From Methylococcaceae bacterium (GTDB lineage: Bacteria; Pseudomonadota; Gammaproteobacteria; Methylococcales; Methylococcaceae): 64,000 nucleotides of DNA. The notes beneath the pieces were generated by a model. That model ran no database searches. It was not told the DNA's origin and worked only from the letters and a program-made list of their open reading frames with translations. The number at the start of each line of letters is the position of its first letter. Positions within the stretch are counted from its first letter, which is position 1. Positions 1 to 64,000 of the stretch are shown here, one piece after another. The position numbers were made by a program, and so were the translations under genes. The stretch covers positions 253 through 64,252 of the forward strand of contig SCQD01000173.1 of the NCBI GenBank assembly GCA_004299145.1, given 5' to 3'.

Positions 1-498
1 AAAATCAATGTGGCCTTGCTCAAGAGGAACCCCGTTAATATTTGCGTAAACAATCAATGCTCTTGCAAAGCTGCCATTACCTAATAATGCTATCAATGTT
101 TTCCTGTCTTGCTGTAAAATAGGATTTTTATATATATTTTGAATATCAATGCCTGTGCTTGGCAGTTCTTCAATATCTTGTTTTATATTCATAACCCCAT
201 GTAAAAGAGAGCCTCCCAGACCACTAGGCATATGCAAGGCCAAGTCAATCAACTCTTTTAAATCGCCGCGAAACTTACCGTTTACCAGCCAAGTCAGTGT
301 TTCTTTGGTTTCACCAGCGTCGAGCCCAATGCCTGCCTTAAGCAATTCGTCGGCAAGTTTTTTTTCAGCGTTTTTATAGTCAATGCTATCTGTGCCAGAA
401 AAAATACAGGGCAATTCAATTGACGTCTCGGGCAATTTTGATTGGTCAGCTAAGTCTTCGTTTGCTGCCATAAATATAAGATCGGATAGTCTAGACAT
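1..498 (-). CDS. hypothetical protein (3' end cut by window edge)
   Basis: ATG at 498 is preceded by an AGGAGA RBS. The frame stays open to position 1 (166 codons, MSRLSDLIFMAANEDLADQSK...). It is absent from the ORF track because there is no stop in the window. AT-rich, same strand as the two upstream genes. Confidence 0.5.
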   Translation of the reverse strand, partial: MSRLSDLIFMAANEDLADQSKLPETSIELPCIFSGTDSIDYKNAEKKLADELLKAGIGLDAGETKETLTWLVNGKFRGDLKELIDLALHMPSGLGGSLLHGVMNIKQDIEELPSTGIDIQNIYKNPILQQDRKTLIALLGNGSFARALIVYANINGVPLEQGHIDF

Positions 499-677
499 TG
501 CTTATCTCCTAGATTCAACTTGTTATGTATTATTTTATGGATAAAACTGATTGGCAATCAGCCTTATTATTGAAGCATGGTTTTTCTTCGATGGCGTATA
601 TGCCGTGACCGCATACTTTTTTACGCAACATAAAAGATCGTTGTTACTTTGCGGTTTACGAATTAAATATTTCCAAG

Positions 678-1343
678 CTAATCGGCTCTTGGTTTCCAGC
701 TAAATTGTCCATCATACTCCTTGCAATCGGTTACAGCTGGCGATTTTTCATCAATTTCAATATAGATCTGCCTGACCGCAGAAGCATGATATGTTAGATG
801 GGAGTCACATTTCATGCTTTGACCTGTGCCAATAACTATTTTTGCATTAGCCTTTAAGTTGCAGCGTATTAATTTATCCAATGGTGAAAATTCGTGGCAA
901 ATTTCATAATCATTGCGATACTGTGCTATTTTTCCATCTGGTAAGTTAAATGCCCACCATTTGCCTAAACGGCTGCTTGGGTCGGCGCTGTTCCAAGCGC
1001 GATAAACTGGTATAGTGACATTATTTTTTGCTACGTAGACTTTCCCTTGACATAAACCACCTTTGTTAACATCGCCAACAGCTCGGCTTAACAGCGATTC
1101 ATCTACGGTTTCTTCAAACACTTCAGTATATTCGGTTGGTAAATCGTTAGTTCCAGTGCATTGATGGTGAGTCTCTTTAATGGACGAAACAGTGCAGCCA
1201 TACACAGAAACAACAAGTAGTGTAAGCGAGATAGTTTTTGTTGTTTTACGGCTTGTTGTAATAACGTGCGAAGCGAGAGATTTACTCTTTTTATGGTTGT
1301 GGTCGCTTCTTTTAAAATAACTCTGTATCCGGAAAGTCTTCAT
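678..1343 (-). CDS. predicted lipoprotein, unknown function
   Basis: 221-aa ORF with a GAGGAG RBS before ATG 1343. Basic N-terminus, hydrophobic stretch and lipobox-like LLVVSVYGC. Cys-rich mature part. AT-rich. Confidence 0.6.
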   Translation of the reverse strand: MKTFRIQSYFKRSDHNHKKSKSLASHVITTSRKTTKTISLTLLVVSVYGCTVSSIKETHHQCTGTNDLPTEYTEVFEETVDESLLSRAVGDVNKGGLCQGKVYVAKNNVTIPVYRAWNSADPSSRLGKWWAFNLPDGKIAQYRNDYEICHEFSPLDKLIRCNLKANAKIVIGTGQSMKCDSHLTYHASAVRQIYIEIDEKSPAVTDCKEYDGQFSWKPRAD

Positions 1344-1432
1344 ACACTCCTCTCTTTTTTATGTTTCACGCGCGCACGAAAGGGGCTATGTTGCATTTTT
1401 GGGAAATGCAACATGCTCCCGTGCCTTTCTTG

Positions 1433-2362
1433 CTAGACGATTGTAGCAATCTCAAAGTGCATACCATCCCTGCGGGTAAAGTGCCCTCCCCAATAGAAGC
1501 CGTATTGGTGAGCTATAGGAACCAATTTATATACACAACCTTTAGCTCCTTCCGTCGCTGGTTCGGTTCCGAGTTTATTCCAAGCGTAATTTATATCGAA
1601 TGCAGTTCCAAATGCGTGATTCGACAATACTTGTTCATCTGCCTTCCCCCGAACGAAACGTGGAACATAGTCGCCGCTGTATGTAAGCACGTATTTCAGG
1701 AGATCATTTTGCTCCCACGCATTCCACAACGCAAGAAGTTGGTCGGCCGCTTTACGGTGAAAGTGAACGGCGCCACTTGCATTGGCGCCCTCAATATTGC
1801 GCAATTGAGGGATGATAACTTTAACAATATTATTGGTGTCCCATTTGTTCGTTATACGAATTCCCTCTGGATTCGTTGCTGTTGGCGCAGGCTCAAATTC
1901 CAATCGACCGAAAGTCTCTTGGCGAGCAGCATTATTCACTAACGGAGAAAATGTTGGCTTTGGTGGATAGTCAGCTTCTGTTTCTGCATATTCCACGAGT
2001 TCCAAGCCTAACGATAGTGCTGCCGCGAGAGTTTGATTGCCTACAACGCCATCAACGTCAAGATTGTTAACATGTTGAAATTGTTTAGTTGCCTCTACGG
2101 TAGCTTCATCGAACATCCCAGACGAATTTACAAGATAATCTTGGCCCCGGAGAAATATTTGCCATTGCATAACGAAGGTGCCAGTTGACCCTTTTTTTAT
2201 AACCTTAATCATTGCGCGCCCCTTAAAATGTTTATAATTAACAGCCTGCAACGTAATATTGAGGCCTAACAGGGTAATGAATAAGCCAGCACAACTACCA
2301 ATAGTGCAAAACAACGCGCCGACTAACGCCATATGCCGTATGGGATCGGAGTTATCCACCAC
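1433..2362 (-). CDS. peptidoglycan-binding domain + M15-family (VanY/M15C-like) zinc peptidase
   Basis: PG_binding_1-like segment (FQHVNNLDVDGVVGNQTLAAALSLGL). M15 metal-ligand pattern SNHAFGTAFDI (H-x6-D) and GGHFTRRDGMHFEI. Start is ambiguous: GTG 2362, ATG 2332 (gives an N-terminal TM anchor) or ATG 2212 (AAGGGG RBS). Confidence 0.75.
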   Translation of the reverse strand: MVDNSDPIRHMALVGALFCTIGSCAGLFITLLGLNITLQAVNYKHFKGRAMIKVIKKGSTGTFVMQWQIFLRGQDYLVNSSGMFDEATVEATKQFQHVNNLDVDGVVGNQTLAAALSLGLELVEYAETEADYPPKPTFSPLVNNAARQETFGRLEFEPAPTATNPEGIRITNKWDTNNIVKVIIPQLRNIEGANASGAVHFHRKAADQLLALWNAWEQNDLLKYVLTYSGDYVPRFVRGKADEQVLSNHAFGTAFDINYAWNKLGTEPATEGAKGCVYKLVPIAHQYGFYWGGHFTRRDGMHFEIATIV

Positions 2363-2822
2363 CCCACCAAACTATGAAAAAAGGGACAGACTTATTTTCA
2401 ACAGAAAGAAAAACAAATCTGCCACATATACCACATATATTTACTCGTGCAATCAGAGAAATATAGCTAAACAGCGCTAACAATTTCCCATCACACGTAA
2501 TGCCGCCGTATGCCTGTTAATTTAAATAGCGCTCGGCGTTGCAAACAGTAGCATGACGCCGATATCCATGTATGTAGTCCTAGGATTACAAACGCATTGA
2601 AAGATCAAATACATCAGCGTCAGGAGCGTGCGTTTATCTTATGAATCATGCGGTGCAGCACTCTTTCCGAATCCTGCGCATGAAAAATCCGGCAGGCGTC
2701 TGCAAATCTGCTCCGGCAGATTTGCCTCAAGAACGAGCGCAAATCACGAAACAGAAGCCCAAAACATCGGGTTTGGGAGGAGTTTTCGTTGACTACGGAT
2801 ACGCTATAAATACAATGTATTT

Positions 2823-3014
2823 ATGATTACCTTCGAATGGGACCCGGCAAAAGCTTCGGTCAATCTGAAAAAACATGGGATTTCTTTAGCTACTTTAAGG
2901 GCATGGCGGAAGAAGCGGGGGTTCCTTACCAAAGCCTCATCAACCTTTACCTGCGCGATTGCGTCGCTCAGCACAGAAAAATTCAGGTTTCCTGGCCAAC
3001 CGAGCCGTGAATAA
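2823..3014 (+). pseudogene. BrnT/BrnA toxin-antitoxin remnant (BrnT N-terminus abutting a frame-shifted BrnA C-terminus)
   Basis: MITFEWDPAKASVNLKKHGIS matches the DUF497/BrnT N-terminus and then breaks off. A different frame from about 2908 reads MAEEAGVPYQSLINLYLRDCVAQHRKIQVSWPTEP*, a typical BrnA C-terminal tail, with stop at 3008-3010. Confidence 0.55.
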
Positions 3015-3039
3015 CCTGATGAGTGTGATACGGAAATAT

Positions 3040-3516
3040 TCAGGCCAACATTCTGGGATCAAATTCGAACGGGCTACGTTCGATAACCACTTGCACGTGA
3101 GTATGGTATTGGTCATGGCGGGGATTAAGCAGCAGATTGCCTTCGAACGGCTCAACGTAAGACGGCACCCATAAACCCAGCGATTTTTTGCCGCGTAGCC
3201 AAGCGAGGCCAAAGCCTTGGGTGTAGCCTTCATCCGCTTTCCAGTTCGCTGCTAATCCGATGTCCACGGCATGCAACATCAACGCGCCATCCAGCAGTTC
3301 AATGCGCATCAGTGCTTGTTCGACCGGCTGAACGCCGTTGCAATGTACGCGCTTTTCAAGCTGCGCCAGCGCTCGCGATTGCGCTGTATAGACCACCGGC
3401 TGACCACTCCCCGGCGCGTTGACGTGCCAACGCCCATTGGAAAGCCTCGAACCATAGGCCAGACCCTCCAAAGTAACGTCGCCGTCAAAACCAATACGGA
3501 AAACGCAAAGCGTCAA
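3040..3516 (-). CDS. RES-domain toxin (RES-Xre type II TA)
   Basis: RES-family look (SRLSNGRWHV, VVYTAQSRALAQLE, WVPSYVEP). Probable TTG start at 3516, a few nt after GGAGGGG, overlapping the stop of the upstream antitoxin. The longer ORF-track start at 3636 lies inside the antitoxin gene. Confidence 0.75.
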   Translation of the reverse strand: MTLCVFRIGFDGDVTLEGLAYGSRLSNGRWHVNAPGSGQPVVYTAQSRALAQLEKRVHCNGVQPVEQALMRIELLDGALMLHAVDIGLAANWKADEGYTQGFGLAWLRGKKSLGLWVPSYVEPFEGNLLLNPRHDQYHTHVQVVIERSPFEFDPRMLA

Positions 3517-4067
3517 ACCACCCCTCCATAACGGATGGCGACCAGGATATTTTTGATTTTGCCGGTACCGAATTCGGAAACCGCATACTGGAGCGGGGAT
3601 TCGCCCGCCAATAAAGGATGCGGCTTTTTGAGCCACTGGGCGGCGGCGGCTTCGCTGCCGAATACCTCGGTAGCCAACGCGGTCAACTCCATCGCGCGCA
3701 GTACCTTGGCGGTGTGCGCGGCATCCAGGGTGCGATGCTGCCGGCGTAACCGGCTGGCTTGCGATTTATCCAGATCGAAAAGCTGATAGGCCTCGCCAAT
3801 CTGCAAATTCAATACGCTCTTGAGTTCCAGTATCGCGTCTACCAATACCCCTTGGCGGCTGACCTGGTGCGCCACGTCGGCTTGCAATTCAATAAAGCCT
3901 CCACTGGGTGCGGGCGATGTTACGAAAATATTGTTGCCGAAGCGGGTAGTAGCAGTGCCATGGCTGGTAGGCGGAGCCAAACCAATAATGGCGCGAAATC
4001 GCTCCAATAAAGCCTCAACCCCAGGTTTGCCGGAAGAGGTTCCCGCTTTTTCGGTGATGCTTGCCAT
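3513..4067 (-). CDS. Xre-like/DUF2384 antitoxin of the RES-Xre pair
   Basis: 184 aa. The C-terminal segment (AAQWLKKPHPLLAGESPLQYAVSEFGTGKIKNILVAIRYGGV) is typical of DUF2384 antitoxins. Translationally coupled to the RES gene. Confidence 0.75.
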   Translation of the reverse strand: MASITEKAGTSSGKPGVEALLERFRAIIGLAPPTSHGTATTRFGNNIFVTSPAPSGGFIELQADVAHQVSRQGVLVDAILELKSVLNLQIGEAYQLFDLDKSQASRLRRQHRTLDAAHTAKVLRAMELTALATEVFGSEAAAAQWLKKPHPLLAGESPLQYAVSEFGTGKIKNILVAIRYGGVV

Positions 4068-4289
4068 TTCTCATTTGCTCATTGAGTTAAGATCAATTGA
4101 GAGCATCCTACACCGCTACGCGATGCTGGGCAAAACCTGGCTGCCTGGGTTTTTGCACTGGGGTGCTGTGTTCGCCTTGCAGAAATGTGCCGGACCAGCG
4201 TATACGGTGGGCCAGCCCCTGGAAATATCGCTTCGCAATACCCGCCAAAAATGGGGTCGGGCTCTGAGGTATCCCCACAAAATATGGGC

Positions 4290-4520
4290 AATCACCACCT
4301 CAAATCCGAGCGCATGGCGTTGTATGGCGCCATGACCCAGTTCTTGTTGAACGCGCTTCCCTTGCCACTGACGGATGACCAAAGTCAGCAACGCCTACGG
4401 GCTTCGCTTCCGGTGGGTGGGCGGACCATCACCCTCTATGAGGCAATCAACCAGGAAGAATTTCACTCAACGCCAACCGAAACCCCAGGCTGCTGTTCCG
4501 ATGAAAAGGAGGATACCTGA
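4290..4520 (+). pseudogene. IS4-family (IS10-like) transposase fragment
   Basis: LRASLPVGGRTITLYEAINQEE resembles the IS10 transposase segment LRASVALHGRSVTLYEKAFPLSE. No intact transposase ORF and no terminal repeats were recognised. Confidence 0.35.
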
Positions 4521-4552
4521 AGCGTACTGCACACCTGACGAAGACGGTGTTG

Positions 4553-4651
4553 TGGTTCCGTATCTGGAAACGGGACATTCCCGCGCTGGGGCTCCGCATT
4601 CCGGCTACCACGCTGCGCCGCCTGTGGACCATGCTGGCGCATCTGCAATGA
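4553..4651 (+). pseudogene. fragment of a DUF4143/COG1373-type ATPase gene
   Basis: The frame reads WFRIWKRDIPALGLRIPATTLRRLWTMLAHLQ*. This resembles the conserved (F)LERD(I/L)xxLG...(L)RRFWxMLAHxxGQ segment of that family. Only about 33 codons remain. Confidence 0.3.
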
Positions 4652-4713
4652 CGAACCTAAAACCCACGCCGACAGGTAAAGCCCTGGAAAAAGTAGTCGT
4701 AGTTCCCGGACAA

Positions 4714-4788
4714 ACGCGAAGCCTGAGCCACTTCGACTGGCTCAGGGCAGGCTTCGCGGAGTGGGTTCCCAAGCGGAGCTTGGGAACC
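4714..4788. repeat. REP-like hairpins (GCGAAGCCTG...CAGGCTTCGC and GGTTCCCAAGCGGAGCTTGGGAACC)
   Basis: Perfect inverted repeats read directly. The second hairpin belongs to the family that is abundant at 41-64 kb. Confidence 0.7.
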
Positions 4789-4831
4789 AGCAACAACCAG
4801 CAACAAAAGGCGGTATGTGGCAGGGTTGGGC

Positions 4832-6013
4832 TTACTCGAAAAACCGCCGCATATCGATATTCAGGCTGCGGGGATCGAGGTTTTCGACGATGGTAAGCGG
4901 CTTGGGCACAGTGGCGGCCAGGTCGACATCCTGCTGGGAAATATAACAATGCCGGCGCTGGTCGAAAAACACCCGCACCACCGGGGCCAGCGATTTCTCC
5001 CCGGCGTTGGCGACCACCATGCCCACCCTGCCGTCCGACAGCAACAACATCGCGCCGATGGGATAGACGCCGATGCTTTTGATGAAACGCTGCAACAGGG
5101 TGGCGTCGAAATGCTGACCGGATTTCGTCAGCATGTTGCGCAGAGCTTCGTGGGGAGTCAGGCGGTTGTGGTAACAGCGGTCGGCGGTGAGCGCGTCGTA
5201 CACGTCGACGATGGCGAGCATTTTGCTCTGCTCGGACAGCGCGTCCGCCGTCAGTTGATCGGGATAGCCAGTGCCGTCGATGTGTTCGTGGTGATGCCCG
5301 GCCATTTCCACCGTAATCGCATCGAAACCGGCTTCCCGCAGAATATCCCGGCCCTGGGCGGCGTGGCTGCGCATGATGCTGAACTCGTCGTTGTCCAGCT
5401 TGCCCGGCTTGTGCAGGATATGGGGGGGAATCACGATTTTGCCGATGTCGTGCAGCAACGCGCCGGTGGCGATTTGGTGGACGGCCGCCTGATCGTAGCC
5501 GATGTGCCGGGCAAACAGCGTGACGATGACGCTGACGTTGACGGAGTGCTCCATCAGGTAGTTGTCTTTGCTGCGTATCATGCCCAGACACAGCAGGGCG
5601 CTGTGGTCCTTGACGACCGAGGACACGATGTTGTCGACAGTGGCGTGGACGGCCGTCTGGTTGATGTGGTGCCCCAGCTTGACGTCTCTCATCACGTGGC
5701 TGACGGTATCGATGGCCGAGGCGTGAATACGCTGTGCGTGCTCGACTTCGCCGCGCGTGACGATGTCTTCTTCCGGGCTGGACGGAGCTGCTTCCAGCGA
5801 GGCGATGGGCACGGCCAGCGCGTCGTCGGTGTCCAGACCGCGCACGGTATCGATATAGACGTACTTCAAACTACTGCCGGTCAGCTCCGCCAGGGTTTTG
5901 CCGTCCGCAATGAAGCCCACCGGATGCCGGACCTTGCCGGCCAGTTCTTTCGATCCCAGGTCGACGACGTACATGCCTGGTTTGAGCTGGTGGGTGGGGA
6001 CTTTTTTGATCAT
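4832..6013 (-). CDS. HD-GYP domain protein (putative c-di-GMP phosphodiesterase) with a DUF3391-like N-terminus
   Basis: HDIGK and HHHEHIDGTGYP motifs. N-terminus MIKKVPTHQLKPGMYV. ATG at 6013 is preferred over the TTG at 6031 used in the ORF track. Confidence 0.85.
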   Translation of the reverse strand: MIKKVPTHQLKPGMYVVDLGSKELAGKVRHPVGFIADGKTLAELTGSSLKYVYIDTVRGLDTDDALAVPIASLEAAPSSPEEDIVTRGEVEHAQRIHASAIDTVSHVMRDVKLGHHINQTAVHATVDNIVSSVVKDHSALLCLGMIRSKDNYLMEHSVNVSVIVTLFARHIGYDQAAVHQIATGALLHDIGKIVIPPHILHKPGKLDNDEFSIMRSHAAQGRDILREAGFDAITVEMAGHHHEHIDGTGYPDQLTADALSEQSKMLAIVDVYDALTADRCYHNRLTPHEALRNMLTKSGQHFDATLLQRFIKSIGVYPIGAMLLLSDGRVGMVVANAGEKSLAPVVRVFFDQRRHCYISQQDVDLAATVPKPLTIVENLDPRSLNIDMRRFFE

Positions 6014-6135
6014 ATGGGGGGGTGTTGGCAAGCGTTACGCCAGTCAGTGTAGTCTTGACCGCAACAAATGCCACAATGCCGGAAAAGCCTGAACAGGCGG
6101 GCGATCCGCGCCGACAAATCCGACACAGGCTCTCA

Positions 6136-6774
6136 TCACTCTGTTTTAGCGGCGCCTTGGGCCAAGGTCAGCATTTTGTCCAAAAGTTCTTTGAGCCTTG
6201 GACATTTCGCATAAGCAATATTTGGATCCAGTTTGCCAAACAACTCTCTGCCATTTACTACCTTTTTGTATGGGCGCCGGACATGCAAAGGATAAAGGCG
6301 TTCAAGCAGCTTTGCGGGAGGCTCGTCAAAATTGACGGTTTCAGGCCAGTGAATTTTTGCCGGAAACGCTACGCGGACTTCCCTGGGAAAAATATTCGGA
6401 TCGCTCAGCAGCCAAGCCTCAACTTCGTGCACCGCAAAAAACTGGAAAAACCGGGGATCGTTGACTTTGTCTTCCATGTGTTTCCTGGCCCATTCGTAGC
6501 GGGCTTCATACTCCGTCAACTCATCGGGGTAAAACGTCGGGCCATATAAGTCAAGCAGGGCAATAACGGCGATGACGTCGTTAGCCGACCGATTAAGGTG
6601 CATGCTGGCTTTTTGGGAGGCGTTTTTTACAAACTCCCGCCAACCTTCAAAACGGACAGTATTGATACCGACTGGATCAACGGATTTTTCCGCCAATCTG
6701 GGATCGAGCCATTTTTTCAGAAACGGCGGTAACGCTTTCTCCGTGTGACCTTCGACGAAAAGAACAAATTTCAT
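6136..6774 (-). CDS. DUF4276-like protein (possible TOPRIM-like nuclease partner)
   Basis: 212 aa. The N-terminal KFVLFVEGHTE resembles the acidic TOPRIM strand of OLD/AriB-type proteins. There is a 4-nt ATGA overlap with the upstream ATPase gene. Lower GC than the flanks. Confidence 0.6.
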   Translation of the reverse strand: MKFVLFVEGHTEKALPPFLKKWLDPRLAEKSVDPVGINTVRFEGWREFVKNASQKASMHLNRSANDVIAVIALLDLYGPTFYPDELTEYEARYEWARKHMEDKVNDPRFFQFFAVHEVEAWLLSDPNIFPREVRVAFPAKIHWPETVNFDEPPAKLLERLYPLHVRRPYKKVVNGRELFGKLDPNIAYAKCPRLKELLDKMLTLAQGAAKTE

Positions 6775-7955
6775 CCCATCTGCTCCAATTCGCCGGACTC
6801 GAACAGATCACCCAGAGAATATTCGTCCAGCCAATAATCCAGCGTTGCGCCTTGCAAAATCTGTAGCGTGGTTTCGCCGTTTTCCCATTTGGCAACGGTC
6901 GTGGTGGGTTTGATGGCCGTAAAAGCATCCAGAAGTTGCGGGGAGTGGGTGGTCAAGATGATTTGTGAGCGCGTAGCGGCCTCAGCGGCATACTCGGCGA
7001 TGATCGGCAGCATGGCAGGATGCAAACCGGTTTCCGGTTCGTCGATGGCAATGACTGGAGCGGGAGACGGGCTGGCCAAAACGGTCAATAAAAACAGAAA
7101 ACGCAGAGTGCCATCGGAAAGATCGGCAGCCGACTGTTCGCGCCGCAGTGATTTCCAGCGCACCCGCAATTGGATTTTCTGATCCGCAGCGGGCGGAAAC
7201 ACCAATTCCTCGAAGTCATCTCCAAAAGCGGCCTGCATCGCATCATTGATATCCCGCTTGAAATCACGATCTTCCGTATAGAGGGTATGCAACACCGAGA
7301 TGAGGTTCTGCCCATCCGGGTCTACCCGTTTTTCCCAACGGGCAATGGCGGGTTGTCGAATCAACGCGTCCTTATTGACGTGCAAATCGTGGTAAACCGC
7401 AATGGCTGCCAGTTGTTTTTGGAATGGCGGAATAAAGTGGTTGCTGACAAATGGGCCGGAAGCAATGGAAAGCAAGCTTTCTTCATCCGACACAAACTCT
7501 TCCGCCGTGGCAAACGAACGTTCATTTTCATCAAAAATAACCGCACTCTTCCCCTGTCTATGCAAAAATTTAAATGGATTTCTTTCGATTCTCTGTCTGA
7601 ATTTATAGGAGTTTATTACAGATTCGTTGTCTATTTTGTAAGAGCTGGATGATCCTAACCTGGCCAGTTCCAGCTCATAGCGTTCCGGGCCAAGATCGCC
7701 ACCTTCCGGCTTGGTTGTCACGGCAAATTTTATCGACGTCGATATTCCATCCCAGACCAGCGGGTTCATGCCGCCCAGTGATTGAATATATTTCCCCAAC
7801 CGCCCTTGGGCGGATACGGCGATCAACTCCAGCAAACGCAATAAGTTGGACTTGCCGGCGCCATTGGGACCAATGACTACGTTAAGATCGCCTGGTTCCC
7901 AGCTGACTTTCCGCAGGGAGCGAAAGCCTTCGACTTCCAATCGGGTAATTTTCAT
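6771..7955 (-). CDS. ABC-type/AAA_21 ATPase (OLD/AriA-like)
   Basis: Walker A VVIGPNGAGKSNLL. Signature-like LSDGTLRFLFL. Walker B and D-loop VIAIDEPETGLHP. H-loop ILTTHSP. 394 aa. Confidence 0.8.
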   Translation of the reverse strand: MKITRLEVEGFRSLRKVSWEPGDLNVVIGPNGAGKSNLLRLLELIAVSAQGRLGKYIQSLGGMNPLVWDGISTSIKFAVTTKPEGGDLGPERYELELARLGSSSSYKIDNESVINSYKFRQRIERNPFKFLHRQGKSAVIFDENERSFATAEEFVSDEESLLSIASGPFVSNHFIPPFQKQLAAIAVYHDLHVNKDALIRQPAIARWEKRVDPDGQNLISVLHTLYTEDRDFKRDINDAMQAAFGDDFEELVFPPAADQKIQLRVRWKSLRREQSAADLSDGTLRFLFLLTVLASPSPAPVIAIDEPETGLHPAMLPIIAEYAAEAATRSQIILTTHSPQLLDAFTAIKPTTTVAKWENGETTLQILQGATLDYWLDEYSLGDLFESGELEQMG

Positions 7956-8109
7956 GAGATTTGTGCGTATATTGATAGGGGTTAAGCCGGAAAACAGTAA
8001 TTTGTATTATTGCATACCCGTGGTTCTCGCGGGAAAGATGGACAGAAACGACATCGCGCCATATTATGGCGACTGTTGCAATAAATGAGTTACCCGCACA
8101 AATAGGACA

Positions 8110-8739
8110 ATGAACGACAAAACCCGCCGGGAAATTTTCGCACGCCTGGCCGCCGCGATTCCCAACCCGCAAACCGAACTGCACTATAAAACGCCGTTTG
8201 AATTACTCATCGCCGTGGTTTTGTCGGCCCAGGCCACGGATAAAAGCGTCAATAAAGCGACGGCTGAATTATTTCCCGTTGCCGATACCCCTGCGGCCAT
8301 CTTGGCGTTGGGCGAGGAAGGTTTGAAGGCCTATATCAAAACCATCGGCCTGTTCAACAGCAAGGCGCGCCATATCATCGCTTTGTGCCGGATTTTATTG
8401 GAACAGCACGGCGGAACGGTGCCGGATCGGCGCGAGGCACTGGAAAAACTCCCCGGCGTGGGCCGCAAAACCGCCAACGTCATGCTCAATACCGCTTTTG
8501 GACACCCCACCATCGCGGTGGATACGCATATTTTCCGCGTCGCCAACCGCACCGGGCTGGCGTCCGGCAAAACCGTACTGGCGGTGGAAAAGCAGCTGGA
8601 AGCCGGCATACCGGCAGCGTATAAAAAAGACGCTCACCACTTGCTGATCCTGCACGGCCGCTATACCTGCACGGCGCGCCGGCCGAAATGCGCGGTTTGC
8701 CCGATCAGCGATTTGTGCGAGGAATATACGAAAACGTAG
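8110..8739 (+). CDS. nth: endonuclease III
   Basis: FELLIAVVLSAQATDKSVN, HhH-GPD segment LPGVGRKTANVMLN, and a C-terminal 4Fe-4S Cys cluster CTARRPKCAVCPISDLC. Confidence 0.95.
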   Translation: MNDKTRREIFARLAAAIPNPQTELHYKTPFELLIAVVLSAQATDKSVNKATAELFPVADTPAAILALGEEGLKAYIKTIGLFNSKARHIIALCRILLEQHGGTVPDRREALEKLPGVGRKTANVMLNTAFGHPTIAVDTHIFRVANRTGLASGKTVLAVEKQLEAGIPAAYKKDAHHLLILHGRYTCTARRPKCAVCPISDLCEEYTKT

Positions 8740-8793
8740 GGTACGCTGCGCGTACCAACGAGGGCATCGAACGGTACGCACAGCGTACCCTAC
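8736..8793. repeat. 58-nt palindromic REP, type C (GTAGGGTACGC...GCGTACCCTAC)
   Basis: Two inverted GGTACGC(N)GCGTACC units bracketed by GTAGGG/CCCTAC. Near-identical copies lie at 17753-17810 and 49307-49364. Confidence 0.8.
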
Positions 8794-8832
8794 AGGGATG
8801 CTCCGCCATGCAAATTCCCAAAGAACCCAACC

Positions 8833-9801
8833 CTATCTGCTGTTCAACAAAGCTTCCGCCCCATACGAAGAGCGCACCAGCGGCCCGGCGGCGGCGGCGC
8901 GGAATCCCATGGCCCGCGCCGTCTCGGCCAGTGCAGCGAATTCCTGTGGCGTCACGTAGCGGCTGACCGGCAAATGAGCGCGGCTGGGCTGTAAATATTG
9001 ACCCAGGGTCAGTAAATCGCAGTCGTGGGCGCGCAAATCCGCCAGGGTCTGCCGCACTTCATCCAGCGTTTCGCCCAGACCCAGCATCAAGCCGGACTTG
9101 GTCGGCACGCCGGGGAAACGCTGCCGGAATCGTTGGAGCAACGCCAGTGATACGGCATAATCCGCGCCGGGACGCACGGCGCGATACAGACGCGGCACCG
9201 TTTCCAGGTTGTGGTTGAACACGTCCGGCGGCGCTGCCGCCAAGGCGTCCAGCGCTGCATCCAGACGGCCGCGAAAATCCGGCGTGAGAATTTCCACCTG
9301 AATCGAGGACTGGGCATTACGCATGGCTTGCACGCAAGCGGCAAAGTGTCCTGCCCCGCCGTCGCGCAAATCATCGCGGTCCACGGAGGTCACCACCACG
9401 TAGCTGAGTCTGAGTTTTGCCACCGCCCGCGCCAGCCTGGCCGGTTCCTGCGGATCGGGCGGCAGGGGACGGCCATGCGCCACGTCGCAAAACGGGCAGC
9501 GCCGGGTACAAATATCGCCCAGTACCATGAAAGTGGCCGTACCTTGGTCGAAGCACTCGCTCAAGTTGGGACAAGCCGCTTCTTCGCATACCGAGTGTAA
9601 AGACTCCTGGCGCAGCACCGCCCGCACCCGGCTGACATTTTCCGACCCGGCCAGTTTGATGCGAATCCAGTCCGGCTTGCGCAACGGCGGCGCGGCTTCC
9701 ACTTTGACCGGAATGCGCGCCAGTTTGGCGGCGCCGCGCTGGTGGGTGTCCGGCGTGGTGCGAGAGGGGGATGTTCCGGCAAAGCCGTTGGGTTGAGTCA
9801 T
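8833..9801 (-). CDS. lipA: lipoyl synthase
   Basis: [13 protein letters not shown] and the radical-SAM motif CTRRCPFC. 322 aa. Confidence 0.95.
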
Positions 9802-10580
9802 ATAAGCCTTATTGAGTTAAACCAGGCCAGGCTTTGCTCCGTATCACCCTGCGGCCGGTATTCCGCCCCCAGCCAGCCGCGATAGCCGGACGCCGCTATC
9901 GCCGCAAACAGTGCCGCAAAATCCAGACTGCCCGTGCCCGGCTGCCCTCTGCCGGGCACGTCGGCAAACTGGATGTGGCCGATTTTGCCGGCGTGTTCGC
10001 CGATAAACGCCGCGGGATTTTCGCCCATGCGCGCCATGTGATAAACGTCGTATTGCAATGCCAAATGGGGATGGTCGATTTCCGCCAATACGTTCAGCAT
10101 GGCGGCACCGCTGTGGATTAAAAAGCAGGGCATGTCGAAGATATTGATGGCCTCGAATAGCGTGGTGATGGACAACGCGGCAAACACGTCGGCGGCATGG
10201 CGCAGGTTGTCTTTAAACGTCTGCTGATATTCTTCCATACGCGCAGCATCCGGACAGCGCCCCGGCAATACGTTGATGACTTTGGGACGCAGCAGTTCGG
10301 CATACTCCAGCGCTTGCGCCACGGCGCGCCGAAAATCGCCGCGCCGCTCCGGCACGGCCGCCAAGCCCTCACCGCCTTGCAGCAAATCGCCCGCCGGCAC
10401 GTTGAACAACACCAGTTCCAACTGCGCCTGCTCCAGTGCGGCGGCGATGTCGGCAGCGGGCAGTTCGTAGGGAAACTGGATTTCCACGGCGGCAAAACCC
10501 GCGCACCGCGCTGCCGCAAAGCGCTCCAGCAAAGGGAGTTCGGTAAACAGCAAACTCAGATTGGCGGAAAATTTCAGCAT
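9798..10580 (-). CDS. hyi: hydroxypyruvate isomerase
   Basis: [21 protein letters not shown]... is collinear with E. coli Hyi (MLRFSANLSMLF...). 260 aa. Confidence 0.85.
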
Positions 10581-11476
10581 GCCGGCCTGCTTGGGCTATC
10601 GTCCTGATACAGCTTGATGAGGGTAGCGGGATCGGCGTCCAGCCAGCCGTGGCTGCCGTGACACTGCATCAACTGCGCGGCCAGCGCCGACATGGGCACG
10701 GCGCTGCCGTGCAGGCGCGCCAGATCGCCGGCCATGCTGAGGTCTTTCAGCAGGGTTTGTACCCGCCACTTGACCGGCTCGAATACACCGTTGGCCATTT
10801 CGGGGCCGAGAATCTGCAATGGTCTGGAGTCGGCGAAACCGCCTTGCAAGGCTTCGGGAATCCTGGCTGCGTCCACGCCGGCGCGCTGGGCCAGGGCGAT
10901 CATTTCGGCGATCACCATGGCATTGCAGGCGACGATCATCTGGTTGCAGATTTTGCAGATTTGGCCGGCGCCCACTTCGCCCATGTGGGTGAGCTGGCGG
11001 CTGAAGGCTGCCAGCACGGGCCGGGCGCGCTCCACGTCCGGCACCGCGCCGCCCGCCATGATGGCCAGGTTGCCTTGCTCGGCACCGGGCACGCCGCCCG
11101 ACACGGGCGCGTCCACCCAGCCCATGCCGGCGGTTTGCTGGAGTTGCTCGGCAAAACGCCGGGTCGCCTGGGGAGCGATGCTGGACAGGTCCACCAACAA
11201 TTTGCCGGCGCCGCCGCTGGCGGCCACGCCATCCGCATCAAACACCACGGCATCCACCGCCGCCGTATCCGTCAAGCTGAGCAGAACGATGTCGCAGGCC
11301 TGAACCAGGGCGGCAATGCTGTCAGCCGCGGCGGCGCCCGCCGCTATTACCGGGGCCAGTTTGGCCGGGCTGCGGTTCCACACCGTTACGCGGTAACCCG
11401 CTTGCAACAACCGCAAGGTCATGGGCCTGCCCATCAGGCCGATGCCGATAAAACCGATGTTTTCCTGGATTGTCAT
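10574..11476 (-). CDS. NAD(P)-dependent 3-hydroxyacid dehydrogenase (tartronate-semialdehyde reductase/GlxR-like)
   Basis: Rossmann N-terminus NIGFIGIGLMGRPM. ATG at 11476 (MTIQENIGF) is preferred over the upstream-extended ORF. Confidence 0.8.
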   Translation of the reverse strand: MTIQENIGFIGIGLMGRPMTLRLLQAGYRVTVWNRSPAKLAPVIAAGAAAADSIAALVQACDIVLLSLTDTAAVDAVVFDADGVAASGGAGKLLVDLSSIAPQATRRFAEQLQQTAGMGWVDAPVSGGVPGAEQGNLAIMAGGAVPDVERARPVLAAFSRQLTHMGEVGAGQICKICNQMIVACNAMVIAEMIALAQRAGVDAARIPEALQGGFADSRPLQILGPEMANGVFEPVKWRVQTLLKDLSMAGDLARLHGSAVPMSALAAQLMQCHGSHGWLDADPATLIKLYQDDSPSRPAC

Positions 11477-11672
11477 GTCACACTGGAGAGGTAAAAAGGG
11501 CATTTTCGCAATGTCTGCACAAAAGCGAAATGGGCGGGCATGGAATGCACCACATCCCAAAGCCACAGCGGTGCCGCGCTTCGCTTTATCACCGCGCTCC
11601 ATAGCCTTACATCGGGTATCATTTCGTCTCTCCCGTCGCTCACGACGTTTTTAATAGACAGGAACAGCTGCC

Positions 11673-12278
11673 ATGCATAATCCAATACAACTCATAAAAA
11701 GCTCCCTGAATTACTTTCTGCTCGGAATTCTGGCCATATTGCCGCTGGTCGTGGTAACCCAGATTTTTATCTGGCTGGCCCAGTTCGTGCTCGCCACGGT
11801 GTTCGACGTCAGAACCCTGGTGGGAGGACAGTACTGGATTACGGCGCTGGCGTTTATGGTGGTGTATGGGCTGCTGGTCTATGTCGGCTTTGAAATCACC
11901 AAACACAAACAGTCGCTGATATTATCGGTGATCGACCTCATCATCGAACGTCTGCCTTTTTTGAATAAGGTTTACCGGGTCACCAAGAAAGTGGTGGACA
12001 TGTTCCGTGGCCGGGGGGAAAAGCGCTTGCGCGAGGTGGTTTACGTCGAATATCCCAAAGACGGTTTATGGGTGCCGGCTTATGTGACCAATCACGAAGG
12101 GGATAGGTATGTGCTGTTTATTCCGACCTCGCCGAACCCGACCAGCGGATTTACCGTGATCGTGCATGCGTCGAAGGTGATTAAATCCGAGCTGAACTTT
12201 GAGGACGTCACTTCGTTCATCATCAGCGTGGGCGCTGATTTCCCGAAATCGCACGAGGCCGTGCATTTGCCGCGGTAA
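11673..12278 (+). CDS. DUF502-family membrane protein
   Basis: 201 aa. Two N-terminal TM helices followed by the conserved PTSPNPTSGF motif. Confidence 0.7.
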   Translation: MHNPIQLIKSSLNYFLLGILAILPLVVVTQIFIWLAQFVLATVFDVRTLVGGQYWITALAFMVVYGLLVYVGFEITKHKQSLILSVIDLIIERLPFLNKVYRVTKKVVDMFRGRGEKRLREVVYVEYPKDGLWVPAYVTNHEGDRYVLFIPTSPNPTSGFTVIVHASKVIKSELNFEDVTSFIISVGADFPKSHEAVHLPR

Positions 12279-12299
12279 AAATGACCATCCCCACCCAAC

Positions 12300-12698
12300 T
12301 TATTCATCTTTGTGTCGAATCGCGGCATCGGAAAGCAGCGCAGGACGAAAACGTACCCGGTTGCTGTTGATCACAACCAGATGTCCAGGGATCTGGTCGA
12401 CCAAATGGGTCAAGAGCATGAAGCGCTCCAAAAGTTGGGCAATCTGCTGAGCGGTGCTGCTATCGGCAACCCGCAGCACCAACCGTCCGGGTGATTTTTC
12501 CGGGGGATAACTGCGGGTATCGCAAAAGTCAAGATCGCGGGTAACAAGGATCAATCCTTGTTTATCGGCATATCCATCTATGTGCTCGTCCACAGCATCG
12601 CCAAGACCAACGTCACGCACATGCGCCGCTTGATGCCCTGCCTCCAGCAACACATGTAGTGCCGCTCGCGGCATATTGGCATCCAGCAGGAACTTCAT
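12300..12698 (-). CDS. DUF5615/Mut7-C-like PIN-type putative toxin
   Basis: MKFLLDANMP... Small acidic-residue pattern. The ATG shares 1 nt with the stop of the DUF433 gene (TGATG). Confidence 0.6.
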   Translation of the reverse strand: MKFLLDANMPRAALHVLLEAGHQAAHVRDVGLGDAVDEHIDGYADKQGLILVTRDLDFCDTRSYPPEKSPGRLVLRVADSSTAQQIAQLLERFMLLTHLVDQIPGHLVVINSNRVRFRPALLSDAAIRHKDE

Positions 12699-12931
12699 CA
12701 AGCGGCATGGGGCAGGGGGTGAAAAGACTCTTCTTGCACCAATTCGCCGGCAAATGCCAGGGCGGCCTGAATATCTGCCTGGGTCAGGTCGTATTCCCTC
12801 TGCACCTCCTCCAGACTCATGCCGGCTGCCAGACTACCCACGACGATGGCAACCGGCACGCGGGTTCCGGCAATCACCGGTTTGCCATGACAGACAGTGG
12901 GATCAATCAGGATTCGTTGGTTTGCCGTCAT
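12698..12931 (-). CDS. DUF433 putative antitoxin
   Basis: IDPTVCHGKPVIAGTRVPV is the DUF433 hallmark. 77 aa. Confidence 0.7.
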   Translation of the reverse strand: MTANQRILIDPTVCHGKPVIAGTRVPVAIVVGSLAAGMSLEEVQREYDLTQADIQAALAFAGELVQEESFHPLPHAA

Positions 12932-12967
12932 TGTTATTTCTCTTGCCTTTGCAGATTTTGCTATCGG

Positions 12968-15577
12968 TCAATCACTGCTTTCCGGGGGCGTGGGTTCGGT
13001 AAAACCCGCGCCGGCCGGCTCTTCGGCGCCGTTGCCGTCGTTGCTGCTATAGCGCCCGGTACCGGCGTCGCGCCGGCGGCCGCCACGGTGATCGCGGCGG
13101 AAACGGTGCCCGCGGCGGGTTTTGCGCACCGGTGCGGCACCGTCCGCGGCCTCTTCACCCACAACACTCACAACGGCTTCTTCTTCAACCGGCTGCGTTG
13201 TCGGCGCTACGCTTTTTTCCGCTGCCGGCGGACGCACGATCGCCATGCCGGGCGCCGCGTCGTAATGGAACAACACCGACGAAACCGCTTCGCCGATGGG
13301 ATTTTGCGGCCGGGCGATGGGCATGGGCGGCAACGGCGGCGGCGGCGGCAACGGCGGTGCTTCCGAGCGGGGCGCAGGTACTCTGCGAGGCTTGGGCACG
13401 TTCGGCGGTGGCGTCGCCGCTACCGCCGGCACATCGGCTGCGGGGGGAACCGGAACAACGACGATTTCCTCTGCTGTCGGCTGAGCGGCGGCCGGCTCGG
13501 CCGGTGGACGCTGATGACGCGGGCGATGCTCTCTCGGCGGCCTGGGCTCCCTTGGCTCCCTTGGCTCCCTGGTCTCGCGCGGTACTCGCGGCGGGCGCGG
13601 CTCTTCCGGCCGGACTACCGGCGCTTCCCGGCGCGTACTGGTTTCAACGACCAACTCGCCATTTTCACCGGGTACGGCAACGTTTTCCGCGCCACGGCGT
13701 CCGCGCCGGCGGCGGTCATTGCGCCGCCGGGGGCTCTGGCGATCCGTCTCCTCGCCAACCAGAGCACCACCGGCGGACGTGGCCGGCGACCGTGCCGATG
13801 TGGATGCCGACAATTGCGGCACGGGCCGCCGAGGCATGGTGGGTGCCGGTGCATCAGTGGCTTCTACCTTGGTACCGTTTTCCTCGCCCTCTTCGCCCAC
13901 CAATTTGCGCCAAAAACGCCGTATCAGCCCGGACGAGGCTGGCTTGGTGGTGGTTTGCGACTGAGCCGGCGCCGGCGTGGCCGGCAGGAAATCTTTGACG
14001 GACGGCTGCTCCACGCCAGGTCCGGCCAGGCGGGCATAATCGGGTTGTCCGGGCTCCGTTTGAGAGATCAGCACATAACTGGGCTTTTCCTCATCCTCCG
14101 CAGCCGCGTTTTTGACGCGCTGAATTTCATAGTGCGGCGTCTCCATGTGCTTGCTGGGAATGATGAGTATCTGCACTTTCTGCCGTGACTCGATCTGCTC
14201 GATGACGGAGCGCTTTTCGTTGAGCAAATAGGTGGCGACTTCGATCGGCACCTGGACGACGATTTTTTCCGTGCCTTTTTTCATCGAATCTTCTTCGATG
14301 ATGCGCAGTATCGACAACGACAAAGAACCGATGGTGCGGATGGAACCTTGCCCTTTGCAGCGCGGGCAGGAGTGCAAAGTCGCTTCGCCCAGCGAAGGAC
14401 GCAGCCGCTGACGCGACATTTCCATGAGTCCGAAGCGCGAAATGCGGCCCAACTGGATGCGCGCGCGGTCGGATTTGACGGCGTCGCGCATGCGGTTTTC
14501 CACGGCACGCTGGTTTTTGACCGACATCATGTCGATAAAGTCGATGACGAACAGGCCGCCCAGGTCGCGCAAACGCAACTGCCGGGCGATTTCCTCGGCC
14601 GCTTCCAGATTGGTGTTGAGCGCAGTCTCTTCGATGTCGCCGCCCTTGGTGGCGCGCGCCGAGTTGATGTCGATGGAGGTCAGCGCTTCCGCCGGATCAA
14701 TGACGATGGCGCCGCCGGAAGGCAACGGCACTTCGCGCCGATATGCCATTTCGATCTGGCTTTCGATCTGGTAACGGCTGAACAAAGGCACAGGGTCCTG
14801 GTAGAGCTTGGCCTTGTGGATGAATTGCGGCATCACCTGCTGCAAAAAGCTGGTGGCCAGGCGCAGGGTGTTGGGGTTGTCGAGCAGGATTTCGTCGATG
14901 TCGCCGCGCAGATGGTCGCGCAGGGCGCGGATGACCACGTTGCTTTCCTGGAAGATCAAAAACGGCGCGGGCTTTTCTCCGGCCGAGCGGGCAATGGCCT
15001 CCCACAATTGCAGCAGGTAGTTGAGGTCCCATTGCAATTCTTCCACGGTTTTGCCGCCGCCCGCCGTGCGGATGATCAACCCCATGCCTTCGGGAATTTC
15101 CAGTTGCGCCATGATTTCGCGCATGTCGTTGCGGCTTTCGCCTTCGATGCGGCGCGAAACGCCGCCGGCCCTGGGGTTGTTCGGCATCAATACCAGATAG
15201 CTGCCGGCCAGACTGATGTAGGTGGTCAGCGCGGCGCCCTTGGTGCCGCGCTCTTCCTTTTCGATCTGCACCACCACTTCCTGGCCTTCGCGCAACAGGG
15301 TTTTGATGTCGTGACGGTCGAAACTTTCGTCCGGCGCCTGGGAAAAATAGCTGGGAGAAATTTCCTTGAACGGCAAAAAGCCGTGCCGTTCCGCGCCGTA
15401 GTTGATAAAGGCGGCTTCCAGACTGGGTTCGACCCGGGTAATTATCCCTTTGTAAATATTGGCTTTTTTTTGTTCCTTGGAAGGAATTTCTATGTCAAAG
15501 TCGTACAGCTTTTGGCCGTCGACCAGAGCCACGCGCAGCTCTTCGGGCTGCGTGGCGTTGATCAGCATTCGTTTCAT
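12968..15577 (-). CDS. rne: ribonuclease E
   Basis: [30 protein letters not shown]. Conserved catalytic N-terminal half and an Arg/Pro/Glu-rich low-complexity C-terminal scaffold. Confidence 0.97.
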
Positions 15578-16103
15578 GTTGTCCTGTCCTAAGCAATCCC
15601 GCCAAGCGATGGATCGGCCGGGTGCGCTGGGATTCTCTTGGGACGATCATGTGTCGGCAGCTACCTGTTTGGCTTGGCATCATCATGCAATTCCGTCGGC
15701 ACGCATGCCGACCCTGAGAAATCCGCGACTCGTCGATCTCGGCTATCGGTACCGCCCGGCGGTTTTCATAACCGGCGCGGTTCTACGATGCTTGCGGGAC
15801 GCGTACACCGCCCATCATGGGTTGAGCGGAAAAAACCCGTTTATCGGCCGTTGCGCATATCGGCACTGCCGACTGCGTTGGCCGTTGAAATCTTTGAGAG
15901 TATTGCGCCTACGGCACGGCCTTGAATGAAACCGTCGTGACGCGACCCCTGCCCTGTTTAAAATATAATTCGAGCGGGCGGGCCATCTGCCTTATGGAGC
16001 GCTTACGAACACTATGAACGCAGCTTTCACCATAAGCCGCGCAACTATAACAATCTTCTGAAATATCATCAATTTTACTACGCAAAACTGCTATGATTTG
16101 CCC
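15578..16103. promoter_or_regulatory. divergent rne / rluC intergenic region (long rne 5' leader expected)
   Basis: About 520 nt non-coding between divergent genes. In E. coli rne carries a long autoregulatory 5' UTR. No specific element was mapped here. Confidence 0.4.
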
Positions 16104-17057
16104 ATGCCAAGTCAGCCTGCCGATATTCCCCGCGTCCAGATGATCGAAATTCCGGCCGAATTCGCCGGTCAACGCCTGGATAACTTCCTCTTTACGCGCC
16201 TGAAGGGCGTTCCCAAAAGCCGCATTTACCGCATGCTGCGCTCCGGCGAAGTACGCATCAACGGCTCTCGCGTGCGCCCACAGGATCGAGTGCAAGATGG
16301 CGATAAATTGCGCATACCGCCGGTGCGGGTGGCCGAACGGGAAGAAATCGCCCTGCCCACCGAATTGCTGCGCAAGCGCCTTGATCGACGGATTTTGTTT
16401 GAAGACGACGCCGTGCTGGTGCTGAACAAACCGGTGGGCATGCCGGTGCACGGCGGCAGCGGCGCCAGTTTCGGCGTCATCGAAGGACTGCGCCACCTGC
16501 GCCCGGAAGCACGCTTTCTGGAACTGGTGCACCGCCTGGATAGAGAAACTTCCGGCCTGTTGCTGATCGCCAAAAAGCGTAGCGCTTTGCGCGTATGGCA
16601 CGAGTTGTTCCGCGAAGACCGGGTAGAAAAACGCTATCTGGCGTTACTGGCCGGTGCCTGGGCCCACAAAAAGCTCATGGTCGATGCGCCTTTGGAAAAA
16701 AACGTCGCCCAGGGCGGCGAACGCATGGTGCGCGTGTCGCGCCAAGGCAAACCGGCCCAGACCGATTTTCGCCGCCTGGAGCGATTCAGCAACGCCACGC
16801 TGGTGGAAGCCGCCCCCGTCACCGGCCGTACCCATCAAATCCGCGTGCACGCCGCCCACTTGGGGCACCCCATCGCTGGCGACGAGCGCTATGGTCAGGA
16901 AGAGAGCAACCGCGAATTTCGCCGCCTGGGCCTGAAACGGCTGTTCCTGCACGCCGCGCACCTGGTGATCGCCCACCCGGTCAGCGGTGTCGAGATGCGG
17001 CTTGAGGCGCCGCTGGAACCTGAACTGGAAAATTTTCTCAAACAGTTGAAACGATGA
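16104..17057 (+). CDS. rluC: 23S rRNA pseudouridine synthase RluC
   Basis: S4 domain (GQRLDNFL) and RluA-family core HRLDRETSGLLL. Divergent from rne, as in other Gammaproteobacteria. Confidence 0.9.
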   Translation: MPSQPADIPRVQMIEIPAEFAGQRLDNFLFTRLKGVPKSRIYRMLRSGEVRINGSRVRPQDRVQDGDKLRIPPVRVAEREEIALPTELLRKRLDRRILFEDDAVLVLNKPVGMPVHGGSGASFGVIEGLRHLRPEARFLELVHRLDRETSGLLLIAKKRSALRVWHELFREDRVEKRYLALLAGAWAHKKLMVDAPLEKNVAQGGERMVRVSRQGKPAQTDFRRLERFSNATLVEAAPVTGRTHQIRVHAAHLGHPIAGDERYGQEESNREFRRLGLKRLFLHAAHLVIAHPVSGVEMRLEAPLEPELENFLKQLKR

Positions 17058-17707
17058 AGCAACCTTATGACCTGATCGTGTTCGATTGGGACGGAACCTT
17101 GATCGACTCGATCAGCTGGATCGTGGACTGTCTGCGCCACGCCGCCGCCGTCTGCGGCCTGCCGGACCCCAGCGACAGCGCCGCCCGCTCGGTGATCGGC
17201 CTGAGCCTGGGCACGGCCATGCAAACCCTGTTCGAAGGCATTTCGCCGGCGCAGCAAGCCGCCCTGGTGCAGGCCTATCAGCGCCACTACGTCACCCAAG
17301 CCATCGGCCCCGACGATTTGTTCGAAGGCGTGAGCGGCATGCTCACCGGTTTGCGGGAACAAGGCTACCGGCTGGCCGTCGCCACCGGCAAAGGCCGCAA
17401 CGGCTTGCAGCGCGCCCTGCTCGGCACCCGCACCAGCACCCTGTTCTGCGCCACCCGCTGCGCCGACGAAACCGCCTCCAAACCCCACCCACGCATGCTG
17501 CTGGAAATCATGGCGGAAATCGGCGCGCCGGCGCAGCGCACTTTGATGATCGGCGACTCGGTGCACGACCTGCAAATGGCCGGCAACGCCCAGGTGGCCG
17601 CGGTGGCTGTGACCTGCGGCGCCAACAACCGCGACGAGTTGTTGGCACATAACCCCATGCATTGTTTATCCAATACCGTGCAGTTGATGGAATTACTGAG
17701 GAGTTGA
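17054..17707 (+). CDS. HAD-IA family hydrolase (phosphoglycolate-phosphatase-like)
   Basis: DLIVFDWDGTLIDS (DxDxT motif) and IGDSVHD. 4-nt overlap with rluC. Confidence 0.85.
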   Translation: MKQPYDLIVFDWDGTLIDSISWIVDCLRHAAAVCGLPDPSDSAARSVIGLSLGTAMQTLFEGISPAQQAALVQAYQRHYVTQAIGPDDLFEGVSGMLTGLREQGYRLAVATGKGRNGLQRALLGTRTSTLFCATRCADETASKPHPRMLLEIMAEIGAPAQRTLMIGDSVHDLQMAGNAQVAAVAVTCGANNRDELLAHNPMHCLSNTVQLMELLRS

Positions 17708-17752
17708 CCGCTTCCTCCGCCTGAAAATCCCATGCATGGTATCGGGCAAGCA

Positions 17753-17810
17753 GTAGGGTGCGCTGTGCGTACCTTCGATGGCGCTAAACGGTACGCACAG
17801 CGTACCCTAC
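17753..17810. repeat. 58-nt palindromic REP, type C
   Basis: GTAGGGTGCGCTGTGCGTACC...GGTACGCACAGCGTACCCTAC. Confidence 0.8.
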
Positions 17811-17844
17811 ACAGATTAAATACGTTTTCTTGAGTACAAACACC

Positions 17845-18834
17845 ATGAGTGAAATCGACGTTTCTACATCCACCAGCCCGAGCAAACCCGCGCCGCAAAG
17901 CGCCTGGGAACGGGAAGTCCTGGAAAAAGTGCTGATGGCCGCCATCGACGAACAGCGCCGCGGACGCCGTTGGAGCATGTTTTACAAATCGGCGCTGCTG
18001 GCGTACCTGGGCATCGCCTTATTGATGTTCGCCCATCCGTTCAAAGACGGCGGCACCATCGTCGACGGCAAAAGCCATACGGCGGTCGTCGACGTGGCCG
18101 GCATCATCATGGAAGGCACGGAAACCAATGCCGACGCCGTCATCGACGGCCTGCAGGCCGCCGTGGAAGACCCTCACACCAAGGGCATCGTGCTGCGCAT
18201 GAACAGCCCCGGCGGCAGCCCGGTGCAATCGGCTTATATTTACGATGAAGTGCGGCGCATCAGAAAAGAACACCCCGACCTACCCATCCACGCCGTGGTG
18301 GAAGATTTGTGCGCGTCCGGCTGCTACTACGTCGCGGCGGCGACCGACAAAATTTTCGTCAATCCTTCCAGCGTAGTGGGCTCCATCGGCGTGATCATGA
18401 ACGGCTTCGGCTTCGTGGAAACGCTCAACAAACTGGGAGTGGAGCGCCGCGTCATGACGGCGGGCGCCCACAAAGCCCTGCTGGACCCGTTTTCACCCGC
18501 CAATCCCGACGAAAGGCAGCACGTACAGGGGGTCATCGACAACGTGCACCAGCTGTTCATCGATGCCGTCAGACAGGGGCGTGGTGAACGCCTGAAAGAA
18601 AATCCCGACCTGTTCACCGGCCTGGTCTGGTCCGGCGCGCAAAGCATCCCGCTGGGACTGGCCGACGCGGTGGGCACGGCGCGCAGCGTGGCCAAGGACG
18701 TGATCGGCGCGGAAGAACTGGTGAACTTCACGCCCCAGGAAACGCTGATGGACCGGCTGGCCCAGCGCATGGGCGCCAGTGCCGGCACCGCGCTGCACAG
18801 CCTGATCGGCGGCATGGCGCTGACGCTGAACTGA
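17845..18834 (+). CDS. S49-family signal peptide peptidase (SppA 36K/SohB-like)
   Basis: One TM helix followed by an S49 core (NSPGGSPVQS, ASGCYYVA). ATG 17845 is preferred over TTG 17830. Confidence 0.85.
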   Translation: MSEIDVSTSTSPSKPAPQSAWEREVLEKVLMAAIDEQRRGRRWSMFYKSALLAYLGIALLMFAHPFKDGGTIVDGKSHTAVVDVAGIIMEGTETNADAVIDGLQAAVEDPHTKGIVLRMNSPGGSPVQSAYIYDEVRRIRKEHPDLPIHAVVEDLCASGCYYVAAATDKIFVNPSSVVGSIGVIMNGFGFVETLNKLGVERRVMTAGAHKALLDPFSPANPDERQHVQGVIDNVHQLFIDAVRQGRGERLKENPDLFTGLVWSGAQSIPLGLADAVGTARSVAKDVIGAEELVNFTPQETLMDRLAQRMGASAGTALHSLIGGMALTLN

Positions 18835-18853
18835 AAAAAGCTTTAAACCGAGG

Positions 18854-19276
18854 ATGACTTCCATGATGCGATTCGCCGTTTTATTGGGCATGTTTCTGAT
18901 GACAGCGGGCAACCACGCCCTGGCCAAAGCCCCTGACTGGAAACCCTTGGCCATCGCCGACGACCATTCTTCCTGGCTGTTTTTAGACCCTGCCAGCATC
19001 GTGCGCAAGCAAAAAACGGCCAGCGCCAGGGTATTACTGGAATATGCGGAAATAGTACCGGGCATGCCGGAAACCGGCGACCAGCCGTACATCATGGTGC
19101 GCAGCCTGATATCATTCAACTGCGCCAACAAAACCCTGCTGTTGCTGGAAGAAGAATATCTGGACGGCAACGACGCCCTCCTGGGTGAAGCGGACGTATC
19201 CGATGCCACCTGGGATCCCGTATTATCCGAATCGCTGATTGAACCGGTATACGACGCGGTTTGCAGCAAAAAATAA
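18854..19276 (+). CDS. small secreted protein, unknown function
   Basis: Signal peptide MMRFAVLLGMFLMTAGNHALA. 140 aa. Any adhesin-E-like similarity is only a weak impression. Confidence 0.55.
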   Translation: MTSMMRFAVLLGMFLMTAGNHALAKAPDWKPLAIADDHSSWLFLDPASIVRKQKTASARVLLEYAEIVPGMPETGDQPYIMVRSLISFNCANKTLLLLEEEYLDGNDALLGEADVSDATWDPVLSESLIEPVYDAVCSKK

Positions 19277-19336
19277 TGCCATCGGCCAAGCCGTATCAAA
19301 CCCTTCCATCATCCATTACCACGAGTTGACTATTTT

Positions 19337-19603
19337 ATGAGCCAGCAAAAACTCAACGACGCCATCAATGAATTAAAAGCCCAAATCGCCGGGCTGGAAC
19401 TGAGCGACGTCCAAGCCAAGGAAAAACTGCAATCCCTGGTGGAAGGCCTGGAAGAAAAGCTGCGCAGCCCGGAAGACGCCACCCACCACCATAGCTTGGT
19501 GGAAGAAGTACGCGACTCCGTGGAGCACTTCGAAGTGGAACACCCCCGGCTCACCGCCATCCTCAACGACTTGATGATGACGTTGAGCAATATGGGGATT
19601 TAA
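19337..19603 (+). CDS. DUF4404-like small helical protein
   Basis: 88 aa, helical, ending with HPRLTAILNDLMMTLSNMGI. Confidence 0.6.
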   Translation: MSQQKLNDAINELKAQIAGLELSDVQAKEKLQSLVEGLEEKLRSPEDATHHHSLVEEVRDSVEHFEVEHPRLTAILNDLMMTLSNMGI

Positions 19604-19638
19604 CCCAGCCCATCTATTTACCGGCTCAAACCTGCATC

Positions 19639-20520
19639 ATGCAAAAAAGCCCTAATCCCCGCATCGCCACGGGCGTAGCCGGCTTTGCCGAACACTACGA
19701 GGTTTTCCTGGTCGATCAATGGGGCGTGCTGCACGACGGGCAAACGCCATTCCCCGGCGCTATCGACTGCCTGCGCCGCTTGCAGACCCTAGGCAAGCGC
19801 GTGGTGATCCTCAGCAACTCCGGCAAGCGGGCGGCGGACAACGCGGCAAGATTGCGGACCATGGACATTACCGAGGACTGCTATACGGCGCTGGTGACTT
19901 CCGGCGAAGTGGTGCGGGCACAGCTGGCGGCGCGCACGGCCCCGTTCGTGCCGACTCTGGGCCGTCGTTGTTTACTGCTGAGCAGCGACGGCACGGACAA
20001 GCTGGTACAAGGCCTGGACGTCGAGGTGGTGCGGACGGTGGCGGCGGCCGACTTCATCCTACTGGCCGGCGTCGCCGACGAACACGCCATGACCTATTAC
20101 CAGCCCATGCTGGAATACGGCAGCACACACGGCCTGCCCCTGATCTGCGCCAATCCCGACCTGATGCGCTTCTCGCCGCAAGGATTAACGTTCAGCGCGG
20201 GCGAACTGGCGCGCCGCTACGAACAACTGGGCGGCACCGTGCACTACGTCGGCAAACCCCACGAAGCGATCTACCGCTATTGCGGCCAGGTGCTGGGGGA
20301 CTTCGACCCGCACCATGCCGTCGCCATCGGCGATTCGGTGTGCCACGACGTGGTCGGCGGCGCCAAGGCAGGATTGGCCACCGCCTTGGTCACCGGCGGC
20401 ATACACCACGCCGATTTCGCCGACGTGATCGACGATGCCCAGCGCTTGAAGCGCGTGTCCGCCATTGCCAGGGAGCATGGCATCCGGCCGGATTGGGTGA
20501 TTCCCGGCTTTGCCTGGTAA
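19639..20520 (+). CDS. HAD-IIA family hydrolase (TIGR01459-like)
   Basis: FLVDQWGVLHDG, ILSNSGKR, IGDSVCHDVVGG. Confidence 0.8.
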   Translation: MQKSPNPRIATGVAGFAEHYEVFLVDQWGVLHDGQTPFPGAIDCLRRLQTLGKRVVILSNSGKRAADNAARLRTMDITEDCYTALVTSGEVVRAQLAARTAPFVPTLGRRCLLLSSDGTDKLVQGLDVEVVRTVAAADFILLAGVADEHAMTYYQPMLEYGSTHGLPLICANPDLMRFSPQGLTFSAGELARRYEQLGGTVHYVGKPHEAIYRYCGQVLGDFDPHHAVAIGDSVCHDVVGGAKAGLATALVTGGIHHADFADVIDDAQRLKRVSAIAREHGIRPDWVIPGFAW

Positions 20521-20585
20521 ACAATCTCTCAAGAAACACCACGTGTTTCTTCGGCACGATTTGCGGCGCTGTGCCGATTACTTCG

Positions 20586-22493
20586 CTAACCAGCCTCCAA
20601 CGCTGCCTGCGCCGCTTCCAAAACCTCATAGGCGCTGAGCCAGGCTTCTTCCGCCGCACCACGCTGACCTGTCAGGTCTTTCTGCTGCTGCATGATTTGC
20701 AGCAAGCGTTGCTTGTTTTCCGCCTCGTAAATCGCCGGATCGCCCAACGCCTCTTGCAGCTGGGCGAGTTCGCCGTTGAGCTTTTCCAACTGCCGTTCAG
20801 CACGGTCGACCTGAACCTGCAAAGGCCGCAGCTGTTCGCGGCGCGCGGCGTCTTGGCGGCGCTGGTCTTTGCGGCTCAGCCCGGCGTCCTGAGGCTGTGC
20901 GGCGCTGCCCGGCGCATCGCTGTTGCGGCGGCGCGCCAGCCACTGGCGGTAGTCTTCCAGATCGCCCGCATAGGCTTCGGCCTTGCCGTCGGCAACCAGC
21001 CAAAACTGGTCGCAGACGCTACGCAGCAAGTGGCGGTCATGCGACACCAGCAGCAGCGCGCCGCCATAGTCCTGCAAAGCCACGGCCAGCGCATCGCGCG
21101 CGTCCAGGTCCAGGTGGTTGGTGGGCTCGTCCAGCAACAGCAGATTGGGTTTTTGATATACCAACAAGGCCAGCACCAGGCGGGCTTTTTCGCCGCCGGA
21201 CATGCTGCCCGCCTCTTGCAGCGCCATATCGCCACAAAAGCCGAAACTGCCCAGAAAACCGCGCAAATCCCGTTCCTGGGCGCGCGGCGCCAAACGCTGC
21301 AAATGCAGCAGCGCGCTGGCGTCTTCGGACAGTTGCTCCAACTGGTGCTGGGCAAAATAGCCGATTTTCAAATCCTGCGCGCTGACGCGCCGGCCCTGCT
21401 GCGCTGCCAGGCTGCCGGCCAGCAGCTTGACCAGGGTGGACTTGCCCGCGCCGTTGGGGCCGAGCAAGCCGATGCGGTCGCCCGGCGCCAGCGTCATTTT
21501 GACCTTGTTCAGGATTTGCCTGCCGCCATAACCCACGCTGGTTTCGTCCAGGCTGAGCAAAGGTTCCGGGAGTTTTTCCGGCTGGGGAAAGGCGAATTGA
21601 AACGGGCTGTCGGGGTGGGCGGCGGCGATCAGCTCCATTTTCGCCAGCGCCTTGAGCCGGCTTTGCGCCTGGGTAGCCTTGGTGGCTTTGGCGCCGAAGC
21701 GGTCGATGAAAGAGCGCATGCGCGCCACTTCCCGCTGCTGCCTTTCGTACAACGCTTGCTGCTGAGCCAGGCTTTCGGCGCGGAATTTTTCGAACGCCGT
21801 GTAGTTGCCGGTATAGAGCGTGACCCGGCCGTTTTCGATGCGCAGAATCTGGTTGGCGACATCATCCAGAAAATCGCGGTCGTGCGAGATCAGCAGCAAA
21901 GTGCCGGAATACGTGCTCAGCCATTCTTGCAGCCAGATCACCGCGTCCAGGTCCAAGTGGTTGGTGGGCTCGTCCAGCAGCAGCAGATCGGAGCGGCACA
22001 TCAGCGCCTGGGCCAGATTGAGCCGCATGCGCCAGCCGCCGGAAAACTGCTGGACCGAGGTCTCTTCCTGGCCGGGCAAAAACCCCAGGCCGCGCAGCAA
22101 GCGCGCCGCCCGCGACCGGGCGGCGTAGCCGGCGATGGCGTCCAGTTGGGCGTGGATTTCCGATTGGCGCAGGCCGTCGCTGTGCAACTCCGCTTCGGCC
22201 AATTGCGCTTCCAGCCGGCGCAGTTCGGCGTCGCCGTCCATCACGTAATCGATGGCGCTGCGTTCCAGAGCGGGAGTTTCCTGGGCCACATGGGCGATCA
22301 TGAGCTGGGCAGGCACGTCGACCTGACCCAGATCGGCGTGCAAATCGCCCTGAATCAGCGCGAACAGGCTGGACTTGCCGGCGCCGTTGGCGCCGGTGAT
22401 GCCGACCTTGGCACCCCGGTGGATCGTAAAGCTGGCCTGTTCGAACAAAACCCGGGGACCGCGCCGCAGCGCGGCATCGATGAAGCTGATCAT
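20586..22493 (-). CDS. yheS: ABC-F ATPase YheS
   Basis: Collinear with E. coli YheS over its full length. Two ABC cassettes (GANGAGKSS / GPNGAGKST, LSGGWRMRLNLA) and a C-terminal coiled-coil. Confidence 0.92.
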   Translation of the reverse strand: MISFIDAALRRGPRVLFEQASFTIHRGAKVGITGANGAGKSSLFALIQGDLHADLGQVDVPAQLMIAHVAQETPALERSAIDYVMDGDAELRRLEAQLAEAELHSDGLRQSEIHAQLDAIAGYAARSRAARLLRGLGFLPGQEETSVQQFSGGWRMRLNLAQALMCRSDLLLLDEPTNHLDLDAVIWLQEWLSTYSGTLLLISHDRDFLDDVANQILRIENGRVTLYTGNYTAFEKFRAESLAQQQALYERQQREVARMRSFIDRFGAKATKATQAQSRLKALAKMELIAAAHPDSPFQFAFPQPEKLPEPLLSLDETSVGYGGRQILNKVKMTLAPGDRIGLLGPNGAGKSTLVKLLAGSLAAQQGRRVSAQDLKIGYFAQHQLEQLSEDASALLHLQRLAPRAQERDLRGFLGSFGFCGDMALQEAGSMSGGEKARLVLALLVYQKPNLLLLDEPTNHLDLDARDALAVALQDYGGALLLVSHDRHLLRSVCDQFWLVADGKAEAYAGDLEDYRQWLARRRNSDAPGSAAQPQDAGLSRKDQRRQDAARREQLRPLQVQVDRAERQLEKLNGELAQLQEALGDPAIYEAENKQRLLQIMQQQKDLTGQRGAAEEAWLSAYEVLEAAQAALEAG

Positions 22494-22508
22494 GGGGCGG
22501 GGCGGGCT

Positions 22509-23033
22509 TTATTCGGCGGCGGCGATGCGTTCGTCGGCCTCGCGGATAAACTCGTGCAAATCACCATTTTTGATGGTGGCGCGGGGCACGACCAAAGCCG
22601 TGTTCAGCGACAGAAAAATGAAGGCGTAATTTTTGGTGGCTTCCACGCGCAACACCGAACTCCAGTTGACGTGAGCAGACTGGCCGTCGGGCGATACTTC
22701 CACCAGGCTGGTAGGCTCGACGCGCAAGGTATAACGGCCCTGGGCGGAAACTTTTTCTTCTTCCGTATACAAACTGCGCAGCTGGCGGCGCGCGCTCCAG
22801 AGGAAAATATACGGCGCAGCCCCCGCCCACACCATCGCCACGACCATGAGAATGATGGCGGGAATCACGGCTTGCAGATAAAACCACAGCCCCAGTACCA
22901 ACAGAGACAATATGCCCGGCACCACCACTTGGTGGAGGCGCAGGGCTTTTTGCATGGGCTTGGATTCTTGCAGCAAGTGTTCGTTGAAGGCGTACAAATC
23001 TTGTTCGCGCACTTCGTATTCGATTTCAGTCAT
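22509..23033 (-). CDS. YcxB-like membrane protein
   Basis: 174 aa. Two central TM helices. The family call is tentative. Confidence 0.5.
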   Translation of the reverse strand: MTEIEYEVREQDLYAFNEHLLQESKPMQKALRLHQVVVPGILSLLVLGLWFYLQAVIPAIILMVVAMVWAGAAPYIFLWSARRQLRSLYTEEEKVSAQGRYTLRVEPTSLVEVSPDGQSAHVNWSSVLRVEATKNYAFIFLSLNTALVVPRATIKNGDLHEFIREADERIAAAE

Positions 23034-23162
23034 GGTTCGGTTACCGGGTTGCGATGATAGGGTGATGGTCTTGCGGGGAAATGGCTAGGTAACGCCAAAA
23101 AAGCAGGATAGTATACGCAATTACGGCCATTCGGGCCGGCCAACACGACGAGAGGCAACACC

Positions 23163-23630
23163 ATGAAAGGCGACGGCAAAGTCATCGAACACCTCAATCA
23201 CTTGCTGGCCGGCGAGCTGACCGCCGTCGACCAGTACTTTATCCACTCCCGCATGTACCAGGAATGGGGCTTGAGCAAACTGCACAGCCACGTGGAACAC
23301 GAAATGCAGGAAGAGCAAGCCCACGCCAGCCATCTGGTGCGGCGGATTTTGTTTCTGGAAGGCACGCCCGACGTCGGCTCCCGCGCCCCGTTGCACGTCG
23401 GCCAGGACGTCACGCAAATGCTGCGCAACGACCTGGATTTGGAATACCGGGTGATCAGCGAATTGCGCGAGGTGATCACCTATTGCGAAACAGTGCAGGA
23501 TTATGAAACGCGCAATATTCTGCAAGGGTTGCTGAAGGATACCGAGGAAGACCACACCCGCTGGCTGGAAATCCAGCTGGGTCTCATCGACAAAATCGGC
23601 CTGCCCAACTATATCCAATCGCAGATGTAG
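23163..23630 (+). CDS. bfr: bacterioferritin
   Basis: MKGDGKVIEHLNHLLAGELTAVDQYFIHSRMY. 155 aa. Confidence 0.95.
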   Translation: MKGDGKVIEHLNHLLAGELTAVDQYFIHSRMYQEWGLSKLHSHVEHEMQEEQAHASHLVRRILFLEGTPDVGSRAPLHVGQDVTQMLRNDLDLEYRVISELREVITYCETVQDYETRNILQGLLKDTEEDHTRWLEIQLGLIDKIGLPNYIQSQM

Positions 23631-23669
23631 ACCGGAAAAACAGGAACCATCCCCCAATCGCTGCAACAG

Positions 23670-23720
23670 AAAGCCGTTCGTGCTGAGCCCTGCCACGGGC
23701 CACGCCACGAACGGCTTTTA
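23670..23720 (+). terminator. putative bfr terminator hairpin
   Basis: AAAGCCGTTCGTG ... CACGAACGGCTTT followed by TT. The loop is large (about 23 nt), so this is only moderately convincing. Confidence 0.4.
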
Positions 23721-23815
23721 CGGAATCAAATCGGAGCCGACTTCAAAGCCAAGGTCGAGACTGAGTTCAACAAAATGATCGAAGAACAGGCTCATGGCAA
23801 CTGACCTATCGCTGG

Positions 23816-24105
23816 ATGAACTCGACAGCGACCGCTGTCTCGGATGACAGCCCCCATTCTGAGACCCTGTTCAAAACGCTCAAGTACCGGCCGGCTTTCC
23901 CGACCCGCTTCGGTTGTATCGAGGATGCCCGTAGTCATTGCCAACGCTTCTCCCCGTGGTACAGCCAGTCCCATTGTCATTCGGGCATCGGCGTGTGACC
24001 CCGGCTGCCGTCCATTCCGGCCAAGCCGCCGCCGTCTACCAGGAACGCGCCAAAAATAAATCACCTTGGTGTCTCAAAGTCATTGATACATTCCGTCCGC
24101 GATAA
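23816..24105 (+). pseudogene. C-terminal remnant of an rve-type (IS3/IS481-like) transposase, frameshifted
   Basis: DDSPHSETLFKTLKYRPAFPTRFGCIEDARSHCQRFSPWYSQSHCHSGIG is followed, after a frameshift, by (M)TPAAVHSGQAAAVYQERA. No catalytic N-terminal part is present. Confidence 0.65.
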
Positions 24106-24153
24106 AACCGCCTTAAATCAACGCAAAGTTATATACGATTACCGAGACACGCC

Positions 24154-25404
24154 ATGTTGAAAACCGAATTATTGGAAATCATCGCCAACGGCGAAAACTC
24201 CGGGATTGAATTTAAGCGGGATGATATTCGCCCCGAACAGTTGGCTAAAGAGATAGTCGCACTGGCAAACCTTCAAGGCGGCAGGCTGCTCCTCGGCGTC
24301 GAGGATGATGGGACGATATCGGGACTCCAGCAAAAGAATACTCAGGAATGGGTTCTGAATGTGTTTCGTGACAAAGTGTTTCCTCAAATTATCCCATTTT
24401 ATGAGGAGATAAAAATCGATGATCAGCGCCGGGTTGCTGTCATTACGATTGCGCCTGGCATTTCCAAACCGTACATGCTTAAACACGACAACAGGGAGGA
24501 GATTTATATCCGTATGGGAGACCGTTCTGAAAAGGCCTCCCGAGAACAGCAATTGCGGCTTTTTGAAAGCGGTGGATTACTGCGTGTTGAAGTGCTTCCT
24601 GTGGCAGGAACTTCGTTGGATAATCTGGATATTGATCGGCTCAGTTACTATTTTTCAGCCATCGTAGGTGACCCTGAAATACCCAAGTCCGGCTCGGAAT
24701 GGGAGGAGCGGCTAATGGGTTTCGGCCTGATGGCTTCCGACGGCTTGGGAAATACGGTGTGCTCAGTAGCCGGGTTGATCTGCTTCGGAATCAATCCACG
24801 GCGATTTCTTCGACAGGCCGGATTGCGCGTGATGGCCTTTGCCGGAACAGAAAAAGAATATCGGGCTTTGCTGGATATAGTGTTGGATGCTCCGTTAGTT
24901 GGGCGATGGAAAGTCAACGATGCAGGGAAAAAACAGTTGGTCGATGATGGTCTGATTGAAAAATTTGCGGCAGCCATAGTTCCTTTCATTACCCAAGAGG
25001 CTGCTGGTATTGATGAACATATGCGCCGAGAAAAGATAGAGTTTTATCCTTGGGAAGCAGTTCGTGAAACGGTAATCAATGCCCTCGCGCATCGTGACTG
25101 GACAAGGGCAGTAGATATAGAAGTAACAAATTATTCGGACCGATTAGAAGTTATCAGCCCCGGCAAACTTCAAAACTCCATGACTATTAGCAAAATGGTT
25201 GCAGGACAACGATCACCACGAAACACACTGATTATGGAAATCCTTCGTGATTATGCCTATGTTGATTCACGAGGCATGGGTGTGCGCACCAAAGTGATTC
25301 CACTGATGAAAAAATTTAACCAGGCTGAGCCGATTTTTGAGGCAACAGAGGATTATTTGAAGACGGTTTTGCCGAAAAAACAATCAAATCACGCCTCCGC
25401 ATAG
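24154..25404 (+). CDS. AlbA_2/Schlafen-type DNA-binding domain + HATPase_c_4-like ATPase (RecG-like putative regulator family)
   Basis: N-terminus LEIIANGENSGIEFKRD...ALANLQGGRLLLGVEDDG is the AlbA_2 hallmark. 416 aa. AT-richer than the flanks and adjacent to the IS remnant. Confidence 0.7.
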   Translation: MLKTELLEIIANGENSGIEFKRDDIRPEQLAKEIVALANLQGGRLLLGVEDDGTISGLQQKNTQEWVLNVFRDKVFPQIIPFYEEIKIDDQRRVAVITIAPGISKPYMLKHDNREEIYIRMGDRSEKASREQQLRLFESGGLLRVEVLPVAGTSLDNLDIDRLSYYFSAIVGDPEIPKSGSEWEERLMGFGLMASDGLGNTVCSVAGLICFGINPRRFLRQAGLRVMAFAGTEKEYRALLDIVLDAPLVGRWKVNDAGKKQLVDDGLIEKFAAAIVPFITQEAAGIDEHMRREKIEFYPWEAVRETVINALAHRDWTRAVDIEVTNYSDRLEVISPGKLQNSMTISKMVAGQRSPRNTLIMEILRDYAYVDSRGMGVRTKVIPLMKKFNQAEPIFEATEDYLKTVLPKKQSNHASA

Positions 25405-27524
25405 CGCGCCGCCGTTCCCAGCCAACGTTCGATCAACCCCAGCACCCGCTCCGGATGCTCTTGCCGCACGCTTTCCGCCGCCGCTTTGACGGCGTCCAGC
25501 AGGCTTTCATCGCGGCTCAAGTCGGCGATGCGAAACTGGATCTGGCCGGTCTGGCGCGTGCCCAGCACTTCACCGGGGCCGCGCAGTTGCAGGTCTTTTT
25601 CGGCGATGCGGAAGCCGTCGCCGGTCTCGCGCAAAATCCCCAGCCGTTCGCGCGCCAGGTTGCTCAGCGGCGGCTGGTACATGAGCAGACAGTGCGCCGC
25701 GCCGGGGCCGCGCCCTACCCTGCCGCGCAACTGGTGCAGCTGCGCCAGCCCCAGCCGCTCGGCGTTTTCGATGATCATCAGGCTGGCGTTGGGCACGTCC
25801 ACGCCCACTTCGATCACCGTGGTGGCCACCAGCAAATCCAGCGCTTTGCCTTTGAACGCCTGCATGACGGCGTCTTTGTCCGCCGCTTTCATGCGACCGT
25901 GCACCAGCCCCACCCGCACCGCCGGCAAGGCTTCGGTCAGGCGCAGGGCGGTGGCTTCGGCGGCTTCGCACTGTAGCGCTTCCGATTCTTCGATCAGGGT
26001 GCACACCCAGTACACCTGCCGGCCTTGCGCCACCCATTGCTCGATGCGGGCGACGATCTCGTCGCGGCGGCCGGCGGCGATCACGCTGGTGGTGACCGGC
26101 GTGCGGCCCGGCGGCAGTTCGTCGATCACCGACACGTCCAGATCGGCGTAGCCCAGCATCGCCAGCGTGCGCGGTATGGGCGTGGCGGTCATGATGAGCT
26201 GATGGGGACAGACGCCGTTGGCGACGCCTTTTTCGCGCAACGCCAGCCGTTGGTGCACGCCGAAGCGGTGTTGCTCGTCCACCAGCGCCAGGCCCAGCTT
26301 GGCGAAGCGCACTTGTTCCTGGAACAAGGCGTGGGTGCCGACGGCGACGCCGATGCCACCCGCCGCCAGCTCTTCCAGCGCCGCGCGCCGGGCGGCGCCC
26401 TTGCAGCGGGCGGTGAGGCCGATCAGGCGCACGCCCAGCGGCTCCAGCCAAGCGCTGAAACTGCCGTAGTGCTGCTCCGCCAGCAGTTCGGTCGGCGCCA
26501 TCAGCGCCACTTGCCAACCGCCGGCCAGCGCCATCAGCGCCGCATAAGCCGCCACCACGGTCTTGCCCGAGCCCACGTCGCCTTGCAGCAAGCGCAGCAT
26601 GGGCTGGCCCGATGCCAGATCCCGGCTCACTTCGGCGATCACCCGCTGCTGCGCGGCGGTCAGGGCAAACGGCAGTTTGGCGGCAAATTCCTGCAAGACT
26701 TCCGGCTGGGCCTGCAACAGCGGCGCCGCTTGTTGCTTGATACGGCCGCGCAAGCGGCCCAGGCTGAGGTGGTGCGCCAGCAGTTCTTCAAAAGCCAGGC
26801 GCCGGCGCGCTTGGTCCAGCGCTGTGGTAAAGCCGTTGCCGGTGCCGGGCGGCGGGTTGTGCAGCGTGAGCAGGGCTTGATTCAGGCTGGGCCAGCGTTG
26901 CGCCTGGGCTATAACCTCCGGCAACCAGTCCGCCAGCGTGTGTTCGTGCAGCAGCGCCACGGCTTGGGTCGCCAGCCGCCGCAGCGTGTGTTGACTGAGG
27001 CCTTCGGTGAGCGGATAGACCGGCGTCAAGCCGCTTTCGAGCGGCGTGACGTCCAGCGCTTCCACCACTTGGTACTCGGGGTGCACCATTTCCCAGCCGT
27101 AAAAACCGCTGCGCACTTCGCCGAAACAGCTCAGCAGCGCCCCGCGCGTCAACTGTTCGCGCTGGCGCTGGGTATAGTGAAAAAAGCGCAGGTAAAGATG
27201 GCCGCTGCCGTCGCCGATCTGGCAGACCAGCGAACGCCGCCCTTTGGCGACGATTTCGGTGGTTTCCACCTGGCCTTGCGCCAAGGCGGACAAACCGGGT
27301 TGCAACTGGCGAATCGGGGTGACGCGGGTGCGGTCTTCGTAGCGCAGCGGCAGGTGAAACAGCAGGTCGCGCACCGTGCGGATATCCAGCTTTTCCAGCT
27401 TGTTCAGCGTCGCCGCGCCCGCGCCCTTGAGCGCCGCCACCGACATGTTTTCCCAGGATTGCCGTTGCGGCGTCGATTTGACCATTGACGGAGTGTGTTG
27501 CCAAACAGGTGGTGGTATATCCAT
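25389..27524 (-). CDS. recG: ATP-dependent DNA helicase RecG
   Basis: Wedge domain plus SF2 helicase motifs (GDVGSGKT, DEQHRFG, TATPIPRT, QLHQLRGRVGRG). The true start may lie downstream of 27524. The 3' end overlaps the convergent gene by 16 nt. Confidence 0.93.
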   Translation of the reverse strand: MDIPPPVWQHTPSMVKSTPQRQSWENMSVAALKGAGAATLNKLEKLDIRTVRDLLFHLPLRYEDRTRVTPIRQLQPGLSALAQGQVETTEIVAKGRRSLVCQIGDGSGHLYLRFFHYTQRQREQLTRGALLSCFGEVRSGFYGWEMVHPEYQVVEALDVTPLESGLTPVYPLTEGLSQHTLRRLATQAVALLHEHTLADWLPEVIAQAQRWPSLNQALLTLHNPPPGTGNGFTTALDQARRRLAFEELLAHHLSLGRLRGRIKQQAAPLLQAQPEVLQEFAAKLPFALTAAQQRVIAEVSRDLASGQPMLRLLQGDVGSGKTVVAAYAALMALAGGWQVALMAPTELLAEQHYGSFSAWLEPLGVRLIGLTARCKGAARRAALEELAAGGIGVAVGTHALFQEQVRFAKLGLALVDEQHRFGVHQRLALREKGVANGVCPHQLIMTATPIPRTLAMLGYADLDVSVIDELPPGRTPVTTSVIAAGRRDEIVARIEQWVAQGRQVYWVCTLIEESEALQCEAAEATALRLTEALPAVRVGLVHGRMKAADKDAVMQAFKGKALDLLVATTVIEVGVDVPNASLMIIENAERLGLAQLHQLRGRVGRGPGAAHCLLMYQPPLSNLARERLGILRETGDGFRIAEKDLQLRGPGEVLGTRQTGQIQFRIADLSRDESLLDAVKAAAESVRQEHPERVLGLIERWLGTAARYAEA

Positions 27525-27613
27525 TCAAAAACATCCATTCCAGCGAGATTATGTAACAAAGGCCCAACCGGCGCCAACGCTGCCGGCCTGGGCTTTGCCA
27601 CCGCCCAACCGCC

Positions 27614-28429
27614 ATGAATCAGCGGGCCGATGCATTTTCCAGGATAATGTGGACTATTCGCTATGCCGGAGATATGACCGATTCCATGAATGATGCCGCA
27701 ATGCCACCCGAATTATTGAACAACCTCGACGAAAAAAACGGCGACCGCCACCCCTACCGCCGCATCCTCGCCAAAACCGCCATGCTGGCGCTGTTGCTGG
27801 GCTGTGGCCTGCTGGTCTACCTCACCCCGTTGAAAGATTGGCTGAGCCAGGGGCAACTCATCAAAACGCAGCTGGCGGCGCTGGGCTACTGGGCGCCGGC
27901 GGTTTACGTGCTGCTGGCCTCGCTGTCCGTCGTCATCGGCGTGCCGCGCATGTTGCTATGCTCCCTGGCCGGATTCGTGTTCGGTTTTACCTGGGGCTTG
28001 GCCTGGAGCCACCTGGCTACGCTGCTGGGTTCTTACGCCACTTTTTTGTTCGTGCGCTGGGGCGGCCGTTCCTGGTCGCTGGAACACTTTCCGCGCTTGC
28101 GCGGCTTTACCGGCCAGATGCACCAGCGCGGCATACTGGCGGTGCTGCTGATCCGCCAATTGCCCATGGCCGGCTTTTACAACAATCTGCTGCTGGGCCT
28201 GACGCCGGTCAACCACCGGGATTTCTGGATCGGCAGCATGCTCGGCTTTTTGCCCATGGGCGTCACCGCCACCCTGCTGGGCGCCGGGCTCATCCAGGCC
28301 GATGCCGCCCACGCCGCCCAATACATGGCGCTGGCGGCCATCAGTTTCGGCGCGCTGGGACTGGCGCTCAAGTGGCTATTGTTTGCAAGCAACTCGCCGC
28401 TGAGCCGCTTCCGCAACGATGATGCGTAA
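27614..28429 (+). CDS. TVP38/TMEM64 (DedA-related) family membrane protein
   Basis: Multiple TM helices. The start is uncertain. Confidence 0.65.
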   Translation: MNQRADAFSRIMWTIRYAGDMTDSMNDAAMPPELLNNLDEKNGDRHPYRRILAKTAMLALLLGCGLLVYLTPLKDWLSQGQLIKTQLAALGYWAPAVYVLLASLSVVIGVPRMLLCSLAGFVFGFTWGLAWSHLATLLGSYATFLFVRWGGRSWSLEHFPRLRGFTGQMHQRGILAVLLIRQLPMAGFYNNLLLGLTPVNHRDFWIGSMLGFLPMGVTATLLGAGLIQADAAHAAQYMALAAISFGALGLALKWLLFASNSPLSRFRNDDA

Positions 28430-28438
28430 GTGATACCC

Positions 28439-30493
28439 ATGCGCGGCGGATTATTCGGCTACGCGGCCGCACTGCTCGCTTTGACTGCGCTCGCGCTGAC
28501 GCTGAACGGCCTGGCCGGCGTCGATTTCGTGCGCCAGTCGGAATGCCGCACCGCAGTAGTGGCGCGCGAAATGCTCAACTCCGGCGATTTTCTGGTGCCC
28601 ACCGTCAACGGGCAACCGCGCTTTGAAAAACCGCCGCTGTACTACTGGGCCATCGCCGCCCTGGCAGGATCGGGCGAACAGGTGAGCGAAAGCACGGCGC
28701 GCCTGCCCAGCGTGCTGTCGGCGCTGGCGACGGCTTTGCTGCTGGGCGGATTTGCCTACCGGCGCGCCCAACGGCTGGGCCAGCCGCCCTTTGCCGCCGC
28801 CGTGCTGGCGGGTTTGCTGCTGATCTGCCTGCCGGGGTTCTGGCAACGCGCCACGCTGGCCGATGCGGAAAGCCTGTTGGCGCTGGCCTGTCTGGCGGTG
28901 ACTTTTTGTTTGTACGAAGACCTGCGCCAACCTCGGCGCCATTGGCTGCTCGCGGCCTATGCGTTGAGCGCCGTGGCGTTCATGGTAAAAGGCCCGGTGT
29001 TTTTGCTGTTCACTTGGCCGGCTTATTGGCTGGGAGCGCGGGCAGGATGCCCGCGCTCCCAGCACCTCATCGGCCTGCTGCTGTTCGCCGTCGGCGCTTC
29101 CGCCTGGTATGCCGCCGTGCTGTGGCTGGAACCACACGCGCTGGAAGTGTTTCGCCACGAACTGGCGATGCGCTTCGACAGCCGGGAAGCCACCCATCCG
29201 CAGCGGTGGTGGTTTTATTTTGGCCAACTGTTCGAAAGCACCCTGCCCTTGGGCGCATTGCTGCCCTTGGCGCTATATGCCGCCTGGCAAAAACGCGCCG
29301 ACAAGCTGGAAGCGTTTTTGCTGGTCAACGCGGCGATTGCGTTCATCGCGCTGACCCTGCTCAAAACCAAGCAAGCCCATTACCTGCTGCCGGTATTGCC
29401 CTGGCTGGCGTTATGGCTGGGCGATCTGGCCTGGAGCACGGGCAAACGGGTTGAGCGCTGGGTTGCCTTAGTTTGGTTGGGACTGGGCGGAATGCTGGCC
29501 TTGGCGCTGGCCGTATTGGCGCATGGCTATGGCGCTCTTGCTCTGGTGCCGGTGTTCGTACTGTTGGCACTGGCGGCATGGCCGGCGGCGCGCCGGCTGG
29601 GCGATTACCCCTGGCGGGCGGTGTTGCTGTGGAGCGCCGCCCTGGTCGTGGGCGGGTATGCCGCCAACGAAGCGGTGTTCAAGCCGTTGCGCGGCCTCAA
29701 GTTCGAACACAGTGCCTATTTCGAGGCGCTACGCCGGCTCGACGGACTGAGCGTCGCCTTCAACGACGCTTGTTTCTACTATTACTACGGCGCTGCGGTA
29801 CGGCGTTCGGCGGCGCCGGAGCAAAACGCCGAATACCTGCTGACCACCGACGGCACACCCTCGGGCACGTTGCGCAACCAGCACCGGGCGCGACAGGAAT
29901 GGCTGTGGCATCAGTGGAAAAACGAAGCGGTAACCCTGCCGCTACTGACCGTCGAAGACGCTAAACTTCAAGAAGCCTTAGTCATTCCGCGAGGACGCGG
30001 CGGCTTTCAGCCGGGCGGGGGAATGTCGAAGCAAACCAAACACCAAACCGCCTGCCTGACAACGGAGCTGTGGACCGGCGGAACTGAAGCGGCGCTGCTG
30101 AAAGTCGGCATTGACGGAACTTGCAACGCTCTAGCGCTGCTGCCCGATTTGCTGGCCGCCAACGATTTGCTGCAAGCCCGGCTGGCGCCGTGGAAGCTGC
30201 TGTGGCTGCAAGCCGAACCTGCGCCGGACGGGTTGCAAGGCTGGCTGGTCCAGCAATTGCTCAACCGCTGGGTGGAAACCAACGATGCCGCCGTCGTGCT
30301 GGACCGCTCCGCACTGCTGAGTGCGGGCGGCAAACACGCGACGGCGTTGTTGCTCAAACCCGGCGATTTTGACGGCGCCAGCCTGGCGGTAAACAACGAC
30401 GTGCTGGAACTGACCGACGCCGCCGGCGCATCACGCCGCTGGCAACGAAGGGCGACAGGCGGACGCCTGGAAATCAGGGCATTACCGCAATAA
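28439..30493 (+). CDS. GT39/ArnT-like glycosyltransferase with an uncharacterised ~200-aa C-terminal extension
   Basis: ARTAVVAREMLNSGDFLVPTVNGQPRFEKPPLYYW, followed by more than 10 TM helices. ATG 28439 is preferred over GTG 28430. Confidence 0.8.
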   Translation: MRGGLFGYAAALLALTALALTLNGLAGVDFVRQSECRTAVVAREMLNSGDFLVPTVNGQPRFEKPPLYYWAIAALAGSGEQVSESTARLPSVLSALATALLLGGFAYRRAQRLGQPPFAAAVLAGLLLICLPGFWQRATLADAESLLALACLAVTFCLYEDLRQPRRHWLLAAYALSAVAFMVKGPVFLLFTWPAYWLGARAGCPRSQHLIGLLLFAVGASAWYAAVLWLEPHALEVFRHELAMRFDSREATHPQRWWFYFGQLFESTLPLGALLPLALYAAWQKRADKLEAFLLVNAAIAFIALTLLKTKQAHYLLPVLPWLALWLGDLAWSTGKRVERWVALVWLGLGGMLALALAVLAHGYGALALVPVFVLLALAAWPAARRLGDYPWRAVLLWSAALVVGGYAANEAVFKPLRGLKFEHSAYFEALRRLDGLSVAFNDACFYYYYGAAVRRSAAPEQNAEYLLTTDGTPSGTLRNQHRARQEWLWHQWKNEAVTLPLLTVEDAKLQEALVIPRGRGGFQPGGGMSKQTKHQTACLTTELWTGGTEAALLKVGIDGTCNALALLPDLLAANDLLQARLAPWKLLWLQAEPAPDGLQGWLVQQLLNRWVETNDAAVVLDRSALLSAGGKHATALLLKPGDFDGASLAVNNDVLELTDAAGASRRWQRRATGGRLEIRALPQ

Positions 30494-30507
30494 ATGTGGA
30501 TTACGCT

Positions 30508-30560
30508 CGTTCCCAAGCTCCTGCTTGGGAACGCCGCCCCGGAAGCTCCAGCTTCCAGGG
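30508..30560. repeat. REP pair, type A (GTTCCCAAGC..GCTTGGGAAC + GGAAGC..GCTTCC)
   Basis: Inverted repeats read directly. Confidence 0.8.
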
Positions 30561-30638
30561 GTACCATGAAAGGTATTGCTGGCCATTTGACGATGGATGA
30601 ACACCCTGAAAAGCTCCAGCTTCCTTGTACGTAAAGCT

Positions 30639-31880
30639 CTACCCCCCCACCTGCAAATGCCCAATCCGTTCCGCCGCCGGCGGGTGGCTGTAGTGAAACG
30701 CCGAATACAGCGGATCGGGGGTCAAGGTGCTGGCGTTGTCGCGGTACAGCTTGACCAGGGAACTGACCAACGCCGAGGCTTTAGCGTATTCCGCCGCAAA
30801 CGCATCGGCTTCAAATTCGTTTTTGCGCTGATACAAAGCCAGCAAGGGCTGCAAAAACAACGACAAACTGGGCGTCACCAGCACGAACAACAACAAAGCC
30901 GCGGCATTGGACGGCTGCGACACGCCCAGGCCGTGGTAAAACCAGTCATTGCCCGCCAGCCAGCCCAGCAAAGCGAAACCGGCCAGGGTAATGGTCGCGC
31001 TGACCAGCAGCATTTTCACCACGTGGCGGCGCTTGAAATGGCCCAGCTCGTGCGCCAGCACCGCTTCCACCTCATCGTGATCCAAAGTGTTCAGCAAGGT
31101 ATCGAAAAACACGATGCGCTTGTTGTTGCCCAGGCCAGTGAAATAGGCGTTGCCGTGGCCGGAGCGGCGCGAACCGTCCATGACGAAAATGCCCTTGCTG
31201 TGAAAACCGCAGCGTTCCAGCAGCGTTTCCACGCGCCGGCGCAATACCTCGTCTTCCAGCGGGGTAAAACGGTTGAACAGCGGCGCGATGAAAGTGGGAA
31301 ACGCCCAGGCCATCACCAGCGAAAAGCCCATCAGGATGGCCCAAGCCCACAGCCACCAGCCCTGCCCTGCCCCATCCATCACCCACAGGATCAGCCACAG
31401 CAGCGGAACACCCAGCGCCAGCGTCAAGCCCCACTGCATCAGAAAATCCACCGCGAACTGGCGCGGCGTGCTGCGGTTGAAACCGTGGCGCTGTTCCAGC
31501 ACAAAAGTCCGGTAAATATCGATGGGCAAATCCAGCATCTGCGCCACGACCATGAAGCTGACGATGGTCGCCACGCCTTGCCAAAGCGGCGGCCAGGAGG
31601 TGGCGCTCCAGGCGGTAGCCATCCAATCGATGCCGCCGCCCAGCGTGAACAGCAGGGTAATCGCCGCACCCAGCCAGCGTTCGATTTCGCCCAGCCGGCC
31701 CTTGTCCAGCGTGTAATCGGCGGCTTTCTGGTGCGCTTCCAGGGAAAAACTGTCGCGAAAAGCGCCCGGCACTTCGCCGCGATGGGCCGTCACGTGGGCC
31801 GCCTGGCGGCGCCACAGCCAGGATTCCAGCAGCAAAGCCACAGCCAGCGCGGCGAGAAAAACAAAAGTCATGGCATTCAT
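30639..31880 (-). CDS. M48-family (Ste24-type) zinc metalloprotease
   Basis: HELGHFKRRH (HExxH motif). Multi-TM N-terminal domain. 413 aa. Confidence 0.88.
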   Translation of the reverse strand: MNAMTFVFLAALAVALLLESWLWRRQAAHVTAHRGEVPGAFRDSFSLEAHQKAADYTLDKGRLGEIERWLGAAITLLFTLGGGIDWMATAWSATSWPPLWQGVATIVSFMVVAQMLDLPIDIYRTFVLEQRHGFNRSTPRQFAVDFLMQWGLTLALGVPLLWLILWVMDGAGQGWWLWAWAILMGFSLVMAWAFPTFIAPLFNRFTPLEDEVLRRRVETLLERCGFHSKGIFVMDGSRRSGHGNAYFTGLGNNKRIVFFDTLLNTLDHDEVEAVLAHELGHFKRRHVVKMLLVSATITLAGFALLGWLAGNDWFYHGLGVSQPSNAAALLLFVLVTPSLSLFLQPLLALYQRKNEFEADAFAAEYAKASALVSSLVKLYRDNASTLTPDPLYSAFHYSHPPAAERIGHLQVGG

Positions 31881-32596
31881 GGTGTGTGATCTTATGGTCG
31901 AAATTGACGCAACAGCTTACCTCAAGCCTTGGTCATTCCAGAAGCCCGGCGGACAGGCCATTGCGCTGGGCAACGGCTAGACGGCCGTTATTAGCAAGCA
32001 TGGCGGCTTTCACGGCAGCAGAATGAGAAAAACGCTTCTGTCTTTACCGCTGCCCCATGGTGAGGATGGTATGTGACAATAGACTGAACAAAACGCCAAA
32101 CTCCACGGCAACCCTGAATTCAACGAATTCCTTTTCAGGCTGCGGAGCTTGCGATACTGAGATTTTGGCAATCTTGGCCCGCTATGTTTTGCCTGTTGCG
32201 CACAATGCCAATTAGTCCGCAGAGGTTGCCGGCGAGAAATCGCGCCTCAGTGGCTCTGAATTCCGCCACATACCAAGATGGGTTGGGAAAACTGTCTTCA
32301 TCCCCGATCAAATCTCCCCAAAGCGCTACGATATGCTTGAGTAATACCAGCTTCCTGTGATGATCAACCTGGCTAAAGGCGATGGAATTTTCCAAGCCAT
32401 AGAACTGATACTTCGGTTATTGCGCGCCGTTACTGAAATGCTGATCGACCCTTTGCCAACGGGGCCGATTGATCAATGGGGATGGCCGCAGTGGCTATGG
32501 GCGTTGTTTTTGCTGACCGCAACCCTGTGGCTGGTTTGGGTCATTTTGAGCCTGCGGAAAAAACCATAAAGAACCTACAAACGCGAGGCGTAAGCG

Positions 32597-32656
32597 CCCC
32601 CCTGGGAGCGCGGCCATCCTGGCCGCCGTGCAGGCGAGACGCCTGCACTCCCAGGG
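32597..32656. repeat. REP, type B (CCTGGGAGCGCGG...CACTCCCAGGG)
   Basis: Palindromic ends CCTGGGAG/CTCCCAGG. Related copies lie at 37829-37937, 54152-54235 and 56218-56304. Confidence 0.75.
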
Positions 32657-32677
32657 ATTACCGCGAGGCAACCATTT

Positions 32678-33763
32678 CTACTTCTGCCCCGCAACAGCCT
32701 CCGCATTGCGGTTCAAAAACACCCGCAAATGGCGCGGCTGGATATACACCTCTTCACCGTTGTGCAACGCCAGTTCCCGAAACTGCTCACGGCTCAGTTG
32801 GGCTTCGATCGGGTCACCATCATGGGTGTCCAGTTCCAGCCGCACGATGGGGCCGACCGCCTGAATGTGGTTGACCACCGCACTGATCGACGAAACCCCA
32901 TCCGCTTTGCGCGTAATCTCGATGTCCTGGGGCCGCACGTAGGCTATCGCCGGGCTGTGTTCAGCGTCAGCGAATTCCGGCGCCGCCACCTGGTAGTCGC
33001 CGATGTGCGCCCAGCCGGCGTGCACCCGGCTGTGGAACAGATTGACGTTGCCGAGAAACTGGTACACGAACGGCGTGGCCGGTTCGTCATAGACTTTATC
33101 CGGCGTGCCTACCTGCTCGATCAATCCGCCGTTCATCACCACCACGCGGTCGGCGACCTCCAGGGCTTCTTCCTGGTCATGCGTCACGAACACGCTGGTA
33201 ATACCCATATCGTCGTGCAAATGGCGCAGCCAGCGCCGCAGTTCTTTGCGCACTTTGGCGTCCAGCGCGCCGAAAGGCTCGTCCAGCAACAACACTTTGG
33301 GTTCGACCGCCAGGGCGCGCGCCAAGGCGATGCGCTGGCGCTGACCGCCTGACAACTGGGCCGGATAGCGGTCTGCCAGCCAATCCAACTGCACCAGGCT
33401 CAGCAGGTCGTGCACTTTACGCTGGATTGCTTCTTCCGGTGGACGGGAACGGCGCGAGCGGACGCGCAGGCCGAAAGCCACGTTTTCGAACACCGTCATG
33501 TGGCGGAACAAGGCGTAATGCTGGAACACGAAGCCGACCTGGCGTTCGCCGATCTGGCGCTCGGTGGCGTCTTCGCCGTCGAACAGGATGCTGCCCTGGT
33601 CCGGTGCTTCCAGACCGGCGATGATGCGCAGCAGCGTGGTTTTGCCGCAACCGGAAGGCCCCAGCAGCGCAAGCAGTTCACCGTTTTCGACGGTAAGGTC
33701 GATGCCTTTGATGGCGTTGAAGGCGCCGAATGATTTGACGATGTTGCGGATTTCGATGCTCAT
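32678..33763 (-). CDS. cysA: sulfate/thiosulfate ABC transporter ATP-binding protein
   Basis: [24 protein letters not shown], and a C-terminal TOBE-like regulatory domain. 361 aa. Confidence 0.92.
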
Positions 33764-33778
33764 GGTTGGCTCTCGTGG

Positions 33779-34663
33779 TTAATGGGACGGTTGCAAATGC
33801 CCTTCGACCAGGGTCTTCAGCACCAGCGTCACCAATGCCAGCAACGCCAGTAACGAGGCGGCGGCAAAGGCGGCGGTGAAGTTGTATTCGTTGTAAAGAA
33901 TTTCCACGTGCAGCGGAATGGTGTTGGTCAGACCGCGGATATGGCCGGACACCACCGACACCGCGCCGAATTCGCCCATGGCGCGGGCGTTGCTGAGGAT
34001 CACGCCGTACAGCAAGCCCCACTTGACGTTGGGCAGGGTGACGCGCCAGAAGGTCTGCCAGCCCGAAGCGCCCAGCACCAGGGCGGCTTCCTCTTCTTCG
34101 CTGCCCTGGGCCTGCATGAGCGGAATCAGCTCCCGCGCCACAAACGGGAAGGTGACGAAAGTGGTCGCCAGCACGATGCCCGGCACGGCAAAAATGATCT
34201 TGACGTCATGTTCCGCCAGCCAGGGACCGAACCAGCCCGGCATGCCGAACAGCAGCACGTAGATCAGGCCGGCGATGACGGGCGAGACGGAAAACGGCAG
34301 GTCGATGAGGGTGAGCAGCAGGTTTTTGCCGCGAAAATCGAACTTGGCGATGGCCCAGGCGGCGCTGACGCCGAAAACCAGGTTGAGCGGCACGCTGATC
34401 AGCGCGACCAGCAAGGTGAGTTTGATGGCGGACCAGGCGGTGGGCTCGGACAGCGCCGTCCAGTAGACGCTCAGTCCTTTGGCCAAAGCCTGCGTAAACA
34501 CCGCCAGCAGCGGAACCAGCAGAAATACCCCCAGGAAAAAAAGTGCCAAGCCGGTCAGCGCCCAGCGTACCGCCACCGGCTCGGTGGTGGCCTGGGGCGT
34601 CATGGCCTGGCGAGTGGGTTGCGCCAGAGAAACGTGCGTTTGGTGTAATACAGCGGTTTTCAT
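33779..34663 (-). CDS. cysW: sulfate ABC transporter permease CysW
   Basis: Permease with an EAA-loop region ([22 protein letters not shown]). Confidence 0.9.
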
Positions 34664-34742
34664 GATCTACGTCTTGGTGAGTTGAGCGCGTTAGAATTCG
34701 TAAAAGTTACTTTTCCGCTTGGGAACCAGCGATGTGTTTGCG

Positions 34743-35612
34743 CTATTCCGTCATGCCATAACGGCGCCGGCTCCACCACTGCCATAAGTTGATCAGCAAC
34801 AGCAGCGCGAAAGACACCCCCAGCATGGAGACGGCGATGGCGGTGGCCCCGGCGGTGTCGTACTGTTCCAGCTTGGTGATGATGAGCAGCGGGGTGATTT
34901 CCGATACCAGCGGAATATTGCCGGCGATAAAGATCACCGAACCGTATTCCCCCACGGCGCGGGCGAATGCCAGGGCAAAACCGGTCAGCAGCGCCGGCGA
35001 TAGCGCCGGCAGAATCACCTGCATGAAAGTCTGCCGGCGCGTGGCTCCCAGGCTGGCGGCGGCCTCTTCCAGTTCCATTTCCAAATCTTCCAAGACCGGC
35101 TGCACGGTGCGAATAACGAAAGGCAGGCCGATAAAGGTCAGCGCCACGAACACCCCCAGCGGCGTATAAGCCACCTTGATGCCCAGCGGCGCCAGCAAAC
35201 CGCCGATCCAGCCGTTTTTGGCATACACGGCGGACAAAGAGATGCCGGCGACCGCCGTGGGCAAGGCAAACGGCAGATCGACCAAGGCGTCCACCACGCG
35301 TTTGCCGGGAAAGCGATAGCGCACCAACACCCAGGCCACCAGCAAGCCGAACACGGCATTCACCGCAGCAGCCGCCAACGCCGCACCGAAACTCAAGCGG
35401 TAAGACGCCAGCACCCTGGGCTCGGTCACGGTGTGCCAGAACTGCTCCCACGACAGCGCAAACGTTTTTAAAAATGCCGCGGACAACGGCAGCAATACGA
35501 CCAAAGCCAGATAGACCAGCGTGTAGCCCAAAGTCAGGCCGAAGCCCGGCAATACCGAAGGGCGTTTGAGTAATAAACCAGCGGCTTGCAGCATGCATCG
35601 ATCTCCGGTCAA
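34743..35612 (-). CDS. cysT: sulfate ABC transporter permease CysT
   Basis: SVLPGFGLTLGYTLVYL N-terminus. EAA loop EEAAASLGATRRQTF. The start may be ATG 35594. Confidence 0.9.
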   Translation of the reverse strand: MTGDRCMLQAAGLLLKRPSVLPGFGLTLGYTLVYLALVVLLPLSAAFLKTFALSWEQFWHTVTEPRVLASYRLSFGAALAAAAVNAVFGLLVAWVLVRYRFPGKRVVDALVDLPFALPTAVAGISLSAVYAKNGWIGGLLAPLGIKVAYTPLGVFVALTFIGLPFVIRTVQPVLEDLEMELEEAAASLGATRRQTFMQVILPALSPALLTGFALAFARAVGEYGSVIFIAGNIPLVSEITPLLIITKLEQYDTAGATAIAVSMLGVSFALLLLINLWQWWSRRRYGMTE

Positions 35613-36469
35613 GCGGCGTTGCGCAAACGCTGCGCCGCTGTTTGTTCAAAGTACTCGCCTTCCAGCAGATGGGCATTCCAGGACAGCGCCTCGGCCAGAT
35701 GCCCGGCGGTTTCGATGCCGCTCTGGATCGCCAGGCCGCCGGCGCTGCGCGCGACGGCCACCAACCGGCAGGCAGCTGCGTGCTGTTGTTCGGACAGTGC
35801 GTGACCCGCCGCATCGTGCAAAAAAGCCGGCTCCAGCTTGACGTAGTCGGGCAACAAGCGCGTCACGAATACCGCTGCCTGCTGGATTTGTTCGACCCGG
35901 GTTTGATCAAGTTTTACCGCCAGGCGATAACCCCGGCTGCGATAGTTGTTCAGGCCTTGCGCCAGCGCCAACTGGTAGCTGTTGCTCAGGTGGCTGAACG
36001 GCACGCTGACTGCCACCTGCCTGGGCGTCAACCCGCAACTGGCCAGCACTTCTTCAAAGTAAGCGCCGTGATTTTTCTTGACGCTCAAGACGTGGCGCGG
36101 ATTGACTTCCAGGAACAAAACGCCGTCGTCCCAGGCCTTGGGCAAATAATTCAGCATGTGCACCGTGCGGCACAGGCGGTCCAGGTTGATCACCGAGCTG
36201 TCCTCGGCACCCGCGAATACATCCAGGATGGCGTGCGGGCTGCCGCTCTCGACAAAAGCGCGCAGCACCGCTTCCCAACCTTGCACGATCAGCGGACTGT
36301 CCGCCAGACGCAGCGGTTTCAACACGCTGGTCAAACGCAATTCGCCGACCTTGCCTTCCACTTTGCCGCGCGCCAGCCGCAGCGGGTATTCGGCGATATT
36401 CCGCTCCTGCTGGAAGCGCTTGTTGAATAAAGTCACCAATTGTTCCAATTGCATGGCCGGTGCCCTCAT
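35609..36469 (-). CDS. degenerate EAL-like domain protein
   Basis: EAVLR (in place of EALxR), LEVNPR, DYVKLEP, SGIET and EGEYF align to EAL landmarks. The DDFGTG loop and the ExxE acidic residues are missing (KLDQ, VSVPFS). The ATG shares 1 nt with the yezD stop. Confidence 0.55.
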   Translation of the reverse strand: MRAPAMQLEQLVTLFNKRFQQERNIAEYPLRLARGKVEGKVGELRLTSVLKPLRLADSPLIVQGWEAVLRAFVESGSPHAILDVFAGAEDSSVINLDRLCRTVHMLNYLPKAWDDGVLFLEVNPRHVLSVKKNHGAYFEEVLASCGLTPRQVAVSVPFSHLSNSYQLALAQGLNNYRSRGYRLAVKLDQTRVEQIQQAAVFVTRLLPDYVKLEPAFLHDAAGHALSEQQHAAACRLVAVARSAGGLAIQSGIETAGHLAEALSWNAHLLEGEYFEQTAAQRLRNAA

Positions 36470-36663
36470 CACTGGCGCGCAGCGACCGGCTGATCCAGGC
36501 GCAGCTTTTCTTTACGCTCGATTTGCACGATGCGCCCATCGTGAATGGTGACCTCCACCGAACCGTACTGAATGCCCTGCAAGGCATTCAGTACGTGCAA
36601 TGCGCTGGATGACAGCACATCGCTTACGTGGGTCGCTGTTTGAGAGAGCGAATGGCGGCTCAT
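36469..36663 (-). CDS. YezD/DUF2292 family small protein
   Basis: YGSVEVTIHDGRIVQIERKEKLRL is the DUF2292 hallmark. This family commonly accompanies sulfur-assimilation genes. Confidence 0.75.
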   Translation of the reverse strand: MSRHSLSQTATHVSDVLSSSALHVLNALQGIQYGSVEVTIHDGRIVQIERKEKLRLDQPVAARQ

Positions 36664-36968
36664 GGGGCTGTTACCTTATGTGTGACGGGGTAGTGTCGAA
36701 ATAACGCATGGCGCGGCGAACAAAGTTCGGTTGCAACCTGTCCGCGCGCTGTCTGGGCAACATCATAAGCGGTTGCCACATAACCACAAAGAATATAAAT
36801 CTATTTGATTATTTCTAATAAACATATTGATAGGATTGCAGGCAGGCTGCCCGCAGCCCCAAGAGCAGCGCGGATACGCCGCAAGCCATGCCCGTGCCGG
36901 GTATAATCGGCTGCGGCTATGCCTCATGGATAGCCGAAACCCGATCGATTTAAGGCTTCAGCAAAACC

Positions 36969-37817
36969 ATGCCGACAAAACCCAATACTTCATTGAAGGA
37001 CGTTGCAATACTCCACCAGGGTCCGGCTCAACTTCCCGCTCTGGTAATCGGCGATATACGCCTGCTGGGCGGTTTGGGGGACCGGTTATTCCGGTTACTC
37101 GCCGCCATCGATCACACCGGCTCCATCAACCAGGCGGCCAAGGATGTCGGTTTAACGTATAAGGGAGCGTGGGAGATGATAGAGCGCGCCAACAATCTGG
37201 CACCGAAGCTATTGGTTGCTACGGCAATCGGTGGCCGCCTGGGCGGTGGAACCCGCCTGACGCCGGCGGGCAAAAAAATTCTGCAATTATTTATCCAAAT
37301 CAGAAACGAGCACGCCCAGTTTATTGAGCAAATCAATCAACGACTGGCGAGCGACCCCGATACTGTTTTTTTATTCAAGAGGTTAATCATGAAAGCAAGC
37401 GCACGTAATCAATTTTTCGGCAAAGTCACCGCTGTCGCTGTCGGCGCCGTCAACGCCACCGTGGTGGTAGGTTTGAAAGGAGGGGAAAACATCGTTGCCA
37501 CCATCACCAAAGAATCCGCCGAAGCGCTGGGCATCAAAAACGGCGTGGACGTGGTGGCGCTGGTCAAAGCTCCGCAAATCGTGCTCATCACGGATTTTGG
37601 CGGCTATCGCGTTTCCGCGCGCAATCAATTGACGGGCAAAGTTGCGCGCATCCAGAAGGGCGCGGTCAACGCGGAAGTGGTGATTGAACTGGCGGGCGGG
37701 GATTCGATAACGGCGACGATAACCAATGAAAGCATCGAAACGCTGAATTTGTCACTGGGCTGTACCGCTACCGCCGTATTTAAAGCCGGCGCGGTCATTT
37801 TGGGTGTTGCTGCCTGA
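36969..37817 (+). CDS. modE: molybdate-responsive regulator ModE (wHTH + two Mop/TOBE domains)
   Basis: GSINQAAKDVGLTYKGAWEMIERAN. Two SARNQ(F/L)xGKV...ATIT repeats. Confidence 0.85.
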   Translation: MPTKPNTSLKDVAILHQGPAQLPALVIGDIRLLGGLGDRLFRLLAAIDHTGSINQAAKDVGLTYKGAWEMIERANNLAPKLLVATAIGGRLGGGTRLTPAGKKILQLFIQIRNEHAQFIEQINQRLASDPDTVFLFKRLIMKASARNQFFGKVTAVAVGAVNATVVVGLKGGENIVATITKESAEALGIKNGVDVVALVKAPQIVLITDFGGYRVSARNQLTGKVARIQKGAVNAEVVIELAGGDSITATITNESIETLNLSLGCTATAVFKAGAVILGVAA

Positions 37818-37828
37818 CCAGCAGGGTA

Positions 37829-37937
37829 ACCTGGGAGCGCGGGCGTCTCGCCCGCCCTGCGGTCAGAGCCTGTTCTGAGCTTGCCGAAGGAATGGCCGCC
37901 CCCCCAGGGTTGCGGGCAGGATGCCCACGCTCCCAGG
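37829..37937. repeat. REP array, type B
   Basis: CCTGGGAGCGCGGGCGTCTCGCCCGCC ... GCGGGCAGGATGCCCACGCTCCCAGGG. Confidence 0.75.
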
Positions 37938-38002
37938 GGGGCGCATAGCAAGTATTGAAAAAATAGGATAATGACGCCAGCTACGTTAAGGAAACCATCA
38001 GT

Positions 38003-38194
38003 TCACAAAACAATTTCTTTCATCTGGTAATTTTCCGGGACCTCATCCATTGCCATAGCCAGGTAGGCATCCCGGATATTTTCCTCAAGCTCTTCCAATG
38101 ACTCGCCCTGCGTCATGATTTCAGGGTGCTCCAGCAGTTTCCCCAGCCAAAAGTGCTCTTTTTTCCAATAGATCATGGTGGATAAACGATTCAT
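38003..38194 (-). CDS. HicB-like antitoxin (no hicA partner seen)
   Basis: 63 aa. YWKKEHFWLGKLLEHPEIMTQGESLEELEENIRDA matches the HicB_lk/UPF0150 pattern. Confidence 0.65.
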   Translation of the reverse strand: MNRLSTMIYWKKEHFWLGKLLEHPEIMTQGESLEELEENIRDAYLAMAMDEVPENYQMKEIVL

Positions 38195-38261
38195 AAATTT
38201 TCTCGTTGTGATCGTTATGGAACGGACTGTAGTAAGTTATTTTTTAAGCGAATATTCAAGA

Positions 38262-38516
38262 TCACCCAAATGCGTCGACGGAGTGGCTTAAATAACTCGG
38301 CGGTTCGTGTGGAGCGTGTTGAGGAAACGTCAATTCAACCCCGAACTTTTCGCCAAAACACTGCACGGCAAGATCCCCCAATCGTGTGGAGGGAGTGACC
38401 GCCTGTCGAAGAATGCGCCGCGCTTCCTCTTCCATGGATATGCGGTGATGGGCGGCGTGGATGCGCAATCGCGCGATGGTCTCGTCGTCCAGTTTTCGGA
38501 TGCTCAGATTAGCCAT
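38262..38516 (-). CDS. RHH (FitA/VapB-like) antitoxin (no PIN toxin partner seen)
   Basis: MANLSIRKLDDETIARLRIHAAHHRISMEEEARRILRQAV. GGGAG RBS before ATG 38516. Confidence 0.65.
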   Translation of the reverse strand: MANLSIRKLDDETIARLRIHAAHHRISMEEEARRILRQAVTPSTRLGDLAVQCFGEKFGVELTFPQHAPHEPPSYLSHSVDAFG

Positions 38517-38627
38517 GGCAAACTCCCAGGTTGCTATCACATGCAGGCATTAGCGCCATCCACTTAATATAACTTTTCAACAATTTGTTGGATTTTGACA
38601 ACCAACCCATATCAAGCGAATAACTTG

Positions 38628-38891
38628 TCATACTGCCATACCAACAAGATTACCCCAATTATTATAAATTGCTATTGATGACCAGATAGCAAACAAGACG
38701 CCCAGCCCTACACTTGATATAAAATTGACATCATTTTCTGTTTGCACTCCACGGGGGTATTTGCCAAATGTCGCCAGCAACAAAAATATACGACCAAAGT
38801 TAAATAACATAAGGCACCATAACAGGTACCATAGTACGAATTTGAGTATTTCGACTATACCTTCAAATATTATTTCAATAATGTTATTCAT
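38628..38891 (-). CDS. small membrane protein, unknown function
   Basis: 87 aa from ATG 38891, with 2-3 predicted TM helices. AT-rich island. Confidence 0.4.
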   Translation of the reverse strand: MNNIIEIIFEGIVEILKFVLWYLLWCLMLFNFGRIFLLLATFGKYPRGVQTENDVNFISSVGLGVLFAIWSSIAIYNNWGNLVGMAV

Positions 38892-39004
38892 GTATTTTGT
38901 TCTTTCGATGTATATAAGCTGTCCATTGCAGGCTGGTATGAGTCGGCGAATTCCAGCATAACCACACGCCATTGCTGGATTACGCGGAGGACCGCTAACC
39001 CAGT

Positions 39005-39415
39005 CTACGTGCTATGGTGGTATTTCTTTTTTTTGAAAGCACTCTCAAACGGCTTTGGTGAAAAGAATAAGCGTGCACAAAACGGGTATAGCAAATAATG
39101 CAAAAAGAGGATAGCGATACCGGCAGCGTTAATGGAACCGTTTAAGTAGGCGAGTAGAATAGCGATGAGGCACAGAGCGGCAATCATTCCGCTGTAGAAA
39201 AGTATGAAACGTGACAACTCGGATTTGGTTGGCGCACACCGCACGACTTTGACAACCCAGAGAAAAACCATGCAGGGAACGATACCCGCGATAAACCACG
39301 TAACGGGTGCCCCTTCAAGTTTGAGGATAACACGAAGTATAAAGTTGAGTAATATGACGCCTACAATTGCGCCAACCGCAAGTTTGAAAGGCGAAAATTC
39401 TTTCACATCATTCAT
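39005..39415 (-). CDS. 4-TM membrane protein, unknown function
   Basis: 136 aa with four hydrophobic helices. AT-rich island. Confidence 0.5.
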   Translation of the reverse strand: MNDVKEFSPFKLAVGAIVGVILLNFILRVILKLEGAPVTWFIAGIVPCMVFLWVVKVVRCAPTKSELSRFILFYSGMIAALCLIAILLAYLNGSINAAGIAILFLHYLLYPFCARLFFSPKPFESAFKKKKYHHST

Positions 39416-39545
39416 ATAAAATCACCGGCGAGTTTATATATATTTAAAGCAACTTACAGCGTTTTTAAACTTTTTTAGTTACGCTTTGTCCAATGGCTAA
39501 TGTTTTTGCAAGCCTTGCTGCTTGAGGAGTGCGATCTGCCCCTGC

Positions 39546-39845
39546 TTATCGCAGTCGGCGCCGAATTTTATTCGGGTCCACTTTGCCGTGAGTACACGCC
39601 AAAACAGTAACCACCGAGCCCCGCACCTCATACCAAACCAGAAAGGGAAAGCGATCCAGTACTACACGCCGGATGTTGCGATATACCACAGGATAGATGA
39701 ACGGCGTTTCCGAGAGCCGAGTTAAAACCTTGCTCAGTTCATGGTGAAATTTGGCAGCCAAGCCAGCCTGCTGCTCTTCGTACCATATTTGCGCTTCCGC
39801 CACTTCCAGCTCAGCGACTCTGCGGACATAGACAGCGAAACTCAA
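39546..39845 (-). CDS. ParE/RelE-family toxin
   Basis: 99 aa. ...YRNIRRVVLDRFPFLVWYEV...VTVLACTHGK. 4-nt overlap with the antitoxin gene. Confidence 0.75.
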   Translation of the reverse strand: MSFAVYVRRVAELEVAEAQIWYEEQQAGLAAKFHHELSKVLTRLSETPFIYPVVYRNIRRVVLDRFPFLVWYEVRGSVVTVLACTHGKVDPNKIRRRLR

Positions 39846-40063
39846 GGTAATTGCTGCCTAAGACGCGCCTGAACATCGGACCAAGGGCTCTGGTCATTGG
39901 GATTAAGCTCCATATCCGCCAGGCGAGCGTCCAACAACCCCTTTTCTTTTTCTGACACGGGTACTTCGCCGGGAGCCAGGGTTTTCCAAACAACCCCTAT
40001 GAGTTCAATGCGCTCAGCAACAGTGAGCGACTTTACTTGCGAAATGAGTGATGCGTTAATCAT
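39842..40063 (-). CDS. putative addiction-module antitoxin (TIGR02574-like)
   Basis: LTVAERIELIGVVWKTL...LLDARLADMELNP. 73 aa. Confidence 0.7.
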   Translation of the reverse strand: MINASLISQVKSLTVAERIELIGVVWKTLAPGEVPVSEKEKGLLDARLADMELNPNDQSPWSDVQARLRQQLP

Positions 40064-40117
40064 GAAAAAAGTTGCCTGTTGATGCCACGAAAAGGAGGCG
40101 AGTTAAGCTACTGATTT

Positions 40118-40501
40118 TTACTGCGTTGATTTTTCCGTTTCGCATACCAATATACCAACACCAAACGATTTTGCACGTCTTAAGTTTAAATATGCCTCCT
40201 GAAGAGAGCTAGCTGAACCAAAGCATATAGTTGATTTTGAACATCGCTCAAATTCATCGATTGCTTTACGAATTAGATTTGGATCATAATCTGATGCGCA
40301 AACTTTTACTAGAATATCGTCACCCCCACAAAAAACAACCTCCCAACCTTTCCTCGCCGTTATCACATCATTGACACACCTCATTCCGGCCGTAATTGCC
40401 TCAGATACCTTTTTACATTCGTCTAGCTTTCCATATAACAGCTGTTGCTCCATTCTTTGCCGAATGTTATCACCATCTCCAATTACATAAATTAGAGGCA
40501 T
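40118..40501 (-). CDS. minimal palm-domain nucleotide cyclase/polymerase (mCpol-like; Cas10/GGDEF-related)
   Basis: 127 aa. Strand 1 LIYVIGDGDNI carries two Asp residues. The GGDD hairpin is VVFCGGDDILV. The C-terminal ICFGSASSLQEAYLNLRRAKSFGVGILV is collinear with the GGDEF-domain S.G.A...A...AL..AK..G.N.V segment. 6-nt gap to the upstream gene. Confidence 0.6.
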   Translation of the reverse strand: MPLIYVIGDGDNIRQRMEQQLLYGKLDECKKVSEAITAGMRCVNDVITARKGWEVVFCGGDDILVKVCASDYDPNLIRKAIDEFERCSKSTICFGSASSLQEAYLNLRRAKSFGVGILVCETEKSTQ

Positions 40502-40507
40502 TTCATT

Positions 40508-41305
40508 TTACCCATTGTCATTTTTCCCACTCAAATAATCAATAAATTTTTGCGAAATCTCTGGATAACGATTTCTTACTTCATTAATGTACCCCTTGGC
40601 CTGTATATCCATGACTGCCAAACGTAACAATTCATCGCTTTCTGGCTTTTTACCTTCCTTTTCCAAGCAATAGGACAAGGCTACCTTAGGCCAAAAATCA
40701 AAATCGCTTGGCGAATCTTGCCGCACACGGAGCAATAAATCAGTGGCATTTGAATATTTGCACAATCCAATTAGACAGTACGATTTGTAAGAAAGCATCT
40801 TGCAATCAGACTTCCCAGCTCGCCTCAAATATATCCCAATCTCTTCGAATAATGACAAACTCTCTGAATACCTACCAACTTTTAGAAAGGCTTTTGCAAC
40901 GGATTTCGCCGCATCTATTAGACCCATAGCGAGAAGTTGATTTAATATTTTCTGCGCCTCTCTAATATCCCCCCTTGGGTCAACTTGAGCAGCTTTTTGC
41001 TTGATTTCAACCAGCTCTATTTTTTGATTGAGTTCTACATAACTTCGCTCATCCTGAAAATCAGATGGAGAATATAGCTTTACTGCATGATTAGCGACCA
41101 GCCATACAAAAGCACACAAAACTAAAGGAGGAAACACAACTAAAAACAGAACAAACGCCCATTTTTGCTCGACATTCAAAGCATCCGCAGACACACCTAG
41201 TACAAGCGATGCAATCGAATATACAAGAAAAATAAATAGTGCAATTATACCAAGAGGGTTCTTGGTGAAAGCCTTTGATGATGTCGAAAATTCTCCTGGC
41301 TCCAT
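40508..41305 (-). CDS. 2-TM membrane protein with a cytosolic TPR-like helical-repeat domain
   Basis: TM helices IIALFIFLVYSIASLVLGV and WAFVLFLVVFPPLVLCAFVWLVA, followed by about 190 aa of helical repeats. First gene of the operon with the mCpol-like gene. Confidence 0.6.
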   Translation of the reverse strand: MEPGEFSTSSKAFTKNPLGIIALFIFLVYSIASLVLGVSADALNVEQKWAFVLFLVVFPPLVLCAFVWLVANHAVKLYSPSDFQDERSYVELNQKIELVEIKQKAAQVDPRGDIREAQKILNQLLAMGLIDAAKSVAKAFLKVGRYSESLSLFEEIGIYLRRAGKSDCKMLSYKSYCLIGLCKYSNATDLLLRVRQDSPSDFDFWPKVALSYCLEKEGKKPESDELLRLAVMDIQAKGYINEVRNRYPEISQKFIDYLSGKNDNG

Positions 41306-41660
41306 CTCTGTTAATACTCAATTAAAAATAGCATAAAAAATCAGGATCGGTGTAGCAACTCATCATTAACCATGCATTTATTTTATACAAAGCAGGCATT
41401 TCTAAAAACTACAATGCATTACACTTCGACGCACACGATCCTGGATAAAACCGGCACGGTAGCTATGTTAGCGTAAGATGCACTAACTAGGTATCATGAA
41501 TTTCATCCAAAACCTACTCGCATAGACTCCAATGCACTAACGGTAAAGCTGTCGAGCCCCGCGCACAACAAGCATCATCTGAAACGTTCGATCAGTAATT
41601 TTGCCGCGCCTCCCGGAAATGGCGCTCCTGAATTTATCGCATGGCTCCAGCATGCCGGCT

Positions 41661-41712
41661 CTGGAAGCCGGAGCTTCCAGAGCCGCATTCCCAAGCAGGA
41701 GCTTGGGAACGA
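41661..41712. repeat. REP pair, type A
   Basis: CTGGAAGCCGGAGCTTCCAG and ATTCCCAAGCAGGAGCTTGGGAAC. Confidence 0.8.
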
Positions 41713-41883
41713 GCACGGCTTCGCTTCATACCCCCACCCAGCACGCCCCTTGTCGCAAACGCACCGCGCTGTGTCGGCATTGCGCGTATTTGTCGCGTTG
41801 CATACACCGGAAAATCAGCAGCGGCAGCGACACAATGCTTGCCGTCTATTGATTTATATAGTTGAATAAATAACGTTAGGTTT

Positions 41884-41898
41884 TGGCACGCAAGCTGC
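41884..41898 (+). promoter_or_regulatory. candidate sigma54 (-24/-12) promoter
   Basis: TGGCAC-gcaag-CTGC against the consensus TGGCAC-N5-TTGC (one mismatch). About 86 nt upstream of ATG 41984. Confidence 0.3.
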
Positions 41899-41983
41899 CT
41901 GCCAAATATGCAAGGCAGCCGGCTTTGGCTTTGCTGTCTCCACGCTCCACGGCAATTTATTCAACTTTCGAAGGAAAGCTCCC

Positions 41984-43873
41984 ATGAAAAAATCCAACAC
42001 ACTAACGATCATGGCACGCATGCCGTCTCTGGCATGGAGCGCCAAGCACGCCATGATCGTTCCATACCCCCCAGCCAAATCATGCTGGACCGTCCCGCCA
42101 AGCACCCGGCGGGCGAGCGTATGTTCAAGCAGCCTGGGTGATTCATCCACGCGGCGGCTTCCGCTCCCGGCGGGTTTACCCCGAAGGCTGAAGACGAACA
42201 AGGTCGCCGCGACTTGCATAACCATCGCTACGCTATTACTTGGCTCACACAACGCCCATGCGCTCACCCCCTGGGCGGACGGCGCGCCGAACCTTACCAT
42301 CCGCTTGTCAGGCGCCGTGGCGCAAACCAAGGCGTATACCGAAGCGGTCACCAACACCCTGGCGGCGCCGAACAGCCTGGATACGTTCAACGACGTCGAT
42401 GCGGTCACCGGTTCCGTAGGCTCGAACTGGACGGCGCACTACTTCACCGGCAACAGCAACCTGGGCAGCGGCCTGGCCGGCAAAAAAATCCTGCTGCTGC
42501 GGCGCACCCGGGGCGGTTCGGGCTATGGCGTCGTGCCCTTGATCGGCAATATCCCGCTGGAACACCTGAATATCGCCGGTTTGCCCGCGAGCGCCTGGAG
42601 CGCAGACGGCAGCAAGGCATGGAAACAAACCATCAGCGCGGAAAACGCCGACACCTATCTGACCAAGAAAGCGTCCGACGGCGGCGTCATCGCGGTCGAC
42701 CCCAATATTTTGCTGAAACCCGGCACGGAAAATTATCCCGACCAGCAGATCGAGCTGACCACGGGGGCGCCGGAAACGAAATGGCCGCTGAATCTGACGA
42801 AGCTGGATACCACGGGTAATAACGGCTTCACGGTGAAACCGACGGCGGGTCTGGTATACGGCGTGGCCGTCACCCAGGATTTGTACGAGGTGCTGCAAGC
42901 CGCGCAAAAGCGGACGCAAACGCTGTCCAGCGACGTCGTCATCGGCGCCTACAGCGAAAAAGACATGCCCAGCCTGAGCCGCACGCTGATTGCCTCGCTG
43001 CTGGCCGGCAAAATCGGCGCCTGGGATCAAATCAAAATCGTCGACAAAACCGACGGCGATGCCGTGAAAAGCCTGCTGGACAGCGACATTCTCGGCGATG
43101 CCGGCGTGAGCGCGCCTTATCAGGAAGCGACCAGCGGCTCGAACCTGACGCCGGTGGCCTTGGGCTTGCGCAATAACGGCGCGGCCACCAGCGTGCTGGC
43201 CTATTCGGTGTTTCTGAACTATCCGGGCATGGCCAACGCCGTCCCACCCGCCGCCAAAACGGCGCACAGCGCGGTGGAAGAAGACGCCGCACTGCCCATC
43301 GTCAAACAGCCCATCATCATTTCCGACACCGGCGCCCTGCTCAACGACTGGCAGAACGGCACCAACATCCTGGGCTTCAACAACGTCGCCGACGGCGCCG
43401 GCTATGCCAAGCGCTGGGGCATTGCGATCAACACCGCCGATAAAAACACCTCGGTAACGGCGGCCGGCAGCGGCGGCGATCCGTGGCGCTATATCCGCAT
43501 CGACGGCTACGCGCCGACCCTGGAAAACGTGGCGGCGGGCGTTTACCCGTACTGGTCGGAAGGCGTGGTGCTGTATCGCAGCAGCAAGCCCAGCGACGCG
43601 CAATGGGCGCTGAAAACCCGGCTGATGAAAGCCTTGGCCGATAGTCTGGGCAGCCCGGCCGTGGCCGGCGTGGTCAGCACCACCCAGGCCTGGGGCAAAA
43701 CCGGCACTTTCGCCACCACCACCGACCCGCGCGGGTTCTCCACCAGCATTCCGTTCAACAGCAGCAGCCCGGTCGTGCCTTTCTCGCACCGCAGCGGCGG
43801 CGTATTGCACACGGAAATCGTGCCGGTGGCGGATAGTGGCGCGACCGGGGGGTTACAGGTTCAGTTGAAGTAA
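41984..43873 (+). CDS. large secreted PstS-like (PBP_like_2) substrate-binding-domain protein
   Basis: LSRTLIASLLAGKIGAWDQI, LGLRNNGAATS and IDGYAPTLENVAAGVYPYWSEGVVLYR resemble PstS/DING-family motifs. ATG 41984 has a GGAAAG RBS. However, the only signal-peptide-like segment (KTNKVAATCITIATLLLGSHNAHA) starts at codon 69, so the start is uncertain. Confidence 0.6.
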   Translation: MKKSNTLTIMARMPSLAWSAKHAMIVPYPPAKSCWTVPPSTRRASVCSSSLGDSSTRRLPLPAGLPRRLKTNKVAATCITIATLLLGSHNAHALTPWADGAPNLTIRLSGAVAQTKAYTEAVTNTLAAPNSLDTFNDVDAVTGSVGSNWTAHYFTGNSNLGSGLAGKKILLLRRTRGGSGYGVVPLIGNIPLEHLNIAGLPASAWSADGSKAWKQTISAENADTYLTKKASDGGVIAVDPNILLKPGTENYPDQQIELTTGAPETKWPLNLTKLDTTGNNGFTVKPTAGLVYGVAVTQDLYEVLQAAQKRTQTLSSDVVIGAYSEKDMPSLSRTLIASLLAGKIGAWDQIKIVDKTDGDAVKSLLDSDILGDAGVSAPYQEATSGSNLTPVALGLRNNGAATSVLAYSVFLNYPGMANAVPPAAKTAHSAVEEDAALPIVKQPIIISDTGALLNDWQNGTNILGFNNVADGAGYAKRWGIAINTADKNTSVTAAGSGGDPWRYIRIDGYAPTLENVAAGVYPYWSEGVVLYRSSKPSDAQWALKTRLMKALADSLGSPAVAGVVSTTQAWGKTGTFATTTDPRGFSTSIPFNSSSPVVPFSHRSGGVLHTEIVPVADSGATGGLQVQLK

Positions 43874-43906
43874 GCGGGGGTTATGGCTGGGGTGATGCTG
43901 GTTTAT

Positions 43907-44108
43907 CGTTCCCACGCTTCGCGTGGGAACGCAGCCCGGGACGCTCCGCGTCCCGTGTCGCCACCGCGCTCAAAACAGAGGAACGCATCCGATGCCTAGC
44001 GCATCGGATGCGGTACATAACCGGCGATCCAGGATAGCCATCAGTGCGTTGCGCTGGTTCCCAAGCTCCAGCTTGGGAACCCGGCCCGGGAAGCTCCGGC
44101 TTCCCGGG
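43907..44108. repeat. REP array (types A and A')
   Basis: CGTTCCCACGCTTCGCGTGGGAACG, GGGACGCTCCGCGTCCC, GCATCCGATGC-N5-GCATCGGATGC, GGTTCCCAAGCTCCAGCTTGGGAACC and GGGAAGCTCCGGCTTCCC. Confidence 0.85.
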
Positions 44109-44307
44109 CGGCGAGGAGGGAAAGTTAAAGACTATCTCGTCGAATGGGGCATGCGCCCCATGCCCCATCCGCACCGTTGGTGGCGGCGTCAATGGAGCAA
44201 ACGCGCCGGTTTGCAGCCCGTCGGCAACATAAGCGTCACGGAAGGGATGAATATCCTCATCCAGCTTGCTCTTTCGCCGACGCTGGTGTTTATCGAATGC
44301 CGGGCTC

Positions 44308-44356
44308 GGGAAGCCGGAGCTTCCCAGGCCGCATTCCCAAGCAGGAGCTTGGGAAC
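44308..44356. repeat. REP pair, type A
   Basis: GGGAAGCCGGAGCTTCCC and ATTCCCAAGCAGGAGCTTGGGAAC. Confidence 0.8.
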
Positions 44357-44523
44357 GAGCGCAACGAGCGCACGAGCGTAGCGAGCAGCAGGCGCCGCTG
44401 TTGCTCCAGCAACAGCCCATCAGCACAAGCTGCTGCCGTAGCAGCAATCCCGCTCACTCGCAAAAATAAACTTCAACATAATCAACAGCATATGCATTGG
44501 CACAGGATTTGCCCATAGAGGTT

Positions 44524-46143
44524 ATGCAATCCATGAAGCCATTGACCCGCTACGCATTCATGACCGGCGCTTTGTTGCTTGCGGCCCCCGCGTGGCCGCA
44601 GGAGCAGCCCGCCGTGGCCGCGCCTCCACAATCCGACGCTTTACCCTCCTTCGATATGCTGGAAATACAAGTAGACGGCAACACCGTGCTGGAGCAAACC
44701 GTGGTCGAAAAAACCCTGTATCCGCTGCTCGGCACCGGCAAGACCGTCGGCGACGTCGAGCAGGCGCGGCAGACGCTGGAAGCCCTATATAAGGAAAAAG
44801 GCTATCCGACCGTGCTGGTGGACATTCCCGAACAGGACGTGGTGGCCGGCGTGGTGCGGCTGCAAGTGGTCGAAGGCGCCATCGAGCGCCTGAAAATCAC
44901 CGGCTCGCGCTATTTTCACCTGGACAAAATCCGCGAACAGGTGCCGGCGCTGGCGGCGGGCCAGGTGCCTTATATGCCGAAAGTGCAGGAACAGGTGGGC
45001 ATCCTGGGCCAGGAATCCGCCGACCGCCAGATTACGCCGATTTTCCGCGCCGGCGCTACGCCCGGCAAAACCGAGGTGGAACTGCGCGTCACCGACGAAC
45101 TGCCCTTGCACGGCAGCGTGGAAGTCAACGGCCGCAATTCGGAAAACACCAGCCGCACCCGCATGGTCAGCGCCGTGCGCTACGACAATCTGTGGCAGCG
45201 CTTCCACAGCGCATCGCTGCAATTCCAGGTGGCGCCGGAAAATGACGACGAAGTGGAAGTCTGGTCCGGCACTTATGTGCTGCCTACCGGCTGGGCGGAT
45301 ACCCGCCTGGCGTTGTACGGCATCGGCATCAGTTCCAATACCCAAATGGGCACCAGCATCGGCGGCCTGTCGGTGGTCGGCACCGGCTCGATTTACGGCG
45401 CGCGCCTGATCAAACCGTTGAGCGGCGGCGAAATTTACAACCACAGCCTGACGCTGGGCATCGATTACAAAAGCTTCAATCAGGGCGTCACCCAGCAAGG
45501 CCAGGATCAACAAACCTCGCCGGTCAGCTATGCCCCCTGGCAGATCGGCTACGACGGCAGCTGGCGCGCCGCGGGCGCGCTGACCTCGTTCAGCGCGGCG
45601 CTGCATTTCTCCGTCGACGGCCTGGGCAGCGACCAGCAGGAATTCGAAAACCGCCGTTTCAAAGCCAGGGCCGGTTATGCCTATCTCAGCGGCGAACTGA
45701 AGCACTGGCATGAACTGCCGTGGGACATGCGGCTGGCGGCGCGCGCCGCCGGCCAGATCAGCGCATCGCCGCTGATCAGCAACGAACAGTTCGCCGTCGG
45801 CGGACCGCAGAGCGTGCGCGGCTACCATCAGACGCAGCAACTGGGCGATAACGGCGTCAATGCCTCGCTGGAACTGCAAAGCCCGTCGTTCCAGCCGCAA
45901 GACTGGGATTTTTTGCAGAACCTGAAAGCGCACGTGTTTTTCGATTACGCCTATTTGTGGATACAGGACGCCTTGCCGCGCAACCCGGAGCACTACCGCC
46001 TGGCCGGCGCCGGCGCGGGTTTGAGGATGCAACTGTTCAAGCACTGGCAGGGGGAGTTCGACTGGGCTTATCCGCTGTACGCGCAGAGCAGCGTCGCCGC
46101 CGGCGAGCAGCGCGTGGATTTTCGGGTGGCTTATGAGTTTTAA
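44524..46143 (+). CDS. TpsB (ShlB/FhaC/HecB-family) outer-membrane transporter of the two-partner secretion system
   Basis: Signal peptide (KPLTRYAFMTGALLLAAPAWPQE). POTRA-like LEIQVDGNTVL. Beta-barrel ending in RVAYEF. Start is ATG 44524 or 44533 (the ORF track uses TTG 44497). Confidence 0.85.
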   Translation: MQSMKPLTRYAFMTGALLLAAPAWPQEQPAVAAPPQSDALPSFDMLEIQVDGNTVLEQTVVEKTLYPLLGTGKTVGDVEQARQTLEALYKEKGYPTVLVDIPEQDVVAGVVRLQVVEGAIERLKITGSRYFHLDKIREQVPALAAGQVPYMPKVQEQVGILGQESADRQITPIFRAGATPGKTEVELRVTDELPLHGSVEVNGRNSENTSRTRMVSAVRYDNLWQRFHSASLQFQVAPENDDEVEVWSGTYVLPTGWADTRLALYGIGISSNTQMGTSIGGLSVVGTGSIYGARLIKPLSGGEIYNHSLTLGIDYKSFNQGVTQQGQDQQTSPVSYAPWQIGYDGSWRAAGALTSFSAALHFSVDGLGSDQQEFENRRFKARAGYAYLSGELKHWHELPWDMRLAARAAGQISASPLISNEQFAVGGPQSVRGYHQTQQLGDNGVNASLELQSPSFQPQDWDFLQNLKAHVFFDYAYLWIQDALPRNPEHYRLAGAGAGLRMQLFKHWQGEFDWAYPLYAQSSVAAGEQRVDFRVAYEF

Positions 46144-46163
46144 CTTTTCGCGGCGGCTTGCAT

Positions 46164-46475
46164 CGTTCCCACGCTCTGCGTGGGAAAGCCGCCGCGCAGC
46201 GGAATTACTAAGGCTTCTGGAATGCATCCATGGGACGCTCCGCGTCCCGAATGGCGACATCGACCGGGATGGCGATAACACGCCGGAACGGGTTTGTAAC
46301 CCGTTTCCAGAAGCCTTAGTGTTTCCGCGAGAACGCGGCGGCTTTCGTAACGTTTTTAACGCCGGTGTTGCTGTTGCATCAGGTTTTATACAGGTAAAGG
46401 AAGGGTCCCCGACCCACCTAGCTATACGGGACGCGGAGCGTCCCGGGCTGCGTTCCCACGCGGAGCGTGGGAACG
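46164..46475. repeat. composite REP array between tpsB and tpsA
   Basis: Hairpins CGTTCCCACGCTCTGCGTGGGAA, GGGACGCTCCGCGTCCC, GGAACGGGTTTGTAACCCGTTTCC, GGGACGCGGAGCGTCCC and CGTTCCCACGCGGAGCGTGGGAACG. Also a long-range inverted repeat AAGGCTTCTGGAA...TTCCAGAAGCCTT. Confidence 0.85.
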
Positions 46476-46480
46476 ATGCA

Positions 46481-49400
46481 ATGACGGGCTTACTGGCGCA
46501 AACCATCCGCGCCATCATCGCCGGTAGCGTCGCGATGGGTGCCGGCGTATCGCCGGCCTACGCCGAACTGCCGGTGCCGCTCACCCCCGTCACCCTGTCG
46601 AAAACCCCCGTCGACATCGCGACCCAGGGCCAGGCGACGGCGGCCATCGCCGGCCATGCCATGACCATCAAACAGCTCAGCGACAAAACCACGCTGGATT
46701 GGCAGCGCTTCAATATCGGCGCCGGCAACAGCGTGCGCTTCGAGCAGCCTTCCTCTTCCTCGGTCGCGCTCAACAACATCCATCAGGCCGACCCCAGCCG
46801 CATCCTCGGCACGCTGACCGCCAACGGCCAGGTCTATCTGGTCAACCAGAACGGCTTTGTGTTCGGCAAGGATTCCCAGGTCAACGTCAACGCGCTGGTC
46901 GCCACCACGCTGGGCATCAGCGACACCGTGTTCCAGAACGGCATCACCCAAGCGTTCGACCTGGACGGCTCCGCCGCGCTGCAAGGCAGCGGCGAGGTCT
47001 ATCTCAAAGATAACAACGGCGCGTACCTGCTGGACGGCCAGGGCCAAAAAATCAAAATCCAGATTCTGCTGGAAAACGGCGCCGGCATCCGCAGCAACGC
47101 TCCCGGCGGCCGCGTCATCCTCGCCGCGCCGGTCATCGACAACGCCGGGGACATCAGCACGCCGGATGGTCAAACGATACTGGCGGCGGCCAAGGACAAG
47201 GTATATTTGCAGGAAGCCGGCGCCGATTCCGGCATACGCGGCCTGCTGGTGGAAGTCGGCAGCGGCGGCGCAGTGAACAACGTCGGCAAAGTGCTGGCCG
47301 AGCGCGGCAACGCCAGCCTGCTGGGCTTTGCCGTCAATCAGCGCGGCCTGGTGTCGGCGACCACCTCGGTCAGCCTCAACGGCTCGGTACGGCTGCTGGC
47401 GCGCGAAGGCATACAAGACCCTTCCGGCAGCGGCGGCAAACTGCTGCCCGCCGCCACCGTGCGCGCCGAGGCGCTGGACGACGGCCTGGGCGGCAAAGCC
47501 GGCGTGCACCTGGCCGGCGGCAGCCTGACCCAGGTCGGGCTGGACGCCGATAAAACCGCCACCGCCATCGACGCCCAGACGCAAAACCGCTCGCACGTCG
47601 AAATCAGCGGCCACGACGTGACGGTGCAGGCCGGCGCCACCATACAGGCGCAATCCGGCAATATCGACATCGCCGCCGTCGACGATCCCACCGACCCCGG
47701 CATCAAAGGCGATGCGCGCGTGGTGCTGGAAGCGGGCAGCCGCATCGACGCCGCCGGCGTGAAAAACCTCAGCCTGCCGGTGCAGCGCAACGTCGTTCAA
47801 GTGGAATTGCGTGCCAACGAACTGCGCGACGCACCGGCGCAGCGCGGCGGCGTGCTGTATGGACAAACGGTGGCGGTGGACCTGCGCGAGGCCAAACTGG
47901 CTTACGACGCCGACAGCGGCGCGCTGACCAGCGCCGGCATTCCCGTGGCCGACATCAAAGGCGCGGTGGACCGCATCGCCCGCAATATCGACGAGCGCAG
48001 CACCAGCGGCGGCACGGTGACGCTCAAATCCAGCGGCGACGTGGTCACGCAGTCCGGCAGCGTCATCGACATTTCCGGCGGCTCCATCGCCTATCGGAGC
48101 GGCACCATTGCCACCACCCAACTGGTGGCCGATGGCCAGGTGTTCGACATCGCCCACGCCGATCCCAACCGGCATTACGACGCCATCCTGGGCCAGGCGC
48201 AAGAAACGCATCCGCACTGGGGCATCACCGAGAACTGGACCATCCCCGGTCTGGCGCTGCAACGCTTTGAACCCGGCTATCTCGAAGGCAAGGCCGGCGG
48301 CACGCTGCACATCGCCGCCTACCAGGCCTGGCTGGACGGCGCGGTGGACGGCGGCACCGTGGCCGGTCCCTTGCAGCGCACGGCCGACAGCCGCGCCGCC
48401 GGCAGCACCTGGGTGCTCGATTTAAACAACAACAACCTGCTGGGCAAGCAGGATGTGGTATTCAGGCAGAACCCTCACCCCAGCCCTTTCCCGGCGGAGG
48501 GGGACTGGAGCGAGGGTTCTGCGGAAACAGCGCCGCTGACTATTGACGCCGGCTGGTTCAAACGCTCCGGCATCAGCCACGTCGAACTCAAAACCAACGG
48601 CAGCGTCAGCCTGCTGAGTGGGGCGCGCCTGGAGTTGCCGGACAACGGCAGCCTGAACCTGGCGGCAGCCGGCTTCGATATTCAGGGCGCCATCGTGGCG
48701 CCGTCCGGCACAGTGACGCTGCAACCGGTCAGCGCCGCCGACACGCGGCTGCCCAGCCCGATCACGCTGGGCGCTACCACCCTGATCGACGTGGCGGGGC
48801 GTTGGGTGAATGATCTTTTGGGCAGTCAACAAGGTAACGCCGAACTATGGAGCGCGGCGGCAGAACGCAGTGGCGACGCCGCTTTGGATTTCGCAGCCAT
48901 GCGGTTTCCTACTGGCCCACAGTCCTGGATTGATTCACAACCGGCGCTGGTTCAACAGACCTCCTCCGCTACGAAAGCCATAGCGCCGTCGCGCTATCGC
49001 TTGCCGGCGCACTCCATAGCCGACCACGGCGGTGAGGTCACCCTGGTGACCGAACAAGGCGATTTGCAGTTGGACCAAGGCAGCCGCATCGACGTCAGCG
49101 GCGGCGCCTGGCTGGACGTCGACGCCAGGCTGCACGCCGGCCAGGCCGGCGCCATCCAGCTGACCGCCGCCACGCACGACGGCGGCGGCGCGCCGTCCAG
49201 CCTGATCCTGGACGGCGCGCTGGCGGGCTGGGGGCTGACCCAGGGCGGCAGCCTCAGCCTGGACACCAGCGCCGTGGTGATCAGCGAGACGCCTCCCGCC
49301 AATTCCGTAGGGTACGCGGTGCGTACCTTCGACGACGGCGAACGGTACGCACAGCGTACCCTACAACTCACCCCGGACTTTTTCCGGCAAGGCGGTTTTG

Positions 49401-52400
49401 CTGATTACCGCCTGACCTCCAACCGCTACGGCCTGACGCTGGCCGACAATACCGCGCTGACCCTGCGCCAGCAAAACCTGCAACTGAGCGGCGCGGCGGC
49501 GCAGCAAGCCGGCGGCGTGCGCTTGCTGGACTTCAGCACGCCGGTCACTTTGCCGGACGCCGTGCGCAATCCGGTCAACCTCCAGCTGTCCCTGAGCCAA
49601 TTGCTGGCGCAGGACCGCGAGCAAAGTCTGACGATAGGCCTCAGCGCGCTGATTCAAACCGATGCCGACGGCGCGGTGCAACTGGACTCCGATACCTCGA
49701 TTCAGGTGGACGGCACGATAGTCGCGCCGGGCGGCAACATCACCCTCAACATCAATACCCCCAGCGCCGGCGACAAAGGTTACTTCGCTACCCAGGGCAT
49801 CCAGCTGGGCGCGGCCAGCCGCCTGCTGGCGCCGGGCGCTTTCAAGCCGACCTTGAACGAGGCCGGCCTGAAAACCGGCGAGGTGCTGTCCGGCGGCAAC
49901 GTGACGCTGACCGCCAGGCGCGGTTACATCGTCAGCAGCCCCGGCTCGCTGATCGACGTTTCCGGCACCGCGGCATCCCTGGACATTCAATACAGCGCCG
50001 CCGCCGGCCTGCCGGTCGTCAGGCAGCAAATCGTCTCCTCCGGCGGCAACATCACGCTGCGCGCCGGTGAAGGCATGCTGGCCGAAGGCAGCCTGCTGGC
50101 CAAGGGCGGCGACGGCGCCGCCGGCGGTGCGCTGTCGGTCGAACTGAACCGCAACTTGCGCAACAAGCCGCTGATTCCGCTCAGCGACGGTCTGTTCCCG
50201 GACGATGTCGACGCCGCGTTGCCGCGCAGCATCGTGATCAGCGACACGGACAGCCATCCGGCTTCCTCGCCTTCCAGCGGTATGGCCTGGTTCAACAGCG
50301 CACAACTGAACGACGCCGGTTTCGACTCATTGCGCTTCAAAACCGACGTGCTGGGTGCCGACGGCACCTACGCCGGCAATATTCAATTCAAAGGCAACGT
50401 GCAATTGAGCGCGCCACGGCAGATCGTGCTGGATACGCCGCAGCTGAAAACGGCGGGCGGCATCATCGGCCTGCATACCGATTATGCCGCGTTGGGTTCC
50501 AGCGGCAGCCGCATCGATACCGACCTGGGCGACGGCAGCTTTTCCAGCACGCTGGCCCCGGCCCCCAAAACCGGCTCCGGCAGTTTCAGCGTCAGCGCGC
50601 AAGGCATCGATCTGATCGGCGGCTTGAGCTTCAACGGCTTCGATAAAGTCCACCTGAACAGCCAGGGCGATGTGCGCACCATCGGCATCCGCGTTCGCTC
50701 CGACACCAAGGATTATCTGGGTCAGTTGAAACTGGCCGGCGACTTGACGATCCAGGCCAGCCAGGTCTATCCGGCCACGCTCAGCGATTACCGCATCAAC
50801 CTGAGCGGCGATCAGGCAACGCTGACGCTGTCGAACAGCGGCGCGGCACCGTCGCCGGTGTATTCCGCCGCCGGCAAACTGACGCTCAGCGCAGCCGACA
50901 TCCAGCAAAGCGGCGTGTTGAAAGCGCCGTTCGGTACGCTGGTGTTGGACGCGGCCAGGCAGCTGACGCTGGCCCCCGGCAGCCTGACCTCGGTATCCGG
51001 CGCCGGCCTGACCGTGCTGTTCGGCCAGGGCTCGGGCGGCATGAACTGGCTGTATCCGCTGGACAGCACCGGCAACACCAATCTCGCCATCGATCACCCG
51101 CCGGAAAAACATATCAGCCTGACCGGCAAAAACATCGCCTTGCAGGACGGCGCCAAAGTCGAGCTGTCCGGCGGCGGCGATCTGTACGCCTATGAATTCA
51201 TCGCCGGCCCCGGCGGCTCGGTCGACGTGCTCGATCCCAGTGCGGCAGGCTACACGCCCAAATACGCCGTGCTGCCGACGCTGAACCACGCGCTGACGCC
51301 TTACGATCCCAAAGAATTCGCCGCGGCGGGGCTCCAGGTGGGCGACAGCGTTTACCTCAGCAGCGGTTCAGCGCTGGCGGCCGGCTGGTACACGCTGCTG
51401 CCGGCGCACTACGCGCTGCTGCCGGGGGCTTACTTGCTGACGCCGCAGGCGGACAGCCGCGACCGGCTGCCCGGCCAGGCCAGCACCGACCTGCTGGGCG
51501 CCACCCTCATCGCGGGCCGTTACGGCGCCGCCGGCACGGCAACCGGCGATGGCCGCTGGCAAGGCTTTGCCGTGGAACCCGGTGCCGTGGCGCGGACCCG
51601 TGCGCAGTACACGGACTATCTGGCGAACCGCTTTTTCGCCGAGCAAGCGGCAGCCGGCGGCGGCGTAAGCGCGCGGGCTTTGCCGCAAGACGCCGGCAGC
51701 CTGGCGCTCAGCGCGCAGACCGGTTTAACGCTGGGCGCCGAACTGGCGGCGGCTCCCGCCGGCGGCGGCTTGGGGGGACAGGTCGACATCAGCGCCACCC
51801 ACTTGGCGATTATCGGGCGGCGAGAGGATGATGAAGCGGCGGCTGGCACGGTCTACCTGCCGGCGGACGCGCTGAACCAGCTCAATGCCCCCAGCCTGTT
51901 GCTGGGCGGCGTGCGCAGCCAAAGCGCGAACGGCCGGCGCGTAACGGTGGCGGCGCAAACGCTGACCATCGCCGGCAACGCGGCATTGCGCGGCGCTGAA
52001 ATCCTGCTGGCCGCACAAAACACGCTGAAGCTGGAATCCGGCGCGCTGGTGAGCAGCACCGGCAAAAACGGCGGCGGCGGCGTCGATTTACAGGTAGCCA
52101 ACCAGGGGCAAAACAGCGGTGACGGCGTGCTGCTGCGCGTGTCCGCCTCCGGCCAGGCCGACATCGACCGTGTTGGGCGCGTCACCGGCAAAACCGGCAC
52201 GCTGATCGTCGAAAGCGGCGCGCGGCTGGCATCGGACAACTCGATGCTGTTGGACGCCACGCAGAATACGGTATTCGACGGCGCCATCGACATGCGGGGC
52301 GGCTCGCTGGCGCTCAGGGCCGGCAAGATCAGCCTGGGCGATGCGCCCAAAGGCACGACCGGCCTGGTGCTGTCTTCCGCCCATTTCGACCTGGACGAAT

Positions 52401-55400
52401 TGCAGCTGAGCAGTACCGGCAACCTGGACATATACGGCAACGTCGCCGTCGATGCCGGCCTGCTCGCCGTCGACGCCGCGGCCATCGACGGCCATGGCAA
52501 CGCCGATGCCACGCTGACGGCGGAGGTTTTGCGGTTGGGGTATAGCGGTGATGGTACCCGTTCCTCGTTCCCAAGCTCCAGCTTGGAAACGAGGACTGGG
52601 AAGCTCCGGCTTCCCGAACCCGATCCGGAGCTTGGGAACCAGCGGAACTTTCGTTTTCAGACACAAGGGCTTTCAACTCTCGAACAGCGCTTTATGTTTT
52701 TGCAACCCGGAGGGTTGCCAGCCATTAGCCGGGGGTTGAGCGGAGCGACACCCCCGGTAACGGACATCGATATGAAGCCCACGACCCTGGAGGGGTCGCA
52801 GCGGGCCACGGAGCGCGAATCTCTGCGACCCCTCCAGGGTCGCATGGATCAAACCACCATCCCATCCGGGGGTGTCGCTGGCGCTCAACCCCCGGCTAAT
52901 AGCTTGGAACCCTCCGGGTTCCCTCGTTTCCGCTCGTTCCCAAGCTCCAGCTTGGGAACGAGGACTGGGAAGCTCTGGCTTCCCGAGTTCGAACAGACGG
53001 GAAACCGGAGCTTCCCGGATCGGGTTCCCAAGCCGGAGCTTGGGAACCAGCGGAACCAACTGCTGCTACACGCCGACCAGATACAACTGGCCAGCGGCGA
53101 TTACGCGATCACCGGCTTCGGCCAGGTCGATCTGCGCGCCACCACGGCCATTAAAGGTCTGGGCCAGACGCTGGACCCGCTCACCGGCCAGGCCAGTCTG
53201 GCCGCCGCCGGCAACTTGAGCGTTGCGGGCGATCTGCACTTGCAAGCCGGCCACTACACCGGCGCTGCCGGCGCCACCACCCGCATCGACGCCGGCGAGC
53301 ATGCGGTGACGATCACCTCCCCCGGCAGCGCCGACCCGGCCTGGAGCAGCGGGTTGGGCGCCAGCTTGAGCATCAGCGGCGCAAGCATCGCCGGTAGCGG
53401 CCGCTTCGATCTGCCGTCCGGCAGGCTGGAACTTACCGCCACGCAAGGCGATGTCGCGCTGAACAGCGGCACCCATATTGACGTGTCGGGCCGGGCACTG
53501 ACCTTTGCCGAGCTGACGCGCTATGCACCCGCCGGCAGCGTGTCGCTGGCGGCGCCGCGCGGCAATGTCGATCTCGCCGCCGGCGCCGGCATCGATCTGA
53601 GCAGCGCGGCCAGCGACGCACTGCCCTTCGGCGACGCCGGGTTGCTGAAGATCAGCGCGCCCCAGGGCCGGTTTTTGTGGAACGGAACGATTACCGCGCT
53701 GGGCGGCGTTGCGGGTGATTCGGCTGATTCCGGCGTGATGCCTCGTGGTGAGGAGACCGGGGGCAAAGATATGGCTGAAAACAACCTGTTCGACGGGGCA
53801 ACACCGCCACAAGGCCAATTCCAGCTCGACGTCGACAACTTCGGCGCGGGCGGCTTTTCGGCGCTCAACCGCAAGCTGGCGGCGGCGGGTTTCAGCGCGG
53901 CGCTGACGCTGCAACAGCGCAGCGGCGACATCGCCATTACCGCCGACGACACGGTCACCGCTCACCAGTTGGTATTACGTGCCGATCAAGGCGGGGTGAC
54001 GATAGACGGCGGCATCGACGCGAGCGGCGCCCGGGCCGGCGAGGTGTCGATCCATGGCGGCAACGGCATCACGCTGGGCGCCACCGGCAAGATCGCCGCC
54101 AACGCCACGGCGGCCGGTGCCGACGGCGGCAGCGTGATGCTGGATGCTGTGCCTGGGAGCGCGGCCATCCTGGCCGCATCCTGGGGCCGCGGCCATCTTG
54201 GCCGCAGTGCGGGCGGGACGCCCGCGCTCCCAGGGTTAGACCTCTCCCACACCGGCACCGTCATCGACGTCTCCGGCGGCCAGGGCGGCGCCGGCGGCTC
54301 CGTCCATCTGCGCGCCGGCCGCGACGACGCGCAGCACAGCGTCGCCGTCACCGACATAAACACCCGCATCGTCGGCGCCGCTCCCGAACGCACCGTGTTG
54401 GAAGCCGTCCGCGTTTACGACGGTCAGTCGGTCATCGACGCGGACGCCATCGCCGCCTGGCAGTCGGACACCAGCCGTTTCATGGCGACCGCAATCAGCC
54501 CGGCCAATGCGTCCGGCGCGGCCATCCCACTGCTGCCCGGCCTCGAAATCCGCGGCAACGCCGATCTGACCTTGGCCAGCCGCTGGGATTTGCTGAGCTG
54601 GCGCTATAACGATGCCGAGGGCGCGGCAACCTTGCCGGGCTTTTTGACGCTGCGAGCGAACGGCGATTTGAACGTCAAAGCCACGCTGAGCGACGCCTTC
54701 GCCACCGCGCTGATTCCCGGCCAGACCTCGACCCAGTTGCAGGATCTGCTGCAACCCGGACGCTCGTGGAGCTATCAATTGATCGCCGGCGGCGACCTCA
54801 CGCTGGCCCATAGCTACAGCGCGCCCGATCCTTTCGGTTATGGGCAAAAAGTCGACAGCCAAGTGATGGTCCGTACCGGCACCGGCGCCATCGCACTACA
54901 AGCGGGCGGCGATATTCAGTTTGCCGGCAACCGTTATGACCCTAACGCGGCGGCAGCGGTGTACACCATGGGCAGGCCCGCCGACTACACCCGCGGCCAA
55001 TTGCTGAGCGGCGCGGTGCCGGGCGTACCGGCCAGGCTGGACGGCGAAACCGACGCCGCCTATCTGAACCGCCTCGATCCCGCACAGATGAATACGCTGC
55101 TGCGCTACGGCTATTTCAACGAAACCCTGCTGGGCCTGGCGTTCAGCGTGGCGGAATATCCGACCCAGGGCGGCGCCGTTAAGCTCACTGCCGGCGGCAA
55201 TATCACCGGCATCGCCACCGGTCAGGAAATCAGCGACTGGCAGGTGCGCAGCGGCGTCATCGACGTCAACTTCCGGCCTACCGCCTGGGGCATCAACGTC
55301 AGCGGCGACCGCAGCGGCGCCGTCAATAATATTTCCGCCAAGGGCCTGCGCTATTTCAACCAGAACGTCGGCGCGCTGGGCGGCGGCGACGTCACGGTCA

Positions 55401-57826
55401 CGGCGGGCGGCGACGTGCGCGATCTGTCGGTGATGCTGCCGACCAGCGGCAAGCCGTTCGGCACGCTGAGCGAGGCGGCCAACCAGTGGACGCAAAACCA
55501 TACCCTCGTCGACGGCGGCGGCGATTTACGCGTGGCGGCGGGCAACGACATCGTCGGCGGCGAATATTACGTCGGCCTCGGCAGCGGTGAGCTGCGAGCC
55601 GGCGGCAGCATCGGCAAGTCGGCCAACGGCCTGGGCGCGCTGCTGGAACTGGGCGATGCGCGCTTTACGCTGACGGCGCGGCAGGACGTGGTGGTCGGCT
55701 CGGCATTCAACCCCACCGTGCTGCGGCAAAGCAGCGTACTGCCGCTGGGCGCCGGCGGCGATTCGCGCTTTTTCACTTACGGCGCCAACAGCGCCGTCGC
55801 GCTGAACGCCGTCGCCGGCAACGTCGTGCTGCAAAACGACGTCGATGCCATCCGCATGGCCAAAAACATCGACACCAGCCTGGCGTCGGGTTTCGAATAC
55901 GCCGTTTATCCCGGCACGTTGCAAGCGGCGGCTTACTCGGGCGATATCCGCATCGACCGCTCGCTGACGCTGTTTCCCTCGGCGGCGGGCGAGCTGAGCC
56001 TGCTGGCGAACCGCAACATCGGCGCTGACAGCGACGCCGCGCAGTTGATCAACATCAATATGTCCGACGCCGATCCGGCCTTCCTGCCCGGCGTGAACAC
56101 CCCGGCGCAGCAATTGGAAGGCAGCCTGAGCGACGGGCTGATAAGAACGCGGGAACGGCTGGACCCGTCCACGCCGGACGCCACGCTGATCCATGCCGCC
56201 GTGCCGTTGCACGGCAACCCCTGGGAGCGCGGGCGTCCCGCCCGCCCGGCGGCCAAGATGGCCGCGACCCCAGGGAGCGGGCAAGATGCCCGCGCTCCCA
56301 GGGGAGTCACCACCAAACCCACCATCATCGCCAAACTAGGCGACATCGCATTCAGCTCCAGCGCGGAAGTGACGTTTTTCCTGCCGCAGGCCGCCGAGTT
56401 CCGCGCCGGCCGGGACGTGGTCAATTTGAGCTTGTCCGGGCAGAACCTGTCGGTCGACGACGTGACGCGGATTACGGCGGGCCGCGACATCAGCTTCGAC
56501 GCGCTGATCGACGGCGACGGCATCGTGCAGGCCAACGACAAGCAGATCGAACTGGGCGGGCCGGGGCAATTGCAGATTCAGGCCGGCCGCAACGTCAGCC
56601 TGGGTGGTTCGGCCGGCATCAATAGCATAGGCAACACCAAAAACCTGGCTTTGCCGGACCAGGGCGGCGCGGGCATAGATCTATTGGTGGGCAGCACCCA
56701 GCCGCCGGATTACGCCGGATTCATCGACCAATACTTCACCCTCGGCAGCGACTATCTCGACCGGCTGAGCTTCAGCGACGACCACGGCGTGGATAGGCTG
56801 GCCGGTTTGGCGCCGGCGCAAAAACTGGCCTGGCTCCAGCAATTGCCGGCGGAAGGCCAGCAAAAATTCTTGCTGGACGCGCTGTTCAACGAAATCAAGC
56901 TGGCCTCGGCCCATGCCGCCGCGGCGCCGGAAGCTGAGCGCAAAGCTTTCTATCAGCAGGGATTCGATGCGATTGCGGCGTTGTTTCCCAACCTTACGCC
57001 CCCTCTCCCCGCGGGAGAGGGTTGGGGTGAGGGCATTCAAACGCTCGACAGTTACCAAGGCGACCTCTCCCTGGTATTCAGCCAGATCAAAACGCTGGCG
57101 GGCGGGGCTATTCATCTGGCCGTGCCGGGTGGAGCGGTCAACGTCGGTCTGGCCGGCAAAGTCGGCGGCATCCAGAAAGGCGCCGACCAGCTCGGCATCG
57201 TCGCCCAGCAGGCCGGCGACGTGGCTGCGTTCAGCCGGGACGATTTCAACGTCAACCAGTCGCGCGTGTTCACCATGGGCGGCGGCGACATCGCCATCTG
57301 GTCCTCGCAAGGCAATATCGACGCCGGCAAAGGCGCCAAGTCGGCGATTTCCGCGCCCGCGCCGATCACCAGCGTCGACGCCAAGGGCAACATCGTCACG
57401 ATTTTTCCGCCCATCGTGTCGGGCAGCGGCATCCAGACCATCAATCCGCAGGATAAAACCCGGCGCCAGGGCAACGTCTATCTGGCGGCGCCGGTCGGCA
57501 TCGTCGACGCCGGTGAAGCCGGCATCAGCGGCGGGCGCATCGTCATCGCCGCCACCGCCGTGGTCGGTGCTTCCAACATCTCGGCTTCCGGCGGTTCGGT
57601 CGGCGTGCCAGCGGCGGTAGCTCCGCCGGTGGTACCCGGCGGCGCGGCCGCCGCCGCCACCAGCGCGGCCAAATCGGCCATGCAGAGTGGCGAAGACGAC
57701 GAGAAAAAGGCCCAGAGCGGTGAAGCGAAAAAAGCCACGGTCAGCCTGCTCAGCGCCGACGTCGTGGGCTACGGCGATTGCAGCGTCGCCGATGTGCGCG
57801 AGGAGAAGCCGGGATGTGGGGGGTGA
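46481..57826 (+). CDS. giant TpsA exoprotein (filamentous-haemagglutinin family, ~3,781 aa)
   Basis: Signal peptide MTGLLAQTIRAIIAGSVAMGAGVSPAYA. TPS domain (LDWQRFNIGAGNSVRFEQP...ALNNIH...ANGQVYLVNQNGFVFG). Long Gly/Ala/Asp-rich beta-helix repeats. C-terminal GGDIAIWSSQGNIDAGKGAKSAISAP module typical of the large FhaB-like family. The ORF-track start at 46133 runs through a REP array, so ATG 46481 is preferred. Confidence 0.9.
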   Translation: MTGLLAQTIRAIIAGSVAMGAGVSPAYAELPVPLTPVTLSKTPVDIATQGQATAAIAGHAMTIKQLSDKTTLDWQRFNIGAGNSVRFEQPSSSSVALNNIHQADPSRILGTLTANGQVYLVNQNGFVFGKDSQVNVNALVATTLGISDTVFQNGITQAFDLDGSAALQGSGEVYLKDNNGAYLLDGQGQKIKIQILLENGAGIRSNAPGGRVILAAPVIDNAGDISTPDGQTILAAAKDKVYLQEAGADSGIRGLLVEVGSGGAVNNVGKVLAERGNASLLGFAVNQRGLVSATTSVSLNGSVRLLAREGIQDPSGSGGKLLPAATVRAEALDDGLGGKAGVHLAGGSLTQVGLDADKTATAIDAQTQNRSHVEISGHDVTVQAGATIQAQSGNIDIAAVDDPTDPGIKGDARVVLEAGSRIDAAGVKNLSLPVQRNVVQVELRANELRDAPAQRGGVLYGQTVAVDLREAKLAYDADSGALTSAGIPVADIKGAVDRIARNIDERSTSGGTVTLKSSGDVVTQSGSVIDISGGSIAYRSGTIATTQLVADGQVFDIAHADPNRHYDAILGQAQETHPHWGITENWTIPGLALQRFEPGYLEGKAGGTLHIAAYQAWLDGAVDGGTVAGPLQRTADSRAAGSTWVLDLNNNNLLGKQDVVFRQNPHPSPFPAEGDWSEGSAETAPLTIDAGWFKRSGISHVELKTNGSVSLLSGARLELPDNGSLNLAAAGFDIQGAIVAPSGTVTLQPVSAADTRLPSPITLGATTLIDVAGRWVNDLLGSQQGNAELWSAAAERSGDAALDFAAMRFPTGPQSWIDSQPALVQQTSSATKAIAPSRYRLPAHSIADHGGEVTLVTEQGDLQLDQGSRIDVSGGAWLDVDARLHAGQAGAIQLTAATHDGGGAPSSLILDGALAGWGLTQGGSLSLDTSAVVISETPPANSVGYAVRTFDDGERYAQRTLQLTPDFFRQGGFADYRLTSNRYGLTLADNTALTLRQQNLQLSGAAAQQAGGVRLLDFSTPVTLPDAVRNPVNLQLSLSQLLAQDREQSLTIGLSALIQTDADGAVQLDSDTSIQVDGTIVAPGGNITLNINTPSAGDKGYFATQGIQLGAASRLLAPGAFKPTLNEAGLKTGEVLSGGNVTLTARRGYIVSSPGSLIDVSGTAASLDIQYSAAAGLPVVRQQIVSSGGNITLRAGEGMLAEGSLLAKGGDGAAGGALSVELNRNLRNKPLIPLSDGLFPDDVDAALPRSIVISDTDSHPASSPSSGMAWFNSAQLNDAGFDSLRFKTDVLGADGTYAGNIQFKGNVQLSAPRQIVLDTPQLKTAGGIIGLHTDYAALGSSGSRIDTDLGDGSFSSTLAPAPKTGSGSFSVSAQGIDLIGGLSFNGFDKVHLNSQGDVRTIGIRVRSDTKDYLGQLKLAGDLTIQASQVYPATLSDYRINLSGDQATLTLSNSGAAPSPVYSAAGKLTLSAADIQQSGVLKAPFGTLVLDAARQLTLAPGSLTSVSGAGLTVLFGQGSGGMNWLYPLDSTGNTNLAIDHPPEKHISLTGKNIALQDGAKVELSGGGDLYAYEFIAGPGGSVDVLDPSAAGYTPKYAVLPTLNHALTPYDPKEFAAAGLQVGDSVYLSSGSALAAGWYTLLPAHYALLPGAYLLTPQADSRDRLPGQASTDLLGATLIAGRYGAAGTATGDGRWQGFAVEPGAVARTRAQYTDYLANRFFAEQAAAGGGVSARALPQDAGSLALSAQTGLTLGAELAAAPAGGGLGGQVDISATHLAIIGRREDDEAAAGTVYLPADALNQLNAPSLLLGGVRSQSANGRRVTVAAQTLTIAGNAALRGAEILLAAQNTLKLESGALVSSTGKNGGGGVDLQVANQGQNSGDGVLLRVSASGQADIDRVGRVTGKTGTLIVESGARLASDNSMLLDATQNTVFDGAIDMRGGSLALRAGKISLGDAPKGTTGLVLSSAHFDLDELQLSSTGNLDIYGNVAVDAGLLAVDAAAIDGHGNADATLTAEVLRLGYSGDGTRSSFPSSSLETRTGKLRLPEPDPELGNQRNFRFQTQGLSTLEQRFMFLQPGGLPAISRGLSGATPPVTDIDMKPTTLEGSQRATERESLRPLQGRMDQTTIPSGGVAGAQPPANSLEPSGFPRFRSFPSSSLGTRTGKLWLPEFEQTGNRSFPDRVPKPELGNQRNQLLLHADQIQLASGDYAITGFGQVDLRATTAIKGLGQTLDPLTGQASLAAAGNLSVAGDLHLQAGHYTGAAGATTRIDAGEHAVTITSPGSADPAWSSGLGASLSISGASIAGSGRFDLPSGRLELTATQGDVALNSGTHIDVSGRALTFAELTRYAPAGSVSLAAPRGNVDLAAGAGIDLSSAASDALPFGDAGLLKISAPQGRFLWNGTITALGGVAGDSADSGVMPRGEETGGKDMAENNLFDGATPPQGQFQLDVDNFGAGGFSALNRKLAAAGFSAALTLQQRSGDIAITADDTVTAHQLVLRADQGGVTIDGGIDASGARAGEVSIHGGNGITLGATGKIAANATAAGADGGSVMLDAVPGSAAILAASWGRGHLGRSAGGTPALPGLDLSHTGTVIDVSGGQGGAGGSVHLRAGRDDAQHSVAVTDINTRIVGAAPERTVLEAVRVYDGQSVIDADAIAAWQSDTSRFMATAISPANASGAAIPLLPGLEIRGNADLTLASRWDLLSWRYNDAEGAATLPGFLTLRANGDLNVKATLSDAFATALIPGQTSTQLQDLLQPGRSWSYQLIAGGDLTLAHSYSAPDPFGYGQKVDSQVMVRTGTGAIALQAGGDIQFAGNRYDPNAAAAVYTMGRPADYTRGQLLSGAVPGVPARLDGETDAAYLNRLDPAQMNTLLRYGYFNETLLGLAFSVAEYPTQGGAVKLTAGGNITGIATGQEISDWQVRSGVIDVNFRPTAWGINVSGDRSGAVNNISAKGLRYFNQNVGALGGGDVTVTAGGDVRDLSVMLPTSGKPFGTLSEAANQWTQNHTLVDGGGDLRVAAGNDIVGGEYYVGLGSGELRAGGSIGKSANGLGALLELGDARFTLTARQDVVVGSAFNPTVLRQSSVLPLGAGGDSRFFTYGANSAVALNAVAGNVVLQNDVDAIRMAKNIDTSLASGFEYAVYPGTLQAAAYSGDIRIDRSLTLFPSAAGELSLLANRNIGADSDAAQLININMSDADPAFLPGVNTPAQQLEGSLSDGLIRTRERLDPSTPDATLIHAAVPLHGNPWERGRPARPAAKMAATPGSGQDARAPRGVTTKPTIIAKLGDIAFSSSAEVTFFLPQAAEFRAGRDVVNLSLSGQNLSVDDVTRITAGRDISFDALIDGDGIVQANDKQIELGGPGQLQIQAGRNVSLGGSAGINSIGNTKNLALPDQGGAGIDLLVGSTQPPDYAGFIDQYFTLGSDYLDRLSFSDDHGVDRLAGLAPAQKLAWLQQLPAEGQQKFLLDALFNEIKLASAHAAAAPEAERKAFYQQGFDAIAALFPNLTPPLPAGEGWGEGIQTLDSYQGDLSLVFSQIKTLAGGAIHLAVPGGAVNVGLAGKVGGIQKGADQLGIVAQQAGDVAAFSRDDFNVNQSRVFTMGGGDIAIWSSQGNIDAGKGAKSAISAPAPITSVDAKGNIVTIFPPIVSGSGIQTINPQDKTRRQGNVYLAAPVGIVDAGEAGISGGRIVIAATAVVGASNISASGGSVGVPAAVAPPVVPGGAAAAATSAAKSAMQSGEDDEKKAQSGEAKKATVSLLSADVVGYGDCSVADVREEKPGCGG
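48471..48517. repeat. REP, type D, inside tpsA
   Basis: ACCCTCACCCCAGCCCTTTCCCGGCGGAGGGGGACTGGAGCGAGGGT. It is the reverse complement of the copy at 56998-57034. Confidence 0.6.
48845..49019. mobile_element. MITE-like element with ~48-nt terminal inverted repeats, inside tpsA
   Basis: Left end CTATGGAGCGCGGCGGCAGAACGCAGTGGCGACGCCGCTTTGGATTTCG. The reverse complement of the right end is CTATGGAGTGCGCCGGCAAGCGATAGCGCGACGGCGCTATGGCTTTCG. A solo end (CTATGGAGTGCG) lies at 57829, just after the tpsA stop. Confidence 0.65.
49307..49364. repeat. 58-nt REP, type C, inside tpsA
   Basis: Near-identical to the intergenic copies at 8736 and 17753. Translated as VGYAVRTFDDGERYAQRTLQ. Confidence 0.8.
52555..53060. 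repeat. ~0.5-kb composite REP/MITE block inside tpsA
   Basis: Type A hairpin pairs at both ends (52566-52640 and 52935-53050) flank a long nested palindrome (GCAACCCGGAGGGTTGC; CCGGGGGTTGAGCGGAGCGACACCCCCGG / CCGGGGGTGTCGCTGGCGCTCAACCCCCGG; CGACCCTGGAGGGGTCGCAG / CTGCGACCCCTCCAGGGTCG). Confidence 0.85.
54152..54235. repeat. REP, type B, inside tpsA
   Basis: CCTGGGAGCGCGGCCATCCTGGCCGC...GGGCGGGACGCCCGCGCTCCCAGGG. Confidence 0.75.
56218..56304. repeat. REP, type B, inside tpsA
   Basis: CCCCTGGGAGCGCGGGCGTCCCGCCCGCC...GGGCAAGATGCCCGCGCTCCCAGGGG. Confidence 0.75.
56998..57034. repeat. REP, type D, inside tpsA
   Basis: GCCCCCTCTCCCCGCGGGAGAGGGTTGGGGTGAGGGC, containing the palindrome CCCTCTCCC-CGCG-GGAGAGGG. 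Confidence 0.6.
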
Positions 57827-57828
57827 CT

Positions 57829-58072
57829 ATGGAGTGCGTTGGCTGGTTCCCAAGCTCCTGCTTGGGAACCCGGCCCAGGAAGCTCCGGCTTCCTGGCCGC
57901 GAAACTGGCGCGGACACAGCGCGGGACGGGGTTTAAACCCCGTCCCAAACGTTTGTATACCCAAGGGCCGTGGATACCCCCGAAGTCGGGAAGCCGGAGC
58001 TTCCCCGTCCGCGCTCCAGAAGCCTTAACTATTCCGCTTCGCGGCGGCTTTCCCAAGCTGGAGCTTGGGAAC
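57829..58072. repeat. REP array between tpsA and the exbB-like gene
   Basis: Solo MITE end, GGTTCCCAAGCTCCTGCTTGGGAACC, CCAGGAAGCTCCGGCTTCCTGG, GGGACGGGGTTTAAACCCCGTCCC, GGGAAGCCGGAGCTTCCCC and TTCCCAAGCTGGAGCTTGGGAA. Confidence 0.85.
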
Positions 58073-58112
58073 GAGCAAAACGAGCAAATGAGCAAACACA
58101 CGATTAAAACCA

Positions 58113-60017
58113 ATGAATAAAACCACACACACCGCTCTCAAACTCGGCCTGCTGCTGTTGGTCATGCCGGCCATCGCCCTGGCCTGGTGGAACGGCGACT
58201 GGTCGTCGCGCAAATCCTTGACCGTCGACGCCGCCGCTTCCGGCGCGGACGTGCAGGCCACACTCAGCGACGTGCCGCTGCTGCTGCGCCTGCATACCGG
58301 CAACTTCGGTTTCTTCGCCGAACTCGCCGACAACGGCAAAGACCTGCGCTTTATGCTGGACGATAAAACCGCGCTCAAGCACCACGTCGAAAAAATCGAT
58401 GCGCCGGCGGAGCTGGGCCTGGTCTGGGTCAAGCTGCCGACCGTGCGCGGCGGCGTCAGTACCGATGCTTTTTCGATGTACTACGGCAACGCCGGCGTCG
58501 CCGACGCTTCCGACGCCAAAGGCATTTACGACGCCGATCAGGCGCTGGTGTTTCATTTCAATGAAGGCGAAACCCTACCGCAGGACGCCACCGCTTATGG
58601 CTTGCACGCCGCCGCTTCCAAAGCCGCCCTGGAGCCGGTCGGCTGGATAGGCGCGGCGGCCCGGTTCGACGGCCAGGGCGGCATCCGCGTCGATGCCGCG
58701 CCGGCTCTGGCCATCGACCCCGAACGCGGCTGGACTTTCAGCGCCTGGGCCAAAATCGACCAGGCCCAGCCCGGCGCCGTGCTGGTGCAGGCCAAAGCCG
58801 GCACCGGCTGGCTGGAACTGGTGGTGCAGGACGCCGGACTGAGCGCGCGTTATCAGGACGTGGACGGCACGGAGGTGCAAACCGCGTCGACCCCCATCAC
58901 CCTGGGCCAATGGCAGCACCTCGCCGTGGTCGCCGAGAAAAACAGCCTGGCCGTGTACCTGAACGGTCAGCGCGTGGCCGAAAGCGCCATCCACCTGAGC
59001 GCATTGCAGCCGGCGCTGATGATAGGCAGCGCCGACGTCGATCATGGCTTTATCGGCCTGCTGGATGAAGTGCAGATCGCCAAACAGGCGCGCAGCGCCG
59101 ACTGGATCAAGTTCCAGTTCCGCAGCCAAAGCCCGGATTTCAACGTCGTCAATTTCGGCCAGGACGAGTCCGGCGGCAGCGACGGCCCCAATTATTTTGT
59201 CATCATCCTGCAAAGCCTGACCGTGGACGGCTGGGTGGTGATCGCGCTGTGCGGCGTGATGTTCGTCATCAGCTCGCTGGTGATGATAGGCAAAGGCCTG
59301 ATGCTGAAGCAGGCGCGCCGCGACAACCAGGCGTTTCTGCAACAGTACCGCAACGTCGATGCCTCGGACCCGGGCGCGTTGGATCGGGAGGAAAGCGCGG
59401 AAGAGCAGGAAATCGGCGATTCCGAGTTTCTCGCCGCCGTGGTCGGCAAGCACGATCATTTTCAGGGCTCGCCGATCTATCACGTTTACCACGCCGGCGT
59501 GCACGAGCTGAAGCAAACCTTCGGCGACAGCAGCATCAACGCCATCCTCACCCCGGAAGCGCTGAACCTGCTGCGCGCGCGGCTGGATGCCGCCGTGGTG
59601 CGCGAAACTCAGAAGCTCAATAAAAACATGGTGTTGCTGACCATCGCCATTTCCGGCGGCCCGTTCCTGGGCCTGCTGGGCACGGTGATGGGCGTGATGA
59701 TCACGTTCGCCGTGATCGCCGCCACCGGCGACGTCAACATCAACTCGATAGCGCCCGGCATTTCCGGCGCGCTGGCCGCCACCGTCGCCGGGCTGGCGGT
59801 CGCCATCCCGGCCTTGTTCGCCTACAACTACCTGCTTACGCAGATCAAGGACCTGACCGCCGACATGCACGTGTTCACCGACGAGTTTCTGGCGCTGATC
59901 TCCAAGCGCGTCGCCGACCGCCGGCGCGGCAATAATGGTTTGACCGTGGCGTTTCCCGACGCATTCATCGATCTGATCGCCGAACGTATTGCCAGGCAGC
60001 AGGAGACGCGCTCATGA
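58113..60017 (+). CDS. DUF2341 + LamG-like periplasmic domain fused to a MotA/TolQ/ExbB proton channel
   Basis: WWNGDWSSRKSLTVD...DLRFMLDDKT...LVWVKLP...MYYGNAG is the DUF2341 hallmark. A LamG-like middle region follows. The C-terminal third has three TM helices with the ExbB-type segment GGPFLGLLGTVMGVM...APGISGALAATVAGLAVAIPALFAYNYL. Confidence 0.85.
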   Translation: MNKTTHTALKLGLLLLVMPAIALAWWNGDWSSRKSLTVDAAASGADVQATLSDVPLLLRLHTGNFGFFAELADNGKDLRFMLDDKTALKHHVEKIDAPAELGLVWVKLPTVRGGVSTDAFSMYYGNAGVADASDAKGIYDADQALVFHFNEGETLPQDATAYGLHAAASKAALEPVGWIGAAARFDGQGGIRVDAAPALAIDPERGWTFSAWAKIDQAQPGAVLVQAKAGTGWLELVVQDAGLSARYQDVDGTEVQTASTPITLGQWQHLAVVAEKNSLAVYLNGQRVAESAIHLSALQPALMIGSADVDHGFIGLLDEVQIAKQARSADWIKFQFRSQSPDFNVVNFGQDESGGSDGPNYFVIILQSLTVDGWVVIALCGVMFVISSLVMIGKGLMLKQARRDNQAFLQQYRNVDASDPGALDREESAEEQEIGDSEFLAAVVGKHDHFQGSPIYHVYHAGVHELKQTFGDSSINAILTPEALNLLRARLDAAVVRETQKLNKNMVLLTIAISGGPFLGLLGTVMGVMITFAVIAATGDVNINSIAPGISGALAATVAGLAVAIPALFAYNYLLTQIKDLTADMHVFTDEFLALISKRVADRRRGNNGLTVAFPDAFIDLIAERIARQQETRS

Positions 60018-60418
60018 AAGTCGGCGAAGAAGGCAAGGTTTACGACGACATCAACATCACGCCGATGCTGGACGTGGCTTACGTGCTGCTGCTGATCTTC
60101 ATCATCATGACCACCGCGACGGTGCAGGGCATTACCGTGAACCTGCCCAAGGCCAGCAGCACCCCGGCCTTGTCCAAGCCCAAGACCAAGGCGATTTCCA
60201 TCACCAAGGACGGCGCGGTGTACCTGGACACTTATCCGGTGTCGCTGGCGGACCTGGAGACCCGGCTGGGCCAATACAAGGCCGCCACGCCCGACCTGCC
60301 GGTGGTGGTCAAGGCCGACGCCGCCGTGAGCTACGAAAAAGTCGTCGAAGTGCTGGACGTCATCGCCCGCCTGGAAATCAGCCAGTTGGGGCTGGTGACG
60401 CAGAAGTTGGTGAAGTAA
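60014..60418 (+). CDS. exbD: ExbD/TolR-family protein
   Basis: INITPMLDVAYVLLLIFIIMT, followed by a periplasmic domain. 4-nt overlap with the upstream gene. Confidence 0.9.
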   Translation: MKVGEEGKVYDDINITPMLDVAYVLLLIFIIMTTATVQGITVNLPKASSTPALSKPKTKAISITKDGAVYLDTYPVSLADLETRLGQYKAATPDLPVVVKADAAVSYEKVVEVLDVIARLEISQLGLVTQKLVK

Positions 60419-60442
60419 GTGCCGAGGGAGGTGATGTCCCGC

Positions 60443-60628
60443 TGGTTCCCAAGCTCCAGCTTCCGCTGGTTCCCAAGCTCCAGCTTGGGAACCCGGTCTT
60501 GGAAGCTCCGGCTTCCTGTCTGTCCGCCCGTTCGGGCCCGGGAAGCTGGAGCTTGGGAACGAGGAAACCGCCGTTACTTATGCGGCGCGGCGCGCCGAGG
60601 ATGCATTCCCACGCGGCGCGTGGGAACG
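60443..60628. repeat. REP array between exbD and the tonB-like gene
   Basis: Tandem GGTTCCCAAGCTCCAGCTT units, GGAAGCTCCGGCTTCC, GGGAAGCTGGAGCTTGGGAAC and ATTCCCACGCGGCGCGTGGGAAC. Confidence 0.85.
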
Positions 60629-60639
60629 AGAAAACGGTG

Positions 60640-61314
60640 ATGAATAGAAGCCGACGCTGGCTGAATCACCTGCCGCTGCTGATCGGCATCGCTTTGACGC
60701 TGCTCATCGCGCTGGCGGTGTATTTGCTGCAAGACACGTTCCGCAAGCCGGCGCAGGCCAAAAAGCAGATTCAGCAGGTCACGCTGGTGCAGCTGCCGCC
60801 CCCACCCCCGCCGCTACCAGAAACCAAGCCGCCTGAGCCCGAACCCGAGCCGGAAAAGCTGCCGGAGCCTGAACCCGAACCAGAGCCGGAACCCGCGCCG
60901 GAGCCGGCGGACGAGCCGGTCGGCGAGGAACTGGGCCTGGATGCCGAAGGCGGTGCCGGTGCGGACGGTTTCGGCCTCATGGGCAAAAAAGGCGGGCGCG
61001 GCTTATTGGGCGGCAGCGGCGGCAGCGCGATCCTCTGGTACGGCGGCCAGGTCAAGCGCGGCCTCGAAGAAGCCTTGCAGCAGCAATTGCCGGCGGACAG
61101 CGGCGCGCGCCAGGCGGCGTATACCGTGCAGCTGAACGTCTGGGTGAGCGGCGACGGCAGCGTCGAGCGCGCCGAACTGTCCGGTTCCAGCGGCAAGCCG
61201 GAGGTCGATGCGGCGCTACGCGCCGCCTTGGCGGGCGTGCGTTTCAGCCTGCCCAAAGCGCCGCCGCCGAACATGCCGCAGCCGTTGAAAGTGCGGGTGA
61301 TTTCAAGGATGTAG
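60640..61314 (+). CDS. TonB-like energy transducer
   Basis: N-terminal TM anchor. Pro/Glu-rich spacer (PPPPPPLPETKPPEPEPEPEKLPEPEPEPEPEP). C-terminal TonB_C-like domain. ATG 60640 is preferred over the REP-derived upstream extension from 59989. Confidence 0.8.
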   Translation: MNRSRRWLNHLPLLIGIALTLLIALAVYLLQDTFRKPAQAKKQIQQVTLVQLPPPPPPLPETKPPEPEPEPEKLPEPEPEPEPEPAPEPADEPVGEELGLDAEGGAGADGFGLMGKKGGRGLLGGSGGSAILWYGGQVKRGLEEALQQQLPADSGARQAAYTVQLNVWVSGDGSVERAELSGSSGKPEVDAALRAALAGVRFSLPKAPPPNMPQPLKVRVISRM

Positions 61315-61321
61315 GGTTGCC

Positions 61322-61613
61322 CCCTGGGAGCGCGATCGATCTCGTTCCCAAGCTCCAGCTTGGGAACGCGGCCCTGGAAGCTCTTGCTTCCCGTGCCGGA
61401 CCTATGCATCGCCAGTGCCGTTCTCAGCTGGACCTCAGCCGGACGGGGTATTCACCCCGTCCGTAACGTTTGTACACACCATCGCTTCACGTTTACGACA
61501 AACGTCTTGGATGCATACAAACGCTTGGGGCGAGGTTCAAACCCCGTCCCGCCTAGGAACACGGGAAGCCGGAGCTTCCCGCACCGGGTTCCCAAGCTGG
61601 AGCTTGGGAACCA
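61322..61613. repeat. REP array between the tonB-like and porin-like genes
   Basis: Partial type B end, CGTTCCCAAGCTCCAGCTTGGGAACG, GGACGGGGTATTCACCCCGTCC, GGGGCGAGGTTCAAACCCCGTCCC, GGGAAGCCGGAGCTTCCC and GGTTCCCAAGCTGGAGCTTGGGAACC. Confidence 0.85.
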
Positions 61614-61652
61614 GAAACCAGCAAATCTCAACCACAACACCGATACACGACA

Positions 61653-63422
61653 ATGACCGAAAAATACCTGGCCGCTCTGCTGGCAAGTACGCTCGTGACG
61701 CCGGCCATGGCGGATGAAAAAGCAGACCTGCTCAAACTCCGGCAAGTCATCGCCGAAGAGCGCGCGGAGCTGCAACAGCTGAAAAACACCACGGCCAGCC
61801 TGCTCGACGTGTTCGTGCAACAGGGGCTGCTGGATAAGCAAAAAGCCGACAGCCTGCTGAAAGCGGCGAAAGCCGGCGCGGCTCCCGTTGCCCCCACCGA
61901 TGCCGCCGCCGAGCCGGCGCCCGCCGCCAAACGCATCCGCGTCACCCACGTGCCGGAGTTCGTCAAGGAAGAAATCCGCCAGGAGGTGATGGCCGGGCTC
62001 GCCGACCAAGTGACCCGGCAGGTCAAAGCCGACGCCAAACAGGAAAAATGGGGCATACCCGCCGCGCTGCCGGAATGGCTGGGCAACGTCAAGCTGTCCG
62101 CCGACGTGCGTTTGCGCGCCCAGGACGATTTTTTCGGCGCCGGCAATGTCCAAAATACCTACCCGGATTATCCGAACATCAACCGCGACGGCGGCGTGCT
62201 GGCGGCGCGCAACCACAACGAAGCGTTCCTGAATACCGGCAAAGACCGCCTGCGCTTTCGCGAACGCTTTCGTCTGGGGCTGGACGCGCAGATTACCGAC
62301 GGCCTGAAAGCCGGCTTGCGCCTGGCGACCAGCAACCAGTTCAGCCCCGTGTCCAGCAACCAGACCCTGGGCAATACCGGCCAGTCCTACCAGGTGGCGA
62401 TAGACCGCGCATTCATGCAATACGATTACCTCGACCGCCAGGGCAACGACTGGTTCAGCCTGTACGGCGGCCGCATCGCCAATCCCTGGGTATCGACGGA
62501 AATGCAGTTCAGCCCCGATCTCAGCTTTGAAGGCCTGGCCGGCACCTTCCGCTGGAAAATGAACCAGGACGACGCCGCGGTGAAAAACTACCGCGCCGCC
62601 GATGCCAACGGGCGCTTCGGCCTACAGATGGGGCCGCAGACACCGGACTCGCTGTTCCTGACGCTGGGCGCATTCCCCATCCAGGAAGTGAATTTTTCCA
62701 CCAGCGACAAATGGCTGTTCGGTGGTCAGCTCGGCGCCGACTGGCTGGTGCACGACGACTCCCGCCTGAAAATTGCCGCCGCTTATTACGATTACCAGAA
62801 TGTTTCAGCGCGCGCCAATGCGCGGGACAGTTTCCGCCATGACTGGACGGCGCCGCAGTTCAGCCAGAAAGGCAACAGCATGGTGCCGATCAACAGCAAC
62901 GACGGCTTCAACAGCCGTTGCGGCGACAGCCAGAGCCTGCAAGGCCAGGGCTGCTTGTTCGGCCTGGCTTCCGGCTTCAAAATTTTCGACGCCACGGTGA
63001 TGTACGATTTCGCCGGTTTCGCGCCGACCCACGCGCTGTTGTCGCTGGATTATGCGAAAAATCTGGGTTATGACGCGGGCCGCATTGAACGCGAATTCCC
63101 CGCTTATCTGGGCAAGGACAATAAAGCCAGAACCAACGCTTTCCAGGTCCGGCTCGACGTCGGCGATCAGGAAATCAAGCGCTTCAAAGACTGGAGCGCC
63201 ATCGTCGCTTACCGCTACGTGCAGCGCGACGCGGTGCTGGATGCGTTCACCGATACGGTTTTTCACCAGGGCGGCACCGACGCCAAAGGCTGGATGATAG
63301 GCGGCAACTACGGTTTGGCGAAAAACACCTGGCTGATGTTGCGCTGGTTCAGCACCCAGGCCGTCGACGGCCCGCCGCTGAACATCGACACCGCCACCCT
63401 GGATTTGAACGTGCGTTTGTAA
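61653..63422 (+). CDS. porin-like outer-membrane beta-barrel protein with an N-terminal coiled-coil
   Basis: Signal peptide MTEKYLAALLASTLVTPAMA. Coiled-coil (KADLLKLRQVIAEERAELQQLKN). About 450 aa with an alternating beta-strand pattern. Resembles the 'putative porin' family seen next to ExbBD/TonB genes. Confidence 0.7.
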   Translation: MTEKYLAALLASTLVTPAMADEKADLLKLRQVIAEERAELQQLKNTTASLLDVFVQQGLLDKQKADSLLKAAKAGAAPVAPTDAAAEPAPAAKRIRVTHVPEFVKEEIRQEVMAGLADQVTRQVKADAKQEKWGIPAALPEWLGNVKLSADVRLRAQDDFFGAGNVQNTYPDYPNINRDGGVLAARNHNEAFLNTGKDRLRFRERFRLGLDAQITDGLKAGLRLATSNQFSPVSSNQTLGNTGQSYQVAIDRAFMQYDYLDRQGNDWFSLYGGRIANPWVSTEMQFSPDLSFEGLAGTFRWKMNQDDAAVKNYRAADANGRFGLQMGPQTPDSLFLTLGAFPIQEVNFSTSDKWLFGGQLGADWLVHDDSRLKIAAAYYDYQNVSARANARDSFRHDWTAPQFSQKGNSMVPINSNDGFNSRCGDSQSLQGQGCLFGLASGFKIFDATVMYDFAGFAPTHALLSLDYAKNLGYDAGRIEREFPAYLGKDNKARTNAFQVRLDVGDQEIKRFKDWSAIVAYRYVQRDAVLDAFTDTVFHQGGTDAKGWMIGGNYGLAKNTWLMLRWFSTQAVDGPPLNIDTATLDLNVRL

Positions 63423-63507
63423 GGGGAACACCATGTACAGGATTTATCGCCACGCTCTGCGCTTATCGTTATACACATCTCCCAATGATTCCCCGCGATG
63501 CCAAAAT

Positions 63508-63642
63508 GAGGGAACCCCGGAGGGTTGCAAAACAGAGACAACCACGCATTTGTATATAAAGACGAGCGCTCTGCGTGGGAAAGCCGCCGCGAAGCGGACC
63601 AACCAAGGCTTCTGGAATACAGTTCGGGACGCTCTGCGTCCC
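63508..63642. repeat. REP array downstream of the porin-like gene
   Basis: GGAACCCCGGAGGGTTGC, CTCTGCGTGGGAAAGCCGCCGCGAAGCGG, AAGGCTTCTGGAA and GGGACGCTCTGCGTCCC. The unit order matches 46164-46250. Confidence 0.8.
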
Positions 63643-63651
63643 GTGTTACCC

Positions 63652-64000
63652 GTGGCACCGTGGCGGCGCTGTATATATTTACTGCTACTCTGCCTGTCGC
63701 AAGCCTTGCCGGCGGCGCCCAAGCAGGAATCGGGCGCGCAGCAGGCTTTGAAAAAAGCCCAGGGCGTCATTCGCCAACTGACCGACGAAAAGCGCGCGCT
63801 GGAAACGGAAAAATCCGCGCTACAGGAGCAGGTGAATAAACTGGAAGGCATCGCCAAACAGGTCGAACCGCTGCAAGGCGAACTGCAACGGCACAAAGCC
63901 GGCGCCGACAGCCTGCGCAGCGCCAATCAGGCGCTGGAATCCCAGCTGAGCGGGGAACGCGAACAAGTCCAGGGGCTGCACCGCAAGTTGCAGGAAATCG
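63652..64000 (+). CDS. secreted coiled-coil protein (3' end cut by window edge)
   Basis: GTG 63652 (or 63643) gives the signal peptide (V)APWRRCIYLLLLCLSQALPAAP. This is followed by a heptad-rich sequence (LTDEKRALETEKSALQEQVNKLEG...). The frame is open to the window end. Confidence 0.5.
   Translation, partial: MAPWRRCIYLLLLCLSQALPAAPKQESGAQQALKKAQGVIRQLTDEKRALETEKSALQEQVNKLEGIAKQVEPLQGELQRHKAGADSLRSANQALESQLSGEREQVQGLHRKLQEI

Follow-up and report, generated by a model that had tools for sequence, protein, structure and literature searches.

The locus examined here raises the question of whether a stand-alone mCpol (minimal CRISPR polymerase) gene and the gene for a small membrane protein located immediately upstream of it form a nucleotide-signalling defence module and, if they do, which kind of system that module belongs to. 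The pair lies in a 64,000 nt stretch of a Methylococcaceae contig, which is referred to as the window. The features of the pair are listed in Table 1.

Genetic context of the pair

The two genes are found in an islet of 39–40% GC within a contig of ~62% GC. The GC content is 0.38–0.47 over ~38.3–41.5 kb and 0.60–0.66 on either side, and GC3 is 0.30–0.35 in the islet genes compared with 0.6–0.8 in the host genes. Every ORF between 38003 and 41305 is on the minus strand, and the AT-rich, single-strand islet described in the first-pass annotation of this DNA was therefore recovered. A REP-like palindromic repeat at 41657–41714 marks the islet edge. Direct repeats, a tRNA or an integrase were not found at the islet boundaries, where only REP-like palindromes are present, and the window as a whole contains no tRNA. 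Toxin-antitoxin (TA) genes had also been proposed as neighbours, and the antitoxins were recovered, with 39842–40063 predicting an addiction-module antitoxin (PF09720; TIGR02574) and 38262–38540 a FitA-like RHH antitoxin. However, the 99 aa ORF at 39546–39845 that had been called ParE has no match in Pfam, NCBIfam or PADLOC. Taken with the TA genes nearby, the low GC content marks the context of the pair as foreign, and the pair is a mobile cassette that was probably acquired horizontally. A search of viral contigs with the mCpol alignment gave no match, and thus no indication of carriage by phages.

The upstream gene encodes 265 aa and the downstream gene 127 aa, and both the ORF coordinates and the sequence agree exactly with the sizes and the 6 nt separation first described, the junction reading ...GGG TAA aatgaa ATG CCT.... 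A promoter and terminator scan found no terminator-like site between the two genes. At homologous loci, the junction is either a 4 nt overlap or a spacer of 9–13 nt. The two ORFs share one reading frame in the window, but a readthrough fusion was rejected because the 4 nt overlaps in lineages L001 and L006 are out of frame. A consensus scan of the region upstream of 41305 revealed no convincing sigma-70-like site, and no terminator was detected 3′ of 40118. Cotranscription of the pair with the downstream TA pair is therefore possible.

Approximately 40 ORFs of the window, including all substantial ORFs ≤10 kb from the pair (30.6–49 kb), were scanned for defence genes. No match to cas, CD-NTase/SMODS, CARF or SAVED was found among them, and the sole cas-like signal comes from the mCpol, which is weakly similar to the Cas10 palm. 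A CRISPR array and Rfam matches were also absent from the window, and the lack of cas, CARF and SAVED genes and of an array noted in the earlier annotation is upheld over this range.

Table 1. Features of the two-gene cassette, with positions numbered from the first base of the window.
Feature	Position	Strand	Basis
AT-rich 5′ intergenic region, presumed promoter	41306..41560	(-)	sequence read; GC at host level past ~41.5 kb
Gene for the 265 aa partner	40508..41305	(-)	ORF listing of the window
N-terminal 2TM module, residues 1–95, proposed membrane effector	41021..41305	(-)	AF2 model, helices 17–39 and 45–77
Cytoplasmic linker helix and TPR-like domain, residues 96–265, proposed sensor	40511..41020	(-)	alignment, AF2, Foldseek
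Spacer aatgaa	40502..40507	(-)	between TAA of the 265 aa gene and ATG of the mCpol gene; sequence read
mCpol, palm domain only, 127 aa	40118..40501	(-)	ORF listing; Pfam, NCBIfam, AF2, Foldseek

The mCpol protein

The 127 aa protein is an mCpol at the level of profile, fold and residues. Residues 5–115 correspond to profile positions 1–108 of the 114 in PF18182, with a score of 64.4 bits (cut-off 26.4), and the protein also scores above the cut-off for PF22335 (30.1 bits; cut-off 27) and NCBIfam NF033576 (55.8; cut-off 40). The top six Foldseek hits for the AF2 model (pLDDT 90.1) are OptS/mCpol crystal structures (9pd0, 9mnr, 9nwn; TM 0.81–0.89), on which the model superposes with an rmsd of 1.7–2.0 Å. 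GGDEF and Cas10 structures rank after them with TM scores of ~0.5–0.7. The mCpol domain occupies residues 5–118 and is not fused to a regulatory domain or a Cas10 accessory domain; the assignment as a stand-alone mCpol is thus borne out by profiles and fold. However, the accompanying view that mCpol is known from computational prediction only is outdated, as mCpol has been characterised as the synthase in Panoptes, an anti-phage system (PMC12657218, PMC12657230, PMC13577387).

The motifs LIYVIGDGDNI, VVFCGGDDILV and ICFGSASSLQEAYLNLRRAKSFGVGILV that were picked out initially are all present, and their key residues are invariant in 10 homologues and so are not due to chance. The invariant positions are G8, D9, G10, D11, R14, S33, G59, G60, D61 and D62 in the first part of the protein and A103, Y104, N106, L107, R108, A110 and K111 towards its end, and the C-terminal tails that follow vary in length and sequence. 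D9 and D61 are the predicted metal ligands, GGDD is at 59–62, and S33 occupies the position that selects adenine. D9, D61 and S33 align with D6, D57 and S30 of KpOptS, which have roles in metal binding (D6 and D57) and base recognition (S30, a Ser/Asn position) (PMC12657218). Judged by these retained residues, the window mCpol is predicted to be catalytically intact.

The partner protein

The 265 aa partner has no match above cut-off in Pfam, NCBIfam or PADLOC. TcpS, MamA and PDC-M53A were rejected as its identity, all three matches being sub-threshold, and the PDB sequence matches to an enoyl-ACP reductase (E 0.02) and EMC6 are spurious. The AF2 model reproduces the two TM helices and the helical soluble part proposed earlier. 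The soluble part is ~188 aa and all-helical, with pLDDT 90–97 over residues 100–260, and no β-barrel, CARF or SAVED domain was found in the protein.

Each half of the partner is a module in its own right. The 2TM module, with the consensus NPLGIIALFI...FP..V...F.WLV..H..KLY.P.DFRD and both termini predicted to be cytoplasmic, is covered by no family in Pfam, NCBIfam or PADLOC. It is found at 40–58% identity in hundreds of proteins with a different C-terminal domain, e.g. REC or wHTH, and species-representative genomes from many phyla include 221 relatives. The REC-fused form also occurs in housekeeping-looking, ordinary metabolic neighbourhoods, and the toxicity of the 2TM module is therefore an assumption.

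Foldseek searches with the soluble domain retrieved TPR proteins only, e.g. 4y6w (KLC-like), MamA (3as5) and CTPR, with a probability of 1.00 and TM scores of 0.4–0.6. As the Pfam TPR matches of the partner are all sub-cut-off (12.8–14.9 bits vs 23.5–27), the label TPR-like is apt. The motifs conserved in this domain (alignment A1) are DPRG at 109–112, AKAFLKV.RY at 137–146, Y.SY.LIGL at 173–181, DFWP at 203–206 and YPE at 247–249. A PDB search with a profile of the C-terminal domain gave weak generic TPR matches only, and a solved nucleotide sensor resembling the domain was not found in the PDB sequence and profile searches or with Foldseek. The usual ligands of TPR domains are peptides or proteins, including C-terminal tails. 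A profile search recovered 58 representatives of the domain at E ≤1e-10. The same domain is also fused to TIR (TIR_2), to other multi-TM modules or to a ParA/MinD-like ATPase, and relatives are also found near a TIR_2 gene. The domain is thus modular, as CARF and SAVED are and as a modular sensor would be. The locus exposes two uncharacterised and widely shuffled modules, the highly conserved 2TM module and the TPR-like domain, and both are likely to be building blocks of other conflict systems.

Conservation and specificity of the pairing

mCpol is paired specifically and repeatedly with the 2TM + TPR-like protein, with the effector gene first. This order recurs in seven further lineages beyond the window (L001, L002–L005, L006, L091, L112/L113, L115/L116 and L117), and the two genes are therefore co-conserved. 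Identity between partners falls to 40% in the close family, and P0130, P0133 and P0139 are still more divergent. The 80 loci with a 2TM module joined to a different C-terminal domain all lack an mCpol, and the REC-fused and other 2TM-module relatives are stand-alone genes. An adjacent mCpol was likewise found in none of the 4 lineages examined from the 'WH' sister subfamily of the TPR-like domain (L108, L109–L111, L114 and L118), indicating that this domain can work without mCpol and may sense something else.

A full-length relative was not found in 185,579 species representatives, and the family is known only from metagenomes. A partner of this type is also absent from the published table of mCpol neighbourhoods. 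L062 and L081 looked longer by tblastn, but were rejected as full-length relatives as only the N-terminal HMM matched, and P0012 (459 aa), which joins the 2TM-TPR N-terminus to HATPase_c_4, was set aside as an assembly chimera on a 1.7-kb contig.

The flanks of the paired loci are unrelated to one another and include an integrase, a reverse transcriptase, an IS, GmrSD+HEPN, AAA_14 and Cas2. These contexts bear on the possibility that the pair has no role in immunity and is either a nucleotide-mediated toxin-antitoxin (addiction) cassette through which the mobile islet is stabilised or a pair that signals membrane stress. The position of the pair among TA genes, the formal behaviour of Panoptes itself as a TA pair, the 2TM module found with REC in ordinary metabolic neighbourhoods, and the lack of a nearby CBASS or CRISPR system to guard would all fit such a role. 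However, it is very unlikely, as related loci beside GmrSD+HEPN, reverse transcriptase, integrase and Cas2 genes are in defence-island or MGE contexts, and every mCpol system tested to date is anti-phage (PMC12657218, PMC12657230, PMC13577387).

The tight gene coupling and strict co-occurrence would also fit a physical complex, in which the TPR-like domain would dock mCpol at the membrane, with mCpol serving as a protein antitoxin or the complex supplying nucleotide to receptors encoded elsewhere. TPRs are usually protein-binding, and BcTir/BcTpr have been reported to act as a protein complex (preprint 10.1101/2023.05.26.542521). Nevertheless, a tether of this kind appears quite unlikely. D9, GGDD and S33 are invariant across the paired mCpols, which argues that catalysis is under selection, whereas the C-terminal tails, the usual ligands of TPRs, are not conserved, and the neighbourhoods contain no other conserved receptor.

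Comparison with Panoptes and other systems

Panoptes systems allow bacteria to guard nucleotide-signalling immunity with a decoy signal. Type I (OptSE) consists of mCpol and S-2TMβ with 2′,3′-c-di-AMP as the signal (PMC12657218, PMC12657230), and type II of mCpol and CARF-TM with cA3 (Gruschow et al., PLoS Biol 2026, PMC13577387). In both types the mCpol is constitutively active and its product represses a 2TM effector, and in the characterised mCpol systems it is depletion of the signal by phage that triggers the effector (PMC12657218, PMC12657230, PMC13577387). The mCpol effectors characterised so far are of the β-barrel and CARF types only; SAVED ones have been catalogued.

The nearest mCpols that are not paired with a 2TM-TPR protein are 29–40% identical to the window mCpol and have in common with it GGDD, the Ser and AYLNLRRAK. 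Each of these is followed by CARF-TM, except in L096. PADLOC model PDLC01992 matches the three partners scanned, those of L094, L102 and L105 (E 1e-46 to 1e-49), but not the window partner, which is recognised by no PADLOC model. In a neighbour-joining tree drawn without support values, TPR-paired and CARF-TM-paired mCpols interleave and are far from type I OptS. This arrangement suggests that one cyclase lineage may have exchanged CARF-TM for 2TM-TPR, which would place the TPR-like domain in the sensor position.

Type II Panoptes has the nearest mCpols outside the TPR-paired set, and the window pair resembles it in being a two-gene cassette with a small partner made up of two TM helices and one soluble domain. 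It differs in that the soluble domain of type II is a Rossmann-type CARF and that of the window partner has an all-helical TPR-like fold, in the location of the TM helices (C-terminal in type II but N-terminal in the window partner), and in the gene order, which is reversed, the window cassette having the effector first. Type I Panoptes shares the enzyme fold (TM 0.81–0.89), the two-gene operon, the location in a foreign islet and the N-terminal 2TM effector architecture, and effector-first order occurs in type I too. However, type I OptS is only ~20% identical to the window mCpol and has largely lost the GGDD that is complete in the latter, and the effector has a β-barrel where the window partner has a TPR-like soluble domain. 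No S-2TMβ/Cap15 match for the partner was found in Pfam, PADLOC or NCBIfam. CBASS or type III CRISPR is found near type I loci in ~half (PMC12657218) to ~80% (PMC12657230) of cases, whereas the window pair has neither within 10 kb.

The membrane effectors of CBASS, Cap15 and other 2TM proteins, are similar in that a small TM effector would be under cyclic-nucleotide control, but the window pair has no CD-NTase, and its TM module and sensor are unrelated to theirs by sequence and fold. TIR-associated systems of the form 'DRHyd+TPR-S <- TIR' were reportedly described by Burroughs and Aravind in 2020. These also have a helical-repeat domain in the sensor slot of the effector, beside an enzyme that generates a nucleotide signal, but combine TIR with a DRHyd effector in place of mCpol and 2TM; TPR-S was compared by description. 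Supplementary Table 3 of Sullivan et al. explains TPR-S as a TPR sensor domain, and binding of cADPR has been reported for BcTpr (preprint 10.1101/2023.05.26.542521). These two cases are precedents for the involvement of TPR proteins in nucleotide signalling.

Proposed mechanism

As the sensor slot holds a TPR-like domain and not a known nucleotide-binding domain, the pair is probably an undescribed variant of Panoptes. The more specific reading, that the window pair is a horizontally acquired, Panoptes-like module against phage that has a new effector and inverse signalling via a TPR-like sensor, has in our estimate an even chance of being correct; we infer here what the ligand is, which sign the signalling has and that the pair acts in defence. 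The mCpol, having no sensory domain, would constitutively convert ATP to cyclic oligoadenylate. The TPR-like domain would fill the slot that other mCpol systems give to a β-barrel, CARF or SAVED, and would bind this nucleotide product, rather than a protein, keeping the 2TM module from oligomerising. Depletion of the signal by a phage sponge or ring nuclease would then allow the 2TM module to assemble, and the output would be membrane disruption, with the assembled module permeabilising the inner membrane and aborting the infection. Tight gene coupling would mean that the effector is never made without its 'antitoxin' cyclase.

Several observations were counted against the Panoptes-like reading, namely that TPR domains normally bind peptides or proteins, that CBASS and type III CRISPR are missing within 10 kb, that PADLOC is blind to the partner, that the 'WH' subfamily has no adjacent mCpol in the 4 lineages examined, that 2TM-REC proteins occur in housekeeping-looking contexts, and that the evidence is all computational.

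A broader proposal is that the TPR-like domain (~165 residues) represents an unrecognised class of cyclic-oligonucleotide receptor, functionally equivalent to CARF, SAVED and the S-2TMβ barrel, that has been shuffled onto 2TM, multi-TM, TIR and ParA-like effectors, which would make the pair a third Panoptes type. This is put forward tentatively, and is somewhat doubtful. If it is true, a helical-repeat domain reads a cyclic oligonucleotide, and prokaryotic, and possibly eukaryotic, nucleotide immunity would gain a new receptor fold.

The first-pass annotation, in which the TPR-like domain might sense either the messenger or the trigger, had instead framed the logic as activation of the effector as in CBASS or type III CRISPR, which probably has the wrong sign, as all characterised mCpol systems repress the effector constitutively. 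In the form considered here, the TPR-like domain would recognise a phage protein or peptide and turn on the mCpol bound to it or nearby, and the nucleotide would activate the 2TM module or an unlinked effector and kill the cell. Protein recognition is typical of TPR arrays, and every fold match is to a TPR that binds peptides or proteins. The fusion of the TPR-like domain to TIR and to an ATPase, and its occurrence without mCpol, would fit a trigger sensor, and the sign of the rarer mCpol partnerships, negative or positive, was explicitly left open by Sullivan et al. However, positive signalling is unlikely, given that the mCpol is palm-only and lacks a regulatory domain, as do the constitutive enzymes of types I and II, and that the cyclases most closely related to it are part of an inverse-signalling system (PMC13577387). 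Moreover, if the TPR-like domain senses phage, the cassette has no recognisable nucleotide receptor left. An mCpol system wired to a protein-sensing module would follow a logic unlike that of the known Panoptes types.

The mCpol gene and its partner

Both ORFs of the pair, which the first-pass annotation had proposed as a nucleotide-signalling defence module, were found at the positions it had assigned them (see table), and the junction reads TAA-aatgaa-ATG. The 127-aa product scores above the cut-offs for Pfam PF18182 (64.4 bits, cut-off 26.4), NCBIfam NF033576 (55.8, cut-off 40) and a Cas10/Cmr2 second-palm model. The top six Foldseek chains for its AF2 model (pLDDT 90.1) come from three Panoptes OptS/mCpol crystal entries (TM 0.81-0.89, rmsd 1.7-2.0 Å), with GGDEF and Cas10 palms clearly behind. 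HMMER alignment to 9nwn and 9mnr places D9 and D61 at KpOptS D6 and D57, the metal-binding aspartates required for activity, and S33 at KpOptS S30, which selects adenine over guanine (PMC12657218). The 10 aligned homologues all keep these three residues, the GDGD strand, GGDD and AYLNLRRAK unchanged. Since profile scores, fold match and aligned residues agree on every feature checked, the earlier call of an mCpol-like palm cyclase stands, and the protein is an mCpol with intact predicted catalytic residues and no sensor domain. It keeps the full Cas10-type GGDD, whereas this motif is largely lost in OptS of type I Panoptes. The mCpol paired with a divergent partner, P0130 (L115, 5085-5435; L116, 852-1202), has GDAD and GGDE instead of GDGD and GGDD, so the hairpin motif varies among TPR-paired mCpols.

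The 265-aa partner matches no curated family above threshold in Pfam, NCBIfam or PADLOC. Its AF2 model, built from 16 homologues (pLDDT 82.7 overall, 90-97 over residues 100-260), predicts TM helices at 17-39 and 45-77, a linker helix at 86-106 and nine more helices, and every Foldseek match was a TPR protein (a KLC-like repeat protein, MamA or a consensus TPR), in agreement with the two TM helices and cytosolic TPR-like domain first described. As the model includes no β-barrel, CARF or SAVED, the partner is neither the type I effector OptE/Cap15, whose soluble domain is a β-barrel where this one is all-helical, nor the CARF-TM protein of type II.

Features of the window discussed in the text
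Feature	Position	Strand	Remarks
RES-Xre toxin-antitoxin pair	3040-4067	(-)	RES-domain toxin, Xre/MbcA/ParS-type antitoxin
HEC-01 candidate defence system	6136-7955	(-)	two genes, low GC
416-aa protein	24154-25404	(+)	low GC (0.47); Schlafen AlbA_2 and HATPase_c_4 domains
Two small predicted membrane proteins, 114 and 136 aa	38628-39415	(-)	within the AT-rich islet
99-aa ORF	39546-39845	(-)	4-nt overlap with TIGR02574-type antitoxin gene
mCpol gene, 127 aa	40118-40501	(-)	
2TM + TPR-like protein gene, 265 aa	40508-41305	(-)	2TM module, 41021-41305
REP-like palindromic repeats, ~58-63 nt	41657-41714, 44047-44109, 44303-44366, 60439-60486		direct and inverted copies
Two-partner secretion system	44497-57826	(+)	transporter, then exoprotein

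Genetic context of the pair

The AT-rich, single-strand islet noted in the first pass was confirmed: GC is 0.38-0.47 over ~38.3-41.5 kb, surrounded by 0.60-0.66, and every ORF in 38003-41305 is on the minus strand. GC3 of the cassette genes is 0.30-0.35 versus 0.6-0.8 in most other ORFs. The contig belongs to a Methylococcaceae methanotroph (RNase E catalytic half 80-84% identical to Methylocaldum, Methylococcus and Ca. Methylocalor), and the low GC and GC3 of the islet mark the cassette as foreign DNA.

Downstream of the pair lie an addiction-module antitoxin gene (PF09720 and TIGR02574 matches), the 99-aa ORF, both of the small TM proteins, which are unclassified, and a FitA-like antitoxin gene. 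The antitoxins annotated initially are therefore present, but the 'ParE' toxin label for the 99-aa ORF has position as its sole basis, as no Pfam, NCBIfam or PADLOC model matched. The two membrane proteins likewise gave nothing in these databases and were not seen beside the pair at other loci. Beside these genes, the pair may alternatively be a pure addiction cassette. A scan of the window found no CRISPR array, as had been stated, and no Rfam family or tRNA.

The two genes share a reading frame with TAA and two codons between them, so that stop-codon readthrough would fuse both products. This arrangement is probably coincidental, because the homologous gene pairs at L001 and L006 overlap by 4 nt out of frame.

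Approximately 23 full-length relatives of the partner were found, in metagenomes only. Wherever downstream DNA is available (L001, L002-L005, L006 and L091), an mCpol gene starts -4 to +13 nt after the partner, and it also adjoins the partner in three more divergent lineages, P0133 (L112, L113), P0130 (L115, L116) and P0139 (L117). The pairing is obligate as judged from these neighbourhoods, and the co-conservation across lineages proposed as a check was borne out. Flanking genes differ at each locus (integrase, reverse transcriptase, IS, GmrSD+HEPN, AAA_14/DUF4143, Cas2), indicating that the pair is a mobile unit; its context is mobile and foreign.

At L112 (4759-5220 and 9770-9772), a Cas2 gene begins ~4.5 kb downstream of the pair at the contig edge, the only hint of CRISPR proximity among these loci. 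P0012, a 459-aa protein on a 1.7-kb ENA contig in which the 2TM-TPR N-terminus is joined to a HATPase_c_4 protein (end ...GRASCRERV), was rejected as a genuine fusion architecture and looks like an assembly chimera.

Relationship to Panoptes systems

A metagenome scan with the mCpol alignment of the TPR-paired clade recovered one additional TPR-paired locus, plus 16 mCpols at a greater distance (29-40% identity). A conserved ~270-aa protein is encoded next after 15 of the 16, and the three scanned (L094, L102 and L105) are CARF-TM proteins (PADLOC PDLC01992, E about 1e-46 to 1e-49); these gene sets are assigned by sequence to type II Panoptes. In a neighbour-joining tree of these short sequences, which has no support values, TPR-paired and CARF-TM-paired mCpols form a single interleaved group, well apart from KpOptS of type I. 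The pair and type II Panoptes probably share an mCpol lineage but differ in the partner, which here is without CARF.

The exception, L096 (810-1946), has an mCpol that hardly differs from the CARF-TM-paired L094 enzyme, yet no CARF-TM follows; an unrelated ORF without a Pfam match begins 240 nt downstream, and effector replacement or loss may have occurred.

The mCpol neighbourhood table of Sullivan et al. includes S-2TMβ, dCARF+TM+TM, TM+TM+CARF, TM+TM+SAVED and CARF+HEPN partners and orphan mCpols, with no TM+TM+TPR partner; its sole mention of 'TPR-S (TPR sensor domain)' is in a neighbouring DRHyd+TPR-S<-TIR system. None of the papers in the collection searched combines mCpol with TPR. The module resembles Panoptes but has a putative effector and sensor that have not been described before.

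Modularity of the partner

Both halves of the partner recur separately, one predicted to be sensor-like and the other effector-like. The 2TM module alone (consensus NPLGIIALFI...WLV..H..KLY.P.DFRD) has 221 relatives in many phyla among 185,579 species-representative genomes. Identity in the module is 40-58% across phyla, between proteins that end in CheY-like receiver (REC), winged helix (wHTH) or other domains. REC-fused and other forms are usually stand-alone genes, and in a control none of the loci of the best 80 of the 221 relatives contained mCpol. The module (also at L007-L090) is unusually conserved, uncharacterised and in no Pfam family, and one relative is in a Heimdallarchaeota MAG.

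A profile of the C-terminal domain matched 58 proteins at E<=1e-10 among 1.84 billion representatives, and generic TPRs beyond that. Most of the 58 share the partner's 2TM architecture; others join the domain to TIR_2 (P0143, P0160, P0168, P0172), another multi-TM module (P0162, P0182, P0190) or a ParA/MinD-type ATPase (P0194), as would be expected if a sensor domain had been moved between different effectors. Pairing with mCpol goes with the part of the family that has DPRG and/or FWP motifs. The sister 'WH..ALAYAYF' subfamily, which carries the TIR_2, different multi-TM and ParA-like fusions, has mCpol adjacent in none of four lineages examined. A separate TIR_2 gene lies ~0.5 kb downstream of its members at L109 (4291-6685) and L110 (421-2815), and at L108 (408-3872) the genes that follow encode a GT4 'conflict' glycosyltransferase and an NTase-like protein of 396 aa with a GS...DxD motif. 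These loci and L114 may represent further signalling systems with the same sensor.

Proposed mechanism

If the pair operates like types I and II (PMC12657230, PMC12657218, PMC13577387), the mCpol would be constitutive, and its product would bind the TPR-like domain and keep the 2TM module inactive until phage sponges or nucleases lifted repression, leading to membrane failure. S33 and the relationship to type II make an oligoadenylate the probable product. The identity and general logic of the initial interpretation hold, but its sign of signalling is probably inverted and its account of mCpol domains as computational predictions is outdated. Three points count against the Panoptes-like reading. 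Precedent for nucleotide binding by a TPR-like fold consists of the TIR-associated TPR-S prediction and BcTpr, reported to bind cADPR (preprint 10.1101/2023.05.26.542521), and the domain may rather tether the mCpol protein. In the sister subfamily the domain probably functions with no mCpol partner, and positive signalling with the domain as a phage-protein sensor may apply. Finally, no CBASS or type III system to guard was found near the pair among the window ORFs scanned. Under the Panoptes-like reading, the pair is a candidate for a new kind of nucleotide-receptor fold, one both compact and testable.

Other genes and repeats in the window

The HEC-01 candidate consists of an AAA_21/AbiEii-like ATPase (PADLOC HEC-01A, E 3.7e-64) and a DUF4276 protein (HEC-01B, E 3e-17). 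A further defence gene may encode the 416-aa protein, which in PADLOC weakly resembles pAgo-associated and SIR2-type regions. A 629-aa ORF without a family match precedes the two-partner secretion genes, which encode an Omp85/TpsB-type transporter (548 aa) and an exoprotein of 3897 aa whose N-terminus carries a TPS domain. The REP-like repeats (core TTCCCAAGC...GCTTGGGAAC), one just outside the upstream edge of the GC-poor islet, produce the recurring spurious 'SQAGAWER'-type ORF peptides.

Follow-up and report, generated by a model that had tools for sequence, protein, structure and literature searches.

The locus comprises a two-partner-secretion gene pair in a 64-kb window, by which we mean the whole stretch of Methylococcales DNA analysed. 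The transporter gene tpsB (44497–46143, plus strand) encodes an Omp85-type partner, identified by Pfam matches to ShlB, POTRA_2 and Omp85. Directly downstream lies tpsA (46481–57826, plus strand), whose product, assigned from Pfam, a structural model and orthologues, is a giant exoprotein of the two-partner-secretion type (3781 aa). An ORF scan revealed neither stop codon nor interruption in the plus-strand frame from 46133 to 57826. We placed the true start at the ATG at 46481, which opens a signal-peptide-like N-terminus (MTGLLAQTIRAIIAGSVAMGAGVSPAYA). The initial annotation had described tpsA as one uninterrupted frame, and this holds for all 3781 codons from this ATG, a length over which tpsA composition predicts ~87 chance stop codons. 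A TPS domain (Pfam PF05860, E = 9.7e-22) occupies residues 54–299 of the product and a DUF3739 domain (Pfam) residues 3601–3711; both terminal domains are intact, as is the adjoining tpsB. An AlphaFold model of residues 1–1100 (mean pLDDT 87.3) is nearly all beta and adopts a beta-helix, and Foldseek matched the TpsA model to the secretion domains of EtpA, HxuA, HMW1 and FHA. TpsA resembles these proteins in its TPS domain, its long right-handed beta-helix as predicted by the model, and the adjacent TpsB gene. Judged from its sequence, the tpsA gene is intact and codes for a two-partner-secretion exoprotein, in a genome rich in repeats, and its product is predicted to be secreted.

The neighbourhood of tpsA is dense in repeats. 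The gap between tpsB and tpsA contains repeats from 46165 to 46474, namely two type E hairpins (46165–46187 and 46452–46474) and repeat D16 (46305–46346), and an intergenic type A array (57842–58076) lies directly 3′ of the tpsA stop codon. Because the gap repeats are stop-free in the tpsA frame, the listed ORF begins at 46133 rather than at 46481; the 116 codons 5′ of the ATG are intergenic REPs that are open in this frame by accident.

Several repeat families are shared between tpsA and the intergenic regions. Intergenic copies had been annotated for the families as a whole; we found them in the window for types A, B and C, at 86–96% identity to the tpsA copies, but not for type D. The only type D copies in the window are the two in tpsA, and copies outside tpsA were located in related loci (L011, position 20362; L041, position 19436). 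Types A and E together account for 17 hairpin units across the window, and 3 of these lie inside tpsA. Type B occurs at 29029, 32600, 37830, 54152 and 56218, with copy lengths, in ascending order, of 35, 57, 84, 87 and 110 nt. Type C occurs at 8736, 17753 and 49307; it begins with GTAG and ends with CTAC, and types A, B and D carry no obvious GTAG/CGTC tag, as judged by eye rather than by formal analysis. The repeats are short, GC-rich, imperfect palindromes that are dispersed and mostly intergenic, which places them among REP/REPIN elements. REPINs are REP doublets that form hairpins and have been described as extragenic; several type A pairs in the intergenic regions consist of inverted REP doublets.

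No transposase domain was detected among the 16 window ORFs scanned, and no RAYT gene could be tied to these families there. At the palindromes, an Rfam search gave sub-threshold matches only, to eukaryotic miRNA hairpin models, which we dismissed as generic hairpin matches. A terminator and promoter scan identified 14 terminator-like sites against 10.6 ± 3 expected, showing no enrichment and none at REP hairpins. The sole match within an insert (48869–48883, in the element I1 described below) is no more than chance predicts, and the scan gave no support for intragenic REPs as terminators. Using repeat-encoded peptide as a protein query yielded no candidates.

Within tpsA, fold and arm analysis confirmed palindromic elements at all positions listed in the initial annotation. 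Repeat-derived sequence amounts to ~955 nt, or 8.4% of the gene. I0 (48472–48516, minus strand; fold z = −3.0) is a type D palindromic element oriented opposite to I7. The annotated insertion at 48471 is indeed a type D palindrome, but orthologue alignment places it in a length-variable loop with no net length gain. I1 (48848–49016, 169 nt) is a MITE with long imperfect terminal inverted repeats; its 18-nt terminal core is 89% complementary, pairing reaches ~50 nt, and it lacks coding capacity of its own. TA dinucleotides flank it at 48846–48847 and 49017–49018, and the element plus one TA measures 171 nt, or 57 codons. The empty site, reconstructed from tpsA itself rather than from the empty site of a relative, reads GAA CTA GCC, is in frame and contains CTAG. 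The MITE proposed at 48845–49019 thus has the expected terminal inverted repeats, but a search of the window and 44 related loci turned up no second copy, a weak negative, as the search covered only this part of the genome.

I2 (49307–49364, plus strand, 58 nt; fold z = −6.9) is a GTAG-tagged type C REP (GTAGGGTACGC...GCGTACCCTAC) whose 21-nt arms show 95% complementarity; the type C copies at 8736 and 17753, both intergenic, match it at 86.7–88.1% identity. I3 is a composite (52557–53056; fold z = −17), delimited by orthologue alignment at 52568–53041, or 158 aa. Its left part is a type A unit (52557–52648, plus strand) with the hairpins GTTCCCAAGC..GCTTGGAAAC and GGGAAGC..GCTTCCC. Its centre is a hairpin element of 217 nt (52704–52920) with 39-nt arms, 92% complementary, nested between the type A units; no second copy was found in the window or the related loci compared. 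The right part (52928–53055) is a type A REP doublet of REPIN-like layout, with 58-nt arms that are 84% complementary and 12 nt apart; it shares 90–93% identity with copies lying between genes at 44052, 60461 and 61561. As a second copy was found for neither I1 nor the I3 centre, the mobility of these two elements is suggested by their shape only.

I5 (54152–54235, plus strand; fold z = −5.1) and I6 (56218–56304, minus strand; fold z = −9.2) are type B elements in opposite orientations, 84 nt (28 codons) and 87 nt (29 codons) long. Orthologues have nine residues (HRDDTGSGL) at the I5 site, leaving a net gain of 19 aa. Excision of I6 leaves an eight-residue stretch and regains the orthologue length (HGKVTTKP vs HEGDSSKP). 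I7 (57000–57034, plus strand; CCCTCTCCCCGCGGGAGAGGGTTGGGGTGAGGG) is a type D element within an alignment-defined insertion spanning 56999–57040. At I0 and I5 the element was not simply added, as host codons are missing from each site. The odd peptides quoted in the initial annotation all occur in the translation; ...GTRSSFPSSSLETR... and ...PLHGNPWER... are examples of predicted peptides across insert junctions.

Two further candidates were rejected. I4 (53699–53779, plus strand), a lineage-specific loop of 27 aa, was considered as an eighth repeat insertion; it is non-palindromic (fold z = +0.29) and has no paralogue. A perfect 13-bp hairpin at 49188–49220 is conserved coding sequence rather than inserted DNA.

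We aligned TpsA with 18, and later 24, full-length orthologues from several genera of other Methylococcales. The 24 proteins are 3274–3579 aa long and 41–71% identical to TpsA, the nearest reaching ~70% over the aligned length. The insert segments are missing from all 24, and TpsA without them falls within the orthologue length range. The alignment that had been suggested as a check thus identifies the segments as absent from orthologues and not as conserved protein sequence. The orthologues have indels of their own in the I2, I3 and I7 loops, including differences in I2 loop length among themselves. Scans of genome and metagenome collections returned no relative above ~75% identity, and for this reason the insert boundaries and target-site duplications are provisional. 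An N-terminal query recovered partial proteins only (≤72% identity), and a mid-gene 800-aa query a single match. The orthologue from a Methylobacter MAG (L002) carries an in-frame GTAG REP of its own, located elsewhere in the gene (15233–15305; fold z = −6.8). L003 and L043 share an insert that is not significantly palindromic, and the L004 and L040 orthologues carry tandem SGQAPS repeats.

In the AlphaFold model of residues 1–1100, the only internal stretches with pLDDT <50 are residues 677–680, 800–839 and 942–945, which correspond to I0, I1 and I2. A second, weaker model (mean pLDDT 56) has its longest low-confidence stretches over I3, I4 and I5. The models support a placement of the inserts on permissive, surface-exposed loop excursions off the beta-helix, although this evidence is partly circular, since alignment gaps by themselves are expected to lower pLDDT. 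Inter-rung loop lengths vary among the TpsA orthologues. In the TpsA/FhaB family, loop variation usually reflects gain and loss of repeat units, or tandem repeats; to our knowledge, dispersed non-coding REPs have not been described as a source of loops in this family.

The reading frames of the elements bear on how they were retained. Types A and B are stop-free in six of six frames, in agreement with the annotated caveat that these repeats are stop-poor. For these two types, therefore, the one informative property is that the length is a multiple of three. Only one frame of six is open in the I1 MITE, and likewise in the I3 composite; the I3 centre alone has two open frames of six. A selection filter becomes visible here: the stop-rich elements (I1 and the composite) lie in their single open frame, and the elements open in all frames occur both ways round. 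If lengths were random modulo three, seven events all in frame would have a probability of ~(1/3)^7 = 5e-4. Neither I2 (58 nt) nor the L002 REP (73 nt) has by itself a length divisible by three, so that additional bases or small indels have to be postulated for both. GC content at the three codon positions is flat in the inserts (0.66/0.62/0.69) vs 0.66/0.51/0.83 in the remainder of tpsA, and the inserts retain their hairpins (fold z −3 to −17). By these sequence measures, the absent coding-type GC pattern and the kept hairpins, the inserts are of non-coding origin. Seven of the eight intragenic repeat loci of the window lie in tpsA, which makes up 24% of the coding map (binomial P ~3e-4, an estimate from a rough gene map of one window, confounded by the high local repeat density).

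We consider it likely that mobile repeats landed in permissive loops of tpsA and that purifying selection kept only frame-preserving, stop-free events. At least seven insertions of small non-autonomous palindromic elements would have entered the gene. Their sources would be three or four families of the REP/REPIN kind, together with a single TA-flanked MITE and a nested hairpin element, and these families also appear to fill every intergenic gap around tpsA. A RAYT-type transposase may have mobilised the GTAG REPs, and an IS630-like transposase the MITE. Frame-breaking or stop-bearing insertions would have been removed by purifying selection. The survivors would be those with a net length in multiples of three, an open read frame and a position in solvent-exposed loops between beta-helix rungs. 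Each would add 12 to 158 residues, probably disordered, and folding and TpsB-dependent export could still take place; the inserts are presumed to be neutral and TpsA to be expressed and secreted. The first of the explanations offered in the initial annotation, an intact exoprotein whose beta-helix tolerates inserted loops, gains support from the absence of the inserts in orthologues, their coincidence with low pLDDT, the indels of the orthologues and the intact frame.

Instead of transposase insertion, the repeats could also have reached tpsA when intergenic repeats nearby took part in recombination or gene conversion with it, or when template switching occurred at hairpins. Such a route would account for the replacement of host codons at I0 and I5 and for the variable REP lengths (35–110 nt in type B), and it fits the closest type A paralogues lying within ~10 kb (44052, 60461 and 61561) and the lack of a transposase among the window ORFs scanned. 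However, I6 represents a clean addition whose limits are its own inverted repeats, the TA/CTAG signature of I1 is typical of transposition, no homology between host flank and repeat flank was seen that could seed conversion, and five or six unrelated families are involved. On balance, we regard recombination as unlikely. That the segments are not insertions at all, being ancestral and lost elsewhere or an assembly artefact, is barely credible. None of the 24 orthologues, which represent several genera, has them, their identity to dispersed families of non-coding repeats is 86–96%, and seven in-frame, stop-free junctions are not expected from misassembly.

Two explanations advanced earlier concern selection on the gene. 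Recent decay would mean that tpsA is free of selection and its frame intact because the insertions are very young. We found no evidence for it: 11.3 kb contain neither stop codon nor frameshift, both terminal domains and the partner tpsB are intact, and ~70% identity to the nearest orthologues extends along the aligned length. Inserts that lack tpsA composition and have well-preserved hairpins do fit a young age, and a 158-aa insert might impair the protein, but two stop-rich elements lie in their single open frame, and seven independent events would all keep the frame with a chance of only ~5e-4. Decay is highly improbable on these grounds. The other proposal was exaptation, with repeat loops selected as a variable or functional adhesin surface, for example for antigenic or receptor diversity, and tpsA as a preferred landing pad. 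The high density of inserts in one surface protein, their modelled position on exposed loops and the independent gain of in-frame elements or tandem repeats by orthologues of other genera, in the same or other loops, would be in keeping with this. Positive evidence was not found: coding-type GC periodicity is absent from the inserts, their hairpins are near-intact as in the non-coding copies, and none of the 24 orthologues conserves them, which makes them lineage-specific. Moreover, types A and B are open in six frames, so that their presence needs no selection on the peptide, and published precedents were rated neutral or slightly harmful (PMC2229807, PMC3733652). We judge exaptation to be quite improbable.

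Insertion under purifying selection, the reading we prefer, has precedents in other bacteria. Rickettsia palindromic elements (RPEs), reported by Ogata et al. in 2000, are described in passages of the literature as small, mobile palindromic repeats found between genes and in frame inside conserved protein genes (PMC2229807, PMC10969869, PMC3733652). According to such passages, several families coexist and protein folds accommodate the inserts (PMC2229807, PMC3733652), and the insert-bearing gmk product of R. conorii was examined for expression and function (cited in PMC2229807). The tpsA elements resemble RPEs in being palindromic, in frame and stop-free within a conserved gene and absent from orthologues. 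The likeness is one of phenomenon: RPEs are described there as elements of 105–146 bp in many housekeeping genes of an AT-rich obligate intracellular alphaproteobacterium (PMC2229807, PMC10969869, PMC3733652), whereas here GC-rich elements of REP/REPIN type occupy one giant exoprotein gene of a free-living-type gammaproteobacterium, seven in number.

A parallel for type C, with its GTAG...CTAC tag, is provided by the GTAG/CGTC REPs that Di Nocera et al. (2013) found inside known genes as singles, dimers or clusters encoding 20–82 amino acids, sometimes with two REPs per ORF; they concluded that disrupted genes are purged (PMC3733652). In the cases they report, an ORF holds one or two inserts, and DNA repair genes are over-represented (PMC3733652). 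By contrast, tpsA combines seven elements from five or six families within a single ORF, including a composite of 158 aa. Methylomonas methanica is named in a supplementary genome list of that study, and its supplements contain no haemagglutinin or adhesin case (PMC3733652). REPINs, also discussed there (PMC3733652), are matched in layout by the right part of I3 (52928–53055) and by the intergenic type A doublets; the difference from REPIN/RAYT systems is that the window ORFs scanned include no RAYT gene. I1 is comparable to bacterial MITEs fused in frame to ORFs, such as ERIC, the 107-bp form of Correia and BRE (PMC2229807, PMC3184786), in its terminal inverted repeats, long stem-loop, TA at both ends and translation in its only open frame. 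It differs from them in being single-copy in the window and the 44 related loci.

In-frame intragenic insertions of REPs, RPEs and MITEs have been described since 2000, and knowledge at the level of the field is unchanged by this locus. tpsA is a dense example, showing the RPE and GTAG/CGTC REP phenomenon at unusual density. It also represents a natural experiment in which a beta-helical exoprotein has absorbed sequence derived from non-coding DNA, amounting to 8% of the protein's length, with as many as 158 residues at a single site. The seven captures here, the GTAG REP of the Methylobacter MAG and the shared insert of the Methylovulum-like loci might be taken to mean that giant TpsA beta-helix proteins of Methylococcales are recurrent landing pads for REPs and MITEs, and that selfish repeats are a regular source of adhesin surface diversity; we think this rather unlikely.

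The stop-free repeats also affect gene annotation. The initial annotation had cautioned that spurious ORFs run through the repeats, and the ORF list does hold repeat read-throughs. ORF callers over-extend genes through stop-free repeats in this genome, and repeat-derived peptides will contaminate protein databases. Besides the 116 spurious N-terminal codons of tpsA, over-extension produced the spurious 5′ half of a “441-aa” tonB ORF.

A single open frame on the + strand spans 46133–57826. Its first 116 codons (46133–46480) are tpsB–tpsA intergenic DNA open in the tpsA frame, including stop-free repeats at 46165–46187, 46305–46346 and 46452–46474, so that the mechanical ORF begins 348 nt early. 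The start given in the initial annotation, ATG 46481, is retained; a signal-peptide-like N-terminus begins there. The 3781-aa product contains a TPS secretion domain (aa 54–299) and a C-terminal DUF3739 domain, and a ShlB/POTRA_2/Omp85 transporter gene, tpsB, lies upstream (44497–46143). An AlphaFold model of residues 1–1100, built with 43 homologues, is a confident beta-helix (mean pLDDT 87.3, pTM 0.86); its best hits in the PDB are the secretion domains of EtpA, HxuA, HMW1 and FHA. Domain content and predicted fold identify the product as a TpsA exoprotein. Downstream of tpsA are an exbB-like gene, exbD, tonB and a porin gene.

Repeat families were defined by a repeat search and by comparing every suspect segment with the window by BLAST. 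Type A is a hairpin, GTTCCCAAGC-N4-GCTTGGGAAC, beside GGGAAGC-N4-GCTTCCC, with inverted doublets common. It occurs between genes at 30.5, 41.7, 44.05, 44.3, 57.8, 58.0, 60.4, 61.3 and 61.6 kb, and as three units inside tpsA (52567, 52936 and 53024). Its close variant type E (GTTCCCACGC-N-GCGTGGGAAC) is intergenic at 43908, 46165, 46452 and 60605; by a regex count, types A and E together form 17 hairpin units in the window. Type C is a GTAG-tagged REP (GTAGGGTACGC...GCGTACCCTAC), intergenic at 8736 and 17753 and present in tpsA at 49307–49364. Type D (CCCTCTCCCC..GGGAGAGGGTTGGGGTGAGGG) lies in tpsA at 57000–57034 and, reversed, at 48472–48516. A 169-nt MITE with long imperfect terminal inverted repeats (48848–49016, fold z = −3.3) completes the set. 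The initial annotation held that the elements in tpsA also occur between genes in the window. This holds for types A, B and C, whose intragenic and intergenic paralogues are 86–96% identical by BLAST, but not for type D, absent between genes in the window, or for the MITE, with no second copy across the window and 44 related loci. Outside tpsA, type D was found in two related loci (L011 20362, L041 19436). An Rfam search returned nothing but sub-threshold generic hairpin matches; in a terminator scan the intragenic hairpins lacked T-tails and terminator-like sites showed no enrichment.

Genome and metagenome scans yielded 44 orthologous loci from Methylobacter, Methylovulum, Methylocucumis, Methylococcus and other Methylococcales. 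Full-length orthologues (24 of 44) measure 3274–3579 aa and are 41–71% identical to the window TpsA. Neither scan found a relative closer than ~75% identity, so that the ages of the insertions, their precise limits and their target-site duplications are provisional. Alignment to orthologous TpsA proteins, the check proposed in the initial annotation, found segments I1–I7 in the window only, without counterpart in orthologues. In MAFFT alignments, the residues present in the window alone are 787–841 for the MITE, I1 (55 aa); ~943–956 for type C I2 (13 aa); 2030–2187 for the composite I3 (158 aa); 2407–2433 for I4 (53699–53779; 27 aa); 2558–2571 and 2581–2585 for type B I5 (14 and 5 aa); 3245–3273 for type B I6 (29 aa); and 3507–3520 for type D I7 (14 aa). 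Subtracting these segments brings TpsA within the orthologue length range.

Codon-level inspection showed that I6 (56218–56304) is an exact 87-nt element, its limits set by its own inverted repeats; without it, HGKVTTKP faces orthologue HEGDSSKP at equal length. I1 has TA at both ends, and with one TA comprises 171 nt, or 57 codons. Their removal leaves GAA CTA GCC, in frame and including CTAG, as the orthologous locus L036 has there; CTAG/TA is probably the signature of an IS630/Tc1-type target. I5 (54152–54235, 84 nt) stands where orthologues have nine residues, HRDDTGSGL, and the reversed type D element, I0, does not increase the length of its loop. At least two events thus lost host codons or hit loops that were already shortened.

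Two candidates were rejected. I4 is lineage-specific but has no fold (z = +0.29) and no paralogue; it is a 27-aa loop, LGGVAGDSADSGVMPRGEETGGKDMAE, that by eye is less GC-rich than its surroundings. A perfect hairpin with a 13-bp stem at 49188–49220 encodes GGAPSSLILDGAL, which is conserved in orthologues; it is a palindrome due to chance or codon choice rather than an insertion, and served as a negative control.

I3 (52557–53056) had been described as a 0.5-kb type A composite. Type A units do lie at both ends, but the interior holds a different hairpin element, making the insert nested. A left type A unit (52557–52648) is followed by a unique 55-nt spacer, a central 217-nt hairpin element (52704–52920) whose 39-nt arms are 92% complementary, and a REPIN-like type A doublet (52928–53055). 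The central hairpin has no further copy in the window or the related loci compared. The complete composite folds with z = −17.

Repeat-derived DNA makes up ~955 nt of tpsA (8.4%). The caveat that such repeats are stop-poor was well founded: types A and B have no stop in any of the six frames, in intergenic and intragenic copies alike, and a length divisible by three is therefore their sole informative property. I1 and the entire I3 composite each have one open frame out of six, which is the frame in use. With net lengths random modulo three, the chance that all seven events preserve the frame would be ~5e-4. Frame keeping across the seven events is survivorship under purifying selection and no property of the elements. 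Of the eight repeat loci that lie within genes in the window, seven fall in tpsA, which holds 24% of coding sequence (binomial P ~3e-4, on a rough gene map and confounded by the high repeat density at 41.6–63.6 kb).

The best-supported reading is the first one offered in the initial annotation, an intact exoprotein whose beta-helix tolerates inserted loops. Mobile palindromic elements from the repeat-dense surroundings would enter tpsA, selection for an intact exoprotein would keep only frame-preserving, stop-free events, and the retained inserts would sit at permissive beta-helix loops; mobilisation of the elements, and expression and secretion of the protein, are presumed in this account. 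It had also been proposed that the repeats are exapted as surface-variable segments. Nothing indicates that the encoded peptides are selected for themselves: GC by codon position is flat in the inserts (0.66/0.62/0.69 vs 0.66/0.51/0.83 in the remaining tpsA), which are therefore still non-coding-like DNA, they have kept their hairpins, and no orthologue conserves any of them. Nor does anything point to recent decay of the gene, the remaining proposal, as tpsA has no frameshifts, the TPS and DUF3739 terminal domains are both intact, and so is tpsB.

The predicted structure is consistent with insertion at permissive loops. In the model of residues 1–1100, internal pLDDT falls below 50 only at 677–680, 800–839 and 942–945, corresponding to I0, I1 and I2. 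A second, weak model (residues 1901–2700, one homologue, mean pLDDT 56) has its longest low-confidence stretches at segment residues 100–291, 508–545 and 660–684, which cover I3, I4 and I5 and sit between beta strands; four shorter internal stretches (329–342, 383–389, 478–484 and 715–723) lie outside every insert. A gapped alignment is expected to lower pLDDT, so this evidence is supportive and carries no independent weight. Independent support comes from orthologue length variation at the same loops. The I2 loop (window 49301–49375) carries SGQAPS tandem repeats of varying copy number in L002, L004 and L040 (L040 4013–4117), and is a hot spot for length change. At the I3 site, L002 has a GT-dipeptide run, and at the I7 site L007 and L043 have 14-aa inserts.

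Families A, C, D and E adjoin tpsA in several of the orthologous loci. The type E variant GTTCCCACGC-N4-GCGTGGGAAY does so in several genera, just past the tpsA stop codon in L001 (10587–10684), L002 (20505), L003 (20556) and L041 (11966–12063), and upstream of the gene in L036 (1114–1248). Type E and its place beside tpsA are conserved across Methylococcales. All four are old Methylococcales families, with far more copies inside the gene in the window genome. The tpsA of L002, a Methylobacter MAG, contains an in-frame 73-nt GTAG REP of the type C family (15233–15305, GTAGGGTACGCTGCGGGTACC...GGTACGCGCAGCGTACCCTAC, fold z = −6.8), at a site that differs from the window's and equals window residue 1789; its 3′ arm recurs as a 21-nt copy with CCCTAC at the end, a short way upstream of the L002 gene (9962–9982). 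The Methylovulum-like L003 (20111–20182) and L043 (11591–11638) share a further lineage-specific insert, PGNCSLHYSTS..., near window residue 3662, which is not significantly palindromic.

In-frame intragenic palindromic repeats are already well documented, and tpsA is a new, extreme case. Rickettsia palindromic elements occur in at least 19 protein genes, with an active gmk product (summarised in PMC2229807, PMC10969869), and in-frame ERIC, Correia and BRE fusions are documented (PMC3184786). GTAG/CGTC REPs lie inside known genes of several phyla as singles, dimers or clusters encoding no more than 82 residues, with two in some ORFs, and the authors concluded that inactivating insertions are purged (PMC3733652). 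Against at most two per ORF there, tpsA is unusual in having seven elements in one ORF, five or six families and one nested 158-residue insert. The supplements of PMC3733652 contain no haemagglutinin or adhesin case, and a literature search on MITE, filamentous haemagglutinin and in-frame found none.

A second gene in the window, a PMT_2/PMT glycosyltransferase-like ORF of 687 aa (28430–30493), behaves like tpsA. It contains a type B hairpin with a perfect 16-bp stem (29029–29063), read in frame as LGARAGCPRSQ. Further on, 29967–30008 is a 90% copy of the repeat upstream of tpsA (46305–46346); 'MSKQTKHQ' after it may start a second gene, and the ORF may join two genes, by fusion or by read-through of a stop-free repeat. 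At 59989–61314 a 441-aa ORF is listed, but its 5′ half is spurious; the real content is exbD (60014–60418), type A/E intergenic repeats (60439–60633) open in the tonB frame, and a tonB start near 60660. Directly upstream of tpsB, with repeat arrays between, a 629-aa ORF (41984–43873) has coding-type GC3 (0.80) and no Pfam match. Positions 1–4000 and 38000–42000 are low-GC islands (41–46% vs ~62% elsewhere), possibly horizontally acquired; the first contains an Xre/MbcA-type antitoxin gene (3513–4067), and an AAA_21 ATPase gene (6771–7955) lies just past it.
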